A DNA stretch of 64,000 bases from an uncultured SAR86 cluster bacterium (GCA_902528485.1 CABZTA010000002.1:559-64558), one strand, 5' to 3'; shown: positions 1-64,000, numbered from the stretch's first letter. A program made the numbers and translations. Notes: generated by a model from the letters alone, not told the origin.

Positions 1-380
1 AAACTGATCAAGGCTATGCAAAAGAATTAACAGAGAAACAATTAGAGTTGCAAAGAGAAGGAATGAAAAAGGTTTGTGGATATTCAGATATTGTAATAAC
101 TACGGCACAAGTTTTTGGTAAGCCAGCTCCTAGAATTTTATCTGAAGATATGATTTCCAGCATGCAGCCGGGAAGTGTCATTATTGATATGGCTGTCACT
201 ACAGGTGGAAATGTAGAAGGTTCTGTATTGGGTGAGACAGTCTTAAAAAATGGGGTGAAAATAATAGGGCATGAAAATCTTCCAGGGTATGTTCCGGAAC
301 ATTCCACTCAAGTATATGCAAGCAATATTTATAATTTAATTGAAGAGTTTTGGGATAAAGATTCTAAAAACTCGAATTAG
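1..380 (+). CDS. pntAA: NAD(P) transhydrogenase alpha subunit part 1 (PntAA, dI domain). The 5' end lies outside the window and the 3' end appears frameshifted.
   Basis: The frame is open from base 3 (TDQGYAKELTEKQLELQREGMKK...). DIVITTAQVFGKPAPRILSEDMISSMQPGSVIIDMAVTTGGNVEGS matches the NAD(H)-binding dI domain of proton-translocating transhydrogenase. The TTG at 48 in the ORF track is only the first in-window start-like codon. The frame stops at TAG 378-380, just after an A5 run. Confidence 0.85.
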   Translation, partial: TDQGYAKELTEKQLELQREGMKKVCGYSDIVITTAQVFGKPAPRILSEDMISSMQPGSVIIDMAVTTGGNVEGSVLGETVLKNGVKIIGHENLPGYVPEHSTQVYASNIYNLIEEFWDKDSKNSN

Positions 381-457
381 ATGAATCAGATGAAATTTTA
401 AAAAGCTGCATAGTTACAAAAGATGGTAATTACATATCAGAAATTCTAAGGAGTTAA
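374..457 (+). other. Out-of-frame continuation encoding the conserved C-terminal tail of PntAA
   Basis: The frame GAA 374 to TAA 455-457 reads ELDESDEILKSCIVTKDGNYISEILRS. This resembles the end of the dI domain (E. coli PntA ITVDFDDVVIRGVTVIRAGEITW). It ends 4 nt before the pntAB ATG. Confidence 0.6.
448..453 (+). promoter_or_regulatory. Shine-Dalgarno sequence (AAGGAG) for pntAB
   Basis: AAGGAG lies 8 nt upstream of ATG 462. Confidence 0.6.
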
Positions 458-461
458 TTTA

Positions 462-737
462 ATGGAAATGATGCTGCTACTGTTTGTCCTTGTCCTTTCA
501 ATATTTTTGGGTTTTGAGCTTATAAATAAAGTTCCATCTACTCTTCACACTCCTTTGATGTCAGGTGCTAATGCAATTTCTGGAATAACCCTTGTTGGAG
601 CAATTTTATCTTCGGGGAGCGACTCTTCAAGTATTACTATTGTCTTAGGAACAGTAGCTGTTTTCTTGGCAAGTCTTAATGTTGTTGGCGGATATTTAGT
701 CACAAATAGAATGCTTAGAATGTTTAAGAAAAAATGA
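462..737 (+). CDS. pntAB: NAD(P) transhydrogenase alpha subunit part 2 (membrane part)
   Basis: 91 aa, hydrophobic throughout. It carries the HTPLMSGANAISGITLVGA motif of the alpha-subunit membrane segment (E. coli HTPLMSVTNAISGIIVVGA) and ends ..RMLRMFKKK as in E. coli ..RMLKMFRKN. Confidence 0.9.
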   Translation: MEMMLLLFVLVLSIFLGFELINKVPSTLHTPLMSGANAISGITLVGAILSSGSDSSSITIVLGTVAVFLASLNVVGGYLVTNRMLRMFKKK

Positions 738-2164
738 TTTTAGAAGCCTTACAGAATAATACTTTTATCAACCTAAGTTACATCTTAGCTTCGGTTTTAT
801 TTATATTTGGTTTGAAAATGTTGAGCTCACCCGATACAGCTCAAAGAGGAAATTTTGTATCTTCTCTAGGAATGCTTCTTGCTGTAGTTGTAACTTTACT
901 AAGCAAAGAAATAGTTTCATTTCAATTTATCTTGATAGGTCTTATTGGAGGCGGAGCAGTTGGAGCAATTGCTGCATTAAGAATAAAAATGACATCTATG
1001 CCTGAATTAGTTGCTTTATTGAATGGCTTCGGTGGAGCATCAAGCCTTCTGGTTGCCTCTGCAGAATTATTTGCTTTAACAACTTCTAATCTAGTGGCAA
1101 TGATTGCAATAGGAATCGCAACTATCATTGGTGGGGTAACTTTCTCAGGAAGCTTAATTGCATTTGGGAAACTTTCAGAAATTATGCCCGGTAAACCTTA
1201 TTTATTTATCGGTCAAAAAATCCTCACTGGATTAATAATTTTATTACTTCTTCTATTACTTTTTCAGTTTTGTTCAGGTATTTTCTTTGCTGAAATTCTT
1301 TTTGGCTTTGATTGGATTAACGAGCAATATGCATTAATTCTTCTAATATCATTATCTCTTTTACTAGGAATTTTATTAGCCATACCTATCGGTGGTGCTG
1401 ATATGCCGGTTATCATTGCTCTTCTTAACAGTTATTCTGGTCTTGCTGCATGTGCAGCAGGATTTGTAATTGGGAACAATGTATTGATTGTTGCTGGTTC
1501 ATTAGTAGGGGCGAGCGGATTGATCCTTACAAATATAATGTGTAAGGCAATGAACAGATCATTGCTTAACGTTCTTTTTGGAGGTTTTGGTGCAATTGAT
1601 TCCTCCTCGTCTTCGGGTGAAGGAAAGGTTCAAGGTGATGTAAAGCCTATAAACATTGGAGATTCTTACCTCGTATTAGAGGCTGCTTCAACAGTTCTTA
1701 TCGTTCCAGGTTATGGGATGGCTGTTTCTCAAGCCCAACACTCTGTAAGGGAGTTAGGGGAGTTGCTTCAAGATAATGGTTGCGAGGTTAAATATGCAAT
1801 TCATCCAGTTGCTGGCAGGATGCCAGGACATATGAATGTGCTTTTAGCAGAAGCAAATGTTTCATACGATGTTCTTGTTGAGCCTCAAGATGTAAATCCT
1901 ATTATGGATACCATAGATGTATGCATTGTCATTGGTGCTAATGATGTTGTGAATCCTGATGCTAGAGAGGACGAATCAAGCCCTATATATGGAATGCCCG
2001 TCATAGAGGTTGATAGAGCTAAAACAGTGTTTGTCTTAAAAAGATCCATGGCTTCTGGTTTCGCAGGAATACAAAATAGTTTATTTTTTAAACAAAATAC
2101 TCGCATGCTTTTTGGTGATGCAAAAGAGTCTGTAAGTGGTTTAGTTTCTGAGTTTAAGTCATAA
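734..2164 (+). CDS. pntB: NAD(P) transhydrogenase beta subunit
   Basis: 476 aa. It has an N-terminal polytopic membrane part and a C-terminal NADP(H)-binding dIII domain (PGYGMAVSQAQH, HPVAGRMPGHMNVLLAEA, VIGANDVVNP). ATGA overlap with pntAB. Confidence 0.92.
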   Translation: MILEALQNNTFINLSYILASVLFIFGLKMLSSPDTAQRGNFVSSLGMLLAVVVTLLSKEIVSFQFILIGLIGGGAVGAIAALRIKMTSMPELVALLNGFGGASSLLVASAELFALTTSNLVAMIAIGIATIIGGVTFSGSLIAFGKLSEIMPGKPYLFIGQKILTGLIILLLLLLLFQFCSGIFFAEILFGFDWINEQYALILLISLSLLLGILLAIPIGGADMPVIIALLNSYSGLAACAAGFVIGNNVLIVAGSLVGASGLILTNIMCKAMNRSLLNVLFGGFGAIDSSSSSGEGKVQGDVKPINIGDSYLVLEAASTVLIVPGYGMAVSQAQHSVRELGELLQDNGCEVKYAIHPVAGRMPGHMNVLLAEANVSYDVLVEPQDVNPIMDTIDVCIVIGANDVVNPDAREDESSPIYGMPVIEVDRAKTVFVLKRSMASGFAGIQNSLFFKQNTRMLFGDAKESVSGLVSEFKS

Positions 2165-2256
2165 AATAAACCCCTAAGAATACGTTAGAAATGCTATAAT
2201 TTATTCAGTATTTTGAGCTTATTTTCTATTGATTTTTCTTAGTATCATTACATTGA

Positions 2257-4785
2257 ATGACAGACATTTCTGACGATAAAGATTCCACTATAAGTATTGA
2301 GGAAGAGCTTAAATCTTCCTATATGGATTACGCAATGAGCGTAATTGTAGGAAGAGCATTGCCTGATGCTAGAGATGGGCTAAAGCCAGTTCATAGGAGA
2401 ACATTATTTGCCATGAATGTAGAGGGCAATGATTGGAATAGGGCTTATAAAAAGTCAGCAAGAATAGTTGGTAACGTCATAGGTAAATATCATCCTCACG
2501 GAGACGCTGCCGTCTATCACACGCTTGTTAGAATGGCTCAAGATTTTGCTCTTCGTTATACCTTAGTTGATGGTCAAGGAAACTTTGGATCTATGGATGG
2601 AGATCCTCCAGCAGCAATGAGATATACCGAAGTCAGACTTTCAAAAATTGCTCATGAACTACTTGCAGATTTAAATAAAGATACAGTTAATTTTGTGGAA
2701 AATTATGATGGCACTGAGTTAATGCCCGAAGTTCTTCCTACAAAAATTCCAAATCTTCTTGTTAACGGCTCTTCTGGAATTGCAGTAGGCATGGCTACAA
2801 ACATGCTTCCTCATAATTTAACTGAGTCTATACAAGCATGTTTGTTGCTTATTGATAATCCGGATGCTGATATTGATTCTCTTTTAGAGATTATACCTGG
2901 TCCAGATTTTCCAACTGGCGGGTTTATTAATGGAAGAGCTGGCCTTATTGAAGCAGCAAAAACTGGAAAGGGCAGAGTCTATCTCAGAGCAAAAGCTGAC
3001 ATAGAAACAGACAAAAAAGACCGTAGCAAAATCATAGTTTCTGAAATTCCATACCAAGTAGATAAATCAAGATTGGTAGAGAAAATTGCTGAACTTTCCA
3101 AAGAAAAAAGAATTGAGGGAATTTCTGAAATAAGAGACGAGTCTAATAAAGATGGCGTCAGAATAGTAATTGAAATTAGATCTGGTCAATCTCCAGAAGT
3201 TATCCTTAATAACTTATATGCATTGACTCCTTTGGAAAATGTTTACGGGATCAATAACGTAGCATTAATAAACAACGTCCCAAAACTTTTAAATACAAAA
3301 CAAATTCTTGAAGTATTTATTGATCATAGGAAAGAGGTAGTAACTAGAAGAACAAAATTTGATCTAGAAAAAGCAAAAAATAGATCTCATGTTCTTGAGG
3401 GACTTACCGTAGCTTTAGAAAACATAGATCCTGTTATAGATTTGATTAAAAAATCAAAGGATGGACAAGAAGCCAAGAAAAAATTGTTATCAAAATCATG
3501 GAAAGCCTCTAATGTGGTTAAGCTTCTCAAAGCATCTGGCGCTGATATATCCGGAAGTAAAAAAAATGATTTTGGATTGTCCGGAAATAAATACCAACTA
3601 TCGGATCACCAGGCACAGGCAATATTAGATCTCAGACTTCAAAGACTTACTGGACTTGAACAAGAATCATTAAAAAAGGAATATGCTGAAATATTAGATC
3701 AGATAAAAAAATTACAAGAAATTCTTTCTGATAAAAATAAGCTCATAAGCGTTATCAAAGATGAGCTAAATGAGATTAAAGAAGAGTATGGAGATGCTAG
3801 AAAGACTCCTATCGAGGATAAGCTGGATCTGACTGATGAGGATTTGATCAAACAGGAAGATATGGTTGTGACTATCTCTCATCTAGGTTATGCAAAAACT
3901 CAGTCTCTTGAAGTTTATAGATCTCAACGAAGAGGCGGTGTAGGTAAAACGGCTGCATCTGTAAAAGATGAGGATTTTGTAGAGCAGCTTATAGTTGCTA
4001 ATACTCATTCAACGCTTTTATGTTTTTCTAATTTAGGCAAAGTATATTGGCTTAAGGTTTATCAAATCCCTACAGCATCAAGAGTTGCCAAAGGTAGGCC
4101 GCTAATAAACTTAATAAATTTAGATGAAGGAGAGAGAATAACGAGTTTATTGAACGTTGAATCGTTTGAAGAGCCAGGATTTGTTTTTATGGCAACGAAA
4201 AAAGGCGTCGTAAAGAAAACTTCATTAGATGAATTTAAAAGACAATGGAAAGTTGGAAAAAGAGCTATAAAACTTGATCCTGATGATGAATTAGTAGGCT
4301 CAACTTTAACCGATGGAGAAAAATTCATGATGCTAGTTTCTCAATCTGGTAAAGCAGTTTTTTTTGATGAAAAGGAAGCTAGATCAATGGGAAGGGCTGC
4401 TAGGGGAGTTAAAGGAATTAATTTGGGGAAAGATGATCAGGTCATATCTCTTCTTGTTCCAGAGAAAGAAAATACAATCTTCACTGTTTCTGAAAACGGT
4501 TATGGGAAAAGAACAAATGTCGATGACTTCAGAAAAACCAGGAGAGGAGCCAAAGGTGTTATCGCAATGCAAACCTCCGATAGGAATGGATTACTTATAG
4601 GCGCAAATCAGGTTATAGAAGACCAAGAAATAATGTTGATAAGTAACAAAGGTACCTTAGTCAGAACTAAAGTTGATCAAATTAATGTTATCGGAAGAAA
4701 TACTCAAGGAGTAACTGTTATAAAACTTAAAGACTCAGAAAAGCTTGTGGGGCTGGCTTCTATAATTGAAGATACAGATGACTAG
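2257..4785 (+). CDS. gyrA: DNA gyrase subunit A
   Basis: 842 aa. Motifs: DGLKPVHRR, the [23 protein letters not shown], the catalytic Tyr region AAMRYTE, and C-terminal repeated beta-pinwheel blades. Confidence 0.97.
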
Positions 4786-5857
4786 GGCATTTAATTTTTG
4801 TGCAGGTCCAGCTGCGCTTCCTGAAGAAGTCTTGAAGGAGTTACAAGAAGAAACTTTAGATTATAAAAATCATGGTTTAGCGGTTATGGAAATGAGCCAT
4901 AGAAGCAAAGAGTTTGTATCCATAGCGGAGCAAGCAAAACAGGATTTCATTGATTTATTATCTATACCTGATGAGTACGATGTTTTATTTATTCAAGGAG
5001 GCGCCAGTCTACAATTTTCAATGATTCCAATGAATCTTGGAAATAAGAATCAAAAACTAGATTACTTAGAGGTCGGATCGTGGTCTAAAAAAGCTATAGC
5101 TGAAGCTAAAAAATTTCATGACGTTAACATAGCTGCATCTTCAAAAGATATTTCATTCAAAAAATATCCTTCAATAAATGACTGGAATATTACAGAAGAT
5201 TCCTCATACATACATATGGTGATGAATGAGACAATTGAAGGAGTTGCATGCAGGTCATTAAATGATTTACCAGAAAAAGTAATAGTTTCTGACTGTTCTT
5301 CCAATATACTTTCCGAGCCTCTAGATATAAAAAAGTTTGGACTCATTTATGCAGGCGCTCAAAAAAATATTGGTCCAGCTGGGCTAGCAATTGTAATTAT
5401 TCGAAAAGACTTAATTCAAAAAAGAGATGATCTTCCTGCTTTAATGAGTTATCAGACATATGCAGATTCAGAATCAATGTACAACACGCCTCCTACATTT
5501 GCTTGGTATCTTTCAGGAAAAGTTTTTTCTTGGCTTAAAAGAAACGGTGGCCTTAAATCAATTGAAGAAATTAATCTGAGAAAAGCAAAAAAACTATACG
5601 ATTACATAGACAAAAGTGATTTTTACTACAACGATGTATCTATCGAGAGTAGGTCTATCATGAATGTTCCATTCTTGTTGAACGATGATTCCCTAAATGA
5701 TTCATTTCTTAAAGAAAGCGAAAAAGAAGGTTTACTGAATCTTGCTGGTCATAGATCAGTTGGAGGGATGAGAGCTAGCATATACAATGCTGTGCCAGAA
5801 GAAGCTATAGATGCCCTAGTTTCTTTTATGGATGTATTTGCAAGTAAGTATGGCTAA
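4778..5857 (+). CDS. serC: Phosphoserine aminotransferase
   Basis: The N-terminus [15 protein letters not shown] resembles E. coli SerC MAQIFNFSSGPAMLP. Class V aminotransferase length. ATG 4778 is preferred over the track TTG 4766. 8-nt overlap with gyrA. Confidence 0.9.
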
Positions 5858-6941
5858 CTCAAAATTAGAAAAATCATTAGGTTTAATTCGTAAGAAAATT
5901 GATTTAATCGATGACCAGATGCTCTCTCTGCTTGAAGAAAGGGTCTCCTTGGTTATTGATGCCGAGAATTTAAAAAAAAATACATCGAAAGGCCCTTTTT
6001 ATCGTCCAGATAGAGAAAAAGAAATTATTAGGCGTTTACAATCTTTGAATAACTCGCCGCTAGAGGATAATAAAATTCGAACAATTTTTCAGGATATTAT
6101 ATCTGCTTGTTTTTCAACAGCATTTGAAATTAAGGTCGCATATTTGGGGCCTGAAGGTTCATTTTCAGAAAAGGCAGCAAAAAAACACTTCGGGTCCTCT
6201 ACAAATTTTGTTCCCTGCGGATCTATCAGAGAAATTATAGATTCAGTTGAAGAAAATTCTGAATATTATGGAGTTTTGCCAATTGAAAATTCAACTGAGG
6301 GTCTTGTTAACTCTACTTTAGATGAAATCATTGAAAGTAATCTAAAGATTTGCAGTGAGATAAGCATTCCAATTAATTTAAGCCTTATATCAAAGAAAAA
6401 CATTGCTCTTTCGAGCATTAAAACTATCTTTGCGCATAGCCAGGCTTTTGCACAGTCCCAGTCTTGGATGAGTAAAAACTTACCTAAAGCAATAAAAAAA
6501 GATGTAACAAGTAATTCTCAAGGTGTATTGCAGTCAAAAAAAACAAATTATTCCGCTGCCATAGCTTCTATTGAGGCTGCAAAAAAGTACGACATGAAAG
6601 TTTTGAAGCGAAATATTCAAGATTACAAAAATAATAAAACAAGATTTATTATTGTAGGAAATCATGATGTTTCAGCTACACGAGACGATAAAACCAGCAT
6701 AAGCATAATAACAAAAAATAAGTCTGGGGCACTTTCAGATATTTTAGAAAAGTTCAAAGATCAAAAAATCAATCTTACAAACATTCAATCGAGGCCAACT
6801 AAAAAGAACAACTGGGAATACATGTTTTTTATAGAATTAGATGGCCACACGTCTGATAAAAATGTGGACAATGCGCTAAAAAAAATATCACGGCTATCAC
6901 TAAATTTAAAAGTTTTGGGATCCTATCCCAAAGGAATTTAA
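5850..6941 (+). CDS. pheA: Bifunctional chorismate mutase / prephenate dehydratase (P-protein)
   Basis: N-terminal chorismate-mutase helix (LIRKKIDLIDDQMLSLLEERVSL), dehydratase core (VAYLGPEGSFSE ... NKTRFIIVG) and a C-terminal ACT region (IQSRPTKK). ATG 5850 is preferred; ATG 5832 is also possible. Confidence 0.88.
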   Translation: MANSKLEKSLGLIRKKIDLIDDQMLSLLEERVSLVIDAENLKKNTSKGPFYRPDREKEIIRRLQSLNNSPLEDNKIRTIFQDIISACFSTAFEIKVAYLGPEGSFSEKAAKKHFGSSTNFVPCGSIREIIDSVEENSEYYGVLPIENSTEGLVNSTLDEIIESNLKICSEISIPINLSLISKKNIALSSIKTIFAHSQAFAQSQSWMSKNLPKAIKKDVTSNSQGVLQSKKTNYSAAIASIEAAKKYDMKVLKRNIQDYKNNKTRFIIVGNHDVSATRDDKTSISIITKNKSGALSDILEKFKDQKINLTNIQSRPTKKNNWEYMFFIELDGHTSDKNVDNALKKISRLSLNLKVLGSYPKGI

Positions 6942-8050
6942 TGAAAAAGACTTTTCCCGAAGATAGAGTAAATCTTGGTGTAAATAAGATAACTCCTTAT
7001 CAACCTGGAAAATCATCCGTTAGCCTTAACATGAGCAAAGAAAAGCTGATAAAGCTTGCCAGCAACGAGAATCCTATAGGTCCTAGTAAGTTAGCTACCA
7101 AAGCAATTAGTCATATTGTTGAAGAAGCGCATAGATATCCAGATGGAAATGGAACAAAAATAAAACAAGAAATTTCAAAGTTGGAAAAAGTTCCACTTGA
7201 TTGCATTACGTTAGGAAACGGATCCAATGATTTGATTGAGTTTACAGCCAGGGCTTTTTTAACTAATGGAGATAATGCACTTTATTTTAAACATGGATTT
7301 GCAATATATCCCCTTGCCATCCTAGCAACAGGAGCAGATTTAAGAGAATTGCCTGTGACTGAAAATTATCATCAAGACTTAACTTCAGTCATTAATTTCA
7401 TTGATGAAAAATCTAAAGTAATTTTTATCGCATCGCCAAATAATCCTACAGGATCAGCAAATACATTATTTGAAATTGAAGCAATGCTGAATGATTTACC
7501 AAATGATTTAATTGTCTTTCTTGATCAGGCTTACTTTGAATATATTGAAGATGAACATTACAAACTACCTTTTGATTTGATCGATAAGTATCAAAATTTA
7601 GTAATTTCTAGGAGTTTTTCAAAGGCGCATGGTCTTGCGGCCTATAGACTTGGCTACAGCATTTCATCTCAAAAAATTGCAGATTATTTAAATCGTGTTA
7701 GACAGCCATTCAATGTAAGTTCTTTTGCTCTTGAGGCGGGTATTGCATCTTTAAATGATAAGGAGCATTTAAGAGAATCTATTGATTTAAACCTAAAAGA
7801 AAAAAATAAATTAATGCAGTTCTTTAATGAAGAAAATATTGAATATCTGCCTACTCAAGGTAATTTCTTTTCTTTTAGTTTGGGCATGGACTCTGATGAA
7901 ACCTTTGAAGCTTTTTTAAATGAAGGAATCATATTGAGATCTCTCAAATCTTACAATATGGACAAATTTGTAAGGGTAAGCATTGGACAGGAATTTGAAA
8001 ACGATGCTTTTATTGAGGCTGCAAAAAAGATTAAAGGCTCAATCAATTGA
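6941..8050 (+). CDS. hisC: Histidinol-phosphate / aromatic aminotransferase (class II)
   Basis: LASNENPIGPS and SRSFSKAHGLAAYRLGY (PLP-lysine motif). Its position between pheA and tyrA matches Pseudomonas hisC2. Confidence 0.85.
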   Translation: MKKTFPEDRVNLGVNKITPYQPGKSSVSLNMSKEKLIKLASNENPIGPSKLATKAISHIVEEAHRYPDGNGTKIKQEISKLEKVPLDCITLGNGSNDLIEFTARAFLTNGDNALYFKHGFAIYPLAILATGADLRELPVTENYHQDLTSVINFIDEKSKVIFIASPNNPTGSANTLFEIEAMLNDLPNDLIVFLDQAYFEYIEDEHYKLPFDLIDKYQNLVISRSFSKAHGLAAYRLGYSISSQKIADYLNRVRQPFNVSSFALEAGIASLNDKEHLRESIDLNLKEKNKLMQFFNEENIEYLPTQGNFFSFSLGMDSDETFEAFLNEGIILRSLKSYNMDKFVRVSIGQEFENDAFIEAAKKIKGSIN

Positions 8051-8877
8051 AAGAACAAATACTAATATTTGGTCTAGGTCATATTGGAGGATCCATAGCC
8101 AAATCTCTTTGCAAACAGGGAATTAGTGTCTATGCAGAGGATTTGAGTAAAAAAACAATCAGATATGCAATAAAAAATAAAATCATTAAAGGAACATTGT
8201 CAGATTTAGATCTTTCAAAACCTTATTCAATTATTTTCTCTACTCCTCCAATTGTTACCAATGAATTAATTAACAAAAACAAAGATCTCATTAAAAATGC
8301 TGTTCTTTTCACTGAGACATCCAGCTCAAAAAATAAGATAAAAAAGAATGCTTTTATCAATAAAATTGAGAATGCTATTCTTTCCCATCCGATTGCAGGG
8401 AACGAAGGAAGCGGTATAGATGCTTCTGACATGAAACTTTTTAATAACAAAATTTGTATTCTTTCTCCGTTGAAAATGACATCGAGAAATTCAATTACAA
8501 AAGCACAAAAATTATGGGAATCTATAGGTTCTAATTGTATAAAAATGGATTTAAATTCTCATGACAAAATACTAGCAGCTACAAGTCACCTACCACATGT
8601 AATAAGTTTTAGCTTAATGAGATATATCGAAAAATCCTCAAACATAAAGAATAAAGTCCTTATGGGAGGAGGACTAAAAGACTTCACTAGAATTTCTTCA
8701 AGTGATCCTGAAATGTGGAGCGATATTTTTGATCTTAATAAAAAGGAAATTTTAAATTCAATAAAAGGTTTTAAAAGAGAATTAGAGGTAATGGAAAAAA
8801 ATATCTTAAGAAGTCGCTCAAATACTAAAAATTTAATTACTGAATCCAATAAAGCAAGAAAAAAAATAATTGACTGA
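8047..8877 (+). CDS. tyrA: Prephenate (or arogenate) dehydrogenase
   Basis: 276 aa. Rossmann motif ILIFGLGHIGGSIA, plus HPIAG and ATSHLPH motifs. The TTG start overlaps the hisC stop. Confidence 0.8.
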   Translation: MKEQILIFGLGHIGGSIAKSLCKQGISVYAEDLSKKTIRYAIKNKIIKGTLSDLDLSKPYSIIFSTPPIVTNELINKNKDLIKNAVLFTETSSSKNKIKKNAFINKIENAILSHPIAGNEGSGIDASDMKLFNNKICILSPLKMTSRNSITKAQKLWESIGSNCIKMDLNSHDKILAATSHLPHVISFSLMRYIEKSSNIKNKVLMGGGLKDFTRISSSDPEMWSDIFDLNKKEILNSIKGFKRELEVMEKNILRSRSNTKNLITESNKARKKIID

Positions 8878-10188
8878 ATGACCACACTATTAAAGTCATC
8901 GAAGCAAAATAGCCTTTCAGGAGAGATTGTTATTCCAGGTGATAAATCTATCTCGCATAGAGCAATCTTATTTGGACTTTTAAGTAAAGGAAAAACGCAA
9001 ATTCATGGCTCACAAAATAGCGAAGATGTTCTTAATTCGCTCAACGTTGCTAAATTGCTAGGAATTGAAACCAAAGTTAAAAGCTCTATTATTTTTCTTG
9101 ATTCCCCTGGCATGGAAGCATTGTCTGCTCCAACAAACGATCTTTATTTTGGTAACTCTGGAACAGGTATGAGACTTTTTGCAGGATTCTTAAGCTCGTT
9201 AAGCTTTTCATCCACATTGACCGGAGATGCTTCTCTTTCAAAACGTCCAATGATGAGAATTATTGACCCTTTGCAAAAAATGGGAGCAAAAATTTCTGCA
9301 ACTAATAAAGAAAATCCTCCTCTTAATATTAGTCCTTCAAACGGTTTAAAAGGAATTACTTACAAAATGCCAATTGCAAGTGCGCAAGTAAAATCCTCAA
9401 TTTTATTGGCAGGATTAAATGCGGAAGGTAAAACTCTGGTACAAGAAAAATATGCAACCAGAGATCATACAGAAAGGATGATGAAAACTTTTGAAGCTAA
9501 TATTTCATCTTCTAACGGGATTATTGAAATTGAAAAAAGTGATTTAAAAACCCCAGGGCAGATTGAAGTTCCTGGAGATTTTTCATCGGCTGCCTTTTTT
9601 ATTAGTGCATGCCTTATTTCAGAGAATTCAGAAATAATAATTAAAAATGTTGGAATAAATGAGACTAGAAAAGCTTTTCTTGACTGTCTTTTAGATATGA
9701 GAGCAAACATAGATCTTACAAATATCAGACAATTAGGAAACGAAGAAGTGGCTGATTTAGTTATAAAGTCATCGGACTTATTACCTGCAAAAATTACGGA
9801 AGATATCGTTCCTAATTTAATTGATGAGCTACCCTTATTTTTCTTAATTGCTAGCTTGATAGAAGGAGAGTCAGAATTTATCGGTTTATCAGAATTGAAG
9901 CACAAAGAGAGCGACAGACTTTCAATCATGATCAATAACCTTAAAGAACTAGATGTTGAAGTTCATTTCAATGAGGACAGTCTAAAAATAGTTGGTAAAA
10001 ACGATAGAATTTTTTCTGATGGAGTATTTGATTCGCATGGGGATCATAGAATCGCGATGACAATGTTAGTAGCAGGCCTGAGGTCTCCAAAAGGAGTGAT
10101 AGTGAAGAATATAGATTGCATCAATACTTCTTTTCCTGAATTTGTCGATCAAGCAAAATTATTGGGATTCAATTTAAATAATGGATAA
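8878..10188 (+). CDS. aroA: 3-phosphoshikimate 1-carboxyvinyltransferase (EPSP synthase)
   Basis: 436 aa. Motifs PGDKSISHR, GNSGTGMRL, LKHKESDR and DHRIAM. Confidence 0.95.
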   Translation: MTTLLKSSKQNSLSGEIVIPGDKSISHRAILFGLLSKGKTQIHGSQNSEDVLNSLNVAKLLGIETKVKSSIIFLDSPGMEALSAPTNDLYFGNSGTGMRLFAGFLSSLSFSSTLTGDASLSKRPMMRIIDPLQKMGAKISATNKENPPLNISPSNGLKGITYKMPIASAQVKSSILLAGLNAEGKTLVQEKYATRDHTERMMKTFEANISSSNGIIEIEKSDLKTPGQIEVPGDFSSAAFFISACLISENSEIIIKNVGINETRKAFLDCLLDMRANIDLTNIRQLGNEEVADLVIKSSDLLPAKITEDIVPNLIDELPLFFLIASLIEGESEFIGLSELKHKESDRLSIMINNLKELDVEVHFNEDSLKIVGKNDRIFSDGVFDSHGDHRIAMTMLVAGLRSPKGVIVKNIDCINTSFPEFVDQAKLLGFNLNNG

Positions 10189-10831
10189 TTTAATAACTAT
10201 TGATGGGCCAGGCGGATCTGGCAAAGGGACTATAGCCAAACTGTTAGCTTTAAAATTAGGATGGAATATTTTAGATAGCGGAGCCTTGTATAGATTAATA
10301 GCTCTAATTTCAGAAAATATCAAAAATAATGACCCAGATAAAATTGGATTAGAACTGAAAGATAGGAAAATCATCTTTGAGCTTATAGACGATCAATATC
10401 ACCTTTTTTTTAATGGTAAAGATGTATCTGATCATATAAGAAGAGAAGAAATTGGCACAAAGGCCTCAGACTTGGCACATAATCAACAAATTCGAAACCT
10501 AATTAAAACTACTCAGAGGTCCTTTTATGATCCGAATATAGGACTAATAGCCGACGGAAGAGATATGGGATCTGTTGTTTTTCCAGCTGCTGGGATAAAG
10601 ATTTACTTGGATGCATCAATCGAAGAAAGAGCAAAAAGACGTCAAATTCAGTTGAAAGAAAAGGGTTTGAAGGTTAACATGCCCAACCTTATCTCAAGCT
10701 TAGAAGAAAGAGATTTGAAAGACAAAAATAGAAAAGTATCACCTCTTTTGATTCCAGAAGGAGCAAAAGTAATTGACTCTACAAATCTTTCGATAGATGA
10801 GGTAGTAAATATAGTAATGGATTTAACTTAA
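10181..10831 (+). CDS. cmk: Cytidylate kinase
   Basis: P-loop ITIDGPGGSGKGT. 216 aa. It sits in the conserved position upstream of rpsA. Confidence 0.92.
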   Translation: MDNLITIDGPGGSGKGTIAKLLALKLGWNILDSGALYRLIALISENIKNNDPDKIGLELKDRKIIFELIDDQYHLFFNGKDVSDHIRREEIGTKASDLAHNQQIRNLIKTTQRSFYDPNIGLIADGRDMGSVVFPAAGIKIYLDASIEERAKRRQIQLKEKGLKVNMPNLISSLEERDLKDKNRKVSPLLIPEGAKVIDSTNLSIDEVVNIVMDLT

Positions 10832-10834
10832 ATT

Positions 10835-12508
10835 ATGGAACAAGCTAACTTCGCAAAACTTCTAGATGAAAGTCTATCAACATTAGATTTCCAAATAGGA
10901 ACGATTATTACTGGGGTGATAGTTGACTTAAAATCAGACTGGGTTACTGTCCATGTAGGCTTAAAATCAGAGCCTGTTTTGGCCAGAAGCGAATTTTTAG
11001 CAGATGAATCTGATAAAGAGCTAGAGATCGGCGATGAAGTAAAAGTTACCCTTGAAGCCGTTGAAGATGGTTATGGTGAGACTAGGGTTTCAAGATTAAG
11101 AGCAATGCATGATGAAAGTTGGCTCAACTTAGAAGAATCACTTAAAACAGGTTCAATAGTTAAAGGTTACATAACAGGCAAAGTCAGAGGTGGAATGACA
11201 GTCGACGTAGCAGGAGTTAGAGCCTTCCTGCCTGGCTCTCTTGTGGATTCAAAACAACTTGAAAGCTTTGACCATTTAGAAAAAACCTTTCAAGATTTTA
11301 AAGTCATAAAACTAGACAAAGATAAATCTAACGTTGTCATATCTAGAAAGGCTGTTCAGGAGGATATCAATTCGGAAGAAAGAGAGAAGCTTTTTGCGTC
11401 CATAGAAGAAGGTTCTACCATTGAAGGTATAGTAAAAAATCTAACTGATTATGGAGCCTTTATTGATCTCGGGGGCATAGATGGATTGCTTCACATAACA
11501 GATATTACATGGAAAAGAATTAATCACCCATCAGAAGCTCTCAATATTGGAGATCAGCTTAGTCTAAAGGTGACTAATTTTGATAAAGAAAAATCAAGGA
11601 TATCTTTAGGATTGAAACAAATGTATTCAGATCCATGGGAGACCATTGAAACACTTTACCCTGTAAATTCAGTGCATAAAGCAAAAGTATCAACTCTTAC
11701 AGATTATGGTTTTTTTGCTGAGCTTGATAAAGATACAGAAGGTTTGGTTCATGTTTCTGAAATTGACTGGACCAATAAAAATATACATCCATCAAAAGTC
11801 GTATCTTCAGGAGATGAGATCGATGTTATGGTGCTAGAGCTTGATTTAGAAAAAAGAAGAATTTCATTAGGAATGAAGCAATGTCAAGAGAACCCTTGGC
11901 TAATTTTTTCAGAAAATAATTCTGTTGGTGATACAGTTAAAGGAACCGTCAAATCTATAACTGATTTTGGAATGTTTGTCGGCCTCGATGGCGATATAGA
12001 TGGACTTGTCCATCTTTCAGATCTATCTTGGATAGATTCAGAAGAAAATGCAGTTCAAAGTTTCCAAAAAGGTCAAGATGTTCAAGCTTTGATTTTAGCC
12101 ATGGATCCATTGAAGGAGAGAATATCTCTTGGAATCAAACAACTTTCAGAGGATCCACTTGAAAATTTCATAAAAGATCATCCAAAAGGAACTCCAATTT
12201 CAGGAAAAATTTCAATTATTGATGAAGATAATCTAAGCATAACAGTTAATGAGAATATTTTAGTTTTGATGAGAAAGAGAGACTTTATAGAAGAAGAAAG
12301 TTCCTCTCTTGAAGAAGGAAACGAGATAAACTTCTCAATTTCAAATTTTGATAGGAAGGAAAGAAAAATTTGGGGTTCCATGAAAGCACTTGAAAAAAGT
12401 AAGGAAAAAGAAATTTTGAAAGAAAATCAAATAAAGAATAAAGAAATTGAAGAGAGCTCTAAATCTTCAATTGGTGACCTGATCAAAGAAGAGCTTGAAG
12501 ATAAGTGA
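10835..12508 (+). CDS. rpsA: 30S ribosomal protein S1
   Basis: 557 aa with six S1 OB-fold repeats (recurrent G.V..(I/L)TD(Y/F)G.F(V/I).L pattern). Confidence 0.96.
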   Translation: MEQANFAKLLDESLSTLDFQIGTIITGVIVDLKSDWVTVHVGLKSEPVLARSEFLADESDKELEIGDEVKVTLEAVEDGYGETRVSRLRAMHDESWLNLEESLKTGSIVKGYITGKVRGGMTVDVAGVRAFLPGSLVDSKQLESFDHLEKTFQDFKVIKLDKDKSNVVISRKAVQEDINSEEREKLFASIEEGSTIEGIVKNLTDYGAFIDLGGIDGLLHITDITWKRINHPSEALNIGDQLSLKVTNFDKEKSRISLGLKQMYSDPWETIETLYPVNSVHKAKVSTLTDYGFFAELDKDTEGLVHVSEIDWTNKNIHPSKVVSSGDEIDVMVLELDLEKRRISLGMKQCQENPWLIFSENNSVGDTVKGTVKSITDFGMFVGLDGDIDGLVHLSDLSWIDSEENAVQSFQKGQDVQALILAMDPLKERISLGIKQLSEDPLENFIKDHPKGTPISGKISIIDEDNLSITVNENILVLMRKRDFIEEESSSLEEGNEINFSISNFDRKERKIWGSMKALEKSKEKEILKENQIKNKEIEESSKSSIGDLIKEELEDK

Positions 12509-12511
12509 TTT

Positions 12512-12790
12512 ATGCAAAAAACAGATCTTCTTTATAAATTAACTACTCAAAATCTAACCTTCTCCTCTTTAGATTCAAAAATTGCCCTAGATGAACTGAT
12601 CAATCAATTATCAAATCTACTTTCAGAAAATCAAAGAATTGAAATAAGAGGATTTGGTGCATTTTCAGTTAGAGAAAGAAATCCAATTAGAGGAAGAAAT
12701 CCCAAATCGGGAAAAGCAATTGAATTAGATAGAAGATCTTTACTTTACTTTAGACCTTCAAAGTTGCTTAAAAATAGAATAAATAAATAA
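12512..12790 (+). CDS. ihfB: Integration host factor subunit beta
   Basis: 92 aa HU/IHF-fold protein (RIEIRGFGAFSVRER...GRNPKSG), immediately after rpsA as in other gammaproteobacteria. Confidence 0.9.
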   Translation: MQKTDLLYKLTTQNLTFSSLDSKIALDELINQLSNLLSENQRIEIRGFGAFSVRERNPIRGRNPKSGKAIELDRRSLLYFRPSKLLKNRINK

Positions 12791-12827
12791 ACTTTATTAT
12801 TGATATAATTTTCCAAATAGTGCGTTA

Positions 12828-13529
12828 ATGGAAAAATTCATCAAAAAGGGACAAATAATAGTTGGATTAGATTTTGATAATTCGCAAAGCGCTTTTGAAA
12901 TAACTAAGCTCCTTAATCCTGAAAATTATAAGTTAAAGGTTGGAAATCAACTCTTTACTGCTTGTGGACCTAGAGTATTAGAAGACCTTAAAGCGCAAGG
13001 CTTTGACATTTTTTTAGATTTAAAGTTTCACGATACGCCAAACACAGTTGAGAAAGCTGTTATAGAAGCTTGTAAAAAGGATGTATGGATGTTGAATATT
13101 CATCTTTCTGGAGGACAAAATATGATTGAGTCTGCAGTTAATGCAAAGAATTCAATTTCACCTGAAATTCTTTTAGTAGGAGTTACGGTTCTTACAAGCC
13201 TTGATCAAAACGATTTATCTGATGCTGGAGTTAGCAAGGATCTAAAAGACCAAATTATCTCTCTTTTTAATTTAGGAAAAAAGCTAGGTATAGATGGAAT
13301 TGTTTGCTCTCCTAACGATCTTGCTTATTTCAATAAGGAACAGATGGATTCTTTTATATCTGTTTGTCCAGGAATAAGGGTTAAAGAAAAGAGGGGGGGT
13401 CAAAAAAGAACAGCAACTATCCATGATGCAATAAATATGGGCGCAGATTACCTTGTTGTGGCAAGAGAGATAATTTCGTCCACGAATCCTATAAAAGTTA
13501 TTAATGAAATTGACTCTTACTTTATTTGA
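12828..13529 (+). CDS. pyrF: Orotidine 5'-phosphate decarboxylase
   Basis: 233 aa. Motifs VGLDF, DLKFHDTPNTV, PGIR..GGQKR and GADYLVVAREI. Confidence 0.92.
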   Translation: MEKFIKKGQIIVGLDFDNSQSAFEITKLLNPENYKLKVGNQLFTACGPRVLEDLKAQGFDIFLDLKFHDTPNTVEKAVIEACKKDVWMLNIHLSGGQNMIESAVNAKNSISPEILLVGVTVLTSLDQNDLSDAGVSKDLKDQIISLFNLGKKLGIDGIVCSPNDLAYFNKEQMDSFISVCPGIRVKEKRGGQKRTATIHDAINMGADYLVVAREIISSTNPIKVINEIDSYFI

Positions 13530-15183
13530 AAGAAATCTATTAATTTTTCTTTTTCTTATTTCTTTAAGCATCTTTTCAAGTTTATCCTTTTCAAAACATA
13601 ATTCGGTTGTCGTAACAAGACATCATTTAGCAACTGAAGTTGGTTCAAAAATTCTTTCAGACGGAGGTAATGCATTTGACGCTGCTATTTCAGTTGCTTT
13701 TGCTTTAGCAGTTGTCAATCCTTCTGCAGGAAATATTGGAGGTGGAGGGTTTGCCCTTCTTTACGATGCGAATAAAAAAACTATTGAATCAATAGACTAT
13801 AGAGAAAGGGCCCCAGTTAAAGCTAAAGAAGATATGTTTCTCGATGAAAACGGTAAAGTCATAAAAGGTTTGAGCACATCATCTTTTTTAGCTTCTGGTA
13901 TTCCTGGAACAGTAGATGGAATGTTCAAGATTCACAATAAATATGGGTCTATTCCCATTAGAAAATTAATAGCGCCAGCAATAGACCTGGCTGAAAAAGG
14001 TTTTACGTTATCTAAATTTCAAGCAGAATACTTTAATAAAAATAGAGATAAATTTTCAAAAAATCCTGAAGCCAAAAAAATCTTTGTTAAGGAAAATTTA
14101 TGGAAGAAAGGCGATGTTTTTCAACAAAGAGATTTAGCACAAACCCTAAAAAGAATCTCAAAGTTTGGTAGAGATGAATTTTATTCAGGCGAGACAGCAA
14201 AAAAAATTGTAATTTACTTTCAAAACAATGGAGGTATTTTCACCAGAAACGATTTTATAAATTATAAATCAACATTTAAGCTGCCTCTCTGTTCTACATT
14301 CACTGATTACGAAGTTTGTTCTATGTCTCTCCCAAGCTCAGGAGGTATAGTACTTTCTCAATCTTTGAATATTCTTGAAAATTTCAATCTAACCTCATAT
14401 GATCATAATTCTCTTGAGTACAACCGGCTTTTGATAGAGGCTATGAGATTTTCATTTGCAGATAGGTCAAAATTTTTAGGTGATTCAGATTTCAACAACT
14501 TTGACATAAGCAAAATAACTTCAAAGAAGTACGCAAAGTCTCTTTCAAAAATTATTAAAAACTCTAGTAGAAAAATCATCATTGATACCCCAGGTGAATA
14601 TTTGGCTGAAAGTGAAGAAACAACACATTTCTCAATAATTGATTCTTTAGGGAACGCTGTTTCAAATACTTATACATTAAATACAGCATATGGTTCTGGA
14701 ATAATAGCTAAAGGAACTGGAATTTTAATGAATAATGAAATGGATGATTTTTCAATTAAACCTGGCTACCCAAATTTTTTTGGGCTAGTAGGATCTGAAG
14801 CAAATAAGGTAGAACCAAGCAAGGCTCCTCTTTCATCAATGACACCAACTATAGTTTTTAAGGACGGGAAACCTTATTTAATTACTGGTTCTCCAGGAGG
14901 GTCCACAATCATATCAACAGTTCTTCAACTTTTATTAAATATTATGATTTTTGATATGAAAATTGATGATGCATCTATAGCCAAACGAATTCATCACCAA
15001 TGGAAGCCTGATATTCTATTCATAGAGAATGAAAAAAATATTAAAAATATCAATAAAATAGGTTTTGATACTGTTTATAGAGAAAGAATTGGTGAATCAC
15101 ACTCCATACTTTTTAATGAGGAGAAATATGAGGGTTTTGCTGACTTGAGAAGACCAGATGGAAGAGCAATATCAGTACACTAA
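13504..15183 (+). CDS. ggt: Gamma-glutamyltranspeptidase
   Basis: 559 aa. N-terminal signal-like hydrophobic segment, the autoprocessing/nucleophile motif ETTHFSIID, and GSPGGSTII. Confidence 0.9.
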   Translation: MKLTLTLFERNLLIFLFLISLSIFSSLSFSKHNSVVVTRHHLATEVGSKILSDGGNAFDAAISVAFALAVVNPSAGNIGGGGFALLYDANKKTIESIDYRERAPVKAKEDMFLDENGKVIKGLSTSSFLASGIPGTVDGMFKIHNKYGSIPIRKLIAPAIDLAEKGFTLSKFQAEYFNKNRDKFSKNPEAKKIFVKENLWKKGDVFQQRDLAQTLKRISKFGRDEFYSGETAKKIVIYFQNNGGIFTRNDFINYKSTFKLPLCSTFTDYEVCSMSLPSSGGIVLSQSLNILENFNLTSYDHNSLEYNRLLIEAMRFSFADRSKFLGDSDFNNFDISKITSKKYAKSLSKIIKNSSRKIIIDTPGEYLAESEETTHFSIIDSLGNAVSNTYTLNTAYGSGIIAKGTGILMNNEMDDFSIKPGYPNFFGLVGSEANKVEPSKAPLSSMTPTIVFKDGKPYLITGSPGGSTIISTVLQLLLNIMIFDMKIDDASIAKRIHHQWKPDILFIENEKNIKNINKIGFDTVYRERIGESHSILFNEEKYEGFADLRRPDGRAISVH

Positions 15184-16954
15184 AACAAAAGAAATTTTCT
15201 CTAAGGAAAAGGATCTGCCAAAACTCCCAGGAGTTTACAAATTCTATGATAAAAAAAATAAAATTCTTTACATAGGCAAAGCAAAAAATCTTTCGAACAG
15301 ACTTAAGTCATATCTATCAACATCTAGAGATAGAAAAAAAAATGAACTAATTGAGAAGATTAAATTTCTTGAAGTATTAATAACAAAAACAGAGAGTGAT
15401 GCTTTGCTCTTAGAACAAAGCTTAATTAGAAAGCTTAAGCCACCATTCAACGTTCAATTTAGAGATGATAAATCTTTTCCTGCAATATATTTTTCTTCTA
15501 ATCATGATTTTCCAGGAATATATCTGACTAGAAATAAAAAACTTAAAGGCATAAAACTTGGACCTTATGCAAACGTAGCAGCAGCAAGGCAATCAATAGA
15601 CTTAACAAGAACATTATTTGGTGTGAGAAATTGTTCTGATATGGTTTTCCAAAATCGTACAAGACCTTGTATACAGCATCAAATTGGTAAATGTTCAGCT
15701 CCATGTGTTGAAAAAATATCACAGAAAAACTATCTTGAAGAGGTAGATGCAGCTATCAAATTTATTGAAGGAAAAGATAAATCTTTTCTAAACATTCTTT
15801 ACTCAAAAATGGACGAATACTCATCTTTGGAAGAATTTGAAAGAGCGGCCCTTTATAGAGACAAGATTAAGGCCTATAGGGATATCCAAAAAGATCAATC
15901 CGTCTTTACCATATATGATAATGCGATTGCGATAACTAAGAAATCTAATGAATATGTTAACTGTATCTCTATTTTAGAAATAAAGGATGGTTGGCTTACA
16001 AGTGCAGAGAATTATTTTTCAAAAATAGATAAGTATTTTTCAGAAGAAGAACTCATGGAAAGTTTTCTCTCAAAGATTTTAATAGAAAAAAACTTAGAGC
16101 GCATAACATTGTTATCAGATTTTAAGTTTAGTAATTTAAGTGCGCAACTTAAAGATAAAAAAATTGTCTTAGAGAAGAAGAATCATAAAAATAAAAAAAT
16201 TTTTGAGCTAGCATTAATTCAATCCGATGATGGTCTTCAACGTCAGTACAACTATCCATGGATAATTGAAGGACTTTCTTTCATTGAAGAAAAAACTCAA
16301 TCAAAAATAAACAGGATAGAAGGATTTGATGTTAGTCATATGTCTGGCGATAATGTAACAGCCTCATGTGTGGTATTTGATAAAGATGGACCACAAAAAA
16401 AACAATATCGCTCTTTCAATATAAAAATTAATAAAAATGATGACTATCTAGCTATGAAAGAGGTTTTATCCAGGAGATTCAAAAGGTTAGAGAAAGAAGG
16501 AAATAATTTTCCTGATCTTGTTGTGATTGACGGGGGTAAGGGACAACTTTCATTAGCCAAGGAGGTAATTGAAAAATATCAAGAATGTAATACTCAAATA
16601 CTCTCTTTGGTAAAAGGCCCAGATAGAAATTTGAAATATGATGACGTGCTTTATTTTTCTTGTGGAAAAATTAAAAGTATGATTCTAGAACAAGAAGGTA
16701 AACGCCTCCTTCAGTTTGTAAGAGATGAGTCGCATAGATTTGCTTTATCAAGGAGTAAAAAAAGAAGGCAAAACATTACATATTCATCTCTTGATGAAAT
16801 AAAAGGCATAGGTAAAAGTAATAGGAATGCTCTTCTGAGACATTTTGGAGGGATAGAATCTCTTAGGAAAGCAAGCATAGATCAAATAAAATCCATAGAA
16901 GGTATTGGACCAATGAGAGCCAAAATAATCTTTGATTACTTGAGTGAAAAATGA
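15158..16954 (+). CDS. uvrC: Excinuclease ABC subunit C
   Basis: 598 aa. GIY-YIG N-terminus (PGVYKFYD..ILYIGKAKNL), the central UvrC region and a C-terminal helix-hairpin-helix pair (IKGIGKSNRNALL ... IEGIGPMRAKII). Confidence 0.95.
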   Translation: MEEQYQYTKTKEIFSKEKDLPKLPGVYKFYDKKNKILYIGKAKNLSNRLKSYLSTSRDRKKNELIEKIKFLEVLITKTESDALLLEQSLIRKLKPPFNVQFRDDKSFPAIYFSSNHDFPGIYLTRNKKLKGIKLGPYANVAAARQSIDLTRTLFGVRNCSDMVFQNRTRPCIQHQIGKCSAPCVEKISQKNYLEEVDAAIKFIEGKDKSFLNILYSKMDEYSSLEEFERAALYRDKIKAYRDIQKDQSVFTIYDNAIAITKKSNEYVNCISILEIKDGWLTSAENYFSKIDKYFSEEELMESFLSKILIEKNLERITLLSDFKFSNLSAQLKDKKIVLEKKNHKNKKIFELALIQSDDGLQRQYNYPWIIEGLSFIEEKTQSKINRIEGFDVSHMSGDNVTASCVVFDKDGPQKKQYRSFNIKINKNDDYLAMKEVLSRRFKRLEKEGNNFPDLVVIDGGKGQLSLAKEVIEKYQECNTQILSLVKGPDRNLKYDDVLYFSCGKIKSMILEQEGKRLLQFVRDESHRFALSRSKKRRQNITYSSLDEIKGIGKSNRNALLRHFGGIESLRKASIDQIKSIEGIGPMRAKIIFDYLSEK

Positions 16955-17460
16955 CTGCAAACTTAATATCACTTTCAAGAATTATTTTAATATTTCCAAT
17001 TATCATTTGCATAGGAAATAGTAATTTATACCTTGCCCTTCTCTTTTTTTTACTAGCCAGTTTTACTGATTTTTTAGATGGATATTTTGCAAGATACTTG
17101 AAACAAGAATCTGTTCTAGGGGCAAATCTGGATCTTTTAGCAGATAAAATTTTTGTCTCTAGTTTGCTAATTTTTATCTCTTTTCATTTTGATAATTTAA
17201 TCTTCCTTGCTATGACAACTTTGATTATTGCTAGAGAGCTATCTATAGGGAGCATCCGACAGTATCTATTGGAGACAAAGAAAAACAATGTAAAAGTTAA
17301 TTTTTTAGGAAAATTTAAAACTTTTTTTCAAATCTTTTCCATAGCGGTTGCGATTATCTTTCTAGATACAGAACTTAGCTTCATAGCAGATCTCACAATC
17401 GTACTCTCAGCTATCTTGTCCTGGTTATCACTTTTAAATTACTCGTATGCAAAAAATTAG
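16951..17460 (+). CDS. pgsA: CDP-diacylglycerol--glycerol-3-phosphate 3-phosphatidyltransferase
   Basis: 169 aa membrane protein with the CDP-alcohol phosphatidyltransferase motif DFLDGYFAR(x8)GANLDLLADK. It follows uvrC as in E. coli. Confidence 0.85.
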   Translation: MTANLISLSRIILIFPIIICIGNSNLYLALLFFLLASFTDFLDGYFARYLKQESVLGANLDLLADKIFVSSLLIFISFHFDNLIFLAMTTLIIARELSIGSIRQYLLETKKNNVKVNFLGKFKTFFQIFSIAVAIIFLDTELSFIADLTIVLSAILSWLSLLNYSYAKN

Positions 17461-18559
17461 AAACATTCCTTTCATAGATCTAAGTCTTGGAAAGAAAGAT
17501 CAGAATGAAATTACTAACAATATTATAAATCTTATCGATTCAAGTAACTTTATTGGTGGAGAAGAGGTCAAAAAATTTCAACAAAATTTTTCTCAATTTA
17601 ATGATAGTAACTTCTGTCTAGGAGTCGCAAATGGTACTGATGCAATAGAAATTGCTCTAGAAAGCTTGGACTTACCAAAAAATTCTGAAGTGATTGTTCC
17701 TAACTTTACTTTCTTATCACCTGCAGAAGCAGTCATAAGAGGAGGATATAAGTTGGTTTTAGCAGATATTAATCTTGATGACTTTACTATCTCAATTGAA
17801 TCAATCAAAAAGCTAGTTAATAAAAAAACAAGTGCCATTATTGCCGTACATTTGTTTGGAAACCCATGCAATATGACAGAAATTAAAAAAATAACCGATC
17901 AATTTAATCTTAAATTGATCGAAGATTGTTCCCAGGCCCATGGTGCAAGATTTAGAGGGAAGAAAGTTGGAAATTTTGGAAATCTAGGTACTTTCAGCTT
18001 TTATCCAACAAAAAACCTAGGTGCATTTGGAGATGCTGGAGCGATAGTAACAAATAGTAAAAGACTCTTTAATATAGCTCAAAAAATTGCTAACCATGGG
18101 AGAGTAGATACTTACGATCATGTTTTGGCAGGAAGAAATTCAAGGCTTGACGCATTTCAAGCATCAGTTCTAAATCAAAAAATAAAAACTTTAAAGAAGA
18201 ATAATGAATTAAGAGTTAAACAAGCCTCTTATCTATTAGATTCACTTGATGGATCAATTACAAAAACCATTAAATTATCTAGCTTTCAATCTTCAGTATT
18301 TCACCAATTTCCTATTTTAAGCAAAGATAGGGACTCCCTTTTGAAATATCTAAAGAAAAGAGGAATAAATTGCGGAATTTATTATCCTAATCCACTATCA
18401 AAAATGATGGCATTTAAGGAAAATGCTAGATTCGATAACGCCAAAGAAAGCAATTGTTATGCAGCATCTAAAAGAATTTTAAGTATTCCTATAGGCCCTC
18501 ATCTAAATTTAAAAGATTCAGAATACATAGCTAATGCTATACAATCATTTTCAACTTAA
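17447..18559 (+). CDS. DegT/DnrJ/EryC1/StrS-family sugar aminotransferase
   Basis: 370 aa. GVANGTDAIEIAL, the IEDCSQAHGA motif and the PLP-lysine context SFYPTKNLGAFGDAGAIVT. 14-nt overlap with pgsA. Confidence 0.88.
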   Translation: MQKIRNIPFIDLSLGKKDQNEITNNIINLIDSSNFIGGEEVKKFQQNFSQFNDSNFCLGVANGTDAIEIALESLDLPKNSEVIVPNFTFLSPAEAVIRGGYKLVLADINLDDFTISIESIKKLVNKKTSAIIAVHLFGNPCNMTEIKKITDQFNLKLIEDCSQAHGARFRGKKVGNFGNLGTFSFYPTKNLGAFGDAGAIVTNSKRLFNIAQKIANHGRVDTYDHVLAGRNSRLDAFQASVLNQKIKTLKKNNELRVKQASYLLDSLDGSITKTIKLSSFQSSVFHQFPILSKDRDSLLKYLKKRGINCGIYYPNPLSKMMAFKENARFDNAKESNCYAASKRILSIPIGPHLNLKDSEYIANAIQSFST

Positions 18560-18561
18560 AG

Positions 18562-18635
18562 GGCTGAGTGGCAGAGTGGTTATGCAGCGGACTGCAAATC
18601 CGTGTACGCCGGTTCGATTCCGACCTCAGCCTCCA
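18562..18635 (+). tRNA. tRNA-Cys (anticodon GCA), CCA encoded
   Basis: Acceptor GGCTGAG/CTCAGCC, anticodon arm GCGGA-CTGCAAA-TCCGT, T loop TTCGATT, discriminator T and CCA. 74 nt, close to E. coli tRNA-Cys. There is one C.A mismatch in the T stem. Confidence 0.93.
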
Positions 18636-18640
18636 TCATC

Positions 18641-19594
18641 ATGAAAAAAAAGATCTTAGTTTCAGGATCGTCAGGATTTATCGGCTTCCATATTTCTAAA
18701 TTTCTCTTAGAAAAAGAATTTTCGGTTGTCGGCGTAGATTCAATGAATGACTATTATGATTTAAATCTCAAAAAGCAAAGATTAGAAACCTTAAAAAAAA
18801 ATAAAAAATTTAAATTTTGCCATTCCGATCTTATTCAATTTGATCGCTTGAATAAAATTTTTATCAATGAAGAACCCGATGTTGTAATTCATTTAGCAGC
18901 TCAAGCTGGGGTAAGATACTCAAAGATTAATCCTAAATCCTACATTGACTCTAACCTAATAGTTTTCTCTAATATGATAGAGAATGTCAGAAAATTTAAG
19001 ACCAAATTAATTTATGCTTCAAGCAGCTCTGTATATGGAGGCAAGAAAAAATATCCCTTCAAGGAATCAGATACAATTAACCCAAAATCTTTTTATGGAT
19101 TAACTAAAAAAATTAATGAGGATATTGCTGATTTTTATAGCAAAGAGTTTAATTTGAATATCATTGGGCTGAGATTTTTTACTGTATACGGTCCGTTTGG
19201 AAGACCAGATATGGCTTATTATAAATTTTGCCAAAGAATCAAAGAAAACGTTCCTATTGTGCTTTACAATCAGGGACTGATGAGTAGAGACATGACCTAT
19301 ATTGATGATATCTGCCAAGGTATTTATAAAGCCATTATTAATGATTTTAGCTGCCACCAAATATTTAATCTTGGAAATAATAATCCTATTGAATTAGCTA
19401 AGCTGATTTCTCATATTGAAAATTATTTGGATAAGAAAGCAATCATTAAATATGAGGATTCTCCTGATGAAGTAAAAAAAACTTATGCCGATATCACTAA
19501 ATCTAATGAGCTACTTGGCTATTCTCCCAAAGTATCTTTTGAGGATGGCATGAATAATTTTTTGAATTGGTATAAAAGAAACTTTAAGTTTTGA
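18641..19594 (+). CDS. NAD-dependent nucleotide-sugar epimerase, UDP-glucuronate 4-epimerase-like
   Basis: The start was moved to ATG 18641 because the track start 18602 overlaps tRNA-Cys. Motifs VSGSSGFIGFH, ASSSSVYG, YGLTKK and FFTVYGPFGRPDMAYYKF are typical of Cap1J/LpsL-type epimerases. Confidence 0.8.
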   Translation: MKKKILVSGSSGFIGFHISKFLLEKEFSVVGVDSMNDYYDLNLKKQRLETLKKNKKFKFCHSDLIQFDRLNKIFINEEPDVVIHLAAQAGVRYSKINPKSYIDSNLIVFSNMIENVRKFKTKLIYASSSSVYGGKKKYPFKESDTINPKSFYGLTKKINEDIADFYSKEFNLNIIGLRFFTVYGPFGRPDMAYYKFCQRIKENVPIVLYNQGLMSRDMTYIDDICQGIYKAIINDFSCHQIFNLGNNNPIELAKLISHIENYLDKKAIIKYEDSPDEVKKTYADITKSNELLGYSPKVSFEDGMNNFLNWYKRNFKF

Positions 19595-20451
19595 TATTCA
19601 GTAACATAAAAATTGGAATTATTGGGCATGGATTTGTAGGAGAAGCAACAGAAAAAGGATTTCCAAAAATAAATGAAAAATTCATTGTTGATCCAAAGCA
19701 TGGAACCGATATCAACAAACTGAAAAAATTCAAACCTGATTTCATTTTTATTTGTGTTCCAACGCCAATGAATATAGATGGCAGTCAAGATTCCTCAATT
19801 GTATTTGATGTTTTTAGCAAATTGAAAAATAATTTTAAGGGTGTACCAAAGATTCTAAAAAGTACCTTTTTACCAAATAATTTAAGCTCTTTAAATTCTG
19901 AAATAGATTCCTTAGTTTACAATCCAGAATTTTTAAGAGAAAAACATGCCGAGGAGGATTTTATTAACTCTCCTTTTGTGATTCTAGGTGGGGACAAGAT
20001 AATTTGTAAAAGAGTAGAAAATTTATATAAAAATTATTCTGCATGTAAAACAAAAAATTATATTTTTGTGGATATAGAAACAGCGTCATTAATCAAATAT
20101 TCAATAAACTCTTATTTGGCATCGAAAGTTTTATTCTTTAATGGAATAAGGGATATTTTCGATAATTTAAAATCAGAAATTGACTGGGATGATTTCATTC
20201 AAATATTATCCTTGGATAAAAGAATTGGTAATTCTCATATGTCAGTTCCTGGTCATGATGGCAAAAAAGGTTTTGGTGGCGCTTGTTTCACGAAAGATAC
20301 TGCAGCTTTTCTAAAATATTCTGACGAGATTGGCGAAAAATTTCTTTTTCTTGATTCTGCAATAAACATTAATAACTCTATAAGAAGCAAATATGATGAG
20401 TTGGATCAAAGAGAAAAAGAACAAAATGTTAATTATGATTCTGATAACTGA
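19591..20451 (+). CDS. UDP-glucose/GDP-mannose dehydrogenase-family protein, short form lacking the C-terminal UDP-binding domain
   Basis: 286 aa. Rossmann motif IGIIGHGFVG, then FICVPTP, YNPEFLREKHAEEDF and the catalytic-Cys motif GGACFTKDT. The protein ends about 100-150 aa earlier than canonical Ugd. Confidence 0.65.
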   Translation: MIFSNIKIGIIGHGFVGEATEKGFPKINEKFIVDPKHGTDINKLKKFKPDFIFICVPTPMNIDGSQDSSIVFDVFSKLKNNFKGVPKILKSTFLPNNLSSLNSEIDSLVYNPEFLREKHAEEDFINSPFVILGGDKIICKRVENLYKNYSACKTKNYIFVDIETASLIKYSINSYLASKVLFFNGIRDIFDNLKSEIDWDDFIQILSLDKRIGNSHMSVPGHDGKKGFGGACFTKDTAAFLKYSDEIGEKFLFLDSAININNSIRSKYDELDQREKEQNVNYDSDN

Positions 20452-20456
20452 ATGAC

Positions 20457-21509
20457 TTAAAGAAGCAAATTTGACACAAATTTTGCTATGGCTAGGCTTG
20501 AGGTTACTCCGGGACTTTCAATTCCTTGTAAATTTACAAATCCTTCCAAACTATGATCCTTGGGACCAATTATGCTGAAATCTCTCATATTTTCAGATTT
20601 ATTTTGGATCTTTGGTCTAATTCCAACGTAGTCTTCATTAAGTTTATCTGAATCTAGGTCAGGCCAATAAGCTTTGATGCTTTTTATAAATCTTTCTTTA
20701 GCATTAATTTCAAATTTATAATCTAAATCTTTTACCCACACAAGATCTGGACCAAATCGTAATTGACCAGACATATCAAATCCTACATGAATACCCAAAG
20801 AAGATTCTGAATTTATTGGATAAACCAAATTAGTAAAGGGATGTTGCCCGGTATATTTAAAATAATGTCCTTTTGCATAATAGAGAGGATGTAAAAGTTC
20901 TTTTGGAAGAAAACTGAAATTTTTTGAGGTCTCGTAGGATTGAAGACCTGAGGCATTGATCAACAGTTTGGACTTAATTTTGAATTTTTCTGATGAATCA
21001 CAATAGATTTCAAAGTCATTGCAATTTTTTTTCACTTTTAAGCATTTCGTATTGAAAGAAATTAATCCATCATTTTGCCAAATATCAAATTCCAATGATT
21101 TTATTAATTCTGGTACATCGATGATTCCTGTATTAGGAGAAAAAATACCTGAAACAGCTGATAAATAAGGTAATTTCTCTTTTAAGTCTGTTTTACTTAT
21201 TATTTCTAAATCAACCGAATTTTTTTTTCCATTTTCATAAATTTGAATTAACTTTTTTTCTTCAGATTCATTCGTAGAGACAATATATTTCCCTATTTTT
21301 TTATGGGGTATATTTTTCTTCCTAGCATAATGATAAAGAAGATTATTTCCTTCTACACACAGCTTAGCCTTCAAACTATTTTCTGGATAATACATGCCAG
21401 CATGAATCACTCCGGAATTTCTTGAAGATGTAGATTCTCCTGATCTTTTTTCTTTCTCCAAAACAACTATCTGTAAACCTTCCTCAGATAAATGTTTTGC
21501 AATTGCCAA
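20457..21509 (-). CDS. FAD-dependent oxidoreductase, L-2-hydroxyglutarate oxidase (LhgO/COG0579)-like. The true start is probably upstream of the track start.
   Basis: [28 protein letters not shown] resembles LhgO [21 protein letters not shown]. The dinucleotide-binding motif IIGAGVIGL is encoded at 21510-21536, upstream of the TTG at 21509 (see finding). Confidence 0.7.
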   Translation of the reverse strand: [350 protein letters not shown]

Positions 21510-21652
21510 GCCAATGACACCTGCACCTATTATTACTGCATCAAAAATTTATTTCTCCATTAATAAAAGTAAGTTTATTTATTCTAATTATAAAGTGGTT
21601 GTTATAAACTTCGTCCCATTTCAAAAATTTATGAATTAATTTTAACTGAAGT

Positions 21653-22525
21653 GTGATGAAAATTTCAAAAGCAATCATTCCTGTAGCAGGGTTAGGTACT
21701 AGGATGTTACCTGCTACAAAAGCAATACCCAAAGAACTTCTTCCTGTAGTGGATAAACCGGTCATTCAATATGTTGTTGAAGAAGCAGCGCTTTCTGGAA
21801 TTGAGCAGATTATATTTGTGACCAGAAGTGGCAAAGATGCAATTGAAAATCATTTCGATGGTAATTATGAGTTAGAACATATTTTGGAAACAAAAGGAAA
21901 AAAAAGGATATTAGGATCAATAAAAAATATGATCCCAAAAAACATAAAAATATCCTCAATTAGACAAGAGAAAGCTCTAGGCTTAGGCGATGCCATTCTG
22001 AATGCCAAACATTTATTAAATCAAGAACCCTTTGCAATATTTTTACCCGATGAATTGCTTATCTCTAAAAATAAAGATTCTAGTTTTTTTAAAATGATGA
22101 ATCACTGGGATAATACTAATCAGGGACAGATAATGGTTCAAAAAATAAATAAAAAATTTACAAAAAGCTATGGAATTGTTGATTTAAATAATAAGAAAAT
22201 AAAGATAAATGAAACTCAAGAAATAAAAAAACTAGTTGAAAAGCCTAATCCCGTTGATTCACCTTCTAATTATAGAGTTGTAGGAAGATACATACTTCCA
22301 TATGAGATTATGGAGATATTAGAAAGAACTAATTTCGGAAAAGATAACGAAATACAACTAACTGACGCTTTGGATAATCTACTCAAAAACACTAAATTAA
22401 GTGCATTTTTAACAGACGATGATATTTTTGATTGTGGAGAAATTAAAGGCTTCATTGGGGCAAATGTTGCTGTTGCATCAAAAGATAAAGATTTGAAGAA
22501 ATATATGGAGAATATTATAAATTAG
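21653..22525 (+). CDS. galU: UTP--glucose-1-phosphate uridylyltransferase
   Basis: KAIIPVAGLGTRMLPATKAIPKELLPVVDKPVIQYVVEEA is the GalU signature. GTG 21653 and ATG 21656 are both possible starts. Confidence 0.93.
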   Translation: MMKISKAIIPVAGLGTRMLPATKAIPKELLPVVDKPVIQYVVEEAALSGIEQIIFVTRSGKDAIENHFDGNYELEHILETKGKKRILGSIKNMIPKNIKISSIRQEKALGLGDAILNAKHLLNQEPFAIFLPDELLISKNKDSSFFKMMNHWDNTNQGQIMVQKINKKFTKSYGIVDLNNKKIKINETQEIKKLVEKPNPVDSPSNYRVVGRYILPYEIMEILERTNFGKDNEIQLTDALDNLLKNTKLSAFLTDDDIFDCGEIKGFIGANVAVASKDKDLKKYMENIIN

Positions 22526-22611
22526 CCCGGGTGGTGGAATTGGTAGACACAAGGGACTTAAAATCCCTCGAAGGCAACTTCGTGCCGGTTCAAGTCCGGC
22601 CCCGGGTACCA
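22525..22611 (+). tRNA. tRNA-Leu (anticodon UAA), CCA encoded
   Basis: Acceptor GCCCGGG/CCCGGGT, D arm with GGAATTGGTAGA, anticodon arm AGGGA-CTTAAAA-TCCCT, long variable arm CGAAG..CTTCG, and T arm GCCGG-TTCAAGT-CCGGC followed by ACCA. 87 nt. Confidence 0.93.
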
Positions 22612-22617
22612 TTTTAA

Positions 22618-23301
22618 ATGAAAACTATATCAATCATTCTCTCTAGGGGAGGTAGTAAGGGATTAAAATCAAAAAATATTCTTCCCTTCAATGGAAAACC
22701 CCTTTTATTTTGGACTATTGATCAATTAAAAAAATCAAATGAGGTTGACGAAATTTTTTTATCATCTGATTCAGAAGAAATTCTTGATATAGGAAGAGAT
22801 GAGGATATCAACTTAATAGAAAGACCCTCAAAATTCTCACAAGATTCATCATCATCCGAATCTGCATGGAAACACTCAATAGAATGCATAGATTGTGATG
22901 AGGAAGATTTGATTATTGCTCCTCAAGTAACTTCTCCGTTGAGGTTAAAAAACGATTTTGATAACGCCTTAGAATATTTTAATGAGAAATCCTTAGATTC
23001 TCTCTTTTCTGCTGTAAAATTCGAAGATGAATGCTCATGGGTTGAAGATGAAAATGAAATAGTTCCATCAAACTATGACCCAAGTAACCGGAAAAGGAGG
23101 CAAGAAACAAAGTCTACTATAGTTGAGAATGGTTCTTTTTATATTTTTAAATCAGGAAAGTTTTTGAAAAATATGAATAGATTTGTTGGAAAAAAAGACT
23201 ATTTCCTAATGAAGCATTGGCAACTTTTTGAAATAGATGATCGAGAAACCTTTGATATGTGTGAGAAGCTAATGCAAACCTTTATGATAAAAAATGACTA
23301 G
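22618..23301 (+). CDS. Acylneuraminate cytidylyltransferase-family CMP-ulosonic acid synthetase (NeuA-like)
   Basis: 227 aa. The N-terminal SIILSRGGSKGLKSKNILPFNGKPLL is the NeuA/CMP-NeuAc synthetase signature. Confidence 0.8.
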   Translation: MKTISIILSRGGSKGLKSKNILPFNGKPLLFWTIDQLKKSNEVDEIFLSSDSEEILDIGRDEDINLIERPSKFSQDSSSSESAWKHSIECIDCDEEDLIIAPQVTSPLRLKNDFDNALEYFNEKSLDSLFSAVKFEDECSWVEDENEIVPSNYDPSNRKRRQETKSTIVENGSFYIFKSGKFLKNMNRFVGKKDYFLMKHWQLFEIDDRETFDMCEKLMQTFMIKND

Positions 23302-24268
23302 AAAAGTTTATATGAACGGAAGTTTTGTAGACGAGCAAGACGCAAAAGTTTCCATATATGATTCTTCTTTAATGTTTGGAGATATGGTTTTTGAAATGAC
23401 TAGATCTTTTAATGGGGAACAATTTAAATTGAGAGAACATATTAAAAGATTACTTACAGGTATAAAAATATTTAGGATTCCTCTAGAAGAAACTGAAGAT
23501 AGTATTTATGAAAAATGTCTTTTAACGATCGATCAAAATAAAGGCGAATTTAAAGATGATGATGAGCATCGTTTAATGATTGATGTTTCGAGAGGTCTCC
23601 TAGATATTTATAAAGGCGTTGACGGTCTTCACAAAGAAGCAAATTTAATAATTGCAGATTTTCCATTAAGATGGACAGTTAAAAGCATGGGAATACTTTT
23701 TGATCAAGGTATAAATGCTTTTATTTCTTCACAAAGAGCAATTCCTGCAAGATATCTAGATCCTAAGATTAAAAATAGAAGCAGAGTTTTTTATTTGATG
23801 GCTAACATTGAAGCTGCTCAAGTCAGATATCCTAATACCTGGGCTTTGATGCTCGACGATGATGGATATATAACAGAAGGTACAGGAGATAACTTTTTTA
23901 TTATAAAAGATGGCGTAGTAATAACTCCTGAAGGAAGAAATATACTCAGGGGAATATCCCGAGATTATGTAATTTATGAACTTTGTAAAGAATTAAAACT
24001 CGAATGCGTTCAAAAGAATATAGAGCCTTATGATGTTTATAATGCAGACGAAGCATTTATGACAGGTACTCCCTTCTGCATGCTTCCAGTGACCTCATTA
24101 AATGAACTTCAAATTGGAAGTGGAGAGAGAGGCCCAATTTTTAATTTGATTTTAAAGAAATGGTCAGAAAATATTGGCCTGGATATTGAAAGTCAAATTA
24201 AATCCTGGGATGAAGGAAATAATGATAAAAATATTGGAACTTCACCCTATCAGTTTTCAAAAAAATAA
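23294..24268 (+). CDS. Fold-type IV (class IV) aminotransferase, branched-chain/D-amino-acid aminotransferase-like
   Basis: 324 aa. DPKIKNRSR (lysine region), EGTGDNFFIIKDGVVITPEGRNILRGISRDYV and ADEAFMTGT match the class IV pattern. Confidence 0.8.
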   Translation: MTRKVYMNGSFVDEQDAKVSIYDSSLMFGDMVFEMTRSFNGEQFKLREHIKRLLTGIKIFRIPLEETEDSIYEKCLLTIDQNKGEFKDDDEHRLMIDVSRGLLDIYKGVDGLHKEANLIIADFPLRWTVKSMGILFDQGINAFISSQRAIPARYLDPKIKNRSRVFYLMANIEAAQVRYPNTWALMLDDDGYITEGTGDNFFIIKDGVVITPEGRNILRGISRDYVIYELCKELKLECVQKNIEPYDVYNADEAFMTGTPFCMLPVTSLNELQIGSGERGPIFNLILKKWSENIGLDIESQIKSWDEGNNDKNIGTSPYQFSKK

Positions 24269-25101
24269 TGAATTTTTTGGGAGTAATGCAGGGAAGATTA
24301 CTTCCTAAGTATAAAAATAGATATCAGTCACATCCGGTTGGATACTGGCAGGATGAATTTATCATTGCTAAAGAATTTGGATTGAATTTAATTGAGTTCA
24401 TTGTTGACTATGAAGATGTAGAAAAAAATCCTTTACTCAGTAATGAAGGCATTGAAGAGATTTCTTCACTCTCAAAAAAAAATGAAGTTATGGTGAGGAC
24501 TCTTTGTGCAGATTTTTTTATGGAGGCTCCTTTGCATAGCGAGGATTTGTATCAAAGACAAAAAAGTAAAGATATACTAAAACGATTATCTTTGTCTTGT
24601 AAGCATCTAGGAATTACTGAAATTGTAATTCCTTGTGTGGATCATTCTTCTTTTCAAAATAAAAATCAAATATCCATTTTTAAGGATGTCTTAAATGATG
24701 TGATTGGTGATTCGCCAGTTGAAGTAAATTTCTCTCTAGAAACCGACTTAGGACCGAAAGATTTTGCTGATTTAGTTGATTATTTTGATAATTCTAGGGT
24801 AGGAGTAAATTATGATATTGGAAATAGTGCATCTCTTGGATTTAACTGTAGCGAGGAGATTGAAGCCTACGGTCATTATATAAACGATGTTCATATCAAA
24901 GATAGACGATATAAATCTGATTCAGTTTTTCTTGGAGATGGAGATGCTGATTTTCATATGGTTTTTGAAAAATTATCAAAAATTGGATATAAAGGGCCTT
25001 TCATAATGCAGGCATATAGAGATATGGAAGGGAAAAATGTATTTAAAAGCCAACTTGATTGGATTTTGCCAATTCTTCAAACTTATTTTGTTCTTGCTTA
25101 A
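24268..25101 (+). CDS. Xylose isomerase-like TIM-barrel protein (sugar-phosphate isomerase/epimerase family)
   Basis: 277 aa. The alternating beta/alpha pattern, with IEF(I/V)VD, LETD and NYDIGNS segments, is typical of AP-endonuclease-2/xylose-isomerase-like barrels. Confidence 0.55.
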   Translation: MNFLGVMQGRLLPKYKNRYQSHPVGYWQDEFIIAKEFGLNLIEFIVDYEDVEKNPLLSNEGIEEISSLSKKNEVMVRTLCADFFMEAPLHSEDLYQRQKSKDILKRLSLSCKHLGITEIVIPCVDHSSFQNKNQISIFKDVLNDVIGDSPVEVNFSLETDLGPKDFADLVDYFDNSRVGVNYDIGNSASLGFNCSEEIEAYGHYINDVHIKDRRYKSDSVFLGDGDADFHMVFEKLSKIGYKGPFIMQAYRDMEGKNVFKSQLDWILPILQTYFVLA

Positions 25102-25106
25102 CTCTT

Positions 25107-25847
25107 ATGTCGAAAGAAAAACTAAATGTTTTAGTAACTGGATCATCCAGAGGAATTGGATTCGCAATAGCAAAGGAGTTTGCTGCGAATGGTTACAAAG
25201 TAATATTAAATGGTAGAGATGAAAATTCACTGAAGAGGGCTTCTAGAGAACTTAACACAGATTATTTTTTAGGTGATGTTTCAGATCCTCAAATTGCTAA
25301 AAAAATGGTTAAGTACTGTGTTTCTGAGTTCGGTGATTTAAATGCTTTAATATGCAACGTCGGAAGCGGAAAATCTCATCAACCTGGAAAAGAGAATAAT
25401 GATGAGTGGAAAAAAATGTTTGATGTGAATTTTTTGAGTACAACAAATGTTATTGAAAGCTCTGTAAAAACATTATCAAAAACGAAGGGTTCAATTGTTT
25501 GTATCTCCTCAATTTGTGGAGTAAAGCCTATAAATTCTGCTCCTGTTACTTACTCTGTAGCAAAAGCTGCATTAAATTTTTATGTCCATGCTTACTCAAA
25601 ATATCTTGGAACAAAAGGGGTTAGAATTAATTCTGTAGCACTAGGAAACATTCAGTTTCCAGGATCTACATGGGAAGAAAAATTAAAAAAAAATAAAAAA
25701 CAAGTTGAAGATATGTTGAAAAATGAAGTTGCTTTGACAAGGTTTGGGAATACAGACGATGTTTCCAAAACTGTCTTTTTTTTGAGCTCTGATGAAGCTA
25801 AATTTATAACAGGAGCTACTTTGATTGCTGACGGCGGCCAAGTATAA
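25107..25847 (+). CDS. Short-chain dehydrogenase/reductase
   Basis: Start at ATG 25107 (MSKEKLNVLVTGSSRGIGFAIA). Active-site YSVAKAA. 246 aa. Confidence 0.85.
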   Translation: MSKEKLNVLVTGSSRGIGFAIAKEFAANGYKVILNGRDENSLKRASRELNTDYFLGDVSDPQIAKKMVKYCVSEFGDLNALICNVGSGKSHQPGKENNDEWKKMFDVNFLSTTNVIESSVKTLSKTKGSIVCISSICGVKPINSAPVTYSVAKAALNFYVHAYSKYLGTKGVRINSVALGNIQFPGSTWEEKLKKNKKQVEDMLKNEVALTRFGNTDDVSKTVFFLSSDEAKFITGATLIADGGQV

Positions 25848-25855
25848 ATACTATC

Positions 25856-26683
25856 ATGCTAGAAAAATTTAATTTAAGTGGAAAAACAGTTCTTATTACT
25901 GGCGCTGCCGGAATACTGGGAAAAGAACATGCTGAGGCCCTATTGGAGGTAAATTCATCACTAATACTCACAGATATTGATCAAAAAAAATTACTTAATT
26001 TACAAGATCATCTTTACAAAAAATATGATTCTAAAAAAATCCATATTTTTAAAATGGATGTTTCTGATCCAGATTCAGTGTTCGAAGTCTCAAAAAAGTT
26101 AGATAATTCAAACATCTTTGTCGATATCTTAATAAATAATGCGTCTATTGATGCTAAATTTGATAATGGAAACCTCCCAACGGGGACAAGGCTTGAAAAT
26201 TTCTCTTTAAAGCAATGGGAAGAAGAAATTTCTGTAGGATTAACTGGTTGTTTTCTATGTTGCAAGGTTTTCGGTACAAAAATGGCAAAATCTAACAAAA
26301 ATGGCGTGATCATTAATATTGCATCTGATCTATCAGTGATTTCTCCAGATCAAAGATTATACTTAGATGAGTCTCTTCCAGAAGATGAACAAAAAGTAAA
26401 ACCTATTACATATTCCGTCATAAAGTCAGCTTTGGTTGGCATGACCAAATATTTATCCACATACTGGATTGATGGCAACGTTAGAGTAAACTCTCTATCG
26501 CCTGGAGGAATTTTTAATAATCAAGATGAGGAATTTGTTAATAGGATTTCAAAACTAATTCCATTAGGAAGAATGGCAGCTTCTGATGAATATAGATCTG
26601 CAATACAATTCCTTTGCTCAGATGCTTCAAGCTATTTAAATGGCCAAAATATTGTAATGGATGGAGGCAGATCAGTATGGTAG
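25856..26683 (+). CDS. Short-chain dehydrogenase/reductase
   Basis: VLITGAAGILGKEH, NNAS and YSVIKSA motifs. 275 aa. Confidence 0.85.
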   Translation: MLEKFNLSGKTVLITGAAGILGKEHAEALLEVNSSLILTDIDQKKLLNLQDHLYKKYDSKKIHIFKMDVSDPDSVFEVSKKLDNSNIFVDILINNASIDAKFDNGNLPTGTRLENFSLKQWEEEISVGLTGCFLCCKVFGTKMAKSNKNGVIINIASDLSVISPDQRLYLDESLPEDEQKVKPITYSVIKSALVGMTKYLSTYWIDGNVRVNSLSPGGIFNNQDEEFVNRISKLIPLGRMAASDEYRSAIQFLCSDASSYLNGQNIVMDGGRSVW

Positions 26684-27270
26684 AAGATCTTAAATTTTTA
26701 GAAAAAAAATTAAATCTACGATCAAATTTAATCAAAGAAAATATCAGTGATATTGGTGAATCAATTGTTTCAATATCTATGCTTGTAACAGATGTAATAA
26801 AAAATAAGGGAAAATTAATGTTTTGTGGAAATGGTGGCAGTGCTGCTGAGTGTCAGCATATGTCAGCTGAATACTGCGCAACTTTAGATCATAAAAGACC
26901 TAGGGAAGGAATGTCCTCAATCTCATTGACAACAGATACTTCCTTTTTAACAGCTTGGACAAACGATTTTGGGTATAAAAATATTTTTTCTAGGCAAGTT
27001 TTAACTTTAGGGGAAAAAAAAGATTTATTATTTTGTTACTCCACAAGTGGAAACAGTGAAAATGTTTGTGAGGCAGCAAAACAAGCTAAAAAAATTGGAA
27101 TTAAGGTAGTAGGATTTACAGGAAACCATGAAGAAATGGTTTTAGAAAACTATTGTGACTTGATTTTTAGATCGCCCTCTAAGGAGACACCAATAATTCA
27201 AGAATTTCATACGATTGCAGGTCATGAAATCTGTTCAATAGTTGAGAATAATATTTTTTTTAAAAAATGA
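26677..27270 (+). CDS. gmhA: SIS-domain sedoheptulose-7-phosphate isomerase (GmhA-like)
   Basis: Start at ATG 26677. CGNGGSAAECQHMSAEY, TTDTSFLTAWTNDFGY..FSRQV and YSTSGNSENV match the GmhA pattern. Confidence 0.8.
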   Translation: MVEDLKFLEKKLNLRSNLIKENISDIGESIVSISMLVTDVIKNKGKLMFCGNGGSAAECQHMSAEYCATLDHKRPREGMSSISLTTDTSFLTAWTNDFGYKNIFSRQVLTLGEKKDLLFCYSTSGNSENVCEAAKQAKKIGIKVVGFTGNHEEMVLENYCDLIFRSPSKETPIIQEFHTIAGHEICSIVENNIFFKK

Positions 27271-27731
27271 ATTTCGAAGCAATTTTTTATGATTTCGATG
27301 GCGTAATGACCGACAATACTGTACAGATTTCTCAAGATGGTTCTGAGTTTGTGAGAGTCAATCGAGGGGATGGATTGGCTATTTCAGAAATTAAAAAATT
27401 AAAAATTTACCAAGCTATAATCTCTACAGAAAAAAATCCAGTAGTTAAGGCCAGGTCAGAAAAACTTCAAATCCCATGCTTTCAAGGTGTCTTGAACAAA
27501 CTTAATGAGGTAAATAATATCTGCGAAGCAAAAAAGATTAATCTTAAGAATTCAGCATTTATTGGAAACGATATTAATGACAAAGAAGTCATGGAGTCTA
27601 TTGGTTTATCAGCTTGTCCTTCAGATTCAAACCAGACTATATTAGGCATTTCAGATATCATATTGCAATCCAAGGGCGGAGATGGAGTAATCCGGGAATT
27701 TTATGATTACATTTTAGGAGAAATAAGATGA
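27267..27731 (+). CDS. HAD-IIIA phosphatase of the KdsC family (ulosonate-phosphate phosphatase)
   Basis: 154 aa. FDFDGVMTD, RDG-like GDGLAI and GNDINDKEVMESIGLSACPSDS align with E. coli KdsC LDVDGVLSD ... GDDLIDWPVMEKVGLSVAVADA. Confidence 0.8.
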   Translation: MNFEAIFYDFDGVMTDNTVQISQDGSEFVRVNRGDGLAISEIKKLKIYQAIISTEKNPVVKARSEKLQIPCFQGVLNKLNEVNNICEAKKINLKNSAFIGNDINDKEVMESIGLSACPSDSNQTILGISDIILQSKGGDGVIREFYDYILGEIR

Positions 27732-28561
27732 GTATTTATATAGTTGGAGAGATAGGAATAAACCATAATGGAGACATTGAGATAGCAAAATCACTTATAG
27801 ATGAAGCTAAAGTAGCTGGAGCCGACGCTGTAAAATTTCAGAAACGAAATATAGATTTAGTTTATTCTAAGAGTACATTAGATGCTCTCAGGGATAGTCC
27901 TTGGGGAACGACTCAAAGAGAACAAAAACAGGGGTTAGAATTTAATCAAGATAACTATGAAGAGATTGATAATTATTGCAAAGAGAAAGAAATCGAATGG
28001 TTTGCTTCGGCTTGGGATCTCGATAGCCAAGAGTTTTTGAGAGGTTTTGATTGTAAAAAAAATAAAATTGCATCTGCAATGCTTATTTATGATGATTTAC
28101 TCCACATGGTTGCAGATGAAAAAAAACATACTTTTATTTCAACAGGGATGGCTTCAATGGATGATATTTCCAATGCAGTAAAAATCTTTGAGGATAAAAA
28201 TTGCCCTTTCGAACTTATGCATACTGTCTCTACTTATCCAATGGATGAAAAGAATGCAAATTTAAAAGTAATTGAAACTCTCAGAAAAAAGTTTAATTGT
28301 GACGTTGGATATAGTGGGCACGAGAGTGGTTTGGCTGTTTCTTATGCAGCTGCTGCTATGGGAATTACTTCTCTAGAAAGGCACATTACTCTTGACAGAG
28401 CAATGTATGGTTCTGATCAAGCAGCATCACTAGAACCCTCTGGTTTTAAGCAACTTATTGGGGCGGTAAGAAAAATTGAGCTTGCAATGGGAGATGGTGT
28501 TAAAAGGTTTATTGATGATGAGAAGCCTATTGCAGAAAAACTGAGAGAACATATTAATTAA
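27728..28561 (+). CDS. NeuB-family PEP-condensing ulosonic acid (phosphate) synthase, without the C-terminal SAF domain
   Basis: 277 aa. IVGEIGINHNGDIEIAKSLIDEAKVAGADAVKFQKR and GYSGHESG are NeuB signatures. The protein ends where the SAF/antifreeze-like domain of about 346-aa NeuB proteins would begin. Confidence 0.8.
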   Translation: MSIYIVGEIGINHNGDIEIAKSLIDEAKVAGADAVKFQKRNIDLVYSKSTLDALRDSPWGTTQREQKQGLEFNQDNYEEIDNYCKEKEIEWFASAWDLDSQEFLRGFDCKKNKIASAMLIYDDLLHMVADEKKHTFISTGMASMDDISNAVKIFEDKNCPFELMHTVSTYPMDEKNANLKVIETLRKKFNCDVGYSGHESGLAVSYAAAAMGITSLERHITLDRAMYGSDQAASLEPSGFKQLIGAVRKIELAMGDGVKRFIDDEKPIAEKLREHIN

Positions 28562-28575
28562 TATCAACTTCGTAA

Positions 28576-29325
28576 ATGAAAAACATTATTGTAAGCGGTG
28601 GTTTTGATCCTATCCACATTGGCCACCTTAGAATGTTTCAAGAGGCTAAAAAACTTGGAGATAATTTAATTGTTATTCTTAATAATGATAATTTTCTAAA
28701 AGATAAAAAAGGATTTATTTTTATGCCTTGCTCAGAGAGAAAAGAAATACTGGAGGGTTTTGAATGTGTTGATAGGGTTTTTACCTCAATTGATAAAGAC
28801 TCCACTGTAGTAGAGACAATAAGAGAAATAACTAAAGAAATAAAAATTCATATATTCGCAAATGGAGGAGATCGAAGGAGTGATCTTGACATCCCAGAAG
28901 CTAAAATTTGTTCGGAGCTTGGAATTGATCTTGTCTTTAATATTGGGGGAGGAAAAATACAATCAAGTTCTGATCTGGCAAAAATTGAAACAAAAAAGCC
29001 TTGGGGTAATTATCGAACATTTGAAAAAAGAAATGGTTATTTATCTAAAAGAATAACAGTTAATCCTAATCAGAGTCTTTCTCTTCAATCTCATAATGAA
29101 AGATCAGAATTTTGGATAGTAACTGAGGGAATCGCTACTGTTATCTGTGATGAAAAACAATTAACTTTGAATAAAGGTCAACACATTTTTATTCCATTGA
29201 AATCCAAACATAGATTAGAGAACAGAGAAACTAACGTTCTTGAGATAGTTGAGATCCAATTTGGCGACCATTTAAGTGAAGAAGATATAATAAGATATGA
29301 AGATCATTACGGAAGAGTGCCATGA
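28576..29325 (+). CDS. Fusion of an HxGH cytidylyl/adenylyltransferase domain with a type II phosphomannose-isomerase cupin
   Basis: N-terminal GGFDPIHIGHLRMFQEAKKLGD. The C-terminal PWGNYRTFEKRNGYLSKRITVNPNQSLSLQSHNERSEFWIV...EIVEIQFGDHLSEEDIIRYEDHYGR closely parallels the C-terminus of ManC/AlgA/XanB. Confidence 0.8.
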   Translation: MKNIIVSGGFDPIHIGHLRMFQEAKKLGDNLIVILNNDNFLKDKKGFIFMPCSERKEILEGFECVDRVFTSIDKDSTVVETIREITKEIKIHIFANGGDRRSDLDIPEAKICSELGIDLVFNIGGGKIQSSSDLAKIETKKPWGNYRTFEKRNGYLSKRITVNPNQSLSLQSHNERSEFWIVTEGIATVICDEKQLTLNKGQHIFIPLKSKHRLENRETNVLEIVEIQFGDHLSEEDIIRYEDHYGRVP

Positions 29326-30299
29326 ATGTTCTTGTTACAGGAGGATCTGGATTTATCGGATGCCATTTAATAAAAAATTTGCTGAATGAAGGTCATGCTG
29401 TAACTGTAATCGATAATTTTAGTACAGGTCGAAAAGAAAATCTTTCTGACTCTTTAAACAAAATAAAGCTAATTGAAGCAGATATTTCTATTCGAGGGGA
29501 ATGGTGTAAAGCATTTAAAAATATCGATTGGGTTGTCCATCTAGCTGCTCTTGCAGACATAGTCCCATCTATTGAGAAACCTAGTGATTATTTCGAGGCT
29601 AATGTCACAGGAACACTAAATGTTCTAGATGCATCTAGAAAATATGGAATAAAGAAATTAATTTATACTGCTTCTTCCTCTTGTTATGGGATTCCAGATA
29701 ATTATCCTACAACAGAAGATCAGAAAATTGATACTAGATATCCTTACGCCCTAACTAAATATCTTGGAGAGCAGCTTGTTCTCCATTACGAAAAAGTTTA
29801 TAAAATTGAATCAGTGTCTTTAAGGCTTTTTAATGTTTATGGTACTAAATCAAGAACTTCTGGGACTTATGGTGCTGTTTTTGGAGTCTTCTTAGCACAG
29901 AAACTTTCTGGAAATCCTTTCACAGTTGTAGGAGATGGTAAACAAACCAGAGACTTTACTTATGTTACAGATGTTGTTGAAGCTATAAAAAAAGCCTTGC
30001 TAGCTAAGATCTCAGGAGAAATTATCAATATTGGTTCTGACAATACTTATACAGTTAATGAACTTGTAAAACTATTAAAAGGGGAGGTAGTTTATATTCC
30101 AAAGAGGCCAGGAGAGCCAGATTGCACTTGGGCCGATATCACAAAAGCAAAAGAATTATTAGGTTGGAGGCCAAAAGTTTCATTATCCGATGGAGTAAAA
30201 TTGCTATTAGATGATATAAATTATTGGAAAGACGCTCCTGTTTGGGATGAAAGATCAATAAGTGTTGCAACTAAGAGATGGTTTGAATATCTGAGTTAA
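29322..30299 (+). CDS. NAD-dependent nucleotide-sugar epimerase/dehydratase (extended SDR)
   Basis: VLVTGGSGFIGCHL, ASSSCYG and YALTKYLGE motifs. 325 aa. Confidence 0.8.
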   Translation: MNVLVTGGSGFIGCHLIKNLLNEGHAVTVIDNFSTGRKENLSDSLNKIKLIEADISIRGEWCKAFKNIDWVVHLAALADIVPSIEKPSDYFEANVTGTLNVLDASRKYGIKKLIYTASSSCYGIPDNYPTTEDQKIDTRYPYALTKYLGEQLVLHYEKVYKIESVSLRLFNVYGTKSRTSGTYGAVFGVFLAQKLSGNPFTVVGDGKQTRDFTYVTDVVEAIKKALLAKISGEIINIGSDNTYTVNELVKLLKGEVVYIPKRPGEPDCTWADITKAKELLGWRPKVSLSDGVKLLLDDINYWKDAPVWDERSISVATKRWFEYLS

Positions 30300-30302
30300 T
30301 TT

Positions 30303-31823
30303 ATGTCTAGCAAAATTGTTCAATTGGAAACCTTGAAGAAAATAAGCTTGGATTTAAAAAAAGATGGGAAAAGAATCATTCATTGTCATGGTGTTTTTGA
30401 TCTTCTTCATATAGGTCACATTAAACATTTTTCTGAAGCAAAAAAGAAAGGAGATATTCTAATAGTTACTCTTACTTCAGATGAATTTGTGAATAAAGGG
30501 CCAAACCGGCCCGCTTTTAAAATTTCACATAGGCTTGAATCAATTTCATCATTGGAAGATGTTGATTATGTGGCTGAAAACAAATGGCCTACTGCTGAGA
30601 AAACAATCCAGATTATCAAACCTGATATTTATTTCAAAGGTCCTGACTATAAAGAAAATGAAAAGGATGTCACTGGCAATATAAAGAAAGAGATTTCATC
30701 TTTAAAAAAATATGGTGGGAAGATTGAATACTCAAAATCAATTACATTCAGTTCAAGTAATCTTATTAATAAATACTCAGATCTTTACAACGAGGATCAA
30801 AAAAATTTCCTAAAAGAAATATCTAATAATTTTGATGAAAACGATTTTCAAGAATCATTTAAAAAGTTTAGTGATTTAAAAATTCTTGTTATCGGCGAGA
30901 CAATTATAGATCAATATATTTTCTGTGAGACTATAGGGAAATCGGGAAAAGAGCCAATGTTGGTTCTTCGTGAACTGGAGTCTAACAATTACTTAGGGGG
31001 AGCTGCTGCTGTGGCAAATCATTTGAGTGAATTTTCAAATAATATTTCATTTTTAACTTGTATTGGTCAAGCTAATACACTTTCAGATTTCATATCTAAT
31101 AATCTAAATAAAAAAATTAAGGCCAAGTATTTGAAGAAAAAAGATGCCCCTACAATACTTAAGAAGAGATTTATTGACAAAGTTAGTGGAAATAAAACAT
31201 TAGGAGTTTATTCGCTAAATGACGAAAATCTTCAGCCCCCTCAAGAAACAGTTGTTCTGAATCATTTAAAGGACATTAAAAAATATGATTTAGTGATTGT
31301 CGCTGACTATGGTCACGGTTTCATAACTAAAAAAATAGCTAACTTTATCTCTAAAACCTCTCCGTTTCTTTCTTTGAATGCACAAATCAACTCATCCAAT
31401 AGTGGGTTTCATTCTTTAAATAAATATTCAAAATGTGATTCTATAATCATTAATGAAAGTGAGTTAAGACATGAAATGCGCAGCCGACAAGGAGATCTTA
31501 AAAAGTTGATGTTAAAGCTTTCTCAAAATCATCGAGCGAATTATATTGTTGTTACTAGAGGAAATAAAGGCTCTCTTCTCTTCAATAGTAAAAAGAATGA
31601 ATTTATTGAATGCCCAGCTTTTGCTTCTAAATTAGTTGATAAAGTTGGCTCTGGAGATGCAATGTTGCCCATTTTATCTATGTCTTTAAAATCTAAATTA
31701 AAAGATAATATATCATTATGGTTCGGATCTTTGGCAGCTGCCCAATCGGTAGAATCTATTAGTAATAGTAAATGTGTAGATAAAACTGAAATGCTTAAAA
31801 CAATCCAGCACGCATTAAAATAA
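30303..31823 (+). CDS. Bifunctional heptose-phosphate nucleotidyltransferase / PfkB sugar kinase (HldE-like with inverted domain order)
   Basis: The N-terminal CHGVFDLLHIGHIKHF...SDEFVNKGPNRP resembles HldE domain II. The C-terminal ILVIGETIIDQY...LGGAAAVANHL...VGSGDAM resembles HldE domain I. Confidence 0.75.
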   Translation: MSSKIVQLETLKKISLDLKKDGKRIIHCHGVFDLLHIGHIKHFSEAKKKGDILIVTLTSDEFVNKGPNRPAFKISHRLESISSLEDVDYVAENKWPTAEKTIQIIKPDIYFKGPDYKENEKDVTGNIKKEISSLKKYGGKIEYSKSITFSSSNLINKYSDLYNEDQKNFLKEISNNFDENDFQESFKKFSDLKILVIGETIIDQYIFCETIGKSGKEPMLVLRELESNNYLGGAAAVANHLSEFSNNISFLTCIGQANTLSDFISNNLNKKIKAKYLKKKDAPTILKKRFIDKVSGNKTLGVYSLNDENLQPPQETVVLNHLKDIKKYDLVIVADYGHGFITKKIANFISKTSPFLSLNAQINSSNSGFHSLNKYSKCDSIIINESELRHEMRSRQGDLKKLMLKLSQNHRANYIVVTRGNKGSLLFNSKKNEFIECPAFASKLVDKVGSGDAMLPILSMSLKSKLKDNISLWFGSLAAAQSVESISNSKCVDKTEMLKTIQHALK

Positions 31824-31841
31824 AATTAATTTTATATAACT

Positions 31842-32819
31842 ATGAATATTTTTGTTACAGGTGGAGGAGGATACGTTGGATCATCATTAGTTCCCAAACT
31901 TCTAGAAGAGGGGCATAAAGTTACTGTTTATGACTTGATGATTTATGGAGAAGATGTTTTGAATTCTCATCAAAATCTTAAATTAGTTAAAGGGGACTTA
32001 AGAGACTTGGATTTACTAAAAAAATCCATTCCTAATAATGATGCTTTAATTCACTTGGCATGTATTTCAAATGATCCAAGTTTTGAACTAAACCCTGATC
32101 TAGGAAAATCAATAAACCTTGATTCATTTGAGCCGCTAGTAAAAATTGCTGAAGACTCTGGAATTAAAAGATTTTTAAATGCTTCCTCTTCTAGTGTTTA
32201 TGGCGTGAAAGATTCTGATAATGTTTATGAGGAAATGTCTTTGGAACCCCTTACAGATTACTCAAAATATAAAGCTCAGTGTGAGGATATTTTGATCAAA
32301 TATAATTCTAATAATTTCATTACATCTACAATTCGTCCAGCAACTGTATGCGGCTATTCAAAAAGACAACGGTTGGATGTTGTAGTAAACATTTTTACGA
32401 ATATTGCTTTTCATAAAAAAAGGATAACTGTTTTCGGCGGCGATCAATTAAGACCTAACATACATATTGAAGATATGGTTGATGCCTATGTGGCCATGTT
32501 AAATGCCTCAGATGAACAAATTTCTGGGAAAGTATTCAATGCAGGAGATGAAAATAAGACAGTCTTAGAACTAGCTCAAATTGTTAAAGAAGTCATCGGT
32601 CCTGATGTTGAATTGATTAAATCAAAAACGGACGACAATCGTTCCTATCACATTTCTTCCGAGAAAATAAAAAAAGAATTAGGCTTCTCCTGTAGCAAAA
32701 CTATAAAAAATGCAGTTGAGGATCTTAATGATGCCTTTATCAATAACAAACTAACTGATCCTATTGATAATGAATATTATTTTAATATCAAAAGAATGCA
32801 GAATCTTAATCTCAAGTAA
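31842..32819 (+). CDS. NAD-dependent nucleotide-sugar epimerase/dehydratase (extended SDR)
   Basis: IFVTGGGGYVGSSL, ASSSSVYG and YSKYKAQCE motifs. 325 aa. Confidence 0.8.
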   Translation: MNIFVTGGGGYVGSSLVPKLLEEGHKVTVYDLMIYGEDVLNSHQNLKLVKGDLRDLDLLKKSIPNNDALIHLACISNDPSFELNPDLGKSINLDSFEPLVKIAEDSGIKRFLNASSSSVYGVKDSDNVYEEMSLEPLTDYSKYKAQCEDILIKYNSNNFITSTIRPATVCGYSKRQRLDVVVNIFTNIAFHKKRITVFGGDQLRPNIHIEDMVDAYVAMLNASDEQISGKVFNAGDENKTVLELAQIVKEVIGPDVELIKSKTDDNRSYHISSEKIKKELGFSCSKTIKNAVEDLNDAFINNKLTDPIDNEYYFNIKRMQNLNLK

Positions 32820-32821
32820 AA

Positions 32822-34405
32822 ATGCTCATAGGTATCGATTTTGATAATACGATTGCCTGTTATGACAAAGTTTTTCAAGAAGTTGCAAAAAATCAAAAAA
32901 TTGTAAATAAAAATTGGATTGGTAACAAAACCGATCTTAAAAAATTAATTTTAAAATCAAAAAAAGGAAAGGAACTTTGGATGAAAATCCAAGGAATGGT
33001 TTACGGCCAATACATGAAAAATGCAGAGATCATGGATGGCTTCGTAAATTTTTTAAAAGTAACAAAACTGCTCGATGTCGATGTTTGCATAATTAGCCAC
33101 AAGACAAAATATGGTCACTTTGATAAAAATAAAATAGATCTGAGAAAAGAAGCTTTAAAATGGATTAAAAAAAATAAAATTTTGGATGCAAATAAAGTCT
33201 ACTTTGCTAATACAAGGGAAGAAAAAATATCTCTAATAAATGATTTAAAATGCGATATTTTTATAGATGATCTTATTGAAGTTCTAGACCATGATAATCT
33301 AAATAAAGATATCAAAAAGATTCACCTATCCTCAAGAAATTCCTCAAAAATAATAAATTTCTCAAACTGGCATGATATAAAAAAAAATATTTTCAAAAAT
33401 GATGAACATTTTATAAAAAAATGTTTTGAGAAAAATTCAGAAAACAAAATTTTACAAATTAATCCTGTTAAAGGAAGAGGTAACAGTAAAGTATTTAAAA
33501 TTAAAACTAAAAATAAAAATTTTGCTTTGAAGTTATATCCAGATAAAAACTTAGATCATAGGAAACGACAACAGATAGAATTTGAAGCCTTAAATCTTTT
33601 AATGAGAGAAGGATTTAAAAATATTCCCTCGACAGAATTTAAAAATGACGAATTGAATATATCAGCATTTACCTGGATCGAAGGTAATGAGCCTAAAAGA
33701 CTTAACCAAGATCATATAAACCAAGCTGTAAAGTTTATAAAAAAACTAAAAAAAATCTCATTAAGGAATAATTTTAAAAATAAAAAAGCTTCCGAAGCTT
33801 GTCTTTCCTATAATGAATTAATTAGGCAAATTTCTCATAAGAAAATAAATCTATTAGATAAAAATAAAAATGAGAAAATACTAATAAAGTTTATTTCAGA
33901 GAAGTTATCTCCCATCTCAAAAGAACTCATTCGAAAAGGGAAAATTACCTGGCCTCAAGAATCTAGAACTTTAAATTTACAATGGGATAAAAGAATTTTA
34001 AGTCCTTCAGATTTTGGCTTTCATAATTCTTTGGTAACTAAAGATAAGAAGCTTTATTTTATCGATTTTGATTATTTTGGCTGGGACGATCCTGTAAAAC
34101 TAATAGCTGATTTTTATTGGCATCCTGGCATGGACTTAAATTCATCATTAAAGAAGTTGTGGTTAAGTCAAACAAAAAAAATTTTTATAGATGACGACAT
34201 TTTTTTTAGTGATCGTCTTCACGCATCATTGCCATTATATGGAATTAGGTGGGTCTTGATCATTTTGAATATATTTGATGATAATGTTGCTTCTAGAAGA
34301 CTTCATGCAAATAAAATAAGTAAAACCGAGCTGAAAGAAATAAAAAAAATACAATTAGACAAAGCTGATAAAATGCTCGACAAAATTCTAAATTTTAATT
34401 TTTGA
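32822..34405 (+). CDS. HAD-like domain fused to an aminoglycoside/choline-kinase-like phosphotransferase domain
   Basis: N-terminal DxDxT motif (IGIDFDNTIA). The C-terminus has a kinase-like nucleotide-binding stretch (GRGNSKVFKIKT..FALKLY) and a catalytic region (SPSDFGFHNSL ... YFIDFDYFGWDDP). Confidence 0.6.
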   Translation: MLIGIDFDNTIACYDKVFQEVAKNQKIVNKNWIGNKTDLKKLILKSKKGKELWMKIQGMVYGQYMKNAEIMDGFVNFLKVTKLLDVDVCIISHKTKYGHFDKNKIDLRKEALKWIKKNKILDANKVYFANTREEKISLINDLKCDIFIDDLIEVLDHDNLNKDIKKIHLSSRNSSKIINFSNWHDIKKNIFKNDEHFIKKCFEKNSENKILQINPVKGRGNSKVFKIKTKNKNFALKLYPDKNLDHRKRQQIEFEALNLLMREGFKNIPSTEFKNDELNISAFTWIEGNEPKRLNQDHINQAVKFIKKLKKISLRNNFKNKKASEACLSYNELIRQISHKKINLLDKNKNEKILIKFISEKLSPISKELIRKGKITWPQESRTLNLQWDKRILSPSDFGFHNSLVTKDKKLYFIDFDYFGWDDPVKLIADFYWHPGMDLNSSLKKLWLSQTKKIFIDDDIFFSDRLHASLPLYGIRWVLIILNIFDDNVASRRLHANKISKTELKEIKKIQLDKADKMLDKILNFNF

Positions 34406-34406
34406 T

Positions 34407-35234
34407 ATGCCCAATAAAATATCTAATCCACCTTTAGATGAAAGATCAAATTTCTTAAGAAGTCTTGTAGTCAGGGCTTTGCAAGGAGGTAACAGAGGTC
34501 ACATAGGATCCTCAATGTCCTTGATAGAAATTTTAAGAGTACTTTTTGATGATATTCTTAAATTTAAATCTAACGATCCCTCTTGGGAAGACAGAGATAG
34601 ATTAATTTTAAGTAAAGGACATGGCTGCTTAGCTTTGTATGCATTGCTTGCTGATAAAGAGTTTTTTAGTTTATCTGAGCTGGATAAATTTTGTCATAAC
34701 GATGGAATGCTCGGAGGGCACCCAGAAAGAAACAAAATTCCAGGAGTAGAGGCGTCTACCGGAGCTTTAGGTCATGGTTTATCAATAGGCGTAGGAATGG
34801 CTTTAGCCTGTAAAATTAGAAAAAAAAGTAGCAAGGTTTTCGTTATTGTTGGTGATGGTGAAATAAATGAAGGCTCTGTTTGGGAGGCAGCCATGTGTGC
34901 AGGAAATCATAATCTTGAAAATTTAATCGTGATGATTGATTATAATAAAATTCAATCTTATGGATTCACAAAAGAAGTCGCAGATCTAGAACCTTTAGTG
35001 GATAAATGGAAAGCATTTAATTTTAATGTTTCTGAGGTTGATGGCCACAATATAGAAGACATAAGATCTGTTCTTAAAAAAAAATCCTCTAAAAAACCTT
35101 TAGCGGTTATCTGTCACACTGTAAAAGGAAAGGGAATAGGTTTTGCTGAAAATGACCCTAAATGGCATCACAAATCCAACCTAGAGGATTCTGATATTAA
35201 AGACATGTATAAATCCCTTAAAGCAGAAATTTAA
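34407..35234 (+). CDS. Transketolase, N-terminal (ThDP pyrophosphate-binding) subunit
   Basis: 275 aa. GHIGSSMS, SKGHG, GALGHGLSIGVGMA and GDGEINEGSVWEA motifs of split transketolases. Confidence 0.88.
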   Translation: MPNKISNPPLDERSNFLRSLVVRALQGGNRGHIGSSMSLIEILRVLFDDILKFKSNDPSWEDRDRLILSKGHGCLALYALLADKEFFSLSELDKFCHNDGMLGGHPERNKIPGVEASTGALGHGLSIGVGMALACKIRKKSSKVFVIVGDGEINEGSVWEAAMCAGNHNLENLIVMIDYNKIQSYGFTKEVADLEPLVDKWKAFNFNVSEVDGHNIEDIRSVLKKKSSKKPLAVICHTVKGKGIGFAENDPKWHHKSNLEDSDIKDMYKSLKAEI

Positions 35235-35236
35235 AA

Positions 35237-36157
35237 ATGAGACCTACAAGCCTAAATTGTGTTTATGAACTAGCTCAAAAAGATGAAAGAGTAATTTTTA
35301 TAGGCTCTGATCTTGGTCCTGGAGTTTTAGATGATTTCAAAAAAAATATTCCAGAAAGATTTTTTATGGAAGGAGTAGCAGAACAACATATCGTTGGCAT
35401 GGCTGCTGGTATGGCACTGGAGGGTTTTATTCCTTATGTCAATACAATCGCAACTTTTCTAACAAGGAGATGTTTTGAACAAAATATGATTGATCTAGGA
35501 TTACACCGGACTAATGTGAGGTTAATTTCAAATGGAGGAGGTCTAGTTTATGCTCCTTTGGGGCCAACCCATCTTGCCATAGAAGACATATCTATAATGA
35601 GGACTATACCTAATATGACGATCGTTTCTCCAGCAGATGCCAATGAAATGAGGAGATTCATGATGCAGACAATAGATTATGAAGGTCCGATATACATTAG
35701 ACTGGCAAAAGGCTATGACCCAATAGTCACTCCAGATGATATTCCCTTTAAAATTGGAAAAGCTCTCAAAGTACAAGATGGTAACGATGTATTGTTAGTA
35801 ACTACTGGAATTACCTTGGGTATTGCCAAAGAAGTGTCTGATGTTTTAAAAAAAGAAAATATAAATTGCTCTATTCTTCACATGCATACTCTAAAGCCTA
35901 TTGATGAAGAAGCCCTAATCCAGTCATCAAACGAAGTTCAGTCAGTAATTACTCTCGAAGAACATACTATCGTTGGAGGCCTAGGAAGTGCATGTGCTGA
36001 ATTAATACTAGAAGAAGGTATAAACATCAAAAATTTTAAAAGGATTGGAATAAATGATCTCTTTCCATCTGGTTACGGTTCCCAAGCAGACATGATGAAA
36101 AGAAATGGTTTATCAGTTGAGAATGTTATTAGTACTATTAAAACTTTCAGTAAATAG
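35237..36157 (+). CDS. Transketolase, C-terminal (pyrimidine-binding) subunit
   Basis: 306 aa. FFMEGVAEQHIVGMAAGMA, GPTHLAIEDISIMR and a C-terminal transketolase-C domain. Confidence 0.88.
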   Translation: MRPTSLNCVYELAQKDERVIFIGSDLGPGVLDDFKKNIPERFFMEGVAEQHIVGMAAGMALEGFIPYVNTIATFLTRRCFEQNMIDLGLHRTNVRLISNGGGLVYAPLGPTHLAIEDISIMRTIPNMTIVSPADANEMRRFMMQTIDYEGPIYIRLAKGYDPIVTPDDIPFKIGKALKVQDGNDVLLVTTGITLGIAKEVSDVLKKENINCSILHMHTLKPIDEEALIQSSNEVQSVITLEEHTIVGGLGSACAELILEEGINIKNFKRIGINDLFPSGYGSQADMMKRNGLSVENVISTIKTFSK

Positions 36158-36169
36158 AGGAAGGAAATC

Positions 36170-36835
36170 ATGGGAAAATTAGTAAATTTTGTCACCTCGC
36201 TTCATCAGGCGACATCAAGAGATTATTTAGCAAGGATGATTGATGAAAAGGTCCACTGCATGCAAAAAGCGAAAGAATATGAAAAAGATTATTGGGATGG
36301 CGACAGAAGATATGGGTATGGAGGTTATAAATATCTTCCAGGTAGATGGAAGCCTGTAGCTGAATCTCTGATCGAGGAATATGAACTGGATAACGATTCA
36401 TCAATCTTAGATGTTGGCTGTGGAAAAGCTTTCCTCTTGCACGAAATCAAATTGATTTTGCCAGAAATAAAAATTAGTGGATTTGATATATCTAATCACG
36501 GTCTTGAATGCTCTAAAGATGAGATAAAAAAAGATCTATTTATTCACAAGGCACAAGAACTCTTTCCCTTCAAAGATAAAGAGTTTGATTTAGTCATCTC
36601 TCTAGGTTGCCTTCATAATTTAAGACTTTTTGAACTCGAGGTAGCTCTTAAAGAAATTCAAAGGGTGGGAAAAAATGGATATGTAATGCTGGAGAGTTAT
36701 AGAAATGAACTTGAACAATTTAATTTGCAATGTTGGGCCCTAACCTGCGAATCATTTTTTGACAAAGAGGAATGGATTTGGCTTTATAAACATTTCGGAT
36801 ACGAAGGAGATTACGAATTTATTTATTTCGAGTGA
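36170..36835 (+). CDS. Class I SAM-dependent methyltransferase
   Basis: SAM motif I ILDVGCGKAFLL and acidic motif II GFDIS. 221 aa. Confidence 0.75.
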   Translation: MGKLVNFVTSLHQATSRDYLARMIDEKVHCMQKAKEYEKDYWDGDRRYGYGGYKYLPGRWKPVAESLIEEYELDNDSSILDVGCGKAFLLHEIKLILPEIKISGFDISNHGLECSKDEIKKDLFIHKAQELFPFKDKEFDLVISLGCLHNLRLFELEVALKEIQRVGKNGYVMLESYRNELEQFNLQCWALTCESFFDKEEWIWLYKHFGYEGDYEFIYFE

Positions 36836-36841
36836 ATAATA

Positions 36842-37873
36842 ATGAAAGCAGCTGTATTAGTAGAAAGTAAGAAGCCCTTAAAAATTGAAAATCTAGAGCT
36901 ACCCGAATTAAGTTTTGGGCAGGTTCATGTAAAACTTAAATACAGCGGCATTTGTGGAGCACAAATCAATGAAATTGATGCTGTTAAAGGCCCAGATAAA
37001 TTTCTTCCGCATCTTTTGGGCCACGAAGGTTCTGGCATTGTAATTAAAGTTGGAGAGGGGGTTACTACTCTTGAAGAAGGGGATCATGTAGTTCTTCATT
37101 GGCGCCCTAGCAAAGGTATAGAAAGTCAAACTCCAAAATACAAGATGGGGAACTCCACTGTAAATGCAGGATGGGTTACAACCTTTAATGAGGAGGCAAT
37201 AATATCTGAAAATAGGCTTACAAGAATTCCCAAAGATTTTGATATGAAGGTTGCAACCCTTTTTGGATGCGCAGTCACAACTGCATTTGGTGTCATAAAC
37301 AATGATGCAATGGTCAAAGTCGGTCAATCCATAGTAATCTTTGGATTAGGCGGAGTTGGGCTAAATTTAGTGCAAGCAGCAAGCATGGTCTCTGCCAACC
37401 CAATTATAGGTATAGATATTTTGGATGAAAAAATTTCTATGGCAAAAAAATTTGGCCTTTCCTATGGAATTAATTCAACCAAAGTAGATTTGGAAAAAGA
37501 GTTAAATAAGATCTTAAAAGGCAATGATGCAGATGTAGTAATTGATACTACTGGAATCACAAATGTAATAGAAAAAGCTTATGAAATAACGCATAAAGAT
37601 GGAAAAACTATATTAGTTGGAGTTCCAAAAAAAGGAGAAAATGTATCAATTTATACTTTGCCGCTGCATTTTAAAAAGATCCTCAAAGGATCGGAGGGGG
37701 GCGACTGTAAGCCTGACGAAGATATCCCTCGATTTATAAATCTTATTAATGACAGCAAAATGACTTTAGATGGAATAATAACTCATGAATTCAAACTAGA
37801 CGAAATAAATTCAGCTATTGATTTATTTCGTCAAAATAAAGCTGGCAGAATACTTATTGATCTTGACGGCTAA
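36842..37873 (+). CDS. Zinc-dependent medium-chain alcohol/polyol(-phosphate) dehydrogenase
   Basis: GICGAQINE, GHEGSGIV and the Rossmann motif VIFGLGGVGL. 343 aa. Confidence 0.82.
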   Translation: MKAAVLVESKKPLKIENLELPELSFGQVHVKLKYSGICGAQINEIDAVKGPDKFLPHLLGHEGSGIVIKVGEGVTTLEEGDHVVLHWRPSKGIESQTPKYKMGNSTVNAGWVTTFNEEAIISENRLTRIPKDFDMKVATLFGCAVTTAFGVINNDAMVKVGQSIVIFGLGGVGLNLVQAASMVSANPIIGIDILDEKISMAKKFGLSYGINSTKVDLEKELNKILKGNDADVVIDTTGITNVIEKAYEITHKDGKTILVGVPKKGENVSIYTLPLHFKKILKGSEGGDCKPDEDIPRFINLINDSKMTLDGIITHEFKLDEINSAIDLFRQNKAGRILIDLDG

Positions 37874-39310
37874 ATGTCATCACTGATAGTTGATTTAGAT
37901 GGAACTCTCACTGACACAGATTGTTCTGTTGAGTCTCTGCTTTCTGCTGTAATTAAAAATCCACTTATTATTTTTTATTCAATATTTTGGTATTTCAAAG
38001 GAAAGCCTTATTTAAAGAAAAGACTTTTTGACGCTTCTAATTTTCATGTTAAGAATTTACCTTTCAATGAGTCTGTTATAGAAATAATAAAGGATGCAAA
38101 AGTTCAAAATAATAAAATCTATCTTTTTACTGGATCGACTCAAAAGATAGCAGACGAGGTATCAGATCATTTAAATCTTTTTGATGGGTCCTTTGGCTCA
38201 AATGAAAAAATCAATCTCACTTCATACAATAAACTCATAAAAATAAGAGATATAATTGGAAATGAACCATTCTCTTATGTTGGAAATTCTAAAGCTGACT
38301 TACCTATCTGGGAAGAAGCTGAAAAAATATACATAGTTTCTAACTTTGGAGAAAGCCTAAAAAATAAATTGAAAAATAAGGCACCAAAAGTCATTCTAAA
38401 ATCTGAGAATTCATATCTTAGTTTCATAAAGATTTTGAGACCTTATCAGTGGTTCAAAAACGTATTGGTTTTTGTACCTTTCTTTATATATGAATATTCA
38501 ACATTAAATGAATTTTGGATGTCAATTATTGGCTTCATCTCTTTTAGCCTTGCTGCTTCATCTGTCTATATTCTGAATGATCTTTTAGATGTTTCCTCTG
38601 ATAGAGAACACCCAACAAAAAAGAAAAGACCTTTCGCATCTGGGGAACTAAACCTACTTCACAGTTTTTGGATGATTCCAGTTTTATTGATTCCTAGTTT
38701 AATTCTTGCATCATCAGTATCTTTTAATTCTCTTATTATTATTTCTTCTTATCTACTAGTAACATTTCTTTATTCTGTTTATTTAAAAAAGGTTCTCATT
38801 TTAGATATATGCATTCTTGCAAGTCTTTATACACTTAGACTGATCGGTGGTGCTATTTTTATTCAATCCGAATTTTCACTTTCTCCATGGCTAATAAACT
38901 TCTCTATATTTTTCTTTTTCTTTTTAGCGTGCATAAAAAGAGAATCGGAATTGATAATAGGAATTGATTCAAAAAAAGAAAATTCACGAAGATCTTATTT
39001 CGAAGAAGATAAAAAAATTATCTCAACTCTCTCGGTATCTTCTGGATTATTATCAGTATTAATTTTGTTGCTTTATGCAGAAAATTCCATGAATTCTTCA
39101 GCTTTTTCTTCTCCAATATTATTATGGTTTTTAAGTCCTGTGTTTTTATATTGGATATCAAGATTTTGTATTATTTCTTCAAGAGGTTTCATAAAAGAAG
39201 ATCCTTTATTTTTTGCAATAAAAGATAGGGTAAGTATTTTATTTGCAATTTTAGTTTTCACAATTATTTCCGCAGCGAAGTTTTTAGAAATTAGTTATTT
39301 TCTGAATTAA
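37874..39310 (+). CDS. HAD phosphatase domain fused to a UbiA-family polyprenyl-phosphate phosphoribosyltransferase (Rv3806c-like)
   Basis: N-terminal LIVDLDGTLTDTD ... YVGNSKADLP. The C-terminal YILNDLLDVSSDREHPTKKKRPFASGEL parallels M. tuberculosis Rv3806c NDVRDVEADREHPTKRFRPIAAG. Multiple TM helices. Confidence 0.8.
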   Translation: MSSLIVDLDGTLTDTDCSVESLLSAVIKNPLIIFYSIFWYFKGKPYLKKRLFDASNFHVKNLPFNESVIEIIKDAKVQNNKIYLFTGSTQKIADEVSDHLNLFDGSFGSNEKINLTSYNKLIKIRDIIGNEPFSYVGNSKADLPIWEEAEKIYIVSNFGESLKNKLKNKAPKVILKSENSYLSFIKILRPYQWFKNVLVFVPFFIYEYSTLNEFWMSIIGFISFSLAASSVYILNDLLDVSSDREHPTKKKRPFASGELNLLHSFWMIPVLLIPSLILASSVSFNSLIIISSYLLVTFLYSVYLKKVLILDICILASLYTLRLIGGAIFIQSEFSLSPWLINFSIFFFFFLACIKRESELIIGIDSKKENSRRSYFEEDKKIISTLSVSSGLLSVLILLLYAENSMNSSAFSSPILLWFLSPVFLYWISRFCIISSRGFIKEDPLFFAIKDRVSILFAILVFTIISAAKFLEISYFLN

Positions 39311-39312
39311 AA

Positions 39313-41439
39313 ATGACGTACAAATATCTAATAGGATTTGTATTTATTCTTTTTTGTATCCTAATTTTTTTATCAACTAACTTTTGGTCAGGCCTTAATC
39401 CCTCAAATTTATCAGATTGGGAGGATTGGAATTATTGGAGCCAAGTATCTCAAGAGAACCAGTTTTATCATCCATTTTTAATAAATCCCTACCAAGGGCT
39501 TTTTGGATATTCATTACCAGTAAACTCATTTCTAAATCCAATTTTTCTAGTTGCTAATCTTTTGAGCAATATTGACAACTATCATATTACGACGAAATTG
39601 CTTGTTGTGATGGTTGAGTCACTTTGTTTAATAATTTTTTTAAAAAGTCTTAAAGTAAATAATTTCTCTATTATTTTTACTTCTTTGCTAAATATTTTTT
39701 TATTCACTTCTTTATTCAATTTATCAGATTGGTCTTTGAGAATTTTTGAAAACTTAATAGACGTTAGTATTTTAAAATCTTTTATTTTATTAATTTTCAC
39801 CTTATTAATTTCTAAGCCTTTATTTTTTAATAACAAAAAGGTTTTTTTAACTCTTGCTTTGTTTTTTTGGGCTTATGCACTAAATCCTTCTTATTTATTA
39901 ATTTACATAGCCTTACCAGCATTTTTTCTTTTAATATTTTATGTTTTTGATGCCAAGAAAAACTTTTTATTTTTTTATAAAAAACAACTGTTAATTCTGA
40001 TTATTTTTTTTGTGCCTCTATTTATTGTCTATTATATTTTTTCTGGAATTTCTGCTAGAAGTGTCTTTGGTAACGAGATAACAAATGAAGTTCAAACTTT
40101 TGATTACTTGAATGTTATATTTTTTAGACCTTCACCTTACTCGGGTTTATTTGCATTTATAACTCTTATCGCCTCATTTTATTTAGTCTTCACGAAGCAC
40201 AAAAGTTTTGGGATTGCCACTATTTCAACCTTTGTTTTATTACTCATCATTGGAGTGTTATACACTTTTACAGGGATAGTATGGAAATATCCAAGTCCAG
40301 TTTATCTTGAGCAGTCAATTTACTTAATTTTTTTAGCATCTATTGCCCTTTGCATCAAAAAAGAGAATATTCTGATAAGCATATTTTTAATTTCATCATG
40401 CAGTTTTTTAGCTTATAAAATTTCCAAACCTAGAATAGCTGACCTTTTTGATAATGAAGGGATTTATCAATCAGCAGACCTTTTGAGAGTTGATGCTCCA
40501 ATTTTTGACATAATTAATGAATTAAGATTTGAAAATGAGTTCAAGGGATCTTTTGCAACAATATTCCCAATGAAAAATAATTTTTATTTAGGCAAAAAAA
40601 TAGAAAATAATTATGAAAAATCGTGGGTTTATGTAAGAAATATGCAAAGGCATTTATACAATAATATTGACAAGAAAATATTTACAACCTCTTTATGGGA
40701 AAACAGGATTCCTTCTTTAGAGGATCATAATCACCTTATTTCTCCATTTAAATATTTCTTCTTTTCGAGGCTTTTATCTTATCCTCAAGATTATCAGAAA
40801 AAAAACTGGCTATTTGCATCAAAAGTAGATTTAACAATCTTAAAAATGCTAGGCGTAAAATATTTATTAACAAATCAGATCTTGGATGAAAAAGAATTAT
40901 TTTTAAAATCATCTGAATCAGATGACTATCGTTTATATCAGTTAAGTAATCCTAATTTAGGAGATTACTACGTTAAAAAAATTGATTTCTTTGAAGACTC
41001 GTCTGAATTTATGAATCGCTTCAATCAGAAAAGTATAGATTTTAGATCCACAGCTTATCTCCATCAGAATGATCAACTTAAACTTCATAAAGACTTATCC
41101 ATCGGGCAAACAGAAATCTTTGAAATTGATAAAAACTCAATAAGAATAAAAGCTAAAACTGAGAGTGCTTCCTTATTAATTTTACCCATAGAATATAGGA
41201 ATATATTTAAATCTAATGAAAGCAATAACTTTACAATATTTAGAGTTAATTTATTTCTCACAGGAATTTATTTTGAAAAGAGTATCGATTTAAAAATTAA
41301 GTATAATTCCTCATTTCTTAAAACATTAAATGGATTTAAAAAGGATATTTCTGATCTGGATGGTTATAAATTTGAAGAAGGTTTCATTACTTATCCTTAT
41401 GATGCTTATCAACCAAAAAGCTTATTTTTAAATGAATGA
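39313..41439 (+). CDS. Large polytopic membrane protein with a C-terminal soluble domain, candidate GT-C glycosyltransferase
   Basis: 708 aa. About 11-13 hydrophobic segments occupy the first 380 aa or so, followed by a hydrophilic domain of about 330 aa. The first loop carries the acidic motif SDWEDWNYW. It lies between the UbiA-like and DprE1-like genes. Confidence 0.45.
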   Translation: MTYKYLIGFVFILFCILIFLSTNFWSGLNPSNLSDWEDWNYWSQVSQENQFYHPFLINPYQGLFGYSLPVNSFLNPIFLVANLLSNIDNYHITTKLLVVMVESLCLIIFLKSLKVNNFSIIFTSLLNIFLFTSLFNLSDWSLRIFENLIDVSILKSFILLIFTLLISKPLFFNNKKVFLTLALFFWAYALNPSYLLIYIALPAFFLLIFYVFDAKKNFLFFYKKQLLILIIFFVPLFIVYYIFSGISARSVFGNEITNEVQTFDYLNVIFFRPSPYSGLFAFITLIASFYLVFTKHKSFGIATISTFVLLLIIGVLYTFTGIVWKYPSPVYLEQSIYLIFLASIALCIKKENILISIFLISSCSFLAYKISKPRIADLFDNEGIYQSADLLRVDAPIFDIINELRFENEFKGSFATIFPMKNNFYLGKKIENNYEKSWVYVRNMQRHLYNNIDKKIFTTSLWENRIPSLEDHNHLISPFKYFFFSRLLSYPQDYQKKNWLFASKVDLTILKMLGVKYLLTNQILDEKELFLKSSESDDYRLYQLSNPNLGDYYVKKIDFFEDSSEFMNRFNQKSIDFRSTAYLHQNDQLKLHKDLSIGQTEIFEIDKNSIRIKAKTESASLLILPIEYRNIFKSNESNNFTIFRVNLFLTGIYFEKSIDLKIKYNSSFLKTLNGFKKDISDLDGYKFEEGFITYPYDAYQPKSLFLNE

Positions 41440-42745
41440 TCATAATTATTTTTCATGGGGAAGGTTGAAAAGAGCATCTGCTCCACAAGTTATTAAGCCA
41501 AATAATTATGAAGATTTACTTAAAAACCTAAAAAAACATAGAAAGCTTGGCAAAGTTTTACCAATTGGATTAATGAGATCATATGGTGATAGCTGCCTTA
41601 TAAAAGAAGGTTTATTACTAGATATGACTGAATTTAAAAAGATAAATAGCTTTGATGAACAATCAGGACTAATTAATGTTCAGGCAGGGATTTCTTTGGA
41701 CGAGCTTTTAAAGTTTATAGTGCCTAAAGGATGGTTTATTCCGACATCACCCGGAACAAAATATGTAACCATTGGTGGCGCCATAGCTAATGATATTCAT
41801 GGAAAAAACCATCATAAATTTGGATCTTTTTGTAATTCAGTCAAAAAGATAAAAGTCTTATCAACTGAGGGCAAATTACAGCTTCTTGAAGATCCTGATG
41901 ATGAAATGTTCAAGGCAACATGTGGTGGTCTAGGATTGACAGGATTAATTTTAGAAGCAGAAATAGAATTAGCAGAAATCAAAAGTTCATACCTTAATGT
42001 AGAAACAATAAAATTTAACAATTTAAAAGAATTTTTTGAAATTGAAAAACAAAGTATAGAAAATTATGAATTTACAGTTTCTTGGATTGACCTCACAAAT
42101 GAGAGTAAATATTTTGGTCGAGGATTATTTCAAAGAGCAAATTGGGCAGATGATAAAGATCTTACGCCTCACTCTTCTTTCAAAATTCCAATTCCTTTTG
42201 GCGTAGGATTTAATTTAGTCAGCAAAAAGCTCATGAAATTATTCAATTTTCTGTATTTTTCTAAAAATTTAAAAAAGAAAACAAAAGAAAAAACTCATTA
42301 TGGCACTTTTTTTTACCCCCTTGATGTCTTGAGAGGATGGAATAAGCTTTATGGAAAAAATGGATTTTCTCAATATCAATTTGTATTGCCAGAAGAAAAT
42401 TCAAAGACTGGTTTAGATGAAATCCTTGAAGTTCTCAAAAATGATAAATTCATGCCTAGGCTATGTGTTTTAAAAACTTTTGGCAAGATACCTTCATTAG
42501 GACATTTAAGTTTTCCACTAAAAGGAACTACCTTGGCTATGGATTTTCCCGTTAATATTAAAAAAAATAAGAATCTCTATAGCAAACTTGATGAAATTGT
42601 TATTAAAAACGGTGGAAGAATTTATCCTGCAAAAGACAGCTTTATGAATAGTAAAACTTTTCAGAGTTCTTATAAAAATTTTCATAAATTCAAGAAATTT
42701 AAAGATACGCATATCTCGTCAGATTTCTGGGAAAGAGTTTCATGA
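41432..42745 (+). CDS. dprE1: FAD-dependent polyprenylphospho-ribose 2'-oxidase (DprE1-like)
   Basis: [35 protein letters not shown] (Mtb [26 protein letters not shown]), [19 protein letters not shown]. Confidence 0.85.
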   Translation: [437 protein letters not shown]

Positions 42746-43491
42746 GTAAAAACCTAGTTATTCTAGGAGCGACTTCTGAAATTGGTATGGAAGTTAATAA
42801 ATTGTTTGCTCAAGAAGGTTGCAATTTCATATTAGTAGGAAGGTCAGAAGAAAGCTTAAAAACACATAAAGAAGTTTTAAAACATCGTGGTGCAAATAAG
42901 GTAATTTCTTATTTCTTAGATTTTGCTGACGAGAACGATGAAGTAAAACTTTTTAATCTTTTTGAAGAGAAATTAGAGGGACCTATAGACATCATTTTTT
43001 TAAATTATGCAGTCCTTGGAAGACAAGAAGAAGAAGAAGTAAATTTATCTTTTGCAATGAAAAATATTTATATAAATTTTATTTCAGCTTTCAAATGGGC
43101 TTTTGCTGCAGGAAATTATTTCAAGGATAAAGATGGAAGATTTATATATTTAAATTCTGTAGCAGCTGAAAGGGGCAGGAGAGGTAATTTTTTTTATGGA
43201 GCATCGAAATCTGGAATGAAGACAATCATGGAAGGATTTGCCAACAAATTTGCCTATAGCAATACTTTTTTTATCAATATTAAGTTAGGCATAATTAAAA
43301 CTAGAATGAGTAGTGAAGTAAAAGGAGTTTCATCCTTTTTAGCATACGATCCAATAAAAACAGCCAGAAAAATTTTCTTGATAACCAAACTAAATAAACC
43401 AAGGAGCTCTTACTACCTTCCTTATTTTTGGAAATATATAATGCTCATCATAAAATTACTCCCTGAGAAAATATTATTTAAAATTAATTAA
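42742..43491 (+). CDS. dprE2: Polyprenylphospho-2'-keto-ribose reductase (DprE2-like SDR)
   Basis: VILGATSEIGMEV, NSVAAERGRRGNFFYGASKSGM (Mtb [22 protein letters not shown]), IIKTRMS, and the C-terminal hydrophobic tail WKYIMLIIKLLPEKILFKIN (Mtb [21 protein letters not shown]). Confidence 0.85.
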   Translation: MSKNLVILGATSEIGMEVNKLFAQEGCNFILVGRSEESLKTHKEVLKHRGANKVISYFLDFADENDEVKLFNLFEEKLEGPIDIIFLNYAVLGRQEEEEVNLSFAMKNIYINFISAFKWAFAAGNYFKDKDGRFIYLNSVAAERGRRGNFFYGASKSGMKTIMEGFANKFAYSNTFFINIKLGIIKTRMSSEVKGVSSFLAYDPIKTARKIFLITKLNKPRSSYYLPYFWKYIMLIIKLLPEKILFKIN

Positions 43492-44426
43492 TGAGGAAAA
43501 TTTTAATAACTGGAGGGGCAGGTTTACTGGGATTTAATCTTTGCAAAGTTCTTTCAGAAAAAGATGATGTTCAATTAACAGTATTAGATAAAAATTTAGA
43601 AAATTTAAAAAAACTTCAAATTTTTTTTCCTTCAGTAAACGTTATAAAAGCAGATTTGGCTGTATTGGATGGATGGGAGAAAGGAATTTCAAATTATGAC
43701 CACTTAATAATATGTCATGCACAAATTACCTCATTAGATGAATTAGACTTCGAAAAAAATAATATTTCATCAACAAAGAATCTTTTGAAAATATTTGAGA
43801 ATAATAACCTAAATAGCTGTATTCACATCAGCAGTTCAGTTGTTAATTCAAAGGCAGATGACTTTTATTCTAGAACTAAGAGAGAGCAAGAAAAATTGGT
43901 AATATCTTCAAAACTTCCATACACAATTCTTCGGCCTACTTTGATGTTTGGCCTTTTTGATAGAAAACATTTAGGTTGGTTATCAAAGTTCATGTCAAAA
44001 TCACCTGTTTTTCCGATACCTGGAAAAGGTGAATACTTGAGGCAGCCACTTTATGCAAAAGATTTTTGCAGAATTATAGAAGAATGCCTTCATGGCAGAC
44101 ATGTTGGAAAAGTTTATAACATAAGCGGTCAGACCAAAATTTTTTACATCGACATAATAAGATCTATAAAAAAAGTAACAAATTCAAAATCAATAATCAT
44201 GCATATTCCCTATAGTTTCTTCTTCATTCTTTTAAAGATATATTCTGTATTTGTCACTAATCCACCATTTAATGTGAATCAGTTAAGAGCTTTAGTTATC
44301 CCAGAAACTTTTGAAATAATCGATTGGGAAAACATTTTTTCCATTAAACAAACTGATTTTCTGGAAGCATTAGACGAAACTTTTAATGATCCTTCTCTTT
44401 CAAACTTGGAATTAGATAGATTATGA
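43491..44426 (+). CDS. NAD(P)-dependent epimerase/dehydratase-family protein
   Basis: ILITGGAGLLGFNL Rossmann motif, YSRTKRE active-site-like motif. 311 aa. Confidence 0.65.
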   Translation: MRKILITGGAGLLGFNLCKVLSEKDDVQLTVLDKNLENLKKLQIFFPSVNVIKADLAVLDGWEKGISNYDHLIICHAQITSLDELDFEKNNISSTKNLLKIFENNNLNSCIHISSSVVNSKADDFYSRTKREQEKLVISSKLPYTILRPTLMFGLFDRKHLGWLSKFMSKSPVFPIPGKGEYLRQPLYAKDFCRIIEECLHGRHVGKVYNISGQTKIFYIDIIRSIKKVTNSKSIIMHIPYSFFFILLKIYSVFVTNPPFNVNQLRALVIPETFEIIDWENIFSIKQTDFLEALDETFNDPSLSNLELDRL

Positions 44427-45712
44427 AGAGCATAGGGATTTTAGGTGCAGGACCAATGGGATTGGCCTGCGCTTATTATGCTCAAAAAAAGGGGTATAAG
44501 GTCACCTTAATAGAAGCTGCTCCATTTATTGGAGGAATGGCATCTCACTTCGAACTAAGTGGAACATCTATTGAAAAATTTTATCATTTTATATGTAAGA
44601 CGGATTTCGATACTTTTGAACTTCTAGATGAGTTGCAGCTATCTGATAAATTAATCTGGAAAAATACATCCATGGGTTATTTTATTGAAGGAAAACTTTA
44701 TAAATGGGGAGATCCATTTTCTCTATTATTTTTTGAAAAATTTAGTTTAATTTCAAAAATCCGATATGGTCTTAACGCTTTTTTTACTAGCAAAAGAAAG
44801 AATTTTGATTCTCTTGAAAACTTAAGTGCTGAAGAATGGCTAAAGTCTTGGATAGGAGAAAAGGCCTATGATCTTGCATGGAAAAAATTAATGGATTATA
44901 AGTTTTATGAATATTCTTCATCTATTTCTGCAGCTTGGATAGCTACAAGGATGAAAAGAGTGGGAAATTCAAGAAAATCTATTTTTCAAGAGCAATTAGG
45001 ATATTTAGAAGGCGGATCGGAGACTTTAGTCAATGCTCTTGCAGATAAAATAAAAGATGACGGAGGAAAGATTATCATCAATTCTCCTGTAACAAATTTA
45101 ATGATTTCTGAAAAAAAAATCCTTGGCTTAGAAGCAAATAATGAGAAATTATATTTTGACTCTGTAATTTCAACTATACCCACACCCTATTTAGATGAAA
45201 TTTTAGGTGAAACTTCATTAGACTTTAGAAACAAATATAAACAAATAGAAAATATTGGAGTCGTCTGTGTCATATATAAGCTTAAAAAGGGCGTTTCAAA
45301 ACATTTCTGGGTAAATATAAATGACGAAAGGTTTGAGCTTCCGGGTTTGATAGAATTTTCAAATCTAAGAAAAATTGAAAATGATTTAAAAATAATTTAT
45401 CTGCCTTATTACATGCCAATTACACATGAAAAATTTGAAAAAAATGATGAATATTTTTTTGAGGAAACTTTTAACTACCTACAAATGCTTAATCCTAATT
45501 TAGAAAAAGAGGATGTTATTGATTTTTCGGTAAATAAATTAAAATATGCTCAACCTATTTGCAATGTAGGCTTCAAAGAAAATATTCCTCCAATACAAAC
45601 CGATATTGAAGATTTATATATTGCTGACACTTGTTTCTATTACCCGGAAGATAGAGGAGTATCTGAAAGCATTAAACTAGCGAAAACAATAATTGAAAAA
45701 ATCGTTATCTAG
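44423..45712 (+). CDS. FAD-dependent oxidoreductase (amine-oxidase / UDP-galactopyranose-mutase-like fold)
   Basis: IGILGAGPMGLACAYYAQKKGYKVTLIEAAPFIGGMA dinucleotide motif. 429 aa. The specific function is not assignable. Confidence 0.6.
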   Translation: MKSIGILGAGPMGLACAYYAQKKGYKVTLIEAAPFIGGMASHFELSGTSIEKFYHFICKTDFDTFELLDELQLSDKLIWKNTSMGYFIEGKLYKWGDPFSLLFFEKFSLISKIRYGLNAFFTSKRKNFDSLENLSAEEWLKSWIGEKAYDLAWKKLMDYKFYEYSSSISAAWIATRMKRVGNSRKSIFQEQLGYLEGGSETLVNALADKIKDDGGKIIINSPVTNLMISEKKILGLEANNEKLYFDSVISTIPTPYLDEILGETSLDFRNKYKQIENIGVVCVIYKLKKGVSKHFWVNINDERFELPGLIEFSNLRKIENDLKIIYLPYYMPITHEKFEKNDEYFFEETFNYLQMLNPNLEKEDVIDFSVNKLKYAQPICNVGFKENIPPIQTDIEDLYIADTCFYYPEDRGVSESIKLAKTIIEKIVI

Positions 45713-46097
45713 ACAATTTCCTACCTTTTTAATTACTGCTGGTGTTGCTGCTTTAGTAAATCTGGCCAGTAGATATTTTTTAAATTTATATATTTCTTTC
45801 GAGTTATCTGTTTTCTTAGCTTACTGTGTGGGAGTTGTTGTGGCTTACACCCTAGCAAAATATTTTGTCTTTGTTTCTAGAAATGAAGATTTAGGTTTAG
45901 AGTTTCTAAGATTCATCATTGTAAATGTTATTTCTTTGGCAATCGTTTGGACAGTTAGCGTGTCTTTAAGAAATATTATCTTTCCTGGATTTGAGATGGA
46001 TTTTTATCCCGAAACAGTCTCGCACATCATCGGGGTAGCAAGTCCTGCTATTTTTAGTTTTTTTGCACATAAGACTTACACTTTTAACGAAAGATAA
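45693..46097 (+). CDS. GtrA-family small membrane protein (candidate polyprenyl-phospho-sugar translocase)
   Basis: 134 aa with four hydrophobic helices. The FLRFIIVNVISLAI and HKTYTF ending are typical of GtrA-like proteins. TTG start. Confidence 0.7.
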   Translation: MKKSLSRQFPTFLITAGVAALVNLASRYFLNLYISFELSVFLAYCVGVVVAYTLAKYFVFVSRNEDLGLEFLRFIIVNVISLAIVWTVSVSLRNIIFPGFEMDFYPETVSHIIGVASPAIFSFFAHKTYTFNER

Positions 46098-46134
46098 AAA
46101 ATAAATTACTCTTTGGATATCTTATAATTAGGAA

Positions 46135-46803
46135 ATGAAAACAAAAGATCCTGTAAACCAAGATTTGATTGAGCATGAAATAAATTCTGGATACGAAAAA
46201 CTTGGTCTTATGAATAGTAAAGTTTGGTCAGAAGATCCTAAAAGACTCATATTTACACTATCTAGGTACAAATTTGTTTCAAAGATGTTTAATGGAATTG
46301 ATTCTGTTCTAGAAATAGGTTGCGGTGATGGATTTGGATCTAAAATAGTTAATCAAACGGTAAAGAATTTAACTATATCTGACTATGATCCACTATTCAT
46401 AGATCGTTTTAACGCAGACTTAAATACGAAGTCAGATATTAAAGCGGTTACTCACGATTTTTTAGAAAAAGAATTTTCTAAATCTTTTGATGCAATTTAT
46501 TCATTAGATGTTTTAGAACACATACATCCTGAAAAGGAACACTTATTTATTTCAAACTGTGTGAAGTCTTTAAAAAAAGATGGTGCATTAATATTTGGCA
46601 TGCCGAGCCTAGAATCTCAGTTGTATGCATCTCCAGCAAGCAAAGAAGGCCATGTGAATTGTAAATCTGGTAATGACTTTAAAGAATGTATGGAAAAATA
46701 CTTTAAAAATGTTTTCCTATTTTCAATGAATGATGAGGTCATTCATACAGGCTTTGAAAAAATGTCACATTATTTGTTTACTCTTTGCGTAGGTAAAATC
46801 TAA
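46135..46803 (+). CDS. Class I SAM-dependent methyltransferase
   Basis: VLEIGCGDGFGS motif I, DAIYSLDVLEHI. 222 aa. Confidence 0.75.
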   Translation: MKTKDPVNQDLIEHEINSGYEKLGLMNSKVWSEDPKRLIFTLSRYKFVSKMFNGIDSVLEIGCGDGFGSKIVNQTVKNLTISDYDPLFIDRFNADLNTKSDIKAVTHDFLEKEFSKSFDAIYSLDVLEHIHPEKEHLFISNCVKSLKKDGALIFGMPSLESQLYASPASKEGHVNCKSGNDFKECMEKYFKNVFLFSMNDEVIHTGFEKMSHYLFTLCVGKI

Positions 46804-47573
46804 TGAGATTAATTATTGGTGCAGATAGTAAGGTTGGATCTGCACTAGCTAGAAATTGGGCAAGGAAAAACATTAAGTTTCACGGAACTTCTAGAAGAAA
46901 TGCTCCTGAGTCAGAGAATATTTTTTTTGACCTATCAGACTTTGAATCTTCAAGTCTAAAAAAAGTCTACGATAAAATAGTTCTGTGTGCTGCTATTACA
47001 GATATGAACTATTGTGAAAATAATCCAGAAAAGAGCCATTCAATAAATGTCGATGCTGTAAAAAAGATATTGGATTTTTTTTATGATTCTAAACAAATAA
47101 TACTTCTCTCAAGCTCGCAAGTATTTGATGGTTCTAAACCTTTTAGGCAACCTAACGAAAAGAAAAATCCTATAAACGAATATGGAAAACAAAAATCAGT
47201 AATGGAAGATATTGCTTTAGCATATGAGAATGCAACTATTTTAAGATTTAGTAAAATTGTTGATGAGAAAGATGAATTATTCCTCAATTGGAAAAAAGAT
47301 CTTCTTTCAGAGAAAGAAATTTATGCATTTTATGATTACAGCATCTCTGCAACCCCAATTGAAAAAGTAGTCTCAAAGATAAATACTTTAATGGATAAAG
47401 AAGTTTTTGGAACATTTCATTGTGAAGGAAAAAAAGATCAGCCTTATTATGAGTATGCTAAAGATTTGGCAGTAAGCTTAGATCGGTCAGTGAGCCTTGT
47501 TAAAAAGATTTCATACAAAGAGAAAAAATTCGATTATAAACTTCCTCGTTATGTTAGTTTGAGGGATACTTAA
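46803..47573 (+). CDS. Sugar-nucleotide-binding reductase-like protein (RmlD/extended-SDR-like)
   Basis: 256 aa. N-terminal MRLIIGADSKVGSAL and a YGKQK active-site-like motif. Weak assignment. Confidence 0.4.
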   Translation: MRLIIGADSKVGSALARNWARKNIKFHGTSRRNAPESENIFFDLSDFESSSLKKVYDKIVLCAAITDMNYCENNPEKSHSINVDAVKKILDFFYDSKQIILLSSSQVFDGSKPFRQPNEKKNPINEYGKQKSVMEDIALAYENATILRFSKIVDEKDELFLNWKKDLLSEKEIYAFYDYSISATPIEKVVSKINTLMDKEVFGTFHCEGKKDQPYYEYAKDLAVSLDRSVSLVKKISYKEKKFDYKLPRYVSLRDT

Positions 47574-47587
47574 ATTTGGGGTTAGAT

Positions 47588-48151
47588 ATGGAAAAACAAA
47601 TTCTTCAAGATTATTTTAATGATCTATCAAAACTGCTTAGTTTTGATGATGAAATACTGCATAAGATAGTTGAAATTAAATCAAAGATTATTACCACCAA
47701 CGAAAATGGCGGGAAAATATTAATTTTTGGAAATGGTGGAAGTGCAGCTATTGCCTCTCATTTTAGTGTTGATCTTACAAAAAATGCCAAGGTGAGATCT
47801 GTCAACTTTAATGAAGCAGATCTTATAACTTGTTTCGCTAATGACTTTGGCTTTGAGAATTGGATTGCAGAGGCAATAAATTTTTATGCCGACGAACAGG
47901 ATTCCGTAATTTTTATCTCCTCAAGTGGAAAATCTCAGAATATGGTTTTAGGAGCTGAAAAGGCTAAACAAAGTAACCTCAATTCAATTATTACCTTCAC
48001 TGGATTTGAAAAGGATAATCTTTTATCGTCGAAAGGTGACATTAATATTTGGATCGACTCTAAAGCTTATAATTTTGTTGAAAATATCCATCAAATCATT
48101 CTCTTATCGATAGTGGATTTGATAATTGGAGATAGACATTACGAAGCATAA
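47588..48151 (+). CDS. SIS-domain phosphoheptose isomerase paralogue (GmhA-like)
   Basis: IFGNGGSAAIASHFSVDLTKN, ANDFGFENW and SSSGKSQN motifs. ATG 47588 is preferred over TTG 47576. Confidence 0.7.
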   Translation: MEKQILQDYFNDLSKLLSFDDEILHKIVEIKSKIITTNENGGKILIFGNGGSAAIASHFSVDLTKNAKVRSVNFNEADLITCFANDFGFENWIAEAINFYADEQDSVIFISSSGKSQNMVLGAEKAKQSNLNSIITFTGFEKDNLLSSKGDINIWIDSKAYNFVENIHQIILLSIVDLIIGDRHYEA

Positions 48152-48262
48152 CTTCATTTAAATTAGTTGTAATTCATTCGTGCACTTTTTTAAGTAATTC
48201 TTATAAATAAATTTAATTGTATTTCCATTTAAGAATTATAATGGCTAAAACTTAAATACATA

Positions 48263-48943
48263 ATGGACGATTATTTAGAGAAAAGTTTTTCTCAAGAAGG
48301 ACAAGATTTAATTCTCAAATCTATTTTTAGGAATGTTGAAGTTGGAAATTATTTGGAAATAGGTTCCTATAAACCAGCAGATCTCAGCAATACTTATAAA
48401 CTTTATCTTGAAGGATGGCGGGGAGTTTGTATTGATGGAAATCCATCATTGAAAAAAGAATGGCTTGATAAAAGACCTCAAGATATTTTTATAAATACAT
48501 TTGTAACTGATAAAAAAAAATCCGTAACCTATAGTATTTTTCCAGAGAAATTTGAGACTATGAACTCGATTGATCCTCAAACTTCATTGAGATATGCGCA
48601 AAGATTTAAAAAATCAGAAATTCAAACTGAAGTTCATGAGGCTGATGGAGTTAATGAAATTCTCGAAAAATACTTTAATAATAAAGAGCTCCATCTTATT
48701 TGTTGTGATGTTGAAGGATCAGAGTTTAAAATTTTTAACAGCATAGATTTTGATAAGTTTTTTCCAGGGGCAATCTTAGTAGAGGTAAAAAATTTTAATT
48801 TCTCCTCATTCAAAGAGGATAAGTTAGTATCCCTTTTGTATAAAAAAGGCTACAAATTATTTTCTAAAACTCCTCTTGATTGCTTTTTTGTTCATCCTTC
48901 AAAGAAATATTTTGATTGGGTTCCTAAAGAAATGTTGATTTGA
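48263..48943 (+). CDS. Putative methyltransferase (FkbM-like)
   Basis: 226 aa. YLEIGSYKPADLSNT ... GVCIDGNP ... CCDVEGSEF resembles the FkbM-type layout. Modest confidence. Confidence 0.4.
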   Translation: MDDYLEKSFSQEGQDLILKSIFRNVEVGNYLEIGSYKPADLSNTYKLYLEGWRGVCIDGNPSLKKEWLDKRPQDIFINTFVTDKKKSVTYSIFPEKFETMNSIDPQTSLRYAQRFKKSEIQTEVHEADGVNEILEKYFNNKELHLICCDVEGSEFKIFNSIDFDKFFPGAILVEVKNFNFSSFKEDKLVSLLYKKGYKLFSKTPLDCFFVHPSKKYFDWVPKEMLI

Positions 48944-50142
48944 AAATAATAATAAAAAGCATTAAGTTCTTACTAAAAGCTTTTCTATCTTTTACAATTC
49001 TTCCATTCTTAATCTTGATAAGATTCTTATCCTTTTTTCTTCTGATCAGAGTTGGTTTTTTATATGTCGATAGAATTGGTCATTTGATTGCTGACCTAGA
49101 ATTATATTTATCTGAAAAAAAACTTGAGATCGAACCTAATTCAATAGATATTTTCTTCTTATCAGGTAAACCAGCAAATTCTTTTGCAATTGACCTTGCC
49201 AAACGAAATTTGAATACTGTAAATGGTTTGGGTTTTATTATTGATTTAAACAATTTTCTACCTTTCTCCAAGAAACATTCATACAAGCCATATATTATTA
49301 GAACTTCTTCAAGGGATACATCAGGAACTTTAAAAAAAGTTAGCCCTCAATTGAAATTCACCGCTGATGAAAACAAGAGAGGAGAAGATTTTCTTAAGTC
49401 TATAGGACTCAAAAAAGATCAAAAATTTGTCTGTTTTACTATTAGAGATAATCAATATCTTAAAAATGAGTTCCCGGATATAGATTTTTCATATCATTCT
49501 TACAGAGACTCAGATATTTCTAAATTTTATCCATCTTTTAATTATTTGCTGGAAAAAGGATATGCCCTTTTTAGGATGGGAAAGCATGTCTCTTCTGAGG
49601 TAAAAATTGATAATCCCTCATTTTTTGATTATTCCATAAGTGACTTTAGGTCAGATTTTTTAGATATCTGGCTAATGGCAAATTGTTCATTTACAGTCAG
49701 CACTGGAACAGGAATTGATGAAGTTGCGAACGCTTTTAGAAAACCTATCTGTTATGTAAATTTTTTACCACTTTTGCTATTTAATTCCTATAATCCCAAG
49801 ACTTTGACTACGCCAAAGACTTTGTTAAATCCAGACACAAAAAAACCTGTGACTATATTAGAAATGATCGAAGAATATGATGATTTAGAGAAATTTCAAA
49901 ATGGGGACCTTTTATATGTTGAAAATACTGAAAACGAGATAATTGATGCTATAAAAGAAATAGAGAGAAAAATAGATAGCAATTGGTCCTTAAATGAAGA
50001 AGAAATGATAATTAGAAACAAAATTTTAAAGTTATTAATGAAATGGGAAAATATTCATATTTTTCATCCAAGGAATTTTAGTAATTCAGGCAATATAAGC
50101 TTTACTTACCTAAAGCAAAGAGAATATTTACTTAATGAGTGA
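48940..50142 (+). CDS. Membrane-anchored protein of unknown function, possible GT-B-like glycosyltransferase
   Basis: 400 aa. N-terminal TM helix, then FTIRDNQYLK ... SYRDSDI ... LFRMGK ... SFTVSTGTGIDEVANAFRKPICYVNF. I recall this pattern from a family of putative glycosyltransferases found in polysaccharide loci, but I have not verified it. Confidence 0.3.
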   Translation: MKIIIKSIKFLLKAFLSFTILPFLILIRFLSFFLLIRVGFLYVDRIGHLIADLELYLSEKKLEIEPNSIDIFFLSGKPANSFAIDLAKRNLNTVNGLGFIIDLNNFLPFSKKHSYKPYIIRTSSRDTSGTLKKVSPQLKFTADENKRGEDFLKSIGLKKDQKFVCFTIRDNQYLKNEFPDIDFSYHSYRDSDISKFYPSFNYLLEKGYALFRMGKHVSSEVKIDNPSFFDYSISDFRSDFLDIWLMANCSFTVSTGTGIDEVANAFRKPICYVNFLPLLLFNSYNPKTLTTPKTLLNPDTKKPVTILEMIEEYDDLEKFQNGDLLYVENTENEIIDAIKEIERKIDSNWSLNEEEMIIRNKILKLLMKWENIHIFHPRNFSNSGNISFTYLKQREYLLNE

Positions 50143-51904
50143 ACTTAAAAATTCAAATGATTCGCTTTTATATAGCATTGTTGCTATAGCTCCTTTTCTT
50201 TTTAGCTTTCTGATCCTTTTAATTCTTACGCAAGGATTAGTAAACATTTTATCTGTCGTTTCCTTGGCGCCCGTTATGGATGTCATCTTAAATAAAAGCG
50301 AAGAGGAATATTCTTTGTTTAGCTCCTATATGGTTAATTTCTTAGATTTACAAGAGCTTACGCTAGAGATTGTATTTTTAACGTTCGTATTACTTTTGTT
50401 TATATCAAATATGCTAGGTATTTATGTCCAATACTGGATTTTAAAAATTAAATACAAGGTAATTATTTATTTTATGAGCGATATCCATGAAACTTTCTTC
50501 AAAGCAAAATATTCTTTTTTTTCAGACTCTAATTCAGGGGAGTTAATTAATTCGTTTCAGAAAGAAGCAGAAAAACTAGGAGATATTTTTGGCTCTATTG
50601 GTAAGTTAGTTTCAAATTCTTTACAATTAATTATATACCTCAGCATTCCTTTTTTTATTTCAATAAACATGACTCTTATGTTTATAGCTGCTGTAGCATT
50701 TTTTTCGATACCTCTTCTTATGATGAATAGATACATTTATCCATTCGGTGAAAAAAATACCTCAACCGCAAATGAATACGTGTCGTATTTGCAGCAAACA
50801 TTTGATGCTGCAAAGCTTATTTTAATTTTCTCTAGACAAAAGAAGTCTTTGCAAGAATTTAAATCAAAATTTTTGAATCACGCTAATGTAAGTGTTCCTT
50901 TTCAAACATTATTATTTTCTATTAATTTACTGACTGTTCCTTTAGGTTTGTCTGCTGCTCTCATTGCAGTGTACGTTGGTTTTTATAACGGAGTTTCTCT
51001 GTCATTGATTACAATTATATTGTTCTCTTTTTTTAGAATAACTCCCTTGTTAAGTGCAACTTTTACTTCTAGATCAGAAATCGTTGGATTCTCTCCAGCC
51101 TTCGAACAGTTAAAAAATTTAAAAAATATTGCTATAAAAAATAAATTTAAAAACGGAAGTTTAGTTTTTGAAAATTTTGATTCCATAAAAATTTCAGAAT
51201 TGTCTTTTTCATATAATAAAGATAATTATGCTTTAAAAGATATTTCTATGGATATTTATCAGGGAAAAACTATATCCATAATTGGAGAATCAGGGTCTGG
51301 AAAAACGACAATTGTAGATATCCTTTTAGGCCTATATAAAGGAAATTCAGGAGAGATAAAAATAAATGATATTGATCTATATGATTACGATATAAATAGC
51401 TTTCGGGAGAGAGTAGGAGTAGTTTCTCAAGATTCTTTTTTATTTGATCAATCAATAAGACATAACCTACTTTGGGCTAATCATTTAGCAACCGAAGATG
51501 AAATGTGGAATGTTATTGAGAAATCTCAAATAGCTGACTTTGTAAAATCTCAGAAAAATGGATTGGATACGATAGTAGGAAACAGAGGTGCTCGAATGTC
51601 TGGAGGTCAGAGACAAAGAATTTCTTTAGCAAGAGCACTCATCAAAAAACCAGATCTGATTATTTTAGATGAAGCTACTAGCTCTTTGGATGTTGATTCT
51701 GAAAGAAAAATTCAAGAATCAATTGATAACCTAAATCAAAGCTATACCTTCTTAATAATTGCACACAGATTATCGACAATAAAAAATTCTGATTATATTT
51801 ATGTGCTTGATAATGGCTCAATATTTGAGGAAGGAAGTTATGATGACTTAATTCGCGATGAAAATTCTTATTTGAGTAGAATGGGCAATCTTCAAAAATC
51901 TTAA
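50135..51904 (+). CDS. ABC exporter, fused permease and ATPase (MsbA/PglK-type half-transporter)
   Basis: 589 aa. Six N-terminal TM helices, Walker A GESGSGKTT, signature MSGGQRQRISLARAL and Walker B IILDEATSSLD. Confidence 0.88.
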   Translation: MSELKNSNDSLLYSIVAIAPFLFSFLILLILTQGLVNILSVVSLAPVMDVILNKSEEEYSLFSSYMVNFLDLQELTLEIVFLTFVLLLFISNMLGIYVQYWILKIKYKVIIYFMSDIHETFFKAKYSFFSDSNSGELINSFQKEAEKLGDIFGSIGKLVSNSLQLIIYLSIPFFISINMTLMFIAAVAFFSIPLLMMNRYIYPFGEKNTSTANEYVSYLQQTFDAAKLILIFSRQKKSLQEFKSKFLNHANVSVPFQTLLFSINLLTVPLGLSAALIAVYVGFYNGVSLSLITIILFSFFRITPLLSATFTSRSEIVGFSPAFEQLKNLKNIAIKNKFKNGSLVFENFDSIKISELSFSYNKDNYALKDISMDIYQGKTISIIGESGSGKTTIVDILLGLYKGNSGEIKINDIDLYDYDINSFRERVGVVSQDSFLFDQSIRHNLLWANHLATEDEMWNVIEKSQIADFVKSQKNGLDTIVGNRGARMSGGQRQRISLARALIKKPDLIILDEATSSLDVDSERKIQESIDNLNQSYTFLIIAHRLSTIKNSDYIYVLDNGSIFEEGSYDDLIRDENSYLSRMGNLQKS

Positions 51905-53688
51905 TTTATCAAATATACAAAATAAGTTTCGTTAAAAAATACAACTTCAAAATCAAGACCTTTAGCTTTTGAAATCAAGAAATTACTATCAGATATCTCA
52001 GCAAGATAATTAACATCATTTTTATTAATTTGTGAAAACTTTTTATAAATTTCTTTTTTAGCAAAATTGTCAAACCATCCTCTTTCTGAGACTTTCTCTA
52101 ACTTCCAAAAATCTAAAACAAAATCGCTAAATTTTTCAGTTTCACGATCTTGAACTCTATAAACTTCTGGAATAAATGGAAAAGGCCTAAAGGTCGATCT
52201 ATTTGAGAGACCATTCATCTGAATTTCATATTCAATAGTTATGAATCTTGAATCAGATGGAGTCTTTTTATCCATCCATTTTAGTAACTGAACAAGCTGA
52301 TGATCTTTTTTATTTGAGAAATTAGATCCATAGAATAAGTTAAAAGATTCCAAAAAAATAAAACAAGAAAAAACTACGGTTAAAAAGTAGGGTAAAAAAT
52401 ATTTATTCGCATCAGAGATTTTTTTATAAAGGAAATAAAAAAATATACTGATAAGTATTGCTGAAATAATTTTTATTAAAACAAAATTACTCAATTTCAA
52501 AAAATTTAGATCAAAAATAATCCAGGATGCAAAAGATTTATGTGAACCAATAAGGATAAAGAAAATAATTAAACAACTTAATTGCCATTTATTTTTTGAA
52601 GTCACCAAAAAATTTAGAATATAAAAAATCAGTACAGGAAAAATCAATAACTGGATATAAACAGATGATCTCATCGGGAGAATCTGAACAAATCTGATAT
52701 ATTCTTCTATCTCGAAAAAAAGTATCAGGAAGTGAGAAATAGCATAAAAACATACAAGGCTTGAGATCGAGAAAAAGAGTATCCAGAATTCACTATTTAG
52801 GTTTTTAATTTTTTTATAGAAAAATGTAAAAACTAAAAGCACAGCAAAAAAATTTATAAGAATATTAGGATATTTTTCATATTCCCAGGGATAAATGTGT
52901 CCTCCCACTGTTCCGCTAATAAATGAAAAAATGTGATTATTAGATACTGCAATATCAGAAACACTAACATTGAAGAAATAAATTAAAAATATTGTCAGAA
53001 TACATATCAGTGAAACACTCAGAGTCTTCAGAAAGTATTCTAATGAAATGCAATTAAAAATAAGGTTACTTATCAAGGTTAAATAAAAAATTGGCAAAAT
53101 TAATAAGGCATGCCCAAGATGAAAAAAAATCAATAACTCGACAAGAAAAACAGCCTGAATGAAATTTCTTTTCAAAAGGTTAAAAAATAAATAACAAATG
53201 ATTCCTAATGCATAAAAATTTATATCAGGAAAAGTTTGGAATGAAGTTCCGGGTCCAAAATTTGCAATATTATTATCTAGGATTACTACACCAAGTGAAA
53301 TGAGTGTAATTAGACAAGATAAAAAATTTTCTTTAGTAAAATATTTAGTTAATTTAAAAAAACCAAAAATAAATAAAAGATTTCCTATTACGAGAAATAA
53401 GTAACTTAGATAATAAGGATCTATGTTTAGAGTTTGCTTAAAGAGGACTTGAGCAAGAACTAAAGGATTCAAATAACCAATATTTGTTACAAAAGAAATT
53501 ATGTCATTTTTATAAATTTCAGGATAAAGAATAAGATTTGTACTAAAAATTCCTGAGGTAGATTTATCTTGAATGGCAAGAGCTCTATCAAAGTTACCAA
53601 TTGATAAAACAATACAAATTAATGAAAACGTTAAAAATATTGGAAAACAGTATTTTTCTAGAACTGAATGAAAGTCTTTAATTTTCAA
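51901..53688 (-). CDS. Polytopic membrane protein with a C-terminal soluble domain (candidate polymerase, ligase or GT-C enzyme)
   Basis: 595 aa. About 12 or more hydrophobic segments are followed by a hydrophilic tail of about 150 aa. It overlaps the upstream Wzz-like gene by 4 nt. Confidence 0.4.
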   Translation of the reverse strand: MKIKDFHSVLEKYCFPIFLTFSLICIVLSIGNFDRALAIQDKSTSGIFSTNLILYPEIYKNDIISFVTNIGYLNPLVLAQVLFKQTLNIDPYYLSYLFLVIGNLLFIFGFFKLTKYFTKENFLSCLITLISLGVVILDNNIANFGPGTSFQTFPDINFYALGIICYLFFNLLKRNFIQAVFLVELLIFFHLGHALLILPIFYLTLISNLIFNCISLEYFLKTLSVSLICILTIFLIYFFNVSVSDIAVSNNHIFSFISGTVGGHIYPWEYEKYPNILINFFAVLLVFTFFYKKIKNLNSEFWILFFSISSLVCFYAISHFLILFFEIEEYIRFVQILPMRSSVYIQLLIFPVLIFYILNFLVTSKNKWQLSCLIIFFILIGSHKSFASWIIFDLNFLKLSNFVLIKIISAILISIFFYFLYKKISDANKYFLPYFLTVVFSCFIFLESFNLFYGSNFSNKKDHQLVQLLKWMDKKTPSDSRFITIEYEIQMNGLSNRSTFRPFPFIPEVYRVQDRETEKFSDFVLDFWKLEKVSERGWFDNFAKKEIYKKFSQINKNDVNYLAEISDSNFLISKAKGLDFEVVFFNETYFVYLIN

Positions 53689-54596
53689 AAAATCTTTAAT
53701 TTTGAGTATTTTAAATATAAGTTTCTATTTAAATAATAAAGTAAAAGAGTGATTACAAAGCTCACTATCACAGAAATAATTGTTCCTAGCATGAGTATCA
53801 ACCTTCTAGATGGCTCTGATGCTCTTTCAGGAAAATAGGGGCTGTCAATTACTGTAAAAGCAAATTCATCTGTTTTGGAAGCCATTGAGAGCACTTGTAG
53901 GTCATTTGTCATTCCGGCAGCATAAACTGACTTTAAACTTTGAATATTTGGACTGTTTTGGAGCTTAGTTCTATAAAACTCAAGTGATTTTTCAGCTTCA
54001 GAAATCTCTTTATCCTTTTGATACGAATTAATTTGATCAATAACTGTTTGATTCCAACTTTGAGCAACATAAGGAGACATATGTTTAGTAAGTATTTCTG
54101 TGAAGCCGGTTTTTGAATTATTCGAAACTATCACGTTACCCAAATATGCTTCATAGGACTTTTCAAACGATGGCCTGGATTCAGGATCAAAATCAAAGAA
54201 ATTAAGTTTATTACTTCCCAAATCATATGACTTAGAGTACATCAACTGTTTTAGAAAAATGTCATCATTATATAAAATCCTAAAAAAATCCCTAGAAGTA
54301 AGGTATTTAATAACCACTTCAGTCTTGTTACTTGAACTTGGCGCATTACCAAGTAACTGTATTATGCTCGAGCTGCTATTACCTCTATTTTGCGTAGCTG
54401 ATGAAAAAGAGCTTACTTCTGCGGCGGTCAAGAGAGAGCTCGAATAATAAACTTTTGTTGCTGATATAGCTGCATACAAAGAATATAAGAAGCCTAAAAA
54501 AGTAATAAGTAGAATTAATTTCCAGGCTTCCTTTAAGACGGCAAAAATATCAATTATTTTTACCTCAAAATATTCTTTATCTTCCATTTTGAACAA
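53685..54596 (-). CDS. wzz: Polysaccharide chain-length determinant (Wzz/PCP-1-like)
   Basis: 303 aa. It has an N-terminal TM after IDIFAVLKEAWKLILLITFLGFLYSLYA, a central coiled periplasmic region and a C-terminal TM (LILMLGTIISVIVSFVITLLLY). Confidence 0.7.
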   Translation of the reverse strand: MFKMEDKEYFEVKIIDIFAVLKEAWKLILLITFLGFLYSLYAAISATKVYYSSSLLTAAEVSSFSSATQNRGNSSSSIIQLLGNAPSSSNKTEVVIKYLTSRDFFRILYNDDIFLKQLMYSKSYDLGSNKLNFFDFDPESRPSFEKSYEAYLGNVIVSNNSKTGFTEILTKHMSPYVAQSWNQTVIDQINSYQKDKEISEAEKSLEFYRTKLQNSPNIQSLKSVYAAGMTNDLQVLSMASKTDEFAFTVIDSPYFPERASEPSRRLILMLGTIISVIVSFVITLLLYYLNRNLYLKYSKLKIF

Positions 54597-54747
54597 GCTA
54601 ATTTCTGCATTTTAACAGATATATTAATTGCTACTTATATATAATGACCGAATGATTAAGGCTACCTACAGAAAGTTAGATGACTACATTTAGGCCTGAT
54701 AAAGTTCTTTGTGACAACAGTATTGTGGTTATCAGAAAAAAACCGAT

Positions 54748-55629
54748 TTGAAAAACTTACTTAAAAAAATTCTACCTCCATTTTTCTTTGATTTTTACTA
54801 TTCTTCAAAATCATTTATTTACTATTACAAATACAAAAAATATTTCTCAAAAAATTTACGTTTCAAAGAATCTATGGACGATCAAAGATGTTTTATAGTT
54901 GGATCTGGAAATTCAATTGGAGATATTGATTTAAAATTACTTAAAAATGAAAATATAATTTTTTTAAATTCTTTTTTACACCATGACCAATATTCAGATT
55001 TAATTAAATCAAACAAAGGAAAAAAATTTCATGTATTCACTCCATTGCATGAATTTAAAAATAAAAAGATTCTTGAAAATTACATTGACGAATTTAAAAA
55101 TCCTATCTTAAAACACGTTACTTGCTTTTTTGGAATAGATGACTTTTCTACAAACTATATAGAAGAATTTAAGAAAAAGAATTTGGAAATTCATGACAGT
55201 TCATTCTATGTTTATTGCACTAAAAAATATGACGATATTGGGTCTATATCTCCAGATGACTTTGAGCTGTCTAAGAATATATGGTCTCCTAAAACAAGTT
55301 CAAACCTTGCTTTACAAATAGCCATTTATATGAACTTTAATGAAATTTATCTCATAGGCATTGATCACGATTATATGAATACAAAGCATTCAGAAAATAT
55401 AAAAATTATAAAAAAGGGCACTTTGGTTGAGGATGAACAAGATCAATGGAATGATTTGTTGGATGATGGAAGAATTAATCAAACCTCTTTCCTGAAGGAT
55501 TTAATTCCTGTAATCAAGCCCATGGAAATCATTGAAAAGAAGTTTCCTGGAAGAGTTAAAAATCTCTCCAAAAGGTCTTTCTTTTACTGTCACGATCAAG
55601 TAGATATCAGTGATCTAGAATTTGAATGA
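54748..55629 (+). CDS. Sialyltransferase-like (Cst-II/GT42 or DUF115-like) putative ulosonic-acid transferase
   Basis: CFIVGSGNSIGDIDLKLLKNENIIFLNSF and TSSNLALQIAIYMNFNEIYLIGIDHDY parallel Cst-II VIIAGNGPSLKEIDYSRLP..DVFRCNQF and ITSGVYMCAVAIALGYKEIYLSGIDFY. The start is either TTG 54748 or ATG 54874. Confidence 0.4.
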   Translation: MKNLLKKILPPFFFDFYYSSKSFIYYYKYKKYFSKNLRFKESMDDQRCFIVGSGNSIGDIDLKLLKNENIIFLNSFLHHDQYSDLIKSNKGKKFHVFTPLHEFKNKKILENYIDEFKNPILKHVTCFFGIDDFSTNYIEEFKKKNLEIHDSSFYVYCTKKYDDIGSISPDDFELSKNIWSPKTSSNLALQIAIYMNFNEIYLIGIDHDYMNTKHSENIKIIKKGTLVEDEQDQWNDLLDDGRINQTSFLKDLIPVIKPMEIIEKKFPGRVKNLSKRSFFYCHDQVDISDLEFE

Positions 55630-56630
55630 AAATATTGATTCCTGGAGGACTGGGTTACATAGGATCACACATGGTGGAATTCTTAAGAGATAGAAACCAC
55701 GAAGTAGTCATATTGGATAATTTATCCACTGGAAACGAATGGGCTTCTTTAGGGTGCGAGGTGATTTTAGTTGATTTGCTTGATAGAGATGAACTCAAAA
55801 AAAAATTATGCAAAAGGAAATTTGATGGAGTCATTCATTTTGCTGCTAAATCTATAGTCTCAGAGTCAGTTTTAAATCCAGATCTTTATTATGAAAATAA
55901 TTTTGTAGGCACAAAAAATTTAATTGACGTTATGGAAATAAATGAAATCCAGAACATTATTTTTTCATCTAGCGCAGCTGTATACGGAAATCCTATTAGT
56001 AATAAAATTGATGAAAATCATCCGACAGTTCCTATAAACCCCTATGGTAAAACCAAATTAATGGTAGAAAAATATCTGGAAGAAAAAACTTTAGAGGGAA
56101 AAATTAATGCGACTTGCTTAAGATATTTTAATGCTGCAGGAGCTTCATACTCAAAAAAAATAGGGGAATGTCGTGAACCTGAAACTCACTTAATTCCCAA
56201 TATCATTCGTTCAGGCATCAATAAAGATTTAAATTTTGATATATTCGGCGATAATTATGATACGCCAGATGGGACTTGCATTAGAGATTACATTCATGTG
56301 TTTGATTTAGCCAAAGCACATTATTTAGCCTTAAAGGAAATGAATCAAAAATCTAATTTTCAAATCTATAACCTGGGAAGTGGTGCAGGATTTTCAATTA
56401 TGGAAATAAAAAATACTTGCGAGCAAGTTTTAAATATAAATATACCTTATAAAATAAGACCAAGAAGAGAAGGAGATCCGGCAATTCTAGTATCCGACAT
56501 TAACAAAGCTTCAAAAGTATTAGGTTGGAAACCAGATAATTCGGAAATTAAAAATATAATTGAAACAGCTTATAACTTTGAAAAGGTTAAAGACTCTATA
56601 ATTGAAGCTAGTAATGGGACAGATAAATAA
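55626..56630 (+). CDS. galE: UDP-glucose 4-epimerase
   Basis: 334 aa. ILIPGGLGYIGSH, SSSAAVYG, YGKTKLMVE, and LRYFNAAGA...CIRDYIHV typical of GalE. Confidence 0.85.
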   Translation: MKILIPGGLGYIGSHMVEFLRDRNHEVVILDNLSTGNEWASLGCEVILVDLLDRDELKKKLCKRKFDGVIHFAAKSIVSESVLNPDLYYENNFVGTKNLIDVMEINEIQNIIFSSSAAVYGNPISNKIDENHPTVPINPYGKTKLMVEKYLEEKTLEGKINATCLRYFNAAGASYSKKIGECREPETHLIPNIIRSGINKDLNFDIFGDNYDTPDGTCIRDYIHVFDLAKAHYLALKEMNQKSNFQIYNLGSGAGFSIMEIKNTCEQVLNINIPYKIRPRREGDPAILVSDINKASKVLGWKPDNSEIKNIIETAYNFEKVKDSIIEASNGTDK

Positions 56631-57531
56631 ACCCAAAGTTTCTATCTTAATGACAACATATAACAGTCATAAAGATTTATTGAGGTCTGTAAGCAGCGTT
56701 CTTTGGCAAAATTATGCTAATTTTGAATTGCTCATTCTAAATGATGCCTCTACTGATGAGACCAAAGAAGTATTAGAGAATTTTACTGATGAAAGAATTA
56801 AAAAATTTAACTTTAAGAAAAATAGAGGCCAACTTTGGAGAATGAATTCAGGAAAAAGGCTCGCTTCAGGAGACTATATTGCCTTTCTGGATACTGGTGA
56901 TATTTGGTTTCCAGAATTCCTAACAAATATGATTGAAGCAACATCTGATGGAACTAAATATGCATATTGTTGGTGCTCAGGTCAGATAAGGAAGCCTTTA
57001 TTGAGCATAGATAATAATTATGCTGATTTTCTTTATCAGGGAATACTTGCTGACACGATTACATTATTTTGCGACCTAGAACTTGCTAAAAATACTAAAT
57101 TTACTGCAGACGGAAGATATTTTCATGATGATATGTTTACTTTAAGTATTGCAAAAAAAGAAAAAATAAAACTTGTTCCAAAAGATTTATGTATCAAGTT
57201 AGAAACTTCTTATGACGATGGAGTTCCCCATTCAGCAAATTTTAAGCTAACCGCTAAATGTGCAATAGATTATTACGATGAAATAAAAAATGATGTTTAT
57301 GAAAAATGCGGGTTTTTAGGGCTATCTAGGCACAACTACCTTCTCTGTTTAAAGCTATTACAAGGATTTGAAATTATCTTATTTTTTAAGCATATTTTTT
57401 TGGCTTCTTTTTTTTATTTTTTGAAATTTAAAACAAGAAAAATTTACAACAGGAAAATTAACGTTTTTTCAATTTTTAAGTCATTAGCTAAAAATTTTTT
57501 TATTGGGATCAACTATAAAGTTTCGAATTAA
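56614..57531 (+). CDS. Family 2 glycosyltransferase
   Basis: VSILMTTYNSHKDLLRSVSSVLWQNYANFELLILNDASTDET and the DxD-like FLDTGD. C-terminal hydrophobic helix. Confidence 0.85.
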   Translation: MGQINKPKVSILMTTYNSHKDLLRSVSSVLWQNYANFELLILNDASTDETKEVLENFTDERIKKFNFKKNRGQLWRMNSGKRLASGDYIAFLDTGDIWFPEFLTNMIEATSDGTKYAYCWCSGQIRKPLLSIDNNYADFLYQGILADTITLFCDLELAKNTKFTADGRYFHDDMFTLSIAKKEKIKLVPKDLCIKLETSYDDGVPHSANFKLTAKCAIDYYDEIKNDVYEKCGFLGLSRHNYLLCLKLLQGFEIILFFKHIFLASFFYFLKFKTRKIYNRKINVFSIFKSLAKNFFIGINYKVSN

Positions 57532-57532
57532 T

Positions 57533-58354
57533 ATGAGATTTCTTAATATTGCCTGCGGGAATACACTAATTGATAACGAGCTTTGGACTAATATAGATTT
57601 TACTTCAACAAATAAGTCAGTTAAGAGAATGAATGTTCTCTCAAAGCTGCCATTTAATAATGGTTCTTTTGATGTTATTTATACTTCTCACTTCGTTGAA
57701 CATATTCCAAAGGAAGATCTATCTGGTTTTTATAAAGAATGTTTCAGACTTTTAAAGCCAGGCGGAATGATAAGAATTGTCATGCCAGATTTTGAATTCT
57801 TAATGAAAGAATACTTTTTCCACGTTGAAAATAGAGATATTGATAAATTAGAGTTTGTTTCGCTTTTAATTTTTGATCAATGCGTAAGAAATAATAGGGG
57901 AGGGTCATTGCAGAAATATTTATATGATTTAGGCCTTTCTGATGACGATTCTATGAAAGAATACGTCTTCGAACTAATTGGAGATGATTCTGGCTTTATG
58001 TCACAGAGTTCATTAGAAAAAAATTTTTACAAAAGAAGTTTTCGTAAAATTATCCATAATCCATCTTTAATCATAGATGCACTCACTCTTTTCAGAAATT
58101 ATGCTGTCTCTTTTTTATTCTCTAAAGGTTTTAGGAAGCAAAATATTTCTTACGCATCCCTTGGAGAAAAACATATGTGGCTCTATGACAATTTTTTAAT
58201 GAGTGAAATTTTAAAAAAAGAAAATTATAGAAATATTTCAAAAGAAAAATTTAATACAACATCATGGAAAGAAAATATTTTTATAAATTTAGATGTGAAA
58301 AATTCAATCCCCAGAAAAGGTACACATCAAATATTTATTGAAGCCTATAAATAA
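57533..58354 (+). CDS. Class I SAM-dependent methyltransferase
   Basis: Start at ATG 57533 (MRFLNIACGN). FDVIYTSHFVEHI and LKPGGMIRIVMP motifs. Confidence 0.7.
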   Translation: MRFLNIACGNTLIDNELWTNIDFTSTNKSVKRMNVLSKLPFNNGSFDVIYTSHFVEHIPKEDLSGFYKECFRLLKPGGMIRIVMPDFEFLMKEYFFHVENRDIDKLEFVSLLIFDQCVRNNRGGSLQKYLYDLGLSDDDSMKEYVFELIGDDSGFMSQSSLEKNFYKRSFRKIIHNPSLIIDALTLFRNYAVSFLFSKGFRKQNISYASLGEKHMWLYDNFLMSEILKKENYRNISKEKFNTTSWKENIFINLDVKNSIPRKGTHQIFIEAYK

Positions 58355-59473
58355 ATGAGTATCTATTCAAATATTAAAGATCTTGCACGAGAAATTTATG
58401 TGAATTACTCGCTTCCAATGAAGGTAAGTGAAACAGGAAATAAAAAGGTACTTATTTCCTATATTAAATCTCCATTTTATTCGTCAACAAAAAAAATATT
58501 TCATAGTAACTATCTTGAATCAAAAATAATAAGTGAAAGTTTTACTGACTTGGGCTTTAGTGTGGAAGTCGTAGACTATAGATGTAAAAGGAAAATAAAT
58601 TTTGAAGAATACGATTTAATCTTTGGTTTTGGATATCCATTTCATGACTCTTTAGATATAAAGAAATTAAAAAAAATTTGTTATCTAACAGGATCCAATC
58701 CAAATTTTTCAAACTTACGTGAGGCAGAAAGAATAAGAGACTTTAAAAATGAGTTTGGCATAACTTTAGTTCCAAGAAGAGAGGCATATTGGCCATGGAT
58801 GCACGCAGCTATAAACAGTGACTTTTTGATAACTACTGGTAATTATTTTACTAAATCAACATATTTGAATCTTAGATCTGATGTACTGACTATTCCTGTT
58901 CCATTTGTTCCATCAGAAAATCATCCTACAAAAAACTTTCCTAAGGGAATTCTTTGGTTTGGAGGCGCTGGGGCCTTATTTAAAGGCCTTGATCTGACTA
59001 TAAGAGCTTTTAAGAATTTAAAATCAAATTTCACTTTAGATATTTGTGGCCCTATTGAATCTGAAACTGACTTTATGGGACACTTTGAAAATGAAATTTT
59101 TAAGGATTCAAGAATAAATTTTCATGGAATGTTAGATATATCGTCTAAAAAAATGCAATCAATTATAAATAGGAACTCCTTTGTTATTCTTCCCTCTTGT
59201 TCTGAAGGAGGAGCTTCTTCTGTTTTAACTTGCATGAATCTAGGTTTAATTCCAATAGTTAGTGAGGAATGCAGTATCGATTTGGATAACTTTGGCATTC
59301 CAATAAAAAAATTAACCGTTCAGGATGTTGAAAATTCCATAAACGAAGCTTTTAAACTTGAAGAAAATGACATTCTTTATCAAAGAAGTGAAATTGAAAA
59401 ATTTCTTCATCGACAACATACATTTAACTCTGTGAAAGAAAAATTAAAAAATATTCTTCAAGAAATTATTTAG
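58355..59473 (+). CDS. GT-B glycosyltransferase (family 4-like)
   Basis: 372 aa. ILWFGGAGALFKGLD ... FVILPSCSEGGASSVLTCMNLGLIPIV (EX7E-like region). Confidence 0.75.
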   Translation: MSIYSNIKDLAREIYVNYSLPMKVSETGNKKVLISYIKSPFYSSTKKIFHSNYLESKIISESFTDLGFSVEVVDYRCKRKINFEEYDLIFGFGYPFHDSLDIKKLKKICYLTGSNPNFSNLREAERIRDFKNEFGITLVPRREAYWPWMHAAINSDFLITTGNYFTKSTYLNLRSDVLTIPVPFVPSENHPTKNFPKGILWFGGAGALFKGLDLTIRAFKNLKSNFTLDICGPIESETDFMGHFENEIFKDSRINFHGMLDISSKKMQSIINRNSFVILPSCSEGGASSVLTCMNLGLIPIVSEECSIDLDNFGIPIKKLTVQDVENSINEAFKLEENDILYQRSEIEKFLHRQHTFNSVKEKLKNILQEII

Positions 59474-59536
59474 GCAAATACTATTAAATCATCGTAAAAC
59501 CCTTATAATTCCAAAAAATTTTTTAATTCTAATTTT

Positions 59537-60757
59537 GTGATCATAAAGCAATGCAGGCTTTGCAAGTCGGATAGCCTTAAAAAAGTGATTGATCTTGGAG
59601 ATCATCCTCCTGCTGATACTTTTATTCCTCAAAAATACAAAGATATAGATTTACCGAGGTACCCATTATCATTAACGAAATGCTCTGCTTGCGGTCATGT
59701 CTTCACAAGTTTTTATGTATCCCCAGAAGAACGTTACCAGAGATATGAATATAGTTATGATTCTTCAAATTCAATTGTTTCAGAAAATCATTTTAAAGAT
59801 TTTGCAGAGGATGTATTAGATACCAAAGACTTTTCGCCTGATTCTTTATTTGTCGATATAGGAAGTAATGTTGGAACATTATTAACTAAATTCAAAGACA
59901 AAGGATTAAACAACGTTTTAGGGATCGAGCCATCCGAAAATATTTCGAAGTTAGCAAATTCAAATGGAATTAGAACTCTAAATTATTTTTTTGATAAAAC
60001 ACTTCAAAATAATCTAGATTTTAATAATAAAGCAGACTGTATTTTGAGTGCCAACGTTTTTAATCATACAGATGATTTAGGCGAAGTATTTGAATTAGTA
60101 CTTGATTTATTGAGCGATGAAGGAATTTTGGTTTTCGAAGTACCCTATTTACTTGATTTAATTAAACAAAGGGCATTTGATACCATCTACCATGAACATG
60201 TTCATTATTTCAGTGTTAAAGCACTGAAAGAAATTTTAAATTCTTATGATTTTGAGATAGTTAAACTAAAAAACATTGATTATATGTGTGGGTCACTGAG
60301 AGTTTTTTGTCAAAAAAAATCCTCTTCTATTTATGAAGCATTAGAAGTGGAAACATTCATAGAAAATGAAAACTCTTTCTCTCTTTTCGATGATGAAACA
60401 TATTTATCTTTTATGAAGGACATAAAAAATATGAAAATAAAATTGAATTCAGATATTGACTCAATATTGAAAAAAGGAGGCAAGATTATCGGAGTTGGAG
60501 CTGCCACTAAGGGAAATACCTTGTTGAATTTTTGTGATTTAGATCATAATAAGATCAGTTACTTGACAGATACTTCTAAATTAAAGGTTGGTAAGTATTC
60601 TCCAGGTTCCTTGATACCAATAAAACACGACGATGAAATTGATAATTCTGTTACTCATCTTCTAATCTTGCCTTGGAATTTATCTGATTACCTTGTCAAT
60701 AAACTTTCATTCATGAAGAAGAAATTTTTAATACCGCAAATGGAAAATTTAAAATGA
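59537..60757 (+). CDS. NDP-hexose C-methyltransferase (TylCIII-like)
   Basis: 406 aa. N-terminal zinc ribbon (CRLCKS...CSACGHV), a SAM domain (FVDIGSNVGTLL) and a C-terminal C-methyltransferase domain (IGVGAATKGNTLLNF). GTG start. Confidence 0.75.
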   Translation: MIIKQCRLCKSDSLKKVIDLGDHPPADTFIPQKYKDIDLPRYPLSLTKCSACGHVFTSFYVSPEERYQRYEYSYDSSNSIVSENHFKDFAEDVLDTKDFSPDSLFVDIGSNVGTLLTKFKDKGLNNVLGIEPSENISKLANSNGIRTLNYFFDKTLQNNLDFNNKADCILSANVFNHTDDLGEVFELVLDLLSDEGILVFEVPYLLDLIKQRAFDTIYHEHVHYFSVKALKEILNSYDFEIVKLKNIDYMCGSLRVFCQKKSSSIYEALEVETFIENENSFSLFDDETYLSFMKDIKNMKIKLNSDIDSILKKGGKIIGVGAATKGNTLLNFCDLDHNKISYLTDTSKLKVGKYSPGSLIPIKHDDEIDNSVTHLLILPWNLSDYLVNKLSFMKKKFLIPQMENLK

Positions 60758-61128
60758 AAAAAAAACTAGCTCCACAGTTCTCTGATGATAGAGGAGAGAT
60801 TTTAGATATATTAACTGATGAAAATATCGATGCAGTTACACTGATAACTTTTACAAAAGGTGCAACTAGAGCAAATCACTATCACAAAGAAACAATCCAA
60901 TGGAATTATGTTACAAATGGCAAACTAATTTATGCTTCTCAAGAAATTGGCGGAGTAAAAAAGGAAATAACTCTGTCCAAGGGAGACTTTGTAACTAGTA
61001 ATCCTAACGAAATTCACGCTTTTAAAGCAATAGAAAATTCTGAGTTATTGGTTCTAACTAAAGGACCAAGAGCCGGTAAAGATTACGAAGAAGATACTTT
61101 TCGTTTAGAGGAACCTATTCTTAAATAG
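60754..61128 (+). CDS. Cupin NDP-4-keto-6-deoxyhexose 3,4-ketoisomerase (FdtA/QdtA/Tyl1a-like)
   Basis: 124 aa. FSDDRGEILDIL ... RANHYHKET ... IHAFKA pattern of WxcM-C/FdtA cupins. Confidence 0.65.
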   Translation: MKKKLAPQFSDDRGEILDILTDENIDAVTLITFTKGATRANHYHKETIQWNYVTNGKLIYASQEIGGVKKEITLSKGDFVTSNPNEIHAFKAIENSELLVLTKGPRAGKDYEEDTFRLEEPILK

Positions 61129-61133
61129 ATCTA

Positions 61134-62267
61134 ATGAAAATTCCAGTTTCAAAGCCTCTGATATCAAATAAAGCTACTAAGTATGTAAATGAAGCTCTGT
61201 CGGAAAAATCTTTATCAGGTCTCTTCGGTAAATTCATTCCTAAATTTGAAGAAGAATTTGCCGATTACTGTGGAACAAAACATTCTATTACCTGTAGCAG
61301 CGGAACTGCAGCTCTTCATTTACCATTGGCTGCCTCTGGACTGAAAAAGGGAGATGAAGTTCTAGTTTCAACATTGACCAATATGGCAACTTTTTTTGCA
61401 GTTATATACACCGGTGCAAAACCGGTCCCCGTAGATATAGATACGGATACTTTGAATATAAGTTTCGAAGATTTAAAAAGAAAGGTAACAAAAAGAACTA
61501 AGGCAATATTGCTTGTTCATCTTTTTGGTCATCCTGCAGATCTTAATCCAATACTTGAATTTGCTAGATCAAATAATCTTGATGTTATTGAAGATTGTGC
61601 AGAAGCTCACGGAGCTGAATATCATGGAAAAAAAGTAGGAGGTTTTGGAAAAGCCGGATGTTTTAGCTTATTCGCAAATAAAATTATTACTGCTGGTGAA
61701 GGTGGAGTTATTACAACCAATGATGACGATCTAAATTTGACAATAAGGAACTTAAAATCTTTAGCATTCGGCGAAAAAGATAAATTTCAGCATAAAGATA
61801 TTGGCTACAACTATAGATTTTCAAATATTCAAGCTGCAGTAGCATGCGAGCAACTGGAAAATATTTCTCATTTGGTTAAAAAAAGAATAGAGATTGCTGA
61901 GTTTTATAACAAAGAATTTGAGAGCTTATCTGACTTTATTAGTCTCCCCATCCAAAGACCTCACTCAAAAAATGTTTACTGGATGTACCACATGGTTTTA
62001 AAGCCAAACGAAAAATTATTCAACAAAAGAAATGAAATTTGTAAAGAACTTTCAAAAAAGGGAATCGAAACAAGACAAGGCTTTGTTCCATTTAATCTCC
62101 AAAGAATATTCATAGATAAAAAAATGACCAAACCAAATGACTGTCCTAATGCTAATGCAATTTCTGGCTCCTCTTTTTATATACCTACAGGCCCCGATAT
62201 TTCTGAGAAGGAATTGAAATATGTTGCGTCAAATTTTTTAGAAATTATTGATAAATTGATAAATTAA
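61134..62267 (+). CDS. DegT/DnrJ/EryC1/StrS-family NDP-ketohexose aminotransferase
   Basis: 377 aa. SSGTAALHL, IEDCAEAHGA, and the lysine context FSLFANKIITAGEGGVITT. Confidence 0.88.
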   Translation: MKIPVSKPLISNKATKYVNEALSEKSLSGLFGKFIPKFEEEFADYCGTKHSITCSSGTAALHLPLAASGLKKGDEVLVSTLTNMATFFAVIYTGAKPVPVDIDTDTLNISFEDLKRKVTKRTKAILLVHLFGHPADLNPILEFARSNNLDVIEDCAEAHGAEYHGKKVGGFGKAGCFSLFANKIITAGEGGVITTNDDDLNLTIRNLKSLAFGEKDKFQHKDIGYNYRFSNIQAAVACEQLENISHLVKKRIEIAEFYNKEFESLSDFISLPIQRPHSKNVYWMYHMVLKPNEKLFNKRNEICKELSKKGIETRQGFVPFNLQRIFIDKKMTKPNDCPNANAISGSSFYIPTGPDISEKELKYVASNFLEIIDKLIN

Positions 62268-62275
62268 ATTATCAA

Positions 62276-63052
62276 ATGACAAATAAGACAAAATCAAGGT
62301 TCTCAAAGTATGCTCCTTTCTATGATTTACTTTATGAAGATAAGGATTATGGAGCTGAAGCATATTTTATTTCAGATTTAATCAAAGATTTTAAAAATGA
62401 TAAAAAACTTACTTTATTGGATGCCGGATGCGGAACAGGCATTCATGCAATAGAATTAAGCAAGCTTGGCTACATACTAGAAGGTTCAGATATCTCTGGG
62501 GAAATGATTGAGATTGCTAGAGAAAAAGTTAAAAAGGCTAATATCTCAGTAAAATTTCATAATGAATCTTTTCAAACTCTTAATAAGATAAAGGGTAGGT
62601 TTGATGTAATTCTATGTATGTTTTCATCTATAAATTATCTGACGAGCCTAGGTGATCTTGATATTTTTTTTCAGAATGTATTTTCTTTACTAAAAAAAGA
62701 TGGAATCTTTATCTTTGATTTTTGGAATGGCGAAGCTGTTGAAAAGGGATTTTCTAAAGTTAGAACAAAATCTGCAGAAAATAACTCTATGAAGATTAAC
62801 AGAAAGTCAGAAACTTCTATTGATACCGAAACCCAGGAAGTTTTTTTAAAATTTTATTTTGACTTATACGAGAATAATTCCCTGATTGATTCGTTTGCTG
62901 AAAATCACCACCTTAGATATTTTTTTATTCAAGAAATGAAAAATATTCTTTCAAAAAACAATTTAAATTTTTTATTTTCTTGTCCTTTTATGGAAAGAAA
63001 ATCAAAGATCTTCAGCGATACATGGAATATTTCTTTTGTGGTAAAAAAATGA
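62276..63052 (+). CDS. NDP-aminosugar N,N-dimethyltransferase-like (TylM1/DesVI family)
   Basis: YDLLYEDKDYGAEA..LLDAGCGTGIHAIEL and RFDVILCMFSSINYLTSLGDLD..LKKDGIFIFDFWN align with TylM1 YDLVHQGKGKDYHREA..LLDVACGTGMHLRHL and RFSAVTCMFSSIGHLAGQAELD..LPDGVVVVEPWW. Confidence 0.7.
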   Translation: MTNKTKSRFSKYAPFYDLLYEDKDYGAEAYFISDLIKDFKNDKKLTLLDAGCGTGIHAIELSKLGYILEGSDISGEMIEIAREKVKKANISVKFHNESFQTLNKIKGRFDVILCMFSSINYLTSLGDLDIFFQNVFSLLKKDGIFIFDFWNGEAVEKGFSKVRTKSAENNSMKINRKSETSIDTETQEVFLKFYFDLYENNSLIDSFAENHHLRYFFIQEMKNILSKNNLNFLFSCPFMERKSKIFSDTWNISFVVKK

Positions 63053-64000
63053 AAATTGCAGTTTTTATTGATAGTAAATTAGATTCTGGTGGTTCTTTTC
63101 AATGTTCAGCCTCAAATATAAAAAATCTCTCTCAATCTGCTCACAAAGAATTTAACTTTATTTTTTTTACAACAGAAAAGGAGAACTTATCCTTTTTTAA
63201 AGAAATTAAATGTGAAGTCAAACTTGTTAAGTTTAATTTTTTTGATTTTTTGTTCTCATACTTAAAGAGAACTTTTAAACTGAAAAGAATACTGAGAGGT
63301 TTCAGTAAATTAGATAATTTATTTTTAAAATATGAAATTGACATTGTTTATTTCGTAAACACCTCAGCATTTGCAAAAGATTTAGACCGCCATAACTTTA
63401 TTTTTACCCTATGGGATCTTTGTCATCTAGATCATCCTGAATTTCCTGAGGTAAGCAATCACGGCGAGTTTGAATCACGACAAGAATTACTGCTTAATGT
63501 CCTACCAAAGGCAACAAATGTTATTGTTGAGTCTGAGATTGGAAAAGAAAATCTAGTAAATAGATTCAATATTGAGAAAACTCGAATAAAAGTTTTGCCT
63601 GTGCTCCCATCTCTGCAAATAGAAGAATTTGATCAAAATATAAAGGAGAGTGAAATTGACATTAAAGTTAAATATTCCATTGCAGGAGATTATATTTTTT
63701 ACCCTGCACAATTTTGGCCCCATAAAAATCATATCTATATTTTAAGGGGTTTAAAAAAATTAAAAGATGAAAATATTGAAATTCATGCAATATTTACCGG
63801 TTCAGATAAAGGCAATCAAGAATATATAGAACATTGTGCACAAAAACTTAATCTTTCCAGTCAAGTTCATTTTTTAGGATTTGTAGATAACGAAGAGCTT
63901 CCTTATTTATACAAACAATCTTTAGCCTTAGTAATGCCCACTTATTTTGGACCAACTAACCTACCTCCAGAAGAAGCTTCCATATTGGAATGTCCAATCC
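63049..64000 (+). CDS. GT-B glycosyltransferase (family 4-like), with its 3' end outside the window. It is not present in the supplied ORF track.
   Basis: Manual translation from ATG 63049 (ATGA overlap with the previous stop) gives 317 codons with no stop. The product reads MKIAVFIDSKLDSGGSF ... YIFYPAQFWPHKNH ... AIFTGSDKG ... VHFLGFVDNEELPYLYKQSLALVMPTYFGPTNLPPEEA, typical of the GT4 C-terminal half. Confidence 0.75.
   Translation, partial: MKIAVFIDSKLDSGGSFQCSASNIKNLSQSAHKEFNFIFFTTEKENLSFFKEIKCEVKLVKFNFFDFLFSYLKRTFKLKRILRGFSKLDNLFLKYEIDIVYFVNTSAFAKDLDRHNFIFTLWDLCHLDHPEFPEVSNHGEFESRQELLLNVLPKATNVIVESEIGKENLVNRFNIEKTRIKVLPVLPSLQIEEFDQNIKESEIDIKVKYSIAGDYIFYPAQFWPHKNHIYILRGLKKLKDENIEIHAIFTGSDKGNQEYIEHCAQKLNLSSQVHFLGFVDNEELPYLYKQSLALVMPTYFGPTNLPPEEASILECPI

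Follow-up and report, generated by a model that had tools for sequence, protein, structure and literature searches.

Four ORFs lie in close succession on the plus strand near the end of the 64,000-nucleotide stretch of SAR86 cluster DNA that we analysed (the window), joined by 4-nt overlaps or separated by gaps of 5-8 nt. In order, they specify a C-methyltransferase of 406 aa (59537-60757), a cupin of 124 aa (60754-61128), a DegT-family aminotransferase of 377 aa (61134-62267) and a DesVI/TylM1-like methyltransferase of 258 aa (62276-63052). A group-1 (GT4-type) glycosyltransferase gene follows on the same strand (63049-64000); it starts at an ATG (63049) within the overlap with the stop codon of the methyltransferase gene, its ORF continues past the window end, and in identical contigs it yields a 397-aa product with Glycos_transf_1. 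The initial annotation had called the same four ORFs and the same broad families, which held, with Pfam E-values far beyond chance; profile searches of the window also agreed with it that neither RmlA nor RmlB is encoded there.

The cassette was found in 223 species genomes from many phyla, with carriers ranging from SAR86, SAR11 and rhizobia to candidate-phyla bacteria and archaea, and it appears to be itself uncharacterised so far. Some carriers are available in culture (Rhizobium phaseoli JHI366, R. redzepovicii and Bradyrhizobium manausense BR 3351), and therefore the pathway proposed below is directly testable. The arrangement recurs among the loci counted here and below, which are not phylogenetically independent: the C-methyltransferase gene was directly upstream of the cupin gene in 73 of 76 related loci, the methyltransferase gene was mostly immediately 3' of the aminotransferase gene with the ORFs overlapping or nearly abutting, and a homologous glycosyltransferase gene was found 3' of the methyltransferase gene in many distant loci. 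The best explanation is that the five genes, the last of them for a dedicated glycosyltransferase, form a portable operon module. Within 7-kb flanks, rmlA was present in none of 80 related cassette loci, and convincing rmlB-like genes in only two.

Judged by its sequence, the product of the first ORF belongs to the TylCIII/TcaB9/MtmC family of SAM-dependent NDP-hexose C-methyltransferases. It matched Methyltransf_13, Methyltransf_23 and Methyltransf_14 of Pfam with E-values down to 3e-33; the N-terminal zinc-ribbon domain (PF08421, Methyltransf_13; E 2.7e-16) has its four cysteines at Cys6, Cys9, Cys49 and Cys52, and both the class I SAM domain PF13489 and the C-terminal PF08484 (Methyltransf_14) are present. 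In the PDB it matched 4rv9 (E 5e-65, 32% identity), and residues 3-389 aligned full length with 4rv9, KijD1 and TcaB9. In the Tyr-x-Glu-His active-site motif, FDTIYHEHVHYF aligned with FDQIYDEHFFLF of TcaB9, placing Y218-H-E220-H221 opposite TcaB9 Y222/E224/H225. Family match, cysteines and active-site motif together bore out the TylCIII-like zinc-ribbon enzyme of the initial annotation. To our knowledge a 4-keto group is required by all characterised members of this family, and the enzyme is predicted to act at C3 of an NDP-4-keto sugar.

The third ORF is predicted to encode a PLP-dependent DegT sugar aminotransferase of the same type as GDP-perosamine synthase, aminating at C4. It matched DegT_DnrJ_EryC1 (PF01041) with an E-value of 5.5e-110, and in the PDB it came closest to the perosamine synthetase of Caulobacter (40.6% identity across 357 residues), which scored 269 bits as against 190 bits for QdtB and 169 bits for DesV. 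Its K183 aligned with the catalytic Schiff-base K186, the residue mutated in 3dr4. Among NCBIfam models LegC matched best (288 bits vs a cutoff of 420), followed by PseC, both under cutoff, and members of its cluster carry the IMG label 'perosamine synthetase'. The aminotransferase of the Bradyrhizobium cassette belongs to a second subtype, for which the match to Per was even closer (328 bits). At approximately 40% identity these matches suggest C4 regiochemistry but do not prove it, and the real substrate is probably a C-methylated derivative of GDP-4-keto-6-deoxymannose. This perosamine-synthase-like character runs counter to the earlier reading of the genes as a Tyl1a-TylB-TylM1 series leading to dTDP-mycaminose.

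The cupin was harder to place by sequence than by predicted fold. Its Pfam matches were Cupin_2 (E 1.7e-8) and PF14667; neither the FdtA model (PF05523; threshold E <= 0.01) nor the RmlC model was matched. By sequence, then, the protein is no RmlC-family epimerase, which counts against the epimerase role proposed below. A family profile reached QdtA only at E 0.013, ranked below metal cupins, and Cap5F at E 0.1; the NCBIfam model for the WbcJ C-terminus gave 19.5 bits. When the AF2 model (pLDDT 93.9) was searched with Foldseek, the best matches were FdtA, QdtA, WlaRA/B and HCAN_0198 (TM 0.77-0.81, rmsd 2.0-2.4 angstroms over approximately 125 columns), with RmlC and CapF close behind FdtA, QdtA and WlaRB. 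The invariant H42/H44 aligned with the catalytic His49/His51 of FdtA, in an alignment that is itself weak (E 0.005, probability 7%), and the two proteins have the pattern R..HxHK...Q in common. RmlC-type epimerases likewise use the first His of the FdtA-type His-x-His pair as their base. Across phyla, identity within the cupin family is 50-65%. The FdtA/Tyl1a-type assignment of the initial annotation is thus upheld by the closest predicted fold and, less surely, by the weakly aligned His-x-His pair, but not by the PF05523 model. The pairing of the cupin with the aminotransferase, also claimed earlier, gave way to a genomic tie with the C-methyltransferase that holds even where the aminotransferase is absent: in 9 of 54 loci the cupin was kept although there was no aminotransferase at all, and the C-methyltransferase/cupin pair occurs also with a reductase in place of the aminotransferase, for example at L087 (gmd, C-methyltransferase, cupin, SDR, GT2). 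We conclude that this nucleotide-sugar cupin is probably an epimerase partnering the C-methyltransferase, and less likely a 3,4-ketoisomerase.

Were it a ketoisomerase, then on either nucleotide it would supply a C3 aminotransferase, and the product would be a mycaminose-like 3-(di)methylamino-3,6-dideoxyhexose with its C-branch elsewhere than at C3. The superposition on FdtA and its relatives and the weakly aligned His pair favour such a route, as do the C3 amines that are the substrates of DesVI and TylM1, the characterised enzymes to which the methyltransferase is closest, and loci such as L039, in which gmd, cupin, aminotransferase and methyltransferase are kept with no C-methyltransferase. 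We nevertheless consider it unlikely. The cupin is not matched by the Pfam model for FdtA, its fold is fitted nearly as well by RmlC homologues and by the cupin domain of CapF, and both aminotransferase subtypes resemble GDP-perosamine synthase far more closely than they resemble QdtB, DesV, WlaRG or the HCAN aminotransferases; the tie of the cupin to the C-methyltransferase and the lack of rmlA in the window and the 80 loci, and of rmlB in the window, argue in the same direction. Furthermore, the characterised TylCIII-family enzymes need a 4-keto group, and by established chemistry a sugar methylated at C3 has no hydrogen left there, so that it can no longer undergo a 3,4-keto shift.

The identity of the sugar nucleotide was approached through the genes that flank the cassette. 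At L002, which is 100% identical to window positions 59001-64000, gmd is the next gene after the glycosyltransferase gene, just beyond the window end; the start of gmd is thus carried by a contig with 100% identity to the window. In a sister strain the glycosyltransferase gene is followed by gmd (TIGR01472, 568 bits, cutoff 415) and then by an fcl-like gene (460 bits). The dTDP nucleotide assumed in the initial annotation is therefore disfavoured, since the neighbour of the cassette is gmd and not rmlA. It is true that gmd and the fcl-like gene directly after it are the standard fucose pair, and therefore gmd may simply serve synthesis of GDP-fucose for the same glycan, with the module drawing a dTDP- or UDP-4-keto sugar from elsewhere in the genome. 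Consistent with this, gmd was found within 7 kb in 12 of the 80 cassette loci and not in the other 68, dTDP-sugars are the substrates of all characterised members of the TylCIII and TylM1 families, and PseC, the second NCBIfam match of the aminotransferase, is a UDP-sugar enzyme. However, gmd sometimes lies inside the cassette (L028, L039, L060 and L080), and at these distant loci and at L061 it lies within the cassette or right next to it, with no fcl; Per and LegC, the best matches of the aminotransferase, are both GDP-sugar enzymes; and rmlA and rmlB are as scarce as described above. Together these results make a dTDP- or UDP-based module decidedly improbable.

The product of the fourth ORF is predicted to be a class I SAM methyltransferase of the DesVI/TylM1 type that N-methylates the newly introduced amino group. 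It matched Methyltransf_25 of Pfam (E 9e-19), and the motifs quoted in the initial annotation were recovered (YDLLYEDKDYGAEA, LLDAGCGTGIH, RFDVILCMFSSINYL and DGIFIFDFW) and aligned with TylM1 and DesVI. With a family profile, the best characterised matches in the PDB were DesVI (115 bits) and TylM1 (101 bits), aligned over profile positions 7-229 with the cap domain included; the AF2 model (pLDDT 94.9) gave TM values to TylM1 of 0.79-0.86. The uncharacterised 1wzn, 1y8c and 3d2l scored as high or higher, and the grouping with amino-sugar N-methyltransferases is accordingly tentative. In the YDL...KDY..EA lid, common to DesVI and TylM1, the family shows no variation at Y16, K23, Y25 and E28, and the cap residues W150, R176, E209 and H211 align with both enzymes. 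Among 54 well-flanked, non-independent loci the methyltransferase gene never occurred without the aminotransferase gene (table 35/10/0/9; Fisher p = 1.7e-5), and because of this strict co-occurrence it is reasonable to predict an amino sugar with one or two methyl groups on the amine, the sequence being compatible with either number. That the enzyme instead methylates a hydroxyl or some other molecule, leaving the amine free or acylated by an unlinked enzyme as in perosamine-type O-antigens, is very unlikely: the same fold group does include C- and S-methyltransferases and enzymes acting on other than sugar amines (PsmD, CcbJ, CypM and NmbA; PMC12719100), the three uncharacterised proteins just named match at least as well as DesVI and TylM1, and Tyr replaces His123 of TylM1, but DesVI likewise has Tyr at that position, the lid and cap residues are those of DesVI and TylM1, the gene keeps to its place directly 3' of the aminotransferase gene, and a Pfam search of the ORFs and identical contigs found no acyltransferase in the cassette.

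From gene families, catalytic motifs, conserved synteny and the adjacency of gmd, all directly observed, we infer a nucleotide, a regiochemistry, an order of steps, a cupin activity and a number of N-methyl groups, and we lean, by a small measure, towards a cassette that converts a GDP-4-keto-6-deoxyhexose into a C-methyl, N-methyl 4-amino sugar destined for a surface glycan. Gmd, encoded past the window end, would supply GDP-4-keto-6-deoxy-D-mannose; the TylCIII-type enzyme would add a methyl group at C3 by way of the C3/C4 enolate; and the His pair of the cupin would epimerise a carbon adjacent to the keto group, most likely C5, as TylK and EvaD do after C-methylation. The perosamine-synthase-type PLP enzyme would then convert the C4 keto group to an amine, the DesVI/TylM1-like enzyme would place one or two methyl groups on it, and the glycosyltransferase would transfer the finished sugar. 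The product would be an N-methylated 4-amino-4,6-dideoxy-3-C-methylhexose, a relative of perosamine resembling sibirosamine and kansosamine. Doubtful, and offered as a tentative extension, is the fuller proposal that abundant marine bacteria (SAR86-like bacteria and SAR11 relatives) and rhizobia display on their cell surface a C-branched sugar with a dimethylated (tertiary, positively charged) amine. It would be made on GDP with the help of small nucleotide-sugar cupins whose family has so far gone unrecognised, and which would be either epimerases of a new family or the first 3,4-ketoisomerase for a GDP-sugar.

If the proposed pathway is correct, more than 200 species genomes encode a compact route that leads from GDP-mannose to a C-methyl, N-methyl amino sugar; elsewhere such chemistry is known from antibiotics of actinobacteria and glycolipids of mycobacteria, where it is presumed to be dTDP-based. 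It would also assign a function to a highly conserved orphan cupin family and provide glyco-engineers with a five-gene cassette complete with a transferase. For recognition by phages and grazers, a surface sugar that is cationic and branched, and that belongs to a hypervariable glycan island, could be of consequence.

Several known systems resemble the cassette in part. It has gmd adjacency in common with the GDP-perosamine pathway (Gmd and Per/RfbE of Caulobacter, Vibrio cholerae O1 and E. coli O157), and its aminotransferase, 40.6% identical to that of Caulobacter in a full-length alignment, has the same Schiff-base lysine; unlike that pathway it has an additional C-methyltransferase, cupin and methyltransferase and no N-acyltransferase, and the sugar predicted for it has a C-branch, with N-methylation in place of N-acylation. 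With the Streptomyces dTDP-mycaminose and desosamine pathways (Tyl1a-TylB-TylM1; DesV-DesVI) it has in common a small cupin of FdtA/Tyl1a fold, with a weakly aligned counterpart of the His pair, as well as an aminotransferase of the DegT family and a methyltransferase resembling DesVI and TylM1. In contrast to those pathways, its aminotransferase sides with GDP C4 enzymes and not with TylB, DesV or QdtB, it is linked to gmd and not to rmlA/rmlB, and its cupin, unmatched by PF05523, goes together with a C-methyltransferase, an enzyme that the Streptomyces pathways lack. A C3-methyltransferase acts together with a cupin epimerase in TylC3-TylK-TylC2 (L-mycarose) and EvaC-EvaD (epivancosamine), and here the likeness extends to the order of a TylCIII-family methyltransferase, a cupin immediately after it and then a C4-modifying enzyme, which is a reductase in the relatives of the cassette without aminotransferase; TylK/EvaD-type cupins are, however, RmlC-family proteins of approximately 190 aa acting on dTDP-2,6-dideoxy sugars, whereas the cassette cupin has 124 aa and falls outside the RmlC Pfam family. 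The C-terminal cupin domain of CapF/WbjC, a C3-epimerase of a UDP-4-keto-6-deoxy sugar, resembles the cassette cupin by a fold match and by weak, marginal sequence matches, but the latter stands alone with no reductase fusion.

Sibirosamine (of sibiromycin) and kansosamine are 4-amino-4,6-dideoxy-3-C-methylhexoses, and the amine of sibirosamine is N-methylated. Set beside these structures only, the predicted sugar has the same 3-C-methyl and 4-amino pattern, whereas both are actinobacterial, presumed dTDP-based L-manno sugars; N-acyl-kansosamine occurs in the lipooligosaccharide of Mycobacterium kansasii (PMC4403928). For virenose of Coxiella burnetii, a GDP-based route has been proposed in silico from gmd (CBU0689), an fcl-like gene (CBU0688) and a TylCIII-like gene (CBU0691) (PMC3539893). 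Virenose differs from the predicted sugar in carrying no amino group, but its genes, like those described here, combine gmd with a TylCIII-type C-methyltransferase, in a Gram-negative LPS locus.

The four open reading frames (ORFs) of the cassette lay on the + strand where the initial annotation had placed them, each with a strong Pfam match: ORF 1, a C-methyltransferase (59537–60757; Methyltransf_13, the zinc ribbon, with Methyltransf_23 and Methyltransf_14); ORF 2, a cupin (60754–61128; Cupin_2); ORF 3, an aminotransferase (61134–62267; DegT_DnrJ_EryC1, E 5.5e-110); and ORF 4, a second methyltransferase (62276–63052; Methyltransf_25). Their packing is operon-like: ORFs 1 and 2 overlap by 4 nt, 5 nt separate ORFs 2 and 3, 8 nt separate ORFs 3 and 4, and the ATG of a fifth ORF, at 63049, overlaps the ORF 4 stop codon. 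The window, with a G+C content of about 30%, opens with pntB, gyrA, serC, pheA, hisC, tyrA, aroA, cmk, rpsA, pyrF, ggt, uvrC, and pgsA; the remainder, over 46 kb, is a glycan island. The same-strand gene run that holds the cassette is headed by an MptE-like/DUF115 protein (54748–55629; weak Pfam match, below cutoff). A gene for a 595-aa multi-pass membrane protein and a Wzz-like gene, both on the opposite strand, are found upstream of it. Contigs identical or nearly identical to the window came from marine metagenomes, TARA among them; the nearest cassette-carrying genome was a SAR86 single-cell assembly, at 64–70% amino-acid identity. The source is probably a marine gammaproteobacterium of SAR86 type.

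The initial annotation had read these genes as a macrolide-style Tyl1a-TylB-TylM1 pathway to a mycaminose-like sugar, with an additional C-methylation. Its gene-family calls largely held; the mycaminose pathway was not the best reading. The evidence favored a route derived from GDP-mannose. We judge it somewhat better than an even chance that this route leads to an N-methylated 4-amino-4,6-dideoxy-3-C-methylhexose, with a dedicated transferase and an uncharacterised small cupin family. The most interesting point of the earlier reading, that a surface glycan may bear an amine sugar that is methylated and possibly tertiary, is plausible.

The C-methyltransferase identity of ORF 1 was borne out by full-length alignment with solved sugar 3-C-methyltransferases (4rv9, 5e-65, 32% identity; KijD1; TcaB9), by the presence of all four zinc cysteines (positions 6, 9, 49, and 52), and by its active-site motif, Y218-H-E220-H221, which aligned opposite Y222/E224/H225 of TcaB9. 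In two cultured rhizobia, Rhizobium phaseoli JHI366 (L027) and R. redzepovicii 18T (L030), another TylCIII-like C-methyltransferase gene (30% identity) follows the cassette after a few kb, at about 13100–14360 of their loci. A further cultured carrier of the cassette is Bradyrhizobium manausense BR 3351.

For ORF 3 the best solved relative was Caulobacter GDP-perosamine synthetase (269 bits, E 6e-79, 40.6% identity over 357 residues), with K183 opposite K186, the lysine mutated in 3dr4. The C3 aminotransferases QdtB (190 bits), HCAN (182 bits), and DesV (169 bits) scored far lower, counting against a TylB-type C3 enzyme. Among NCBIfam models, PseC and LegC (a GDP-sugar C4 enzyme; 288 bits) ranked highest, each with a score under its cutoff, so ORF 3 belongs to neither family. 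Members of the ORF 3 cluster are labeled "perosamine synthetase" in IMG. Related cassettes also contain a second aminotransferase subtype, only 32–40% identical to ORF 3; its representative in Bradyrhizobium manausense was closer still to perosamine synthetase (328 bits). As both subtypes scored so much higher with perosamine synthetase than with the C3 enzymes, the cassette aminotransferases appear from sequence to group with GDP-sugar C4 enzymes and not with TylB.

An NCBIfam search of the whole window found no rmlA, rmlB, gmd, or manC, in agreement with the earlier failure to recognise RmlA or RmlB; it turned up only galE, a galU-like gene, and several generic SDRs. L002, a contig 100% identical to window positions 59001–64000, extends 808 nt beyond the window, and past the glycosyltransferase gene it encodes the first part of a protein that shares 97% identity with Gmd from L011, a sister strain. 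The L011 gmd passed the gmd equivalog model with 568 bits against a cutoff of 415 and is followed by an fcl-like gene whose score of 460 bits is slightly below the cutoff of 500. In our survey of 80 genomes with the cupin, gmd lay no more than 7 kb away in 12, and in some loci (L028, L039, L060, L061, L080) it abutted or lay within the cassette; rmlA was found in none of the 80 and a convincing rmlB-like gene in two. Because gmd adjoins the cassette and the rml genes are so scarce, genomic context makes GDP-4-keto-6-deoxy-D-mannose the most likely precursor. The arrangement varies: in L028 (286–3752) gmd is placed between the aminotransferase and methyltransferase genes, and L039 (5746–9160) has gmd, cupin, aminotransferase, and methyltransferase without the C-methyltransferase.

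The motifs that had linked ORF 4 to TylM1 and DesVI were present and aligned with both enzymes. When a family profile of 45 homologues was run against PDB sequences, the sugar N,N-dimethyltransferases DesVI (115 bits) and TylM1 (101 bits) were interspersed with the uncharacterised proteins 1wzn (122 bits), 1y8c (107 bits), and 3d2l (98 bits), followed by the bacillithiol N-methyltransferase NmbA (93 bits), the C4-amino sugar N-methyltransferase KedS8 (83 bits), the amino-pentose N-methyltransferase CalS10 (72 bits), and generic methyltransferases of various functions at 68 bits or less (enzyme identities from PMC12719100). In the alignment, DesVI and TylM1 have the same KDY..EA lid as ORF 4 and agree with it at cap residues W150, R176, E209, and H211; at the position of TylM1 His123, both ORF 4 and DesVI have Tyr. 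The ORF 4 model (pLDDT 94.9) superposed on TylM1 with TM 0.79–0.86, in a fold group that also takes in C-methyltransferases and peptide N-methyltransferases. The strongest argument for N-methylation came from genomic context: among 54 well-flanked loci, 35 had both aminotransferase and methyltransferase, 10 the aminotransferase alone, none the methyltransferase alone, and 9 neither (Fisher p = 1.7e-5, for loci that are not independent). Since in these loci the gene occurs solely together with an aminotransferase, ORF 4 is predicted to be an N-methyltransferase that adds one or two methyl groups.

The recurring gene order, C-methyltransferase, cupin, aminotransferase, and methyltransferase, often then a group-1 glycosyltransferase, was found in Proteobacteria (SAR86, Pelagibacter, Rhizobium phaseoli, R. 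redzepovicii, Bradyrhizobium, Betaproteobacteria, and Methylococcaceae) and in Planctomycetes, Nitrospirae, Desulfobacterales, Sulfuricurvum, Bacteroidetes, Acidobacteriota, Chloroflexi, and candidate-phyla bacteria; 223 species genomes carried the cupin pattern. An apparent C-methyltransferase/cupin fusion in one related locus (L073) was rejected as a spurious long ORF in GC-rich DNA because its two tblastn matches lie in different frames. Literature searches returned no publication on this gene combination, nothing relevant on a perosamine-plus-C-methyltransferase pathway, and nothing that identified PDB entries 7B0D and 7B0M; the closest published idea is a GDP route to virenose proposed in silico for Coxiella, via gmd and a TylCIII-like enzyme (PMC3539893).

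Elsewhere in the glycan island, a gene group at 37874–43491 comprises a UbiA-family prenyltransferase that passed its cutoff (497 bits), an unannotated 708-aa ORF, a DprE1-like FAD oxidase that fell short of its cutoff (361 bits), and a DprE2-like SDR. The group resembles the mycobacterial pathway from polyprenyl-phospho-ribose to an arabinofuranose donor, here in a marine proteobacterial setting. At 34407–36157 a transketolase is present as separate N-terminal and C-terminal ORFs, with a zinc alcohol dehydrogenase and a methyltransferase as neighbours; its role may be to form a two-carbon branch on a sugar. The stretch 26614–31823 has genes akin to those for making heptose or nonulosonic acid: gmhA, a KDN-9-P/KdsC-type phosphatase, a short (277-aa) NeuB-like synthase, a fusion of a cytidylyltransferase with a mannose-6-P-isomerase-type cupin, and an HldE-like protein whose two domains are in reversed order. 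A nucleotide-sugar dehydrogenase ORF at 19591–20451 covers just profile positions 76–300 of 413 and is either truncated or mis-called at its start.

The cupin had been called FdtA-type, which held for its fold, probably held for its active-site pattern, and failed for family membership: it matched Cupin_2 and, barely, PF14667, and neither the FdtA nor the RmlC Pfam model. Its AlphaFold model (pLDDT 93.9) superposed best on the 3,4-ketoisomerases FdtA, QdtA, WlaRA/B, and HCAN_0198 (TM 0.77–0.81, rmsd 2.0–2.4 angstroms, 20–26% identity), with RmlC homologues and the CapF cupin domain close behind. A weak profile alignment (E 0.005) placed two invariant residues, H42 and H44, on the FdtA catalytic residues His49/His51, within a common R..HxHK...Q pattern. 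Conservation in the family is unusually high (50–65% identity between phyla) and, besides the His pair, includes an invariant C-terminal block, T-x-G-P-R-x-G-x-x-Y-E-x-D-T-x-R, with no obvious counterpart in FdtA in the alignment. On balance, we consider a ketoisomerase possible but doubtful. A metal enzyme was not adopted: a profile of 34 homologues run against PDB sequences gave only marginal matches, metal cupins first, with QdtA (E 0.013) and Cap5F (E 0.1) after them, and we attribute the higher scores of metal cupins such as oxalate decarboxylase to the common HxH...Q/H cupin motif.

The genomic setting speaks against a Tyl1a role: of the 76 loci with room for a C-methyltransferase gene, 73 had one immediately before the cupin gene, and the pair occurred without any aminotransferase in 9 of 54 well-flanked loci. 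A TylCIII-type enzyme requires a 4-keto group and a C3 hydrogen; methylation of C3 rules out a later 3,4-keto shift, and any C3 epimerisation before C-methylation would be wiped out by the enolate. By this reasoning a C5 epimerase (or 3,5-epimerase) would be the reading that fits every context, and we give an epimerase about an even chance. In the mycarose and epivancosamine pathways a methyltransferase is followed by a cupin epimerase and then a C4 enzyme, and the same logic is copied in the layout of one of these nine loci, from a Thaumarchaeota MAG (L087, 4303–9931), in which gmd, C-methyltransferase, cupin, SDR reductase, and GT2-GtrA genes occur with no aminotransferase.
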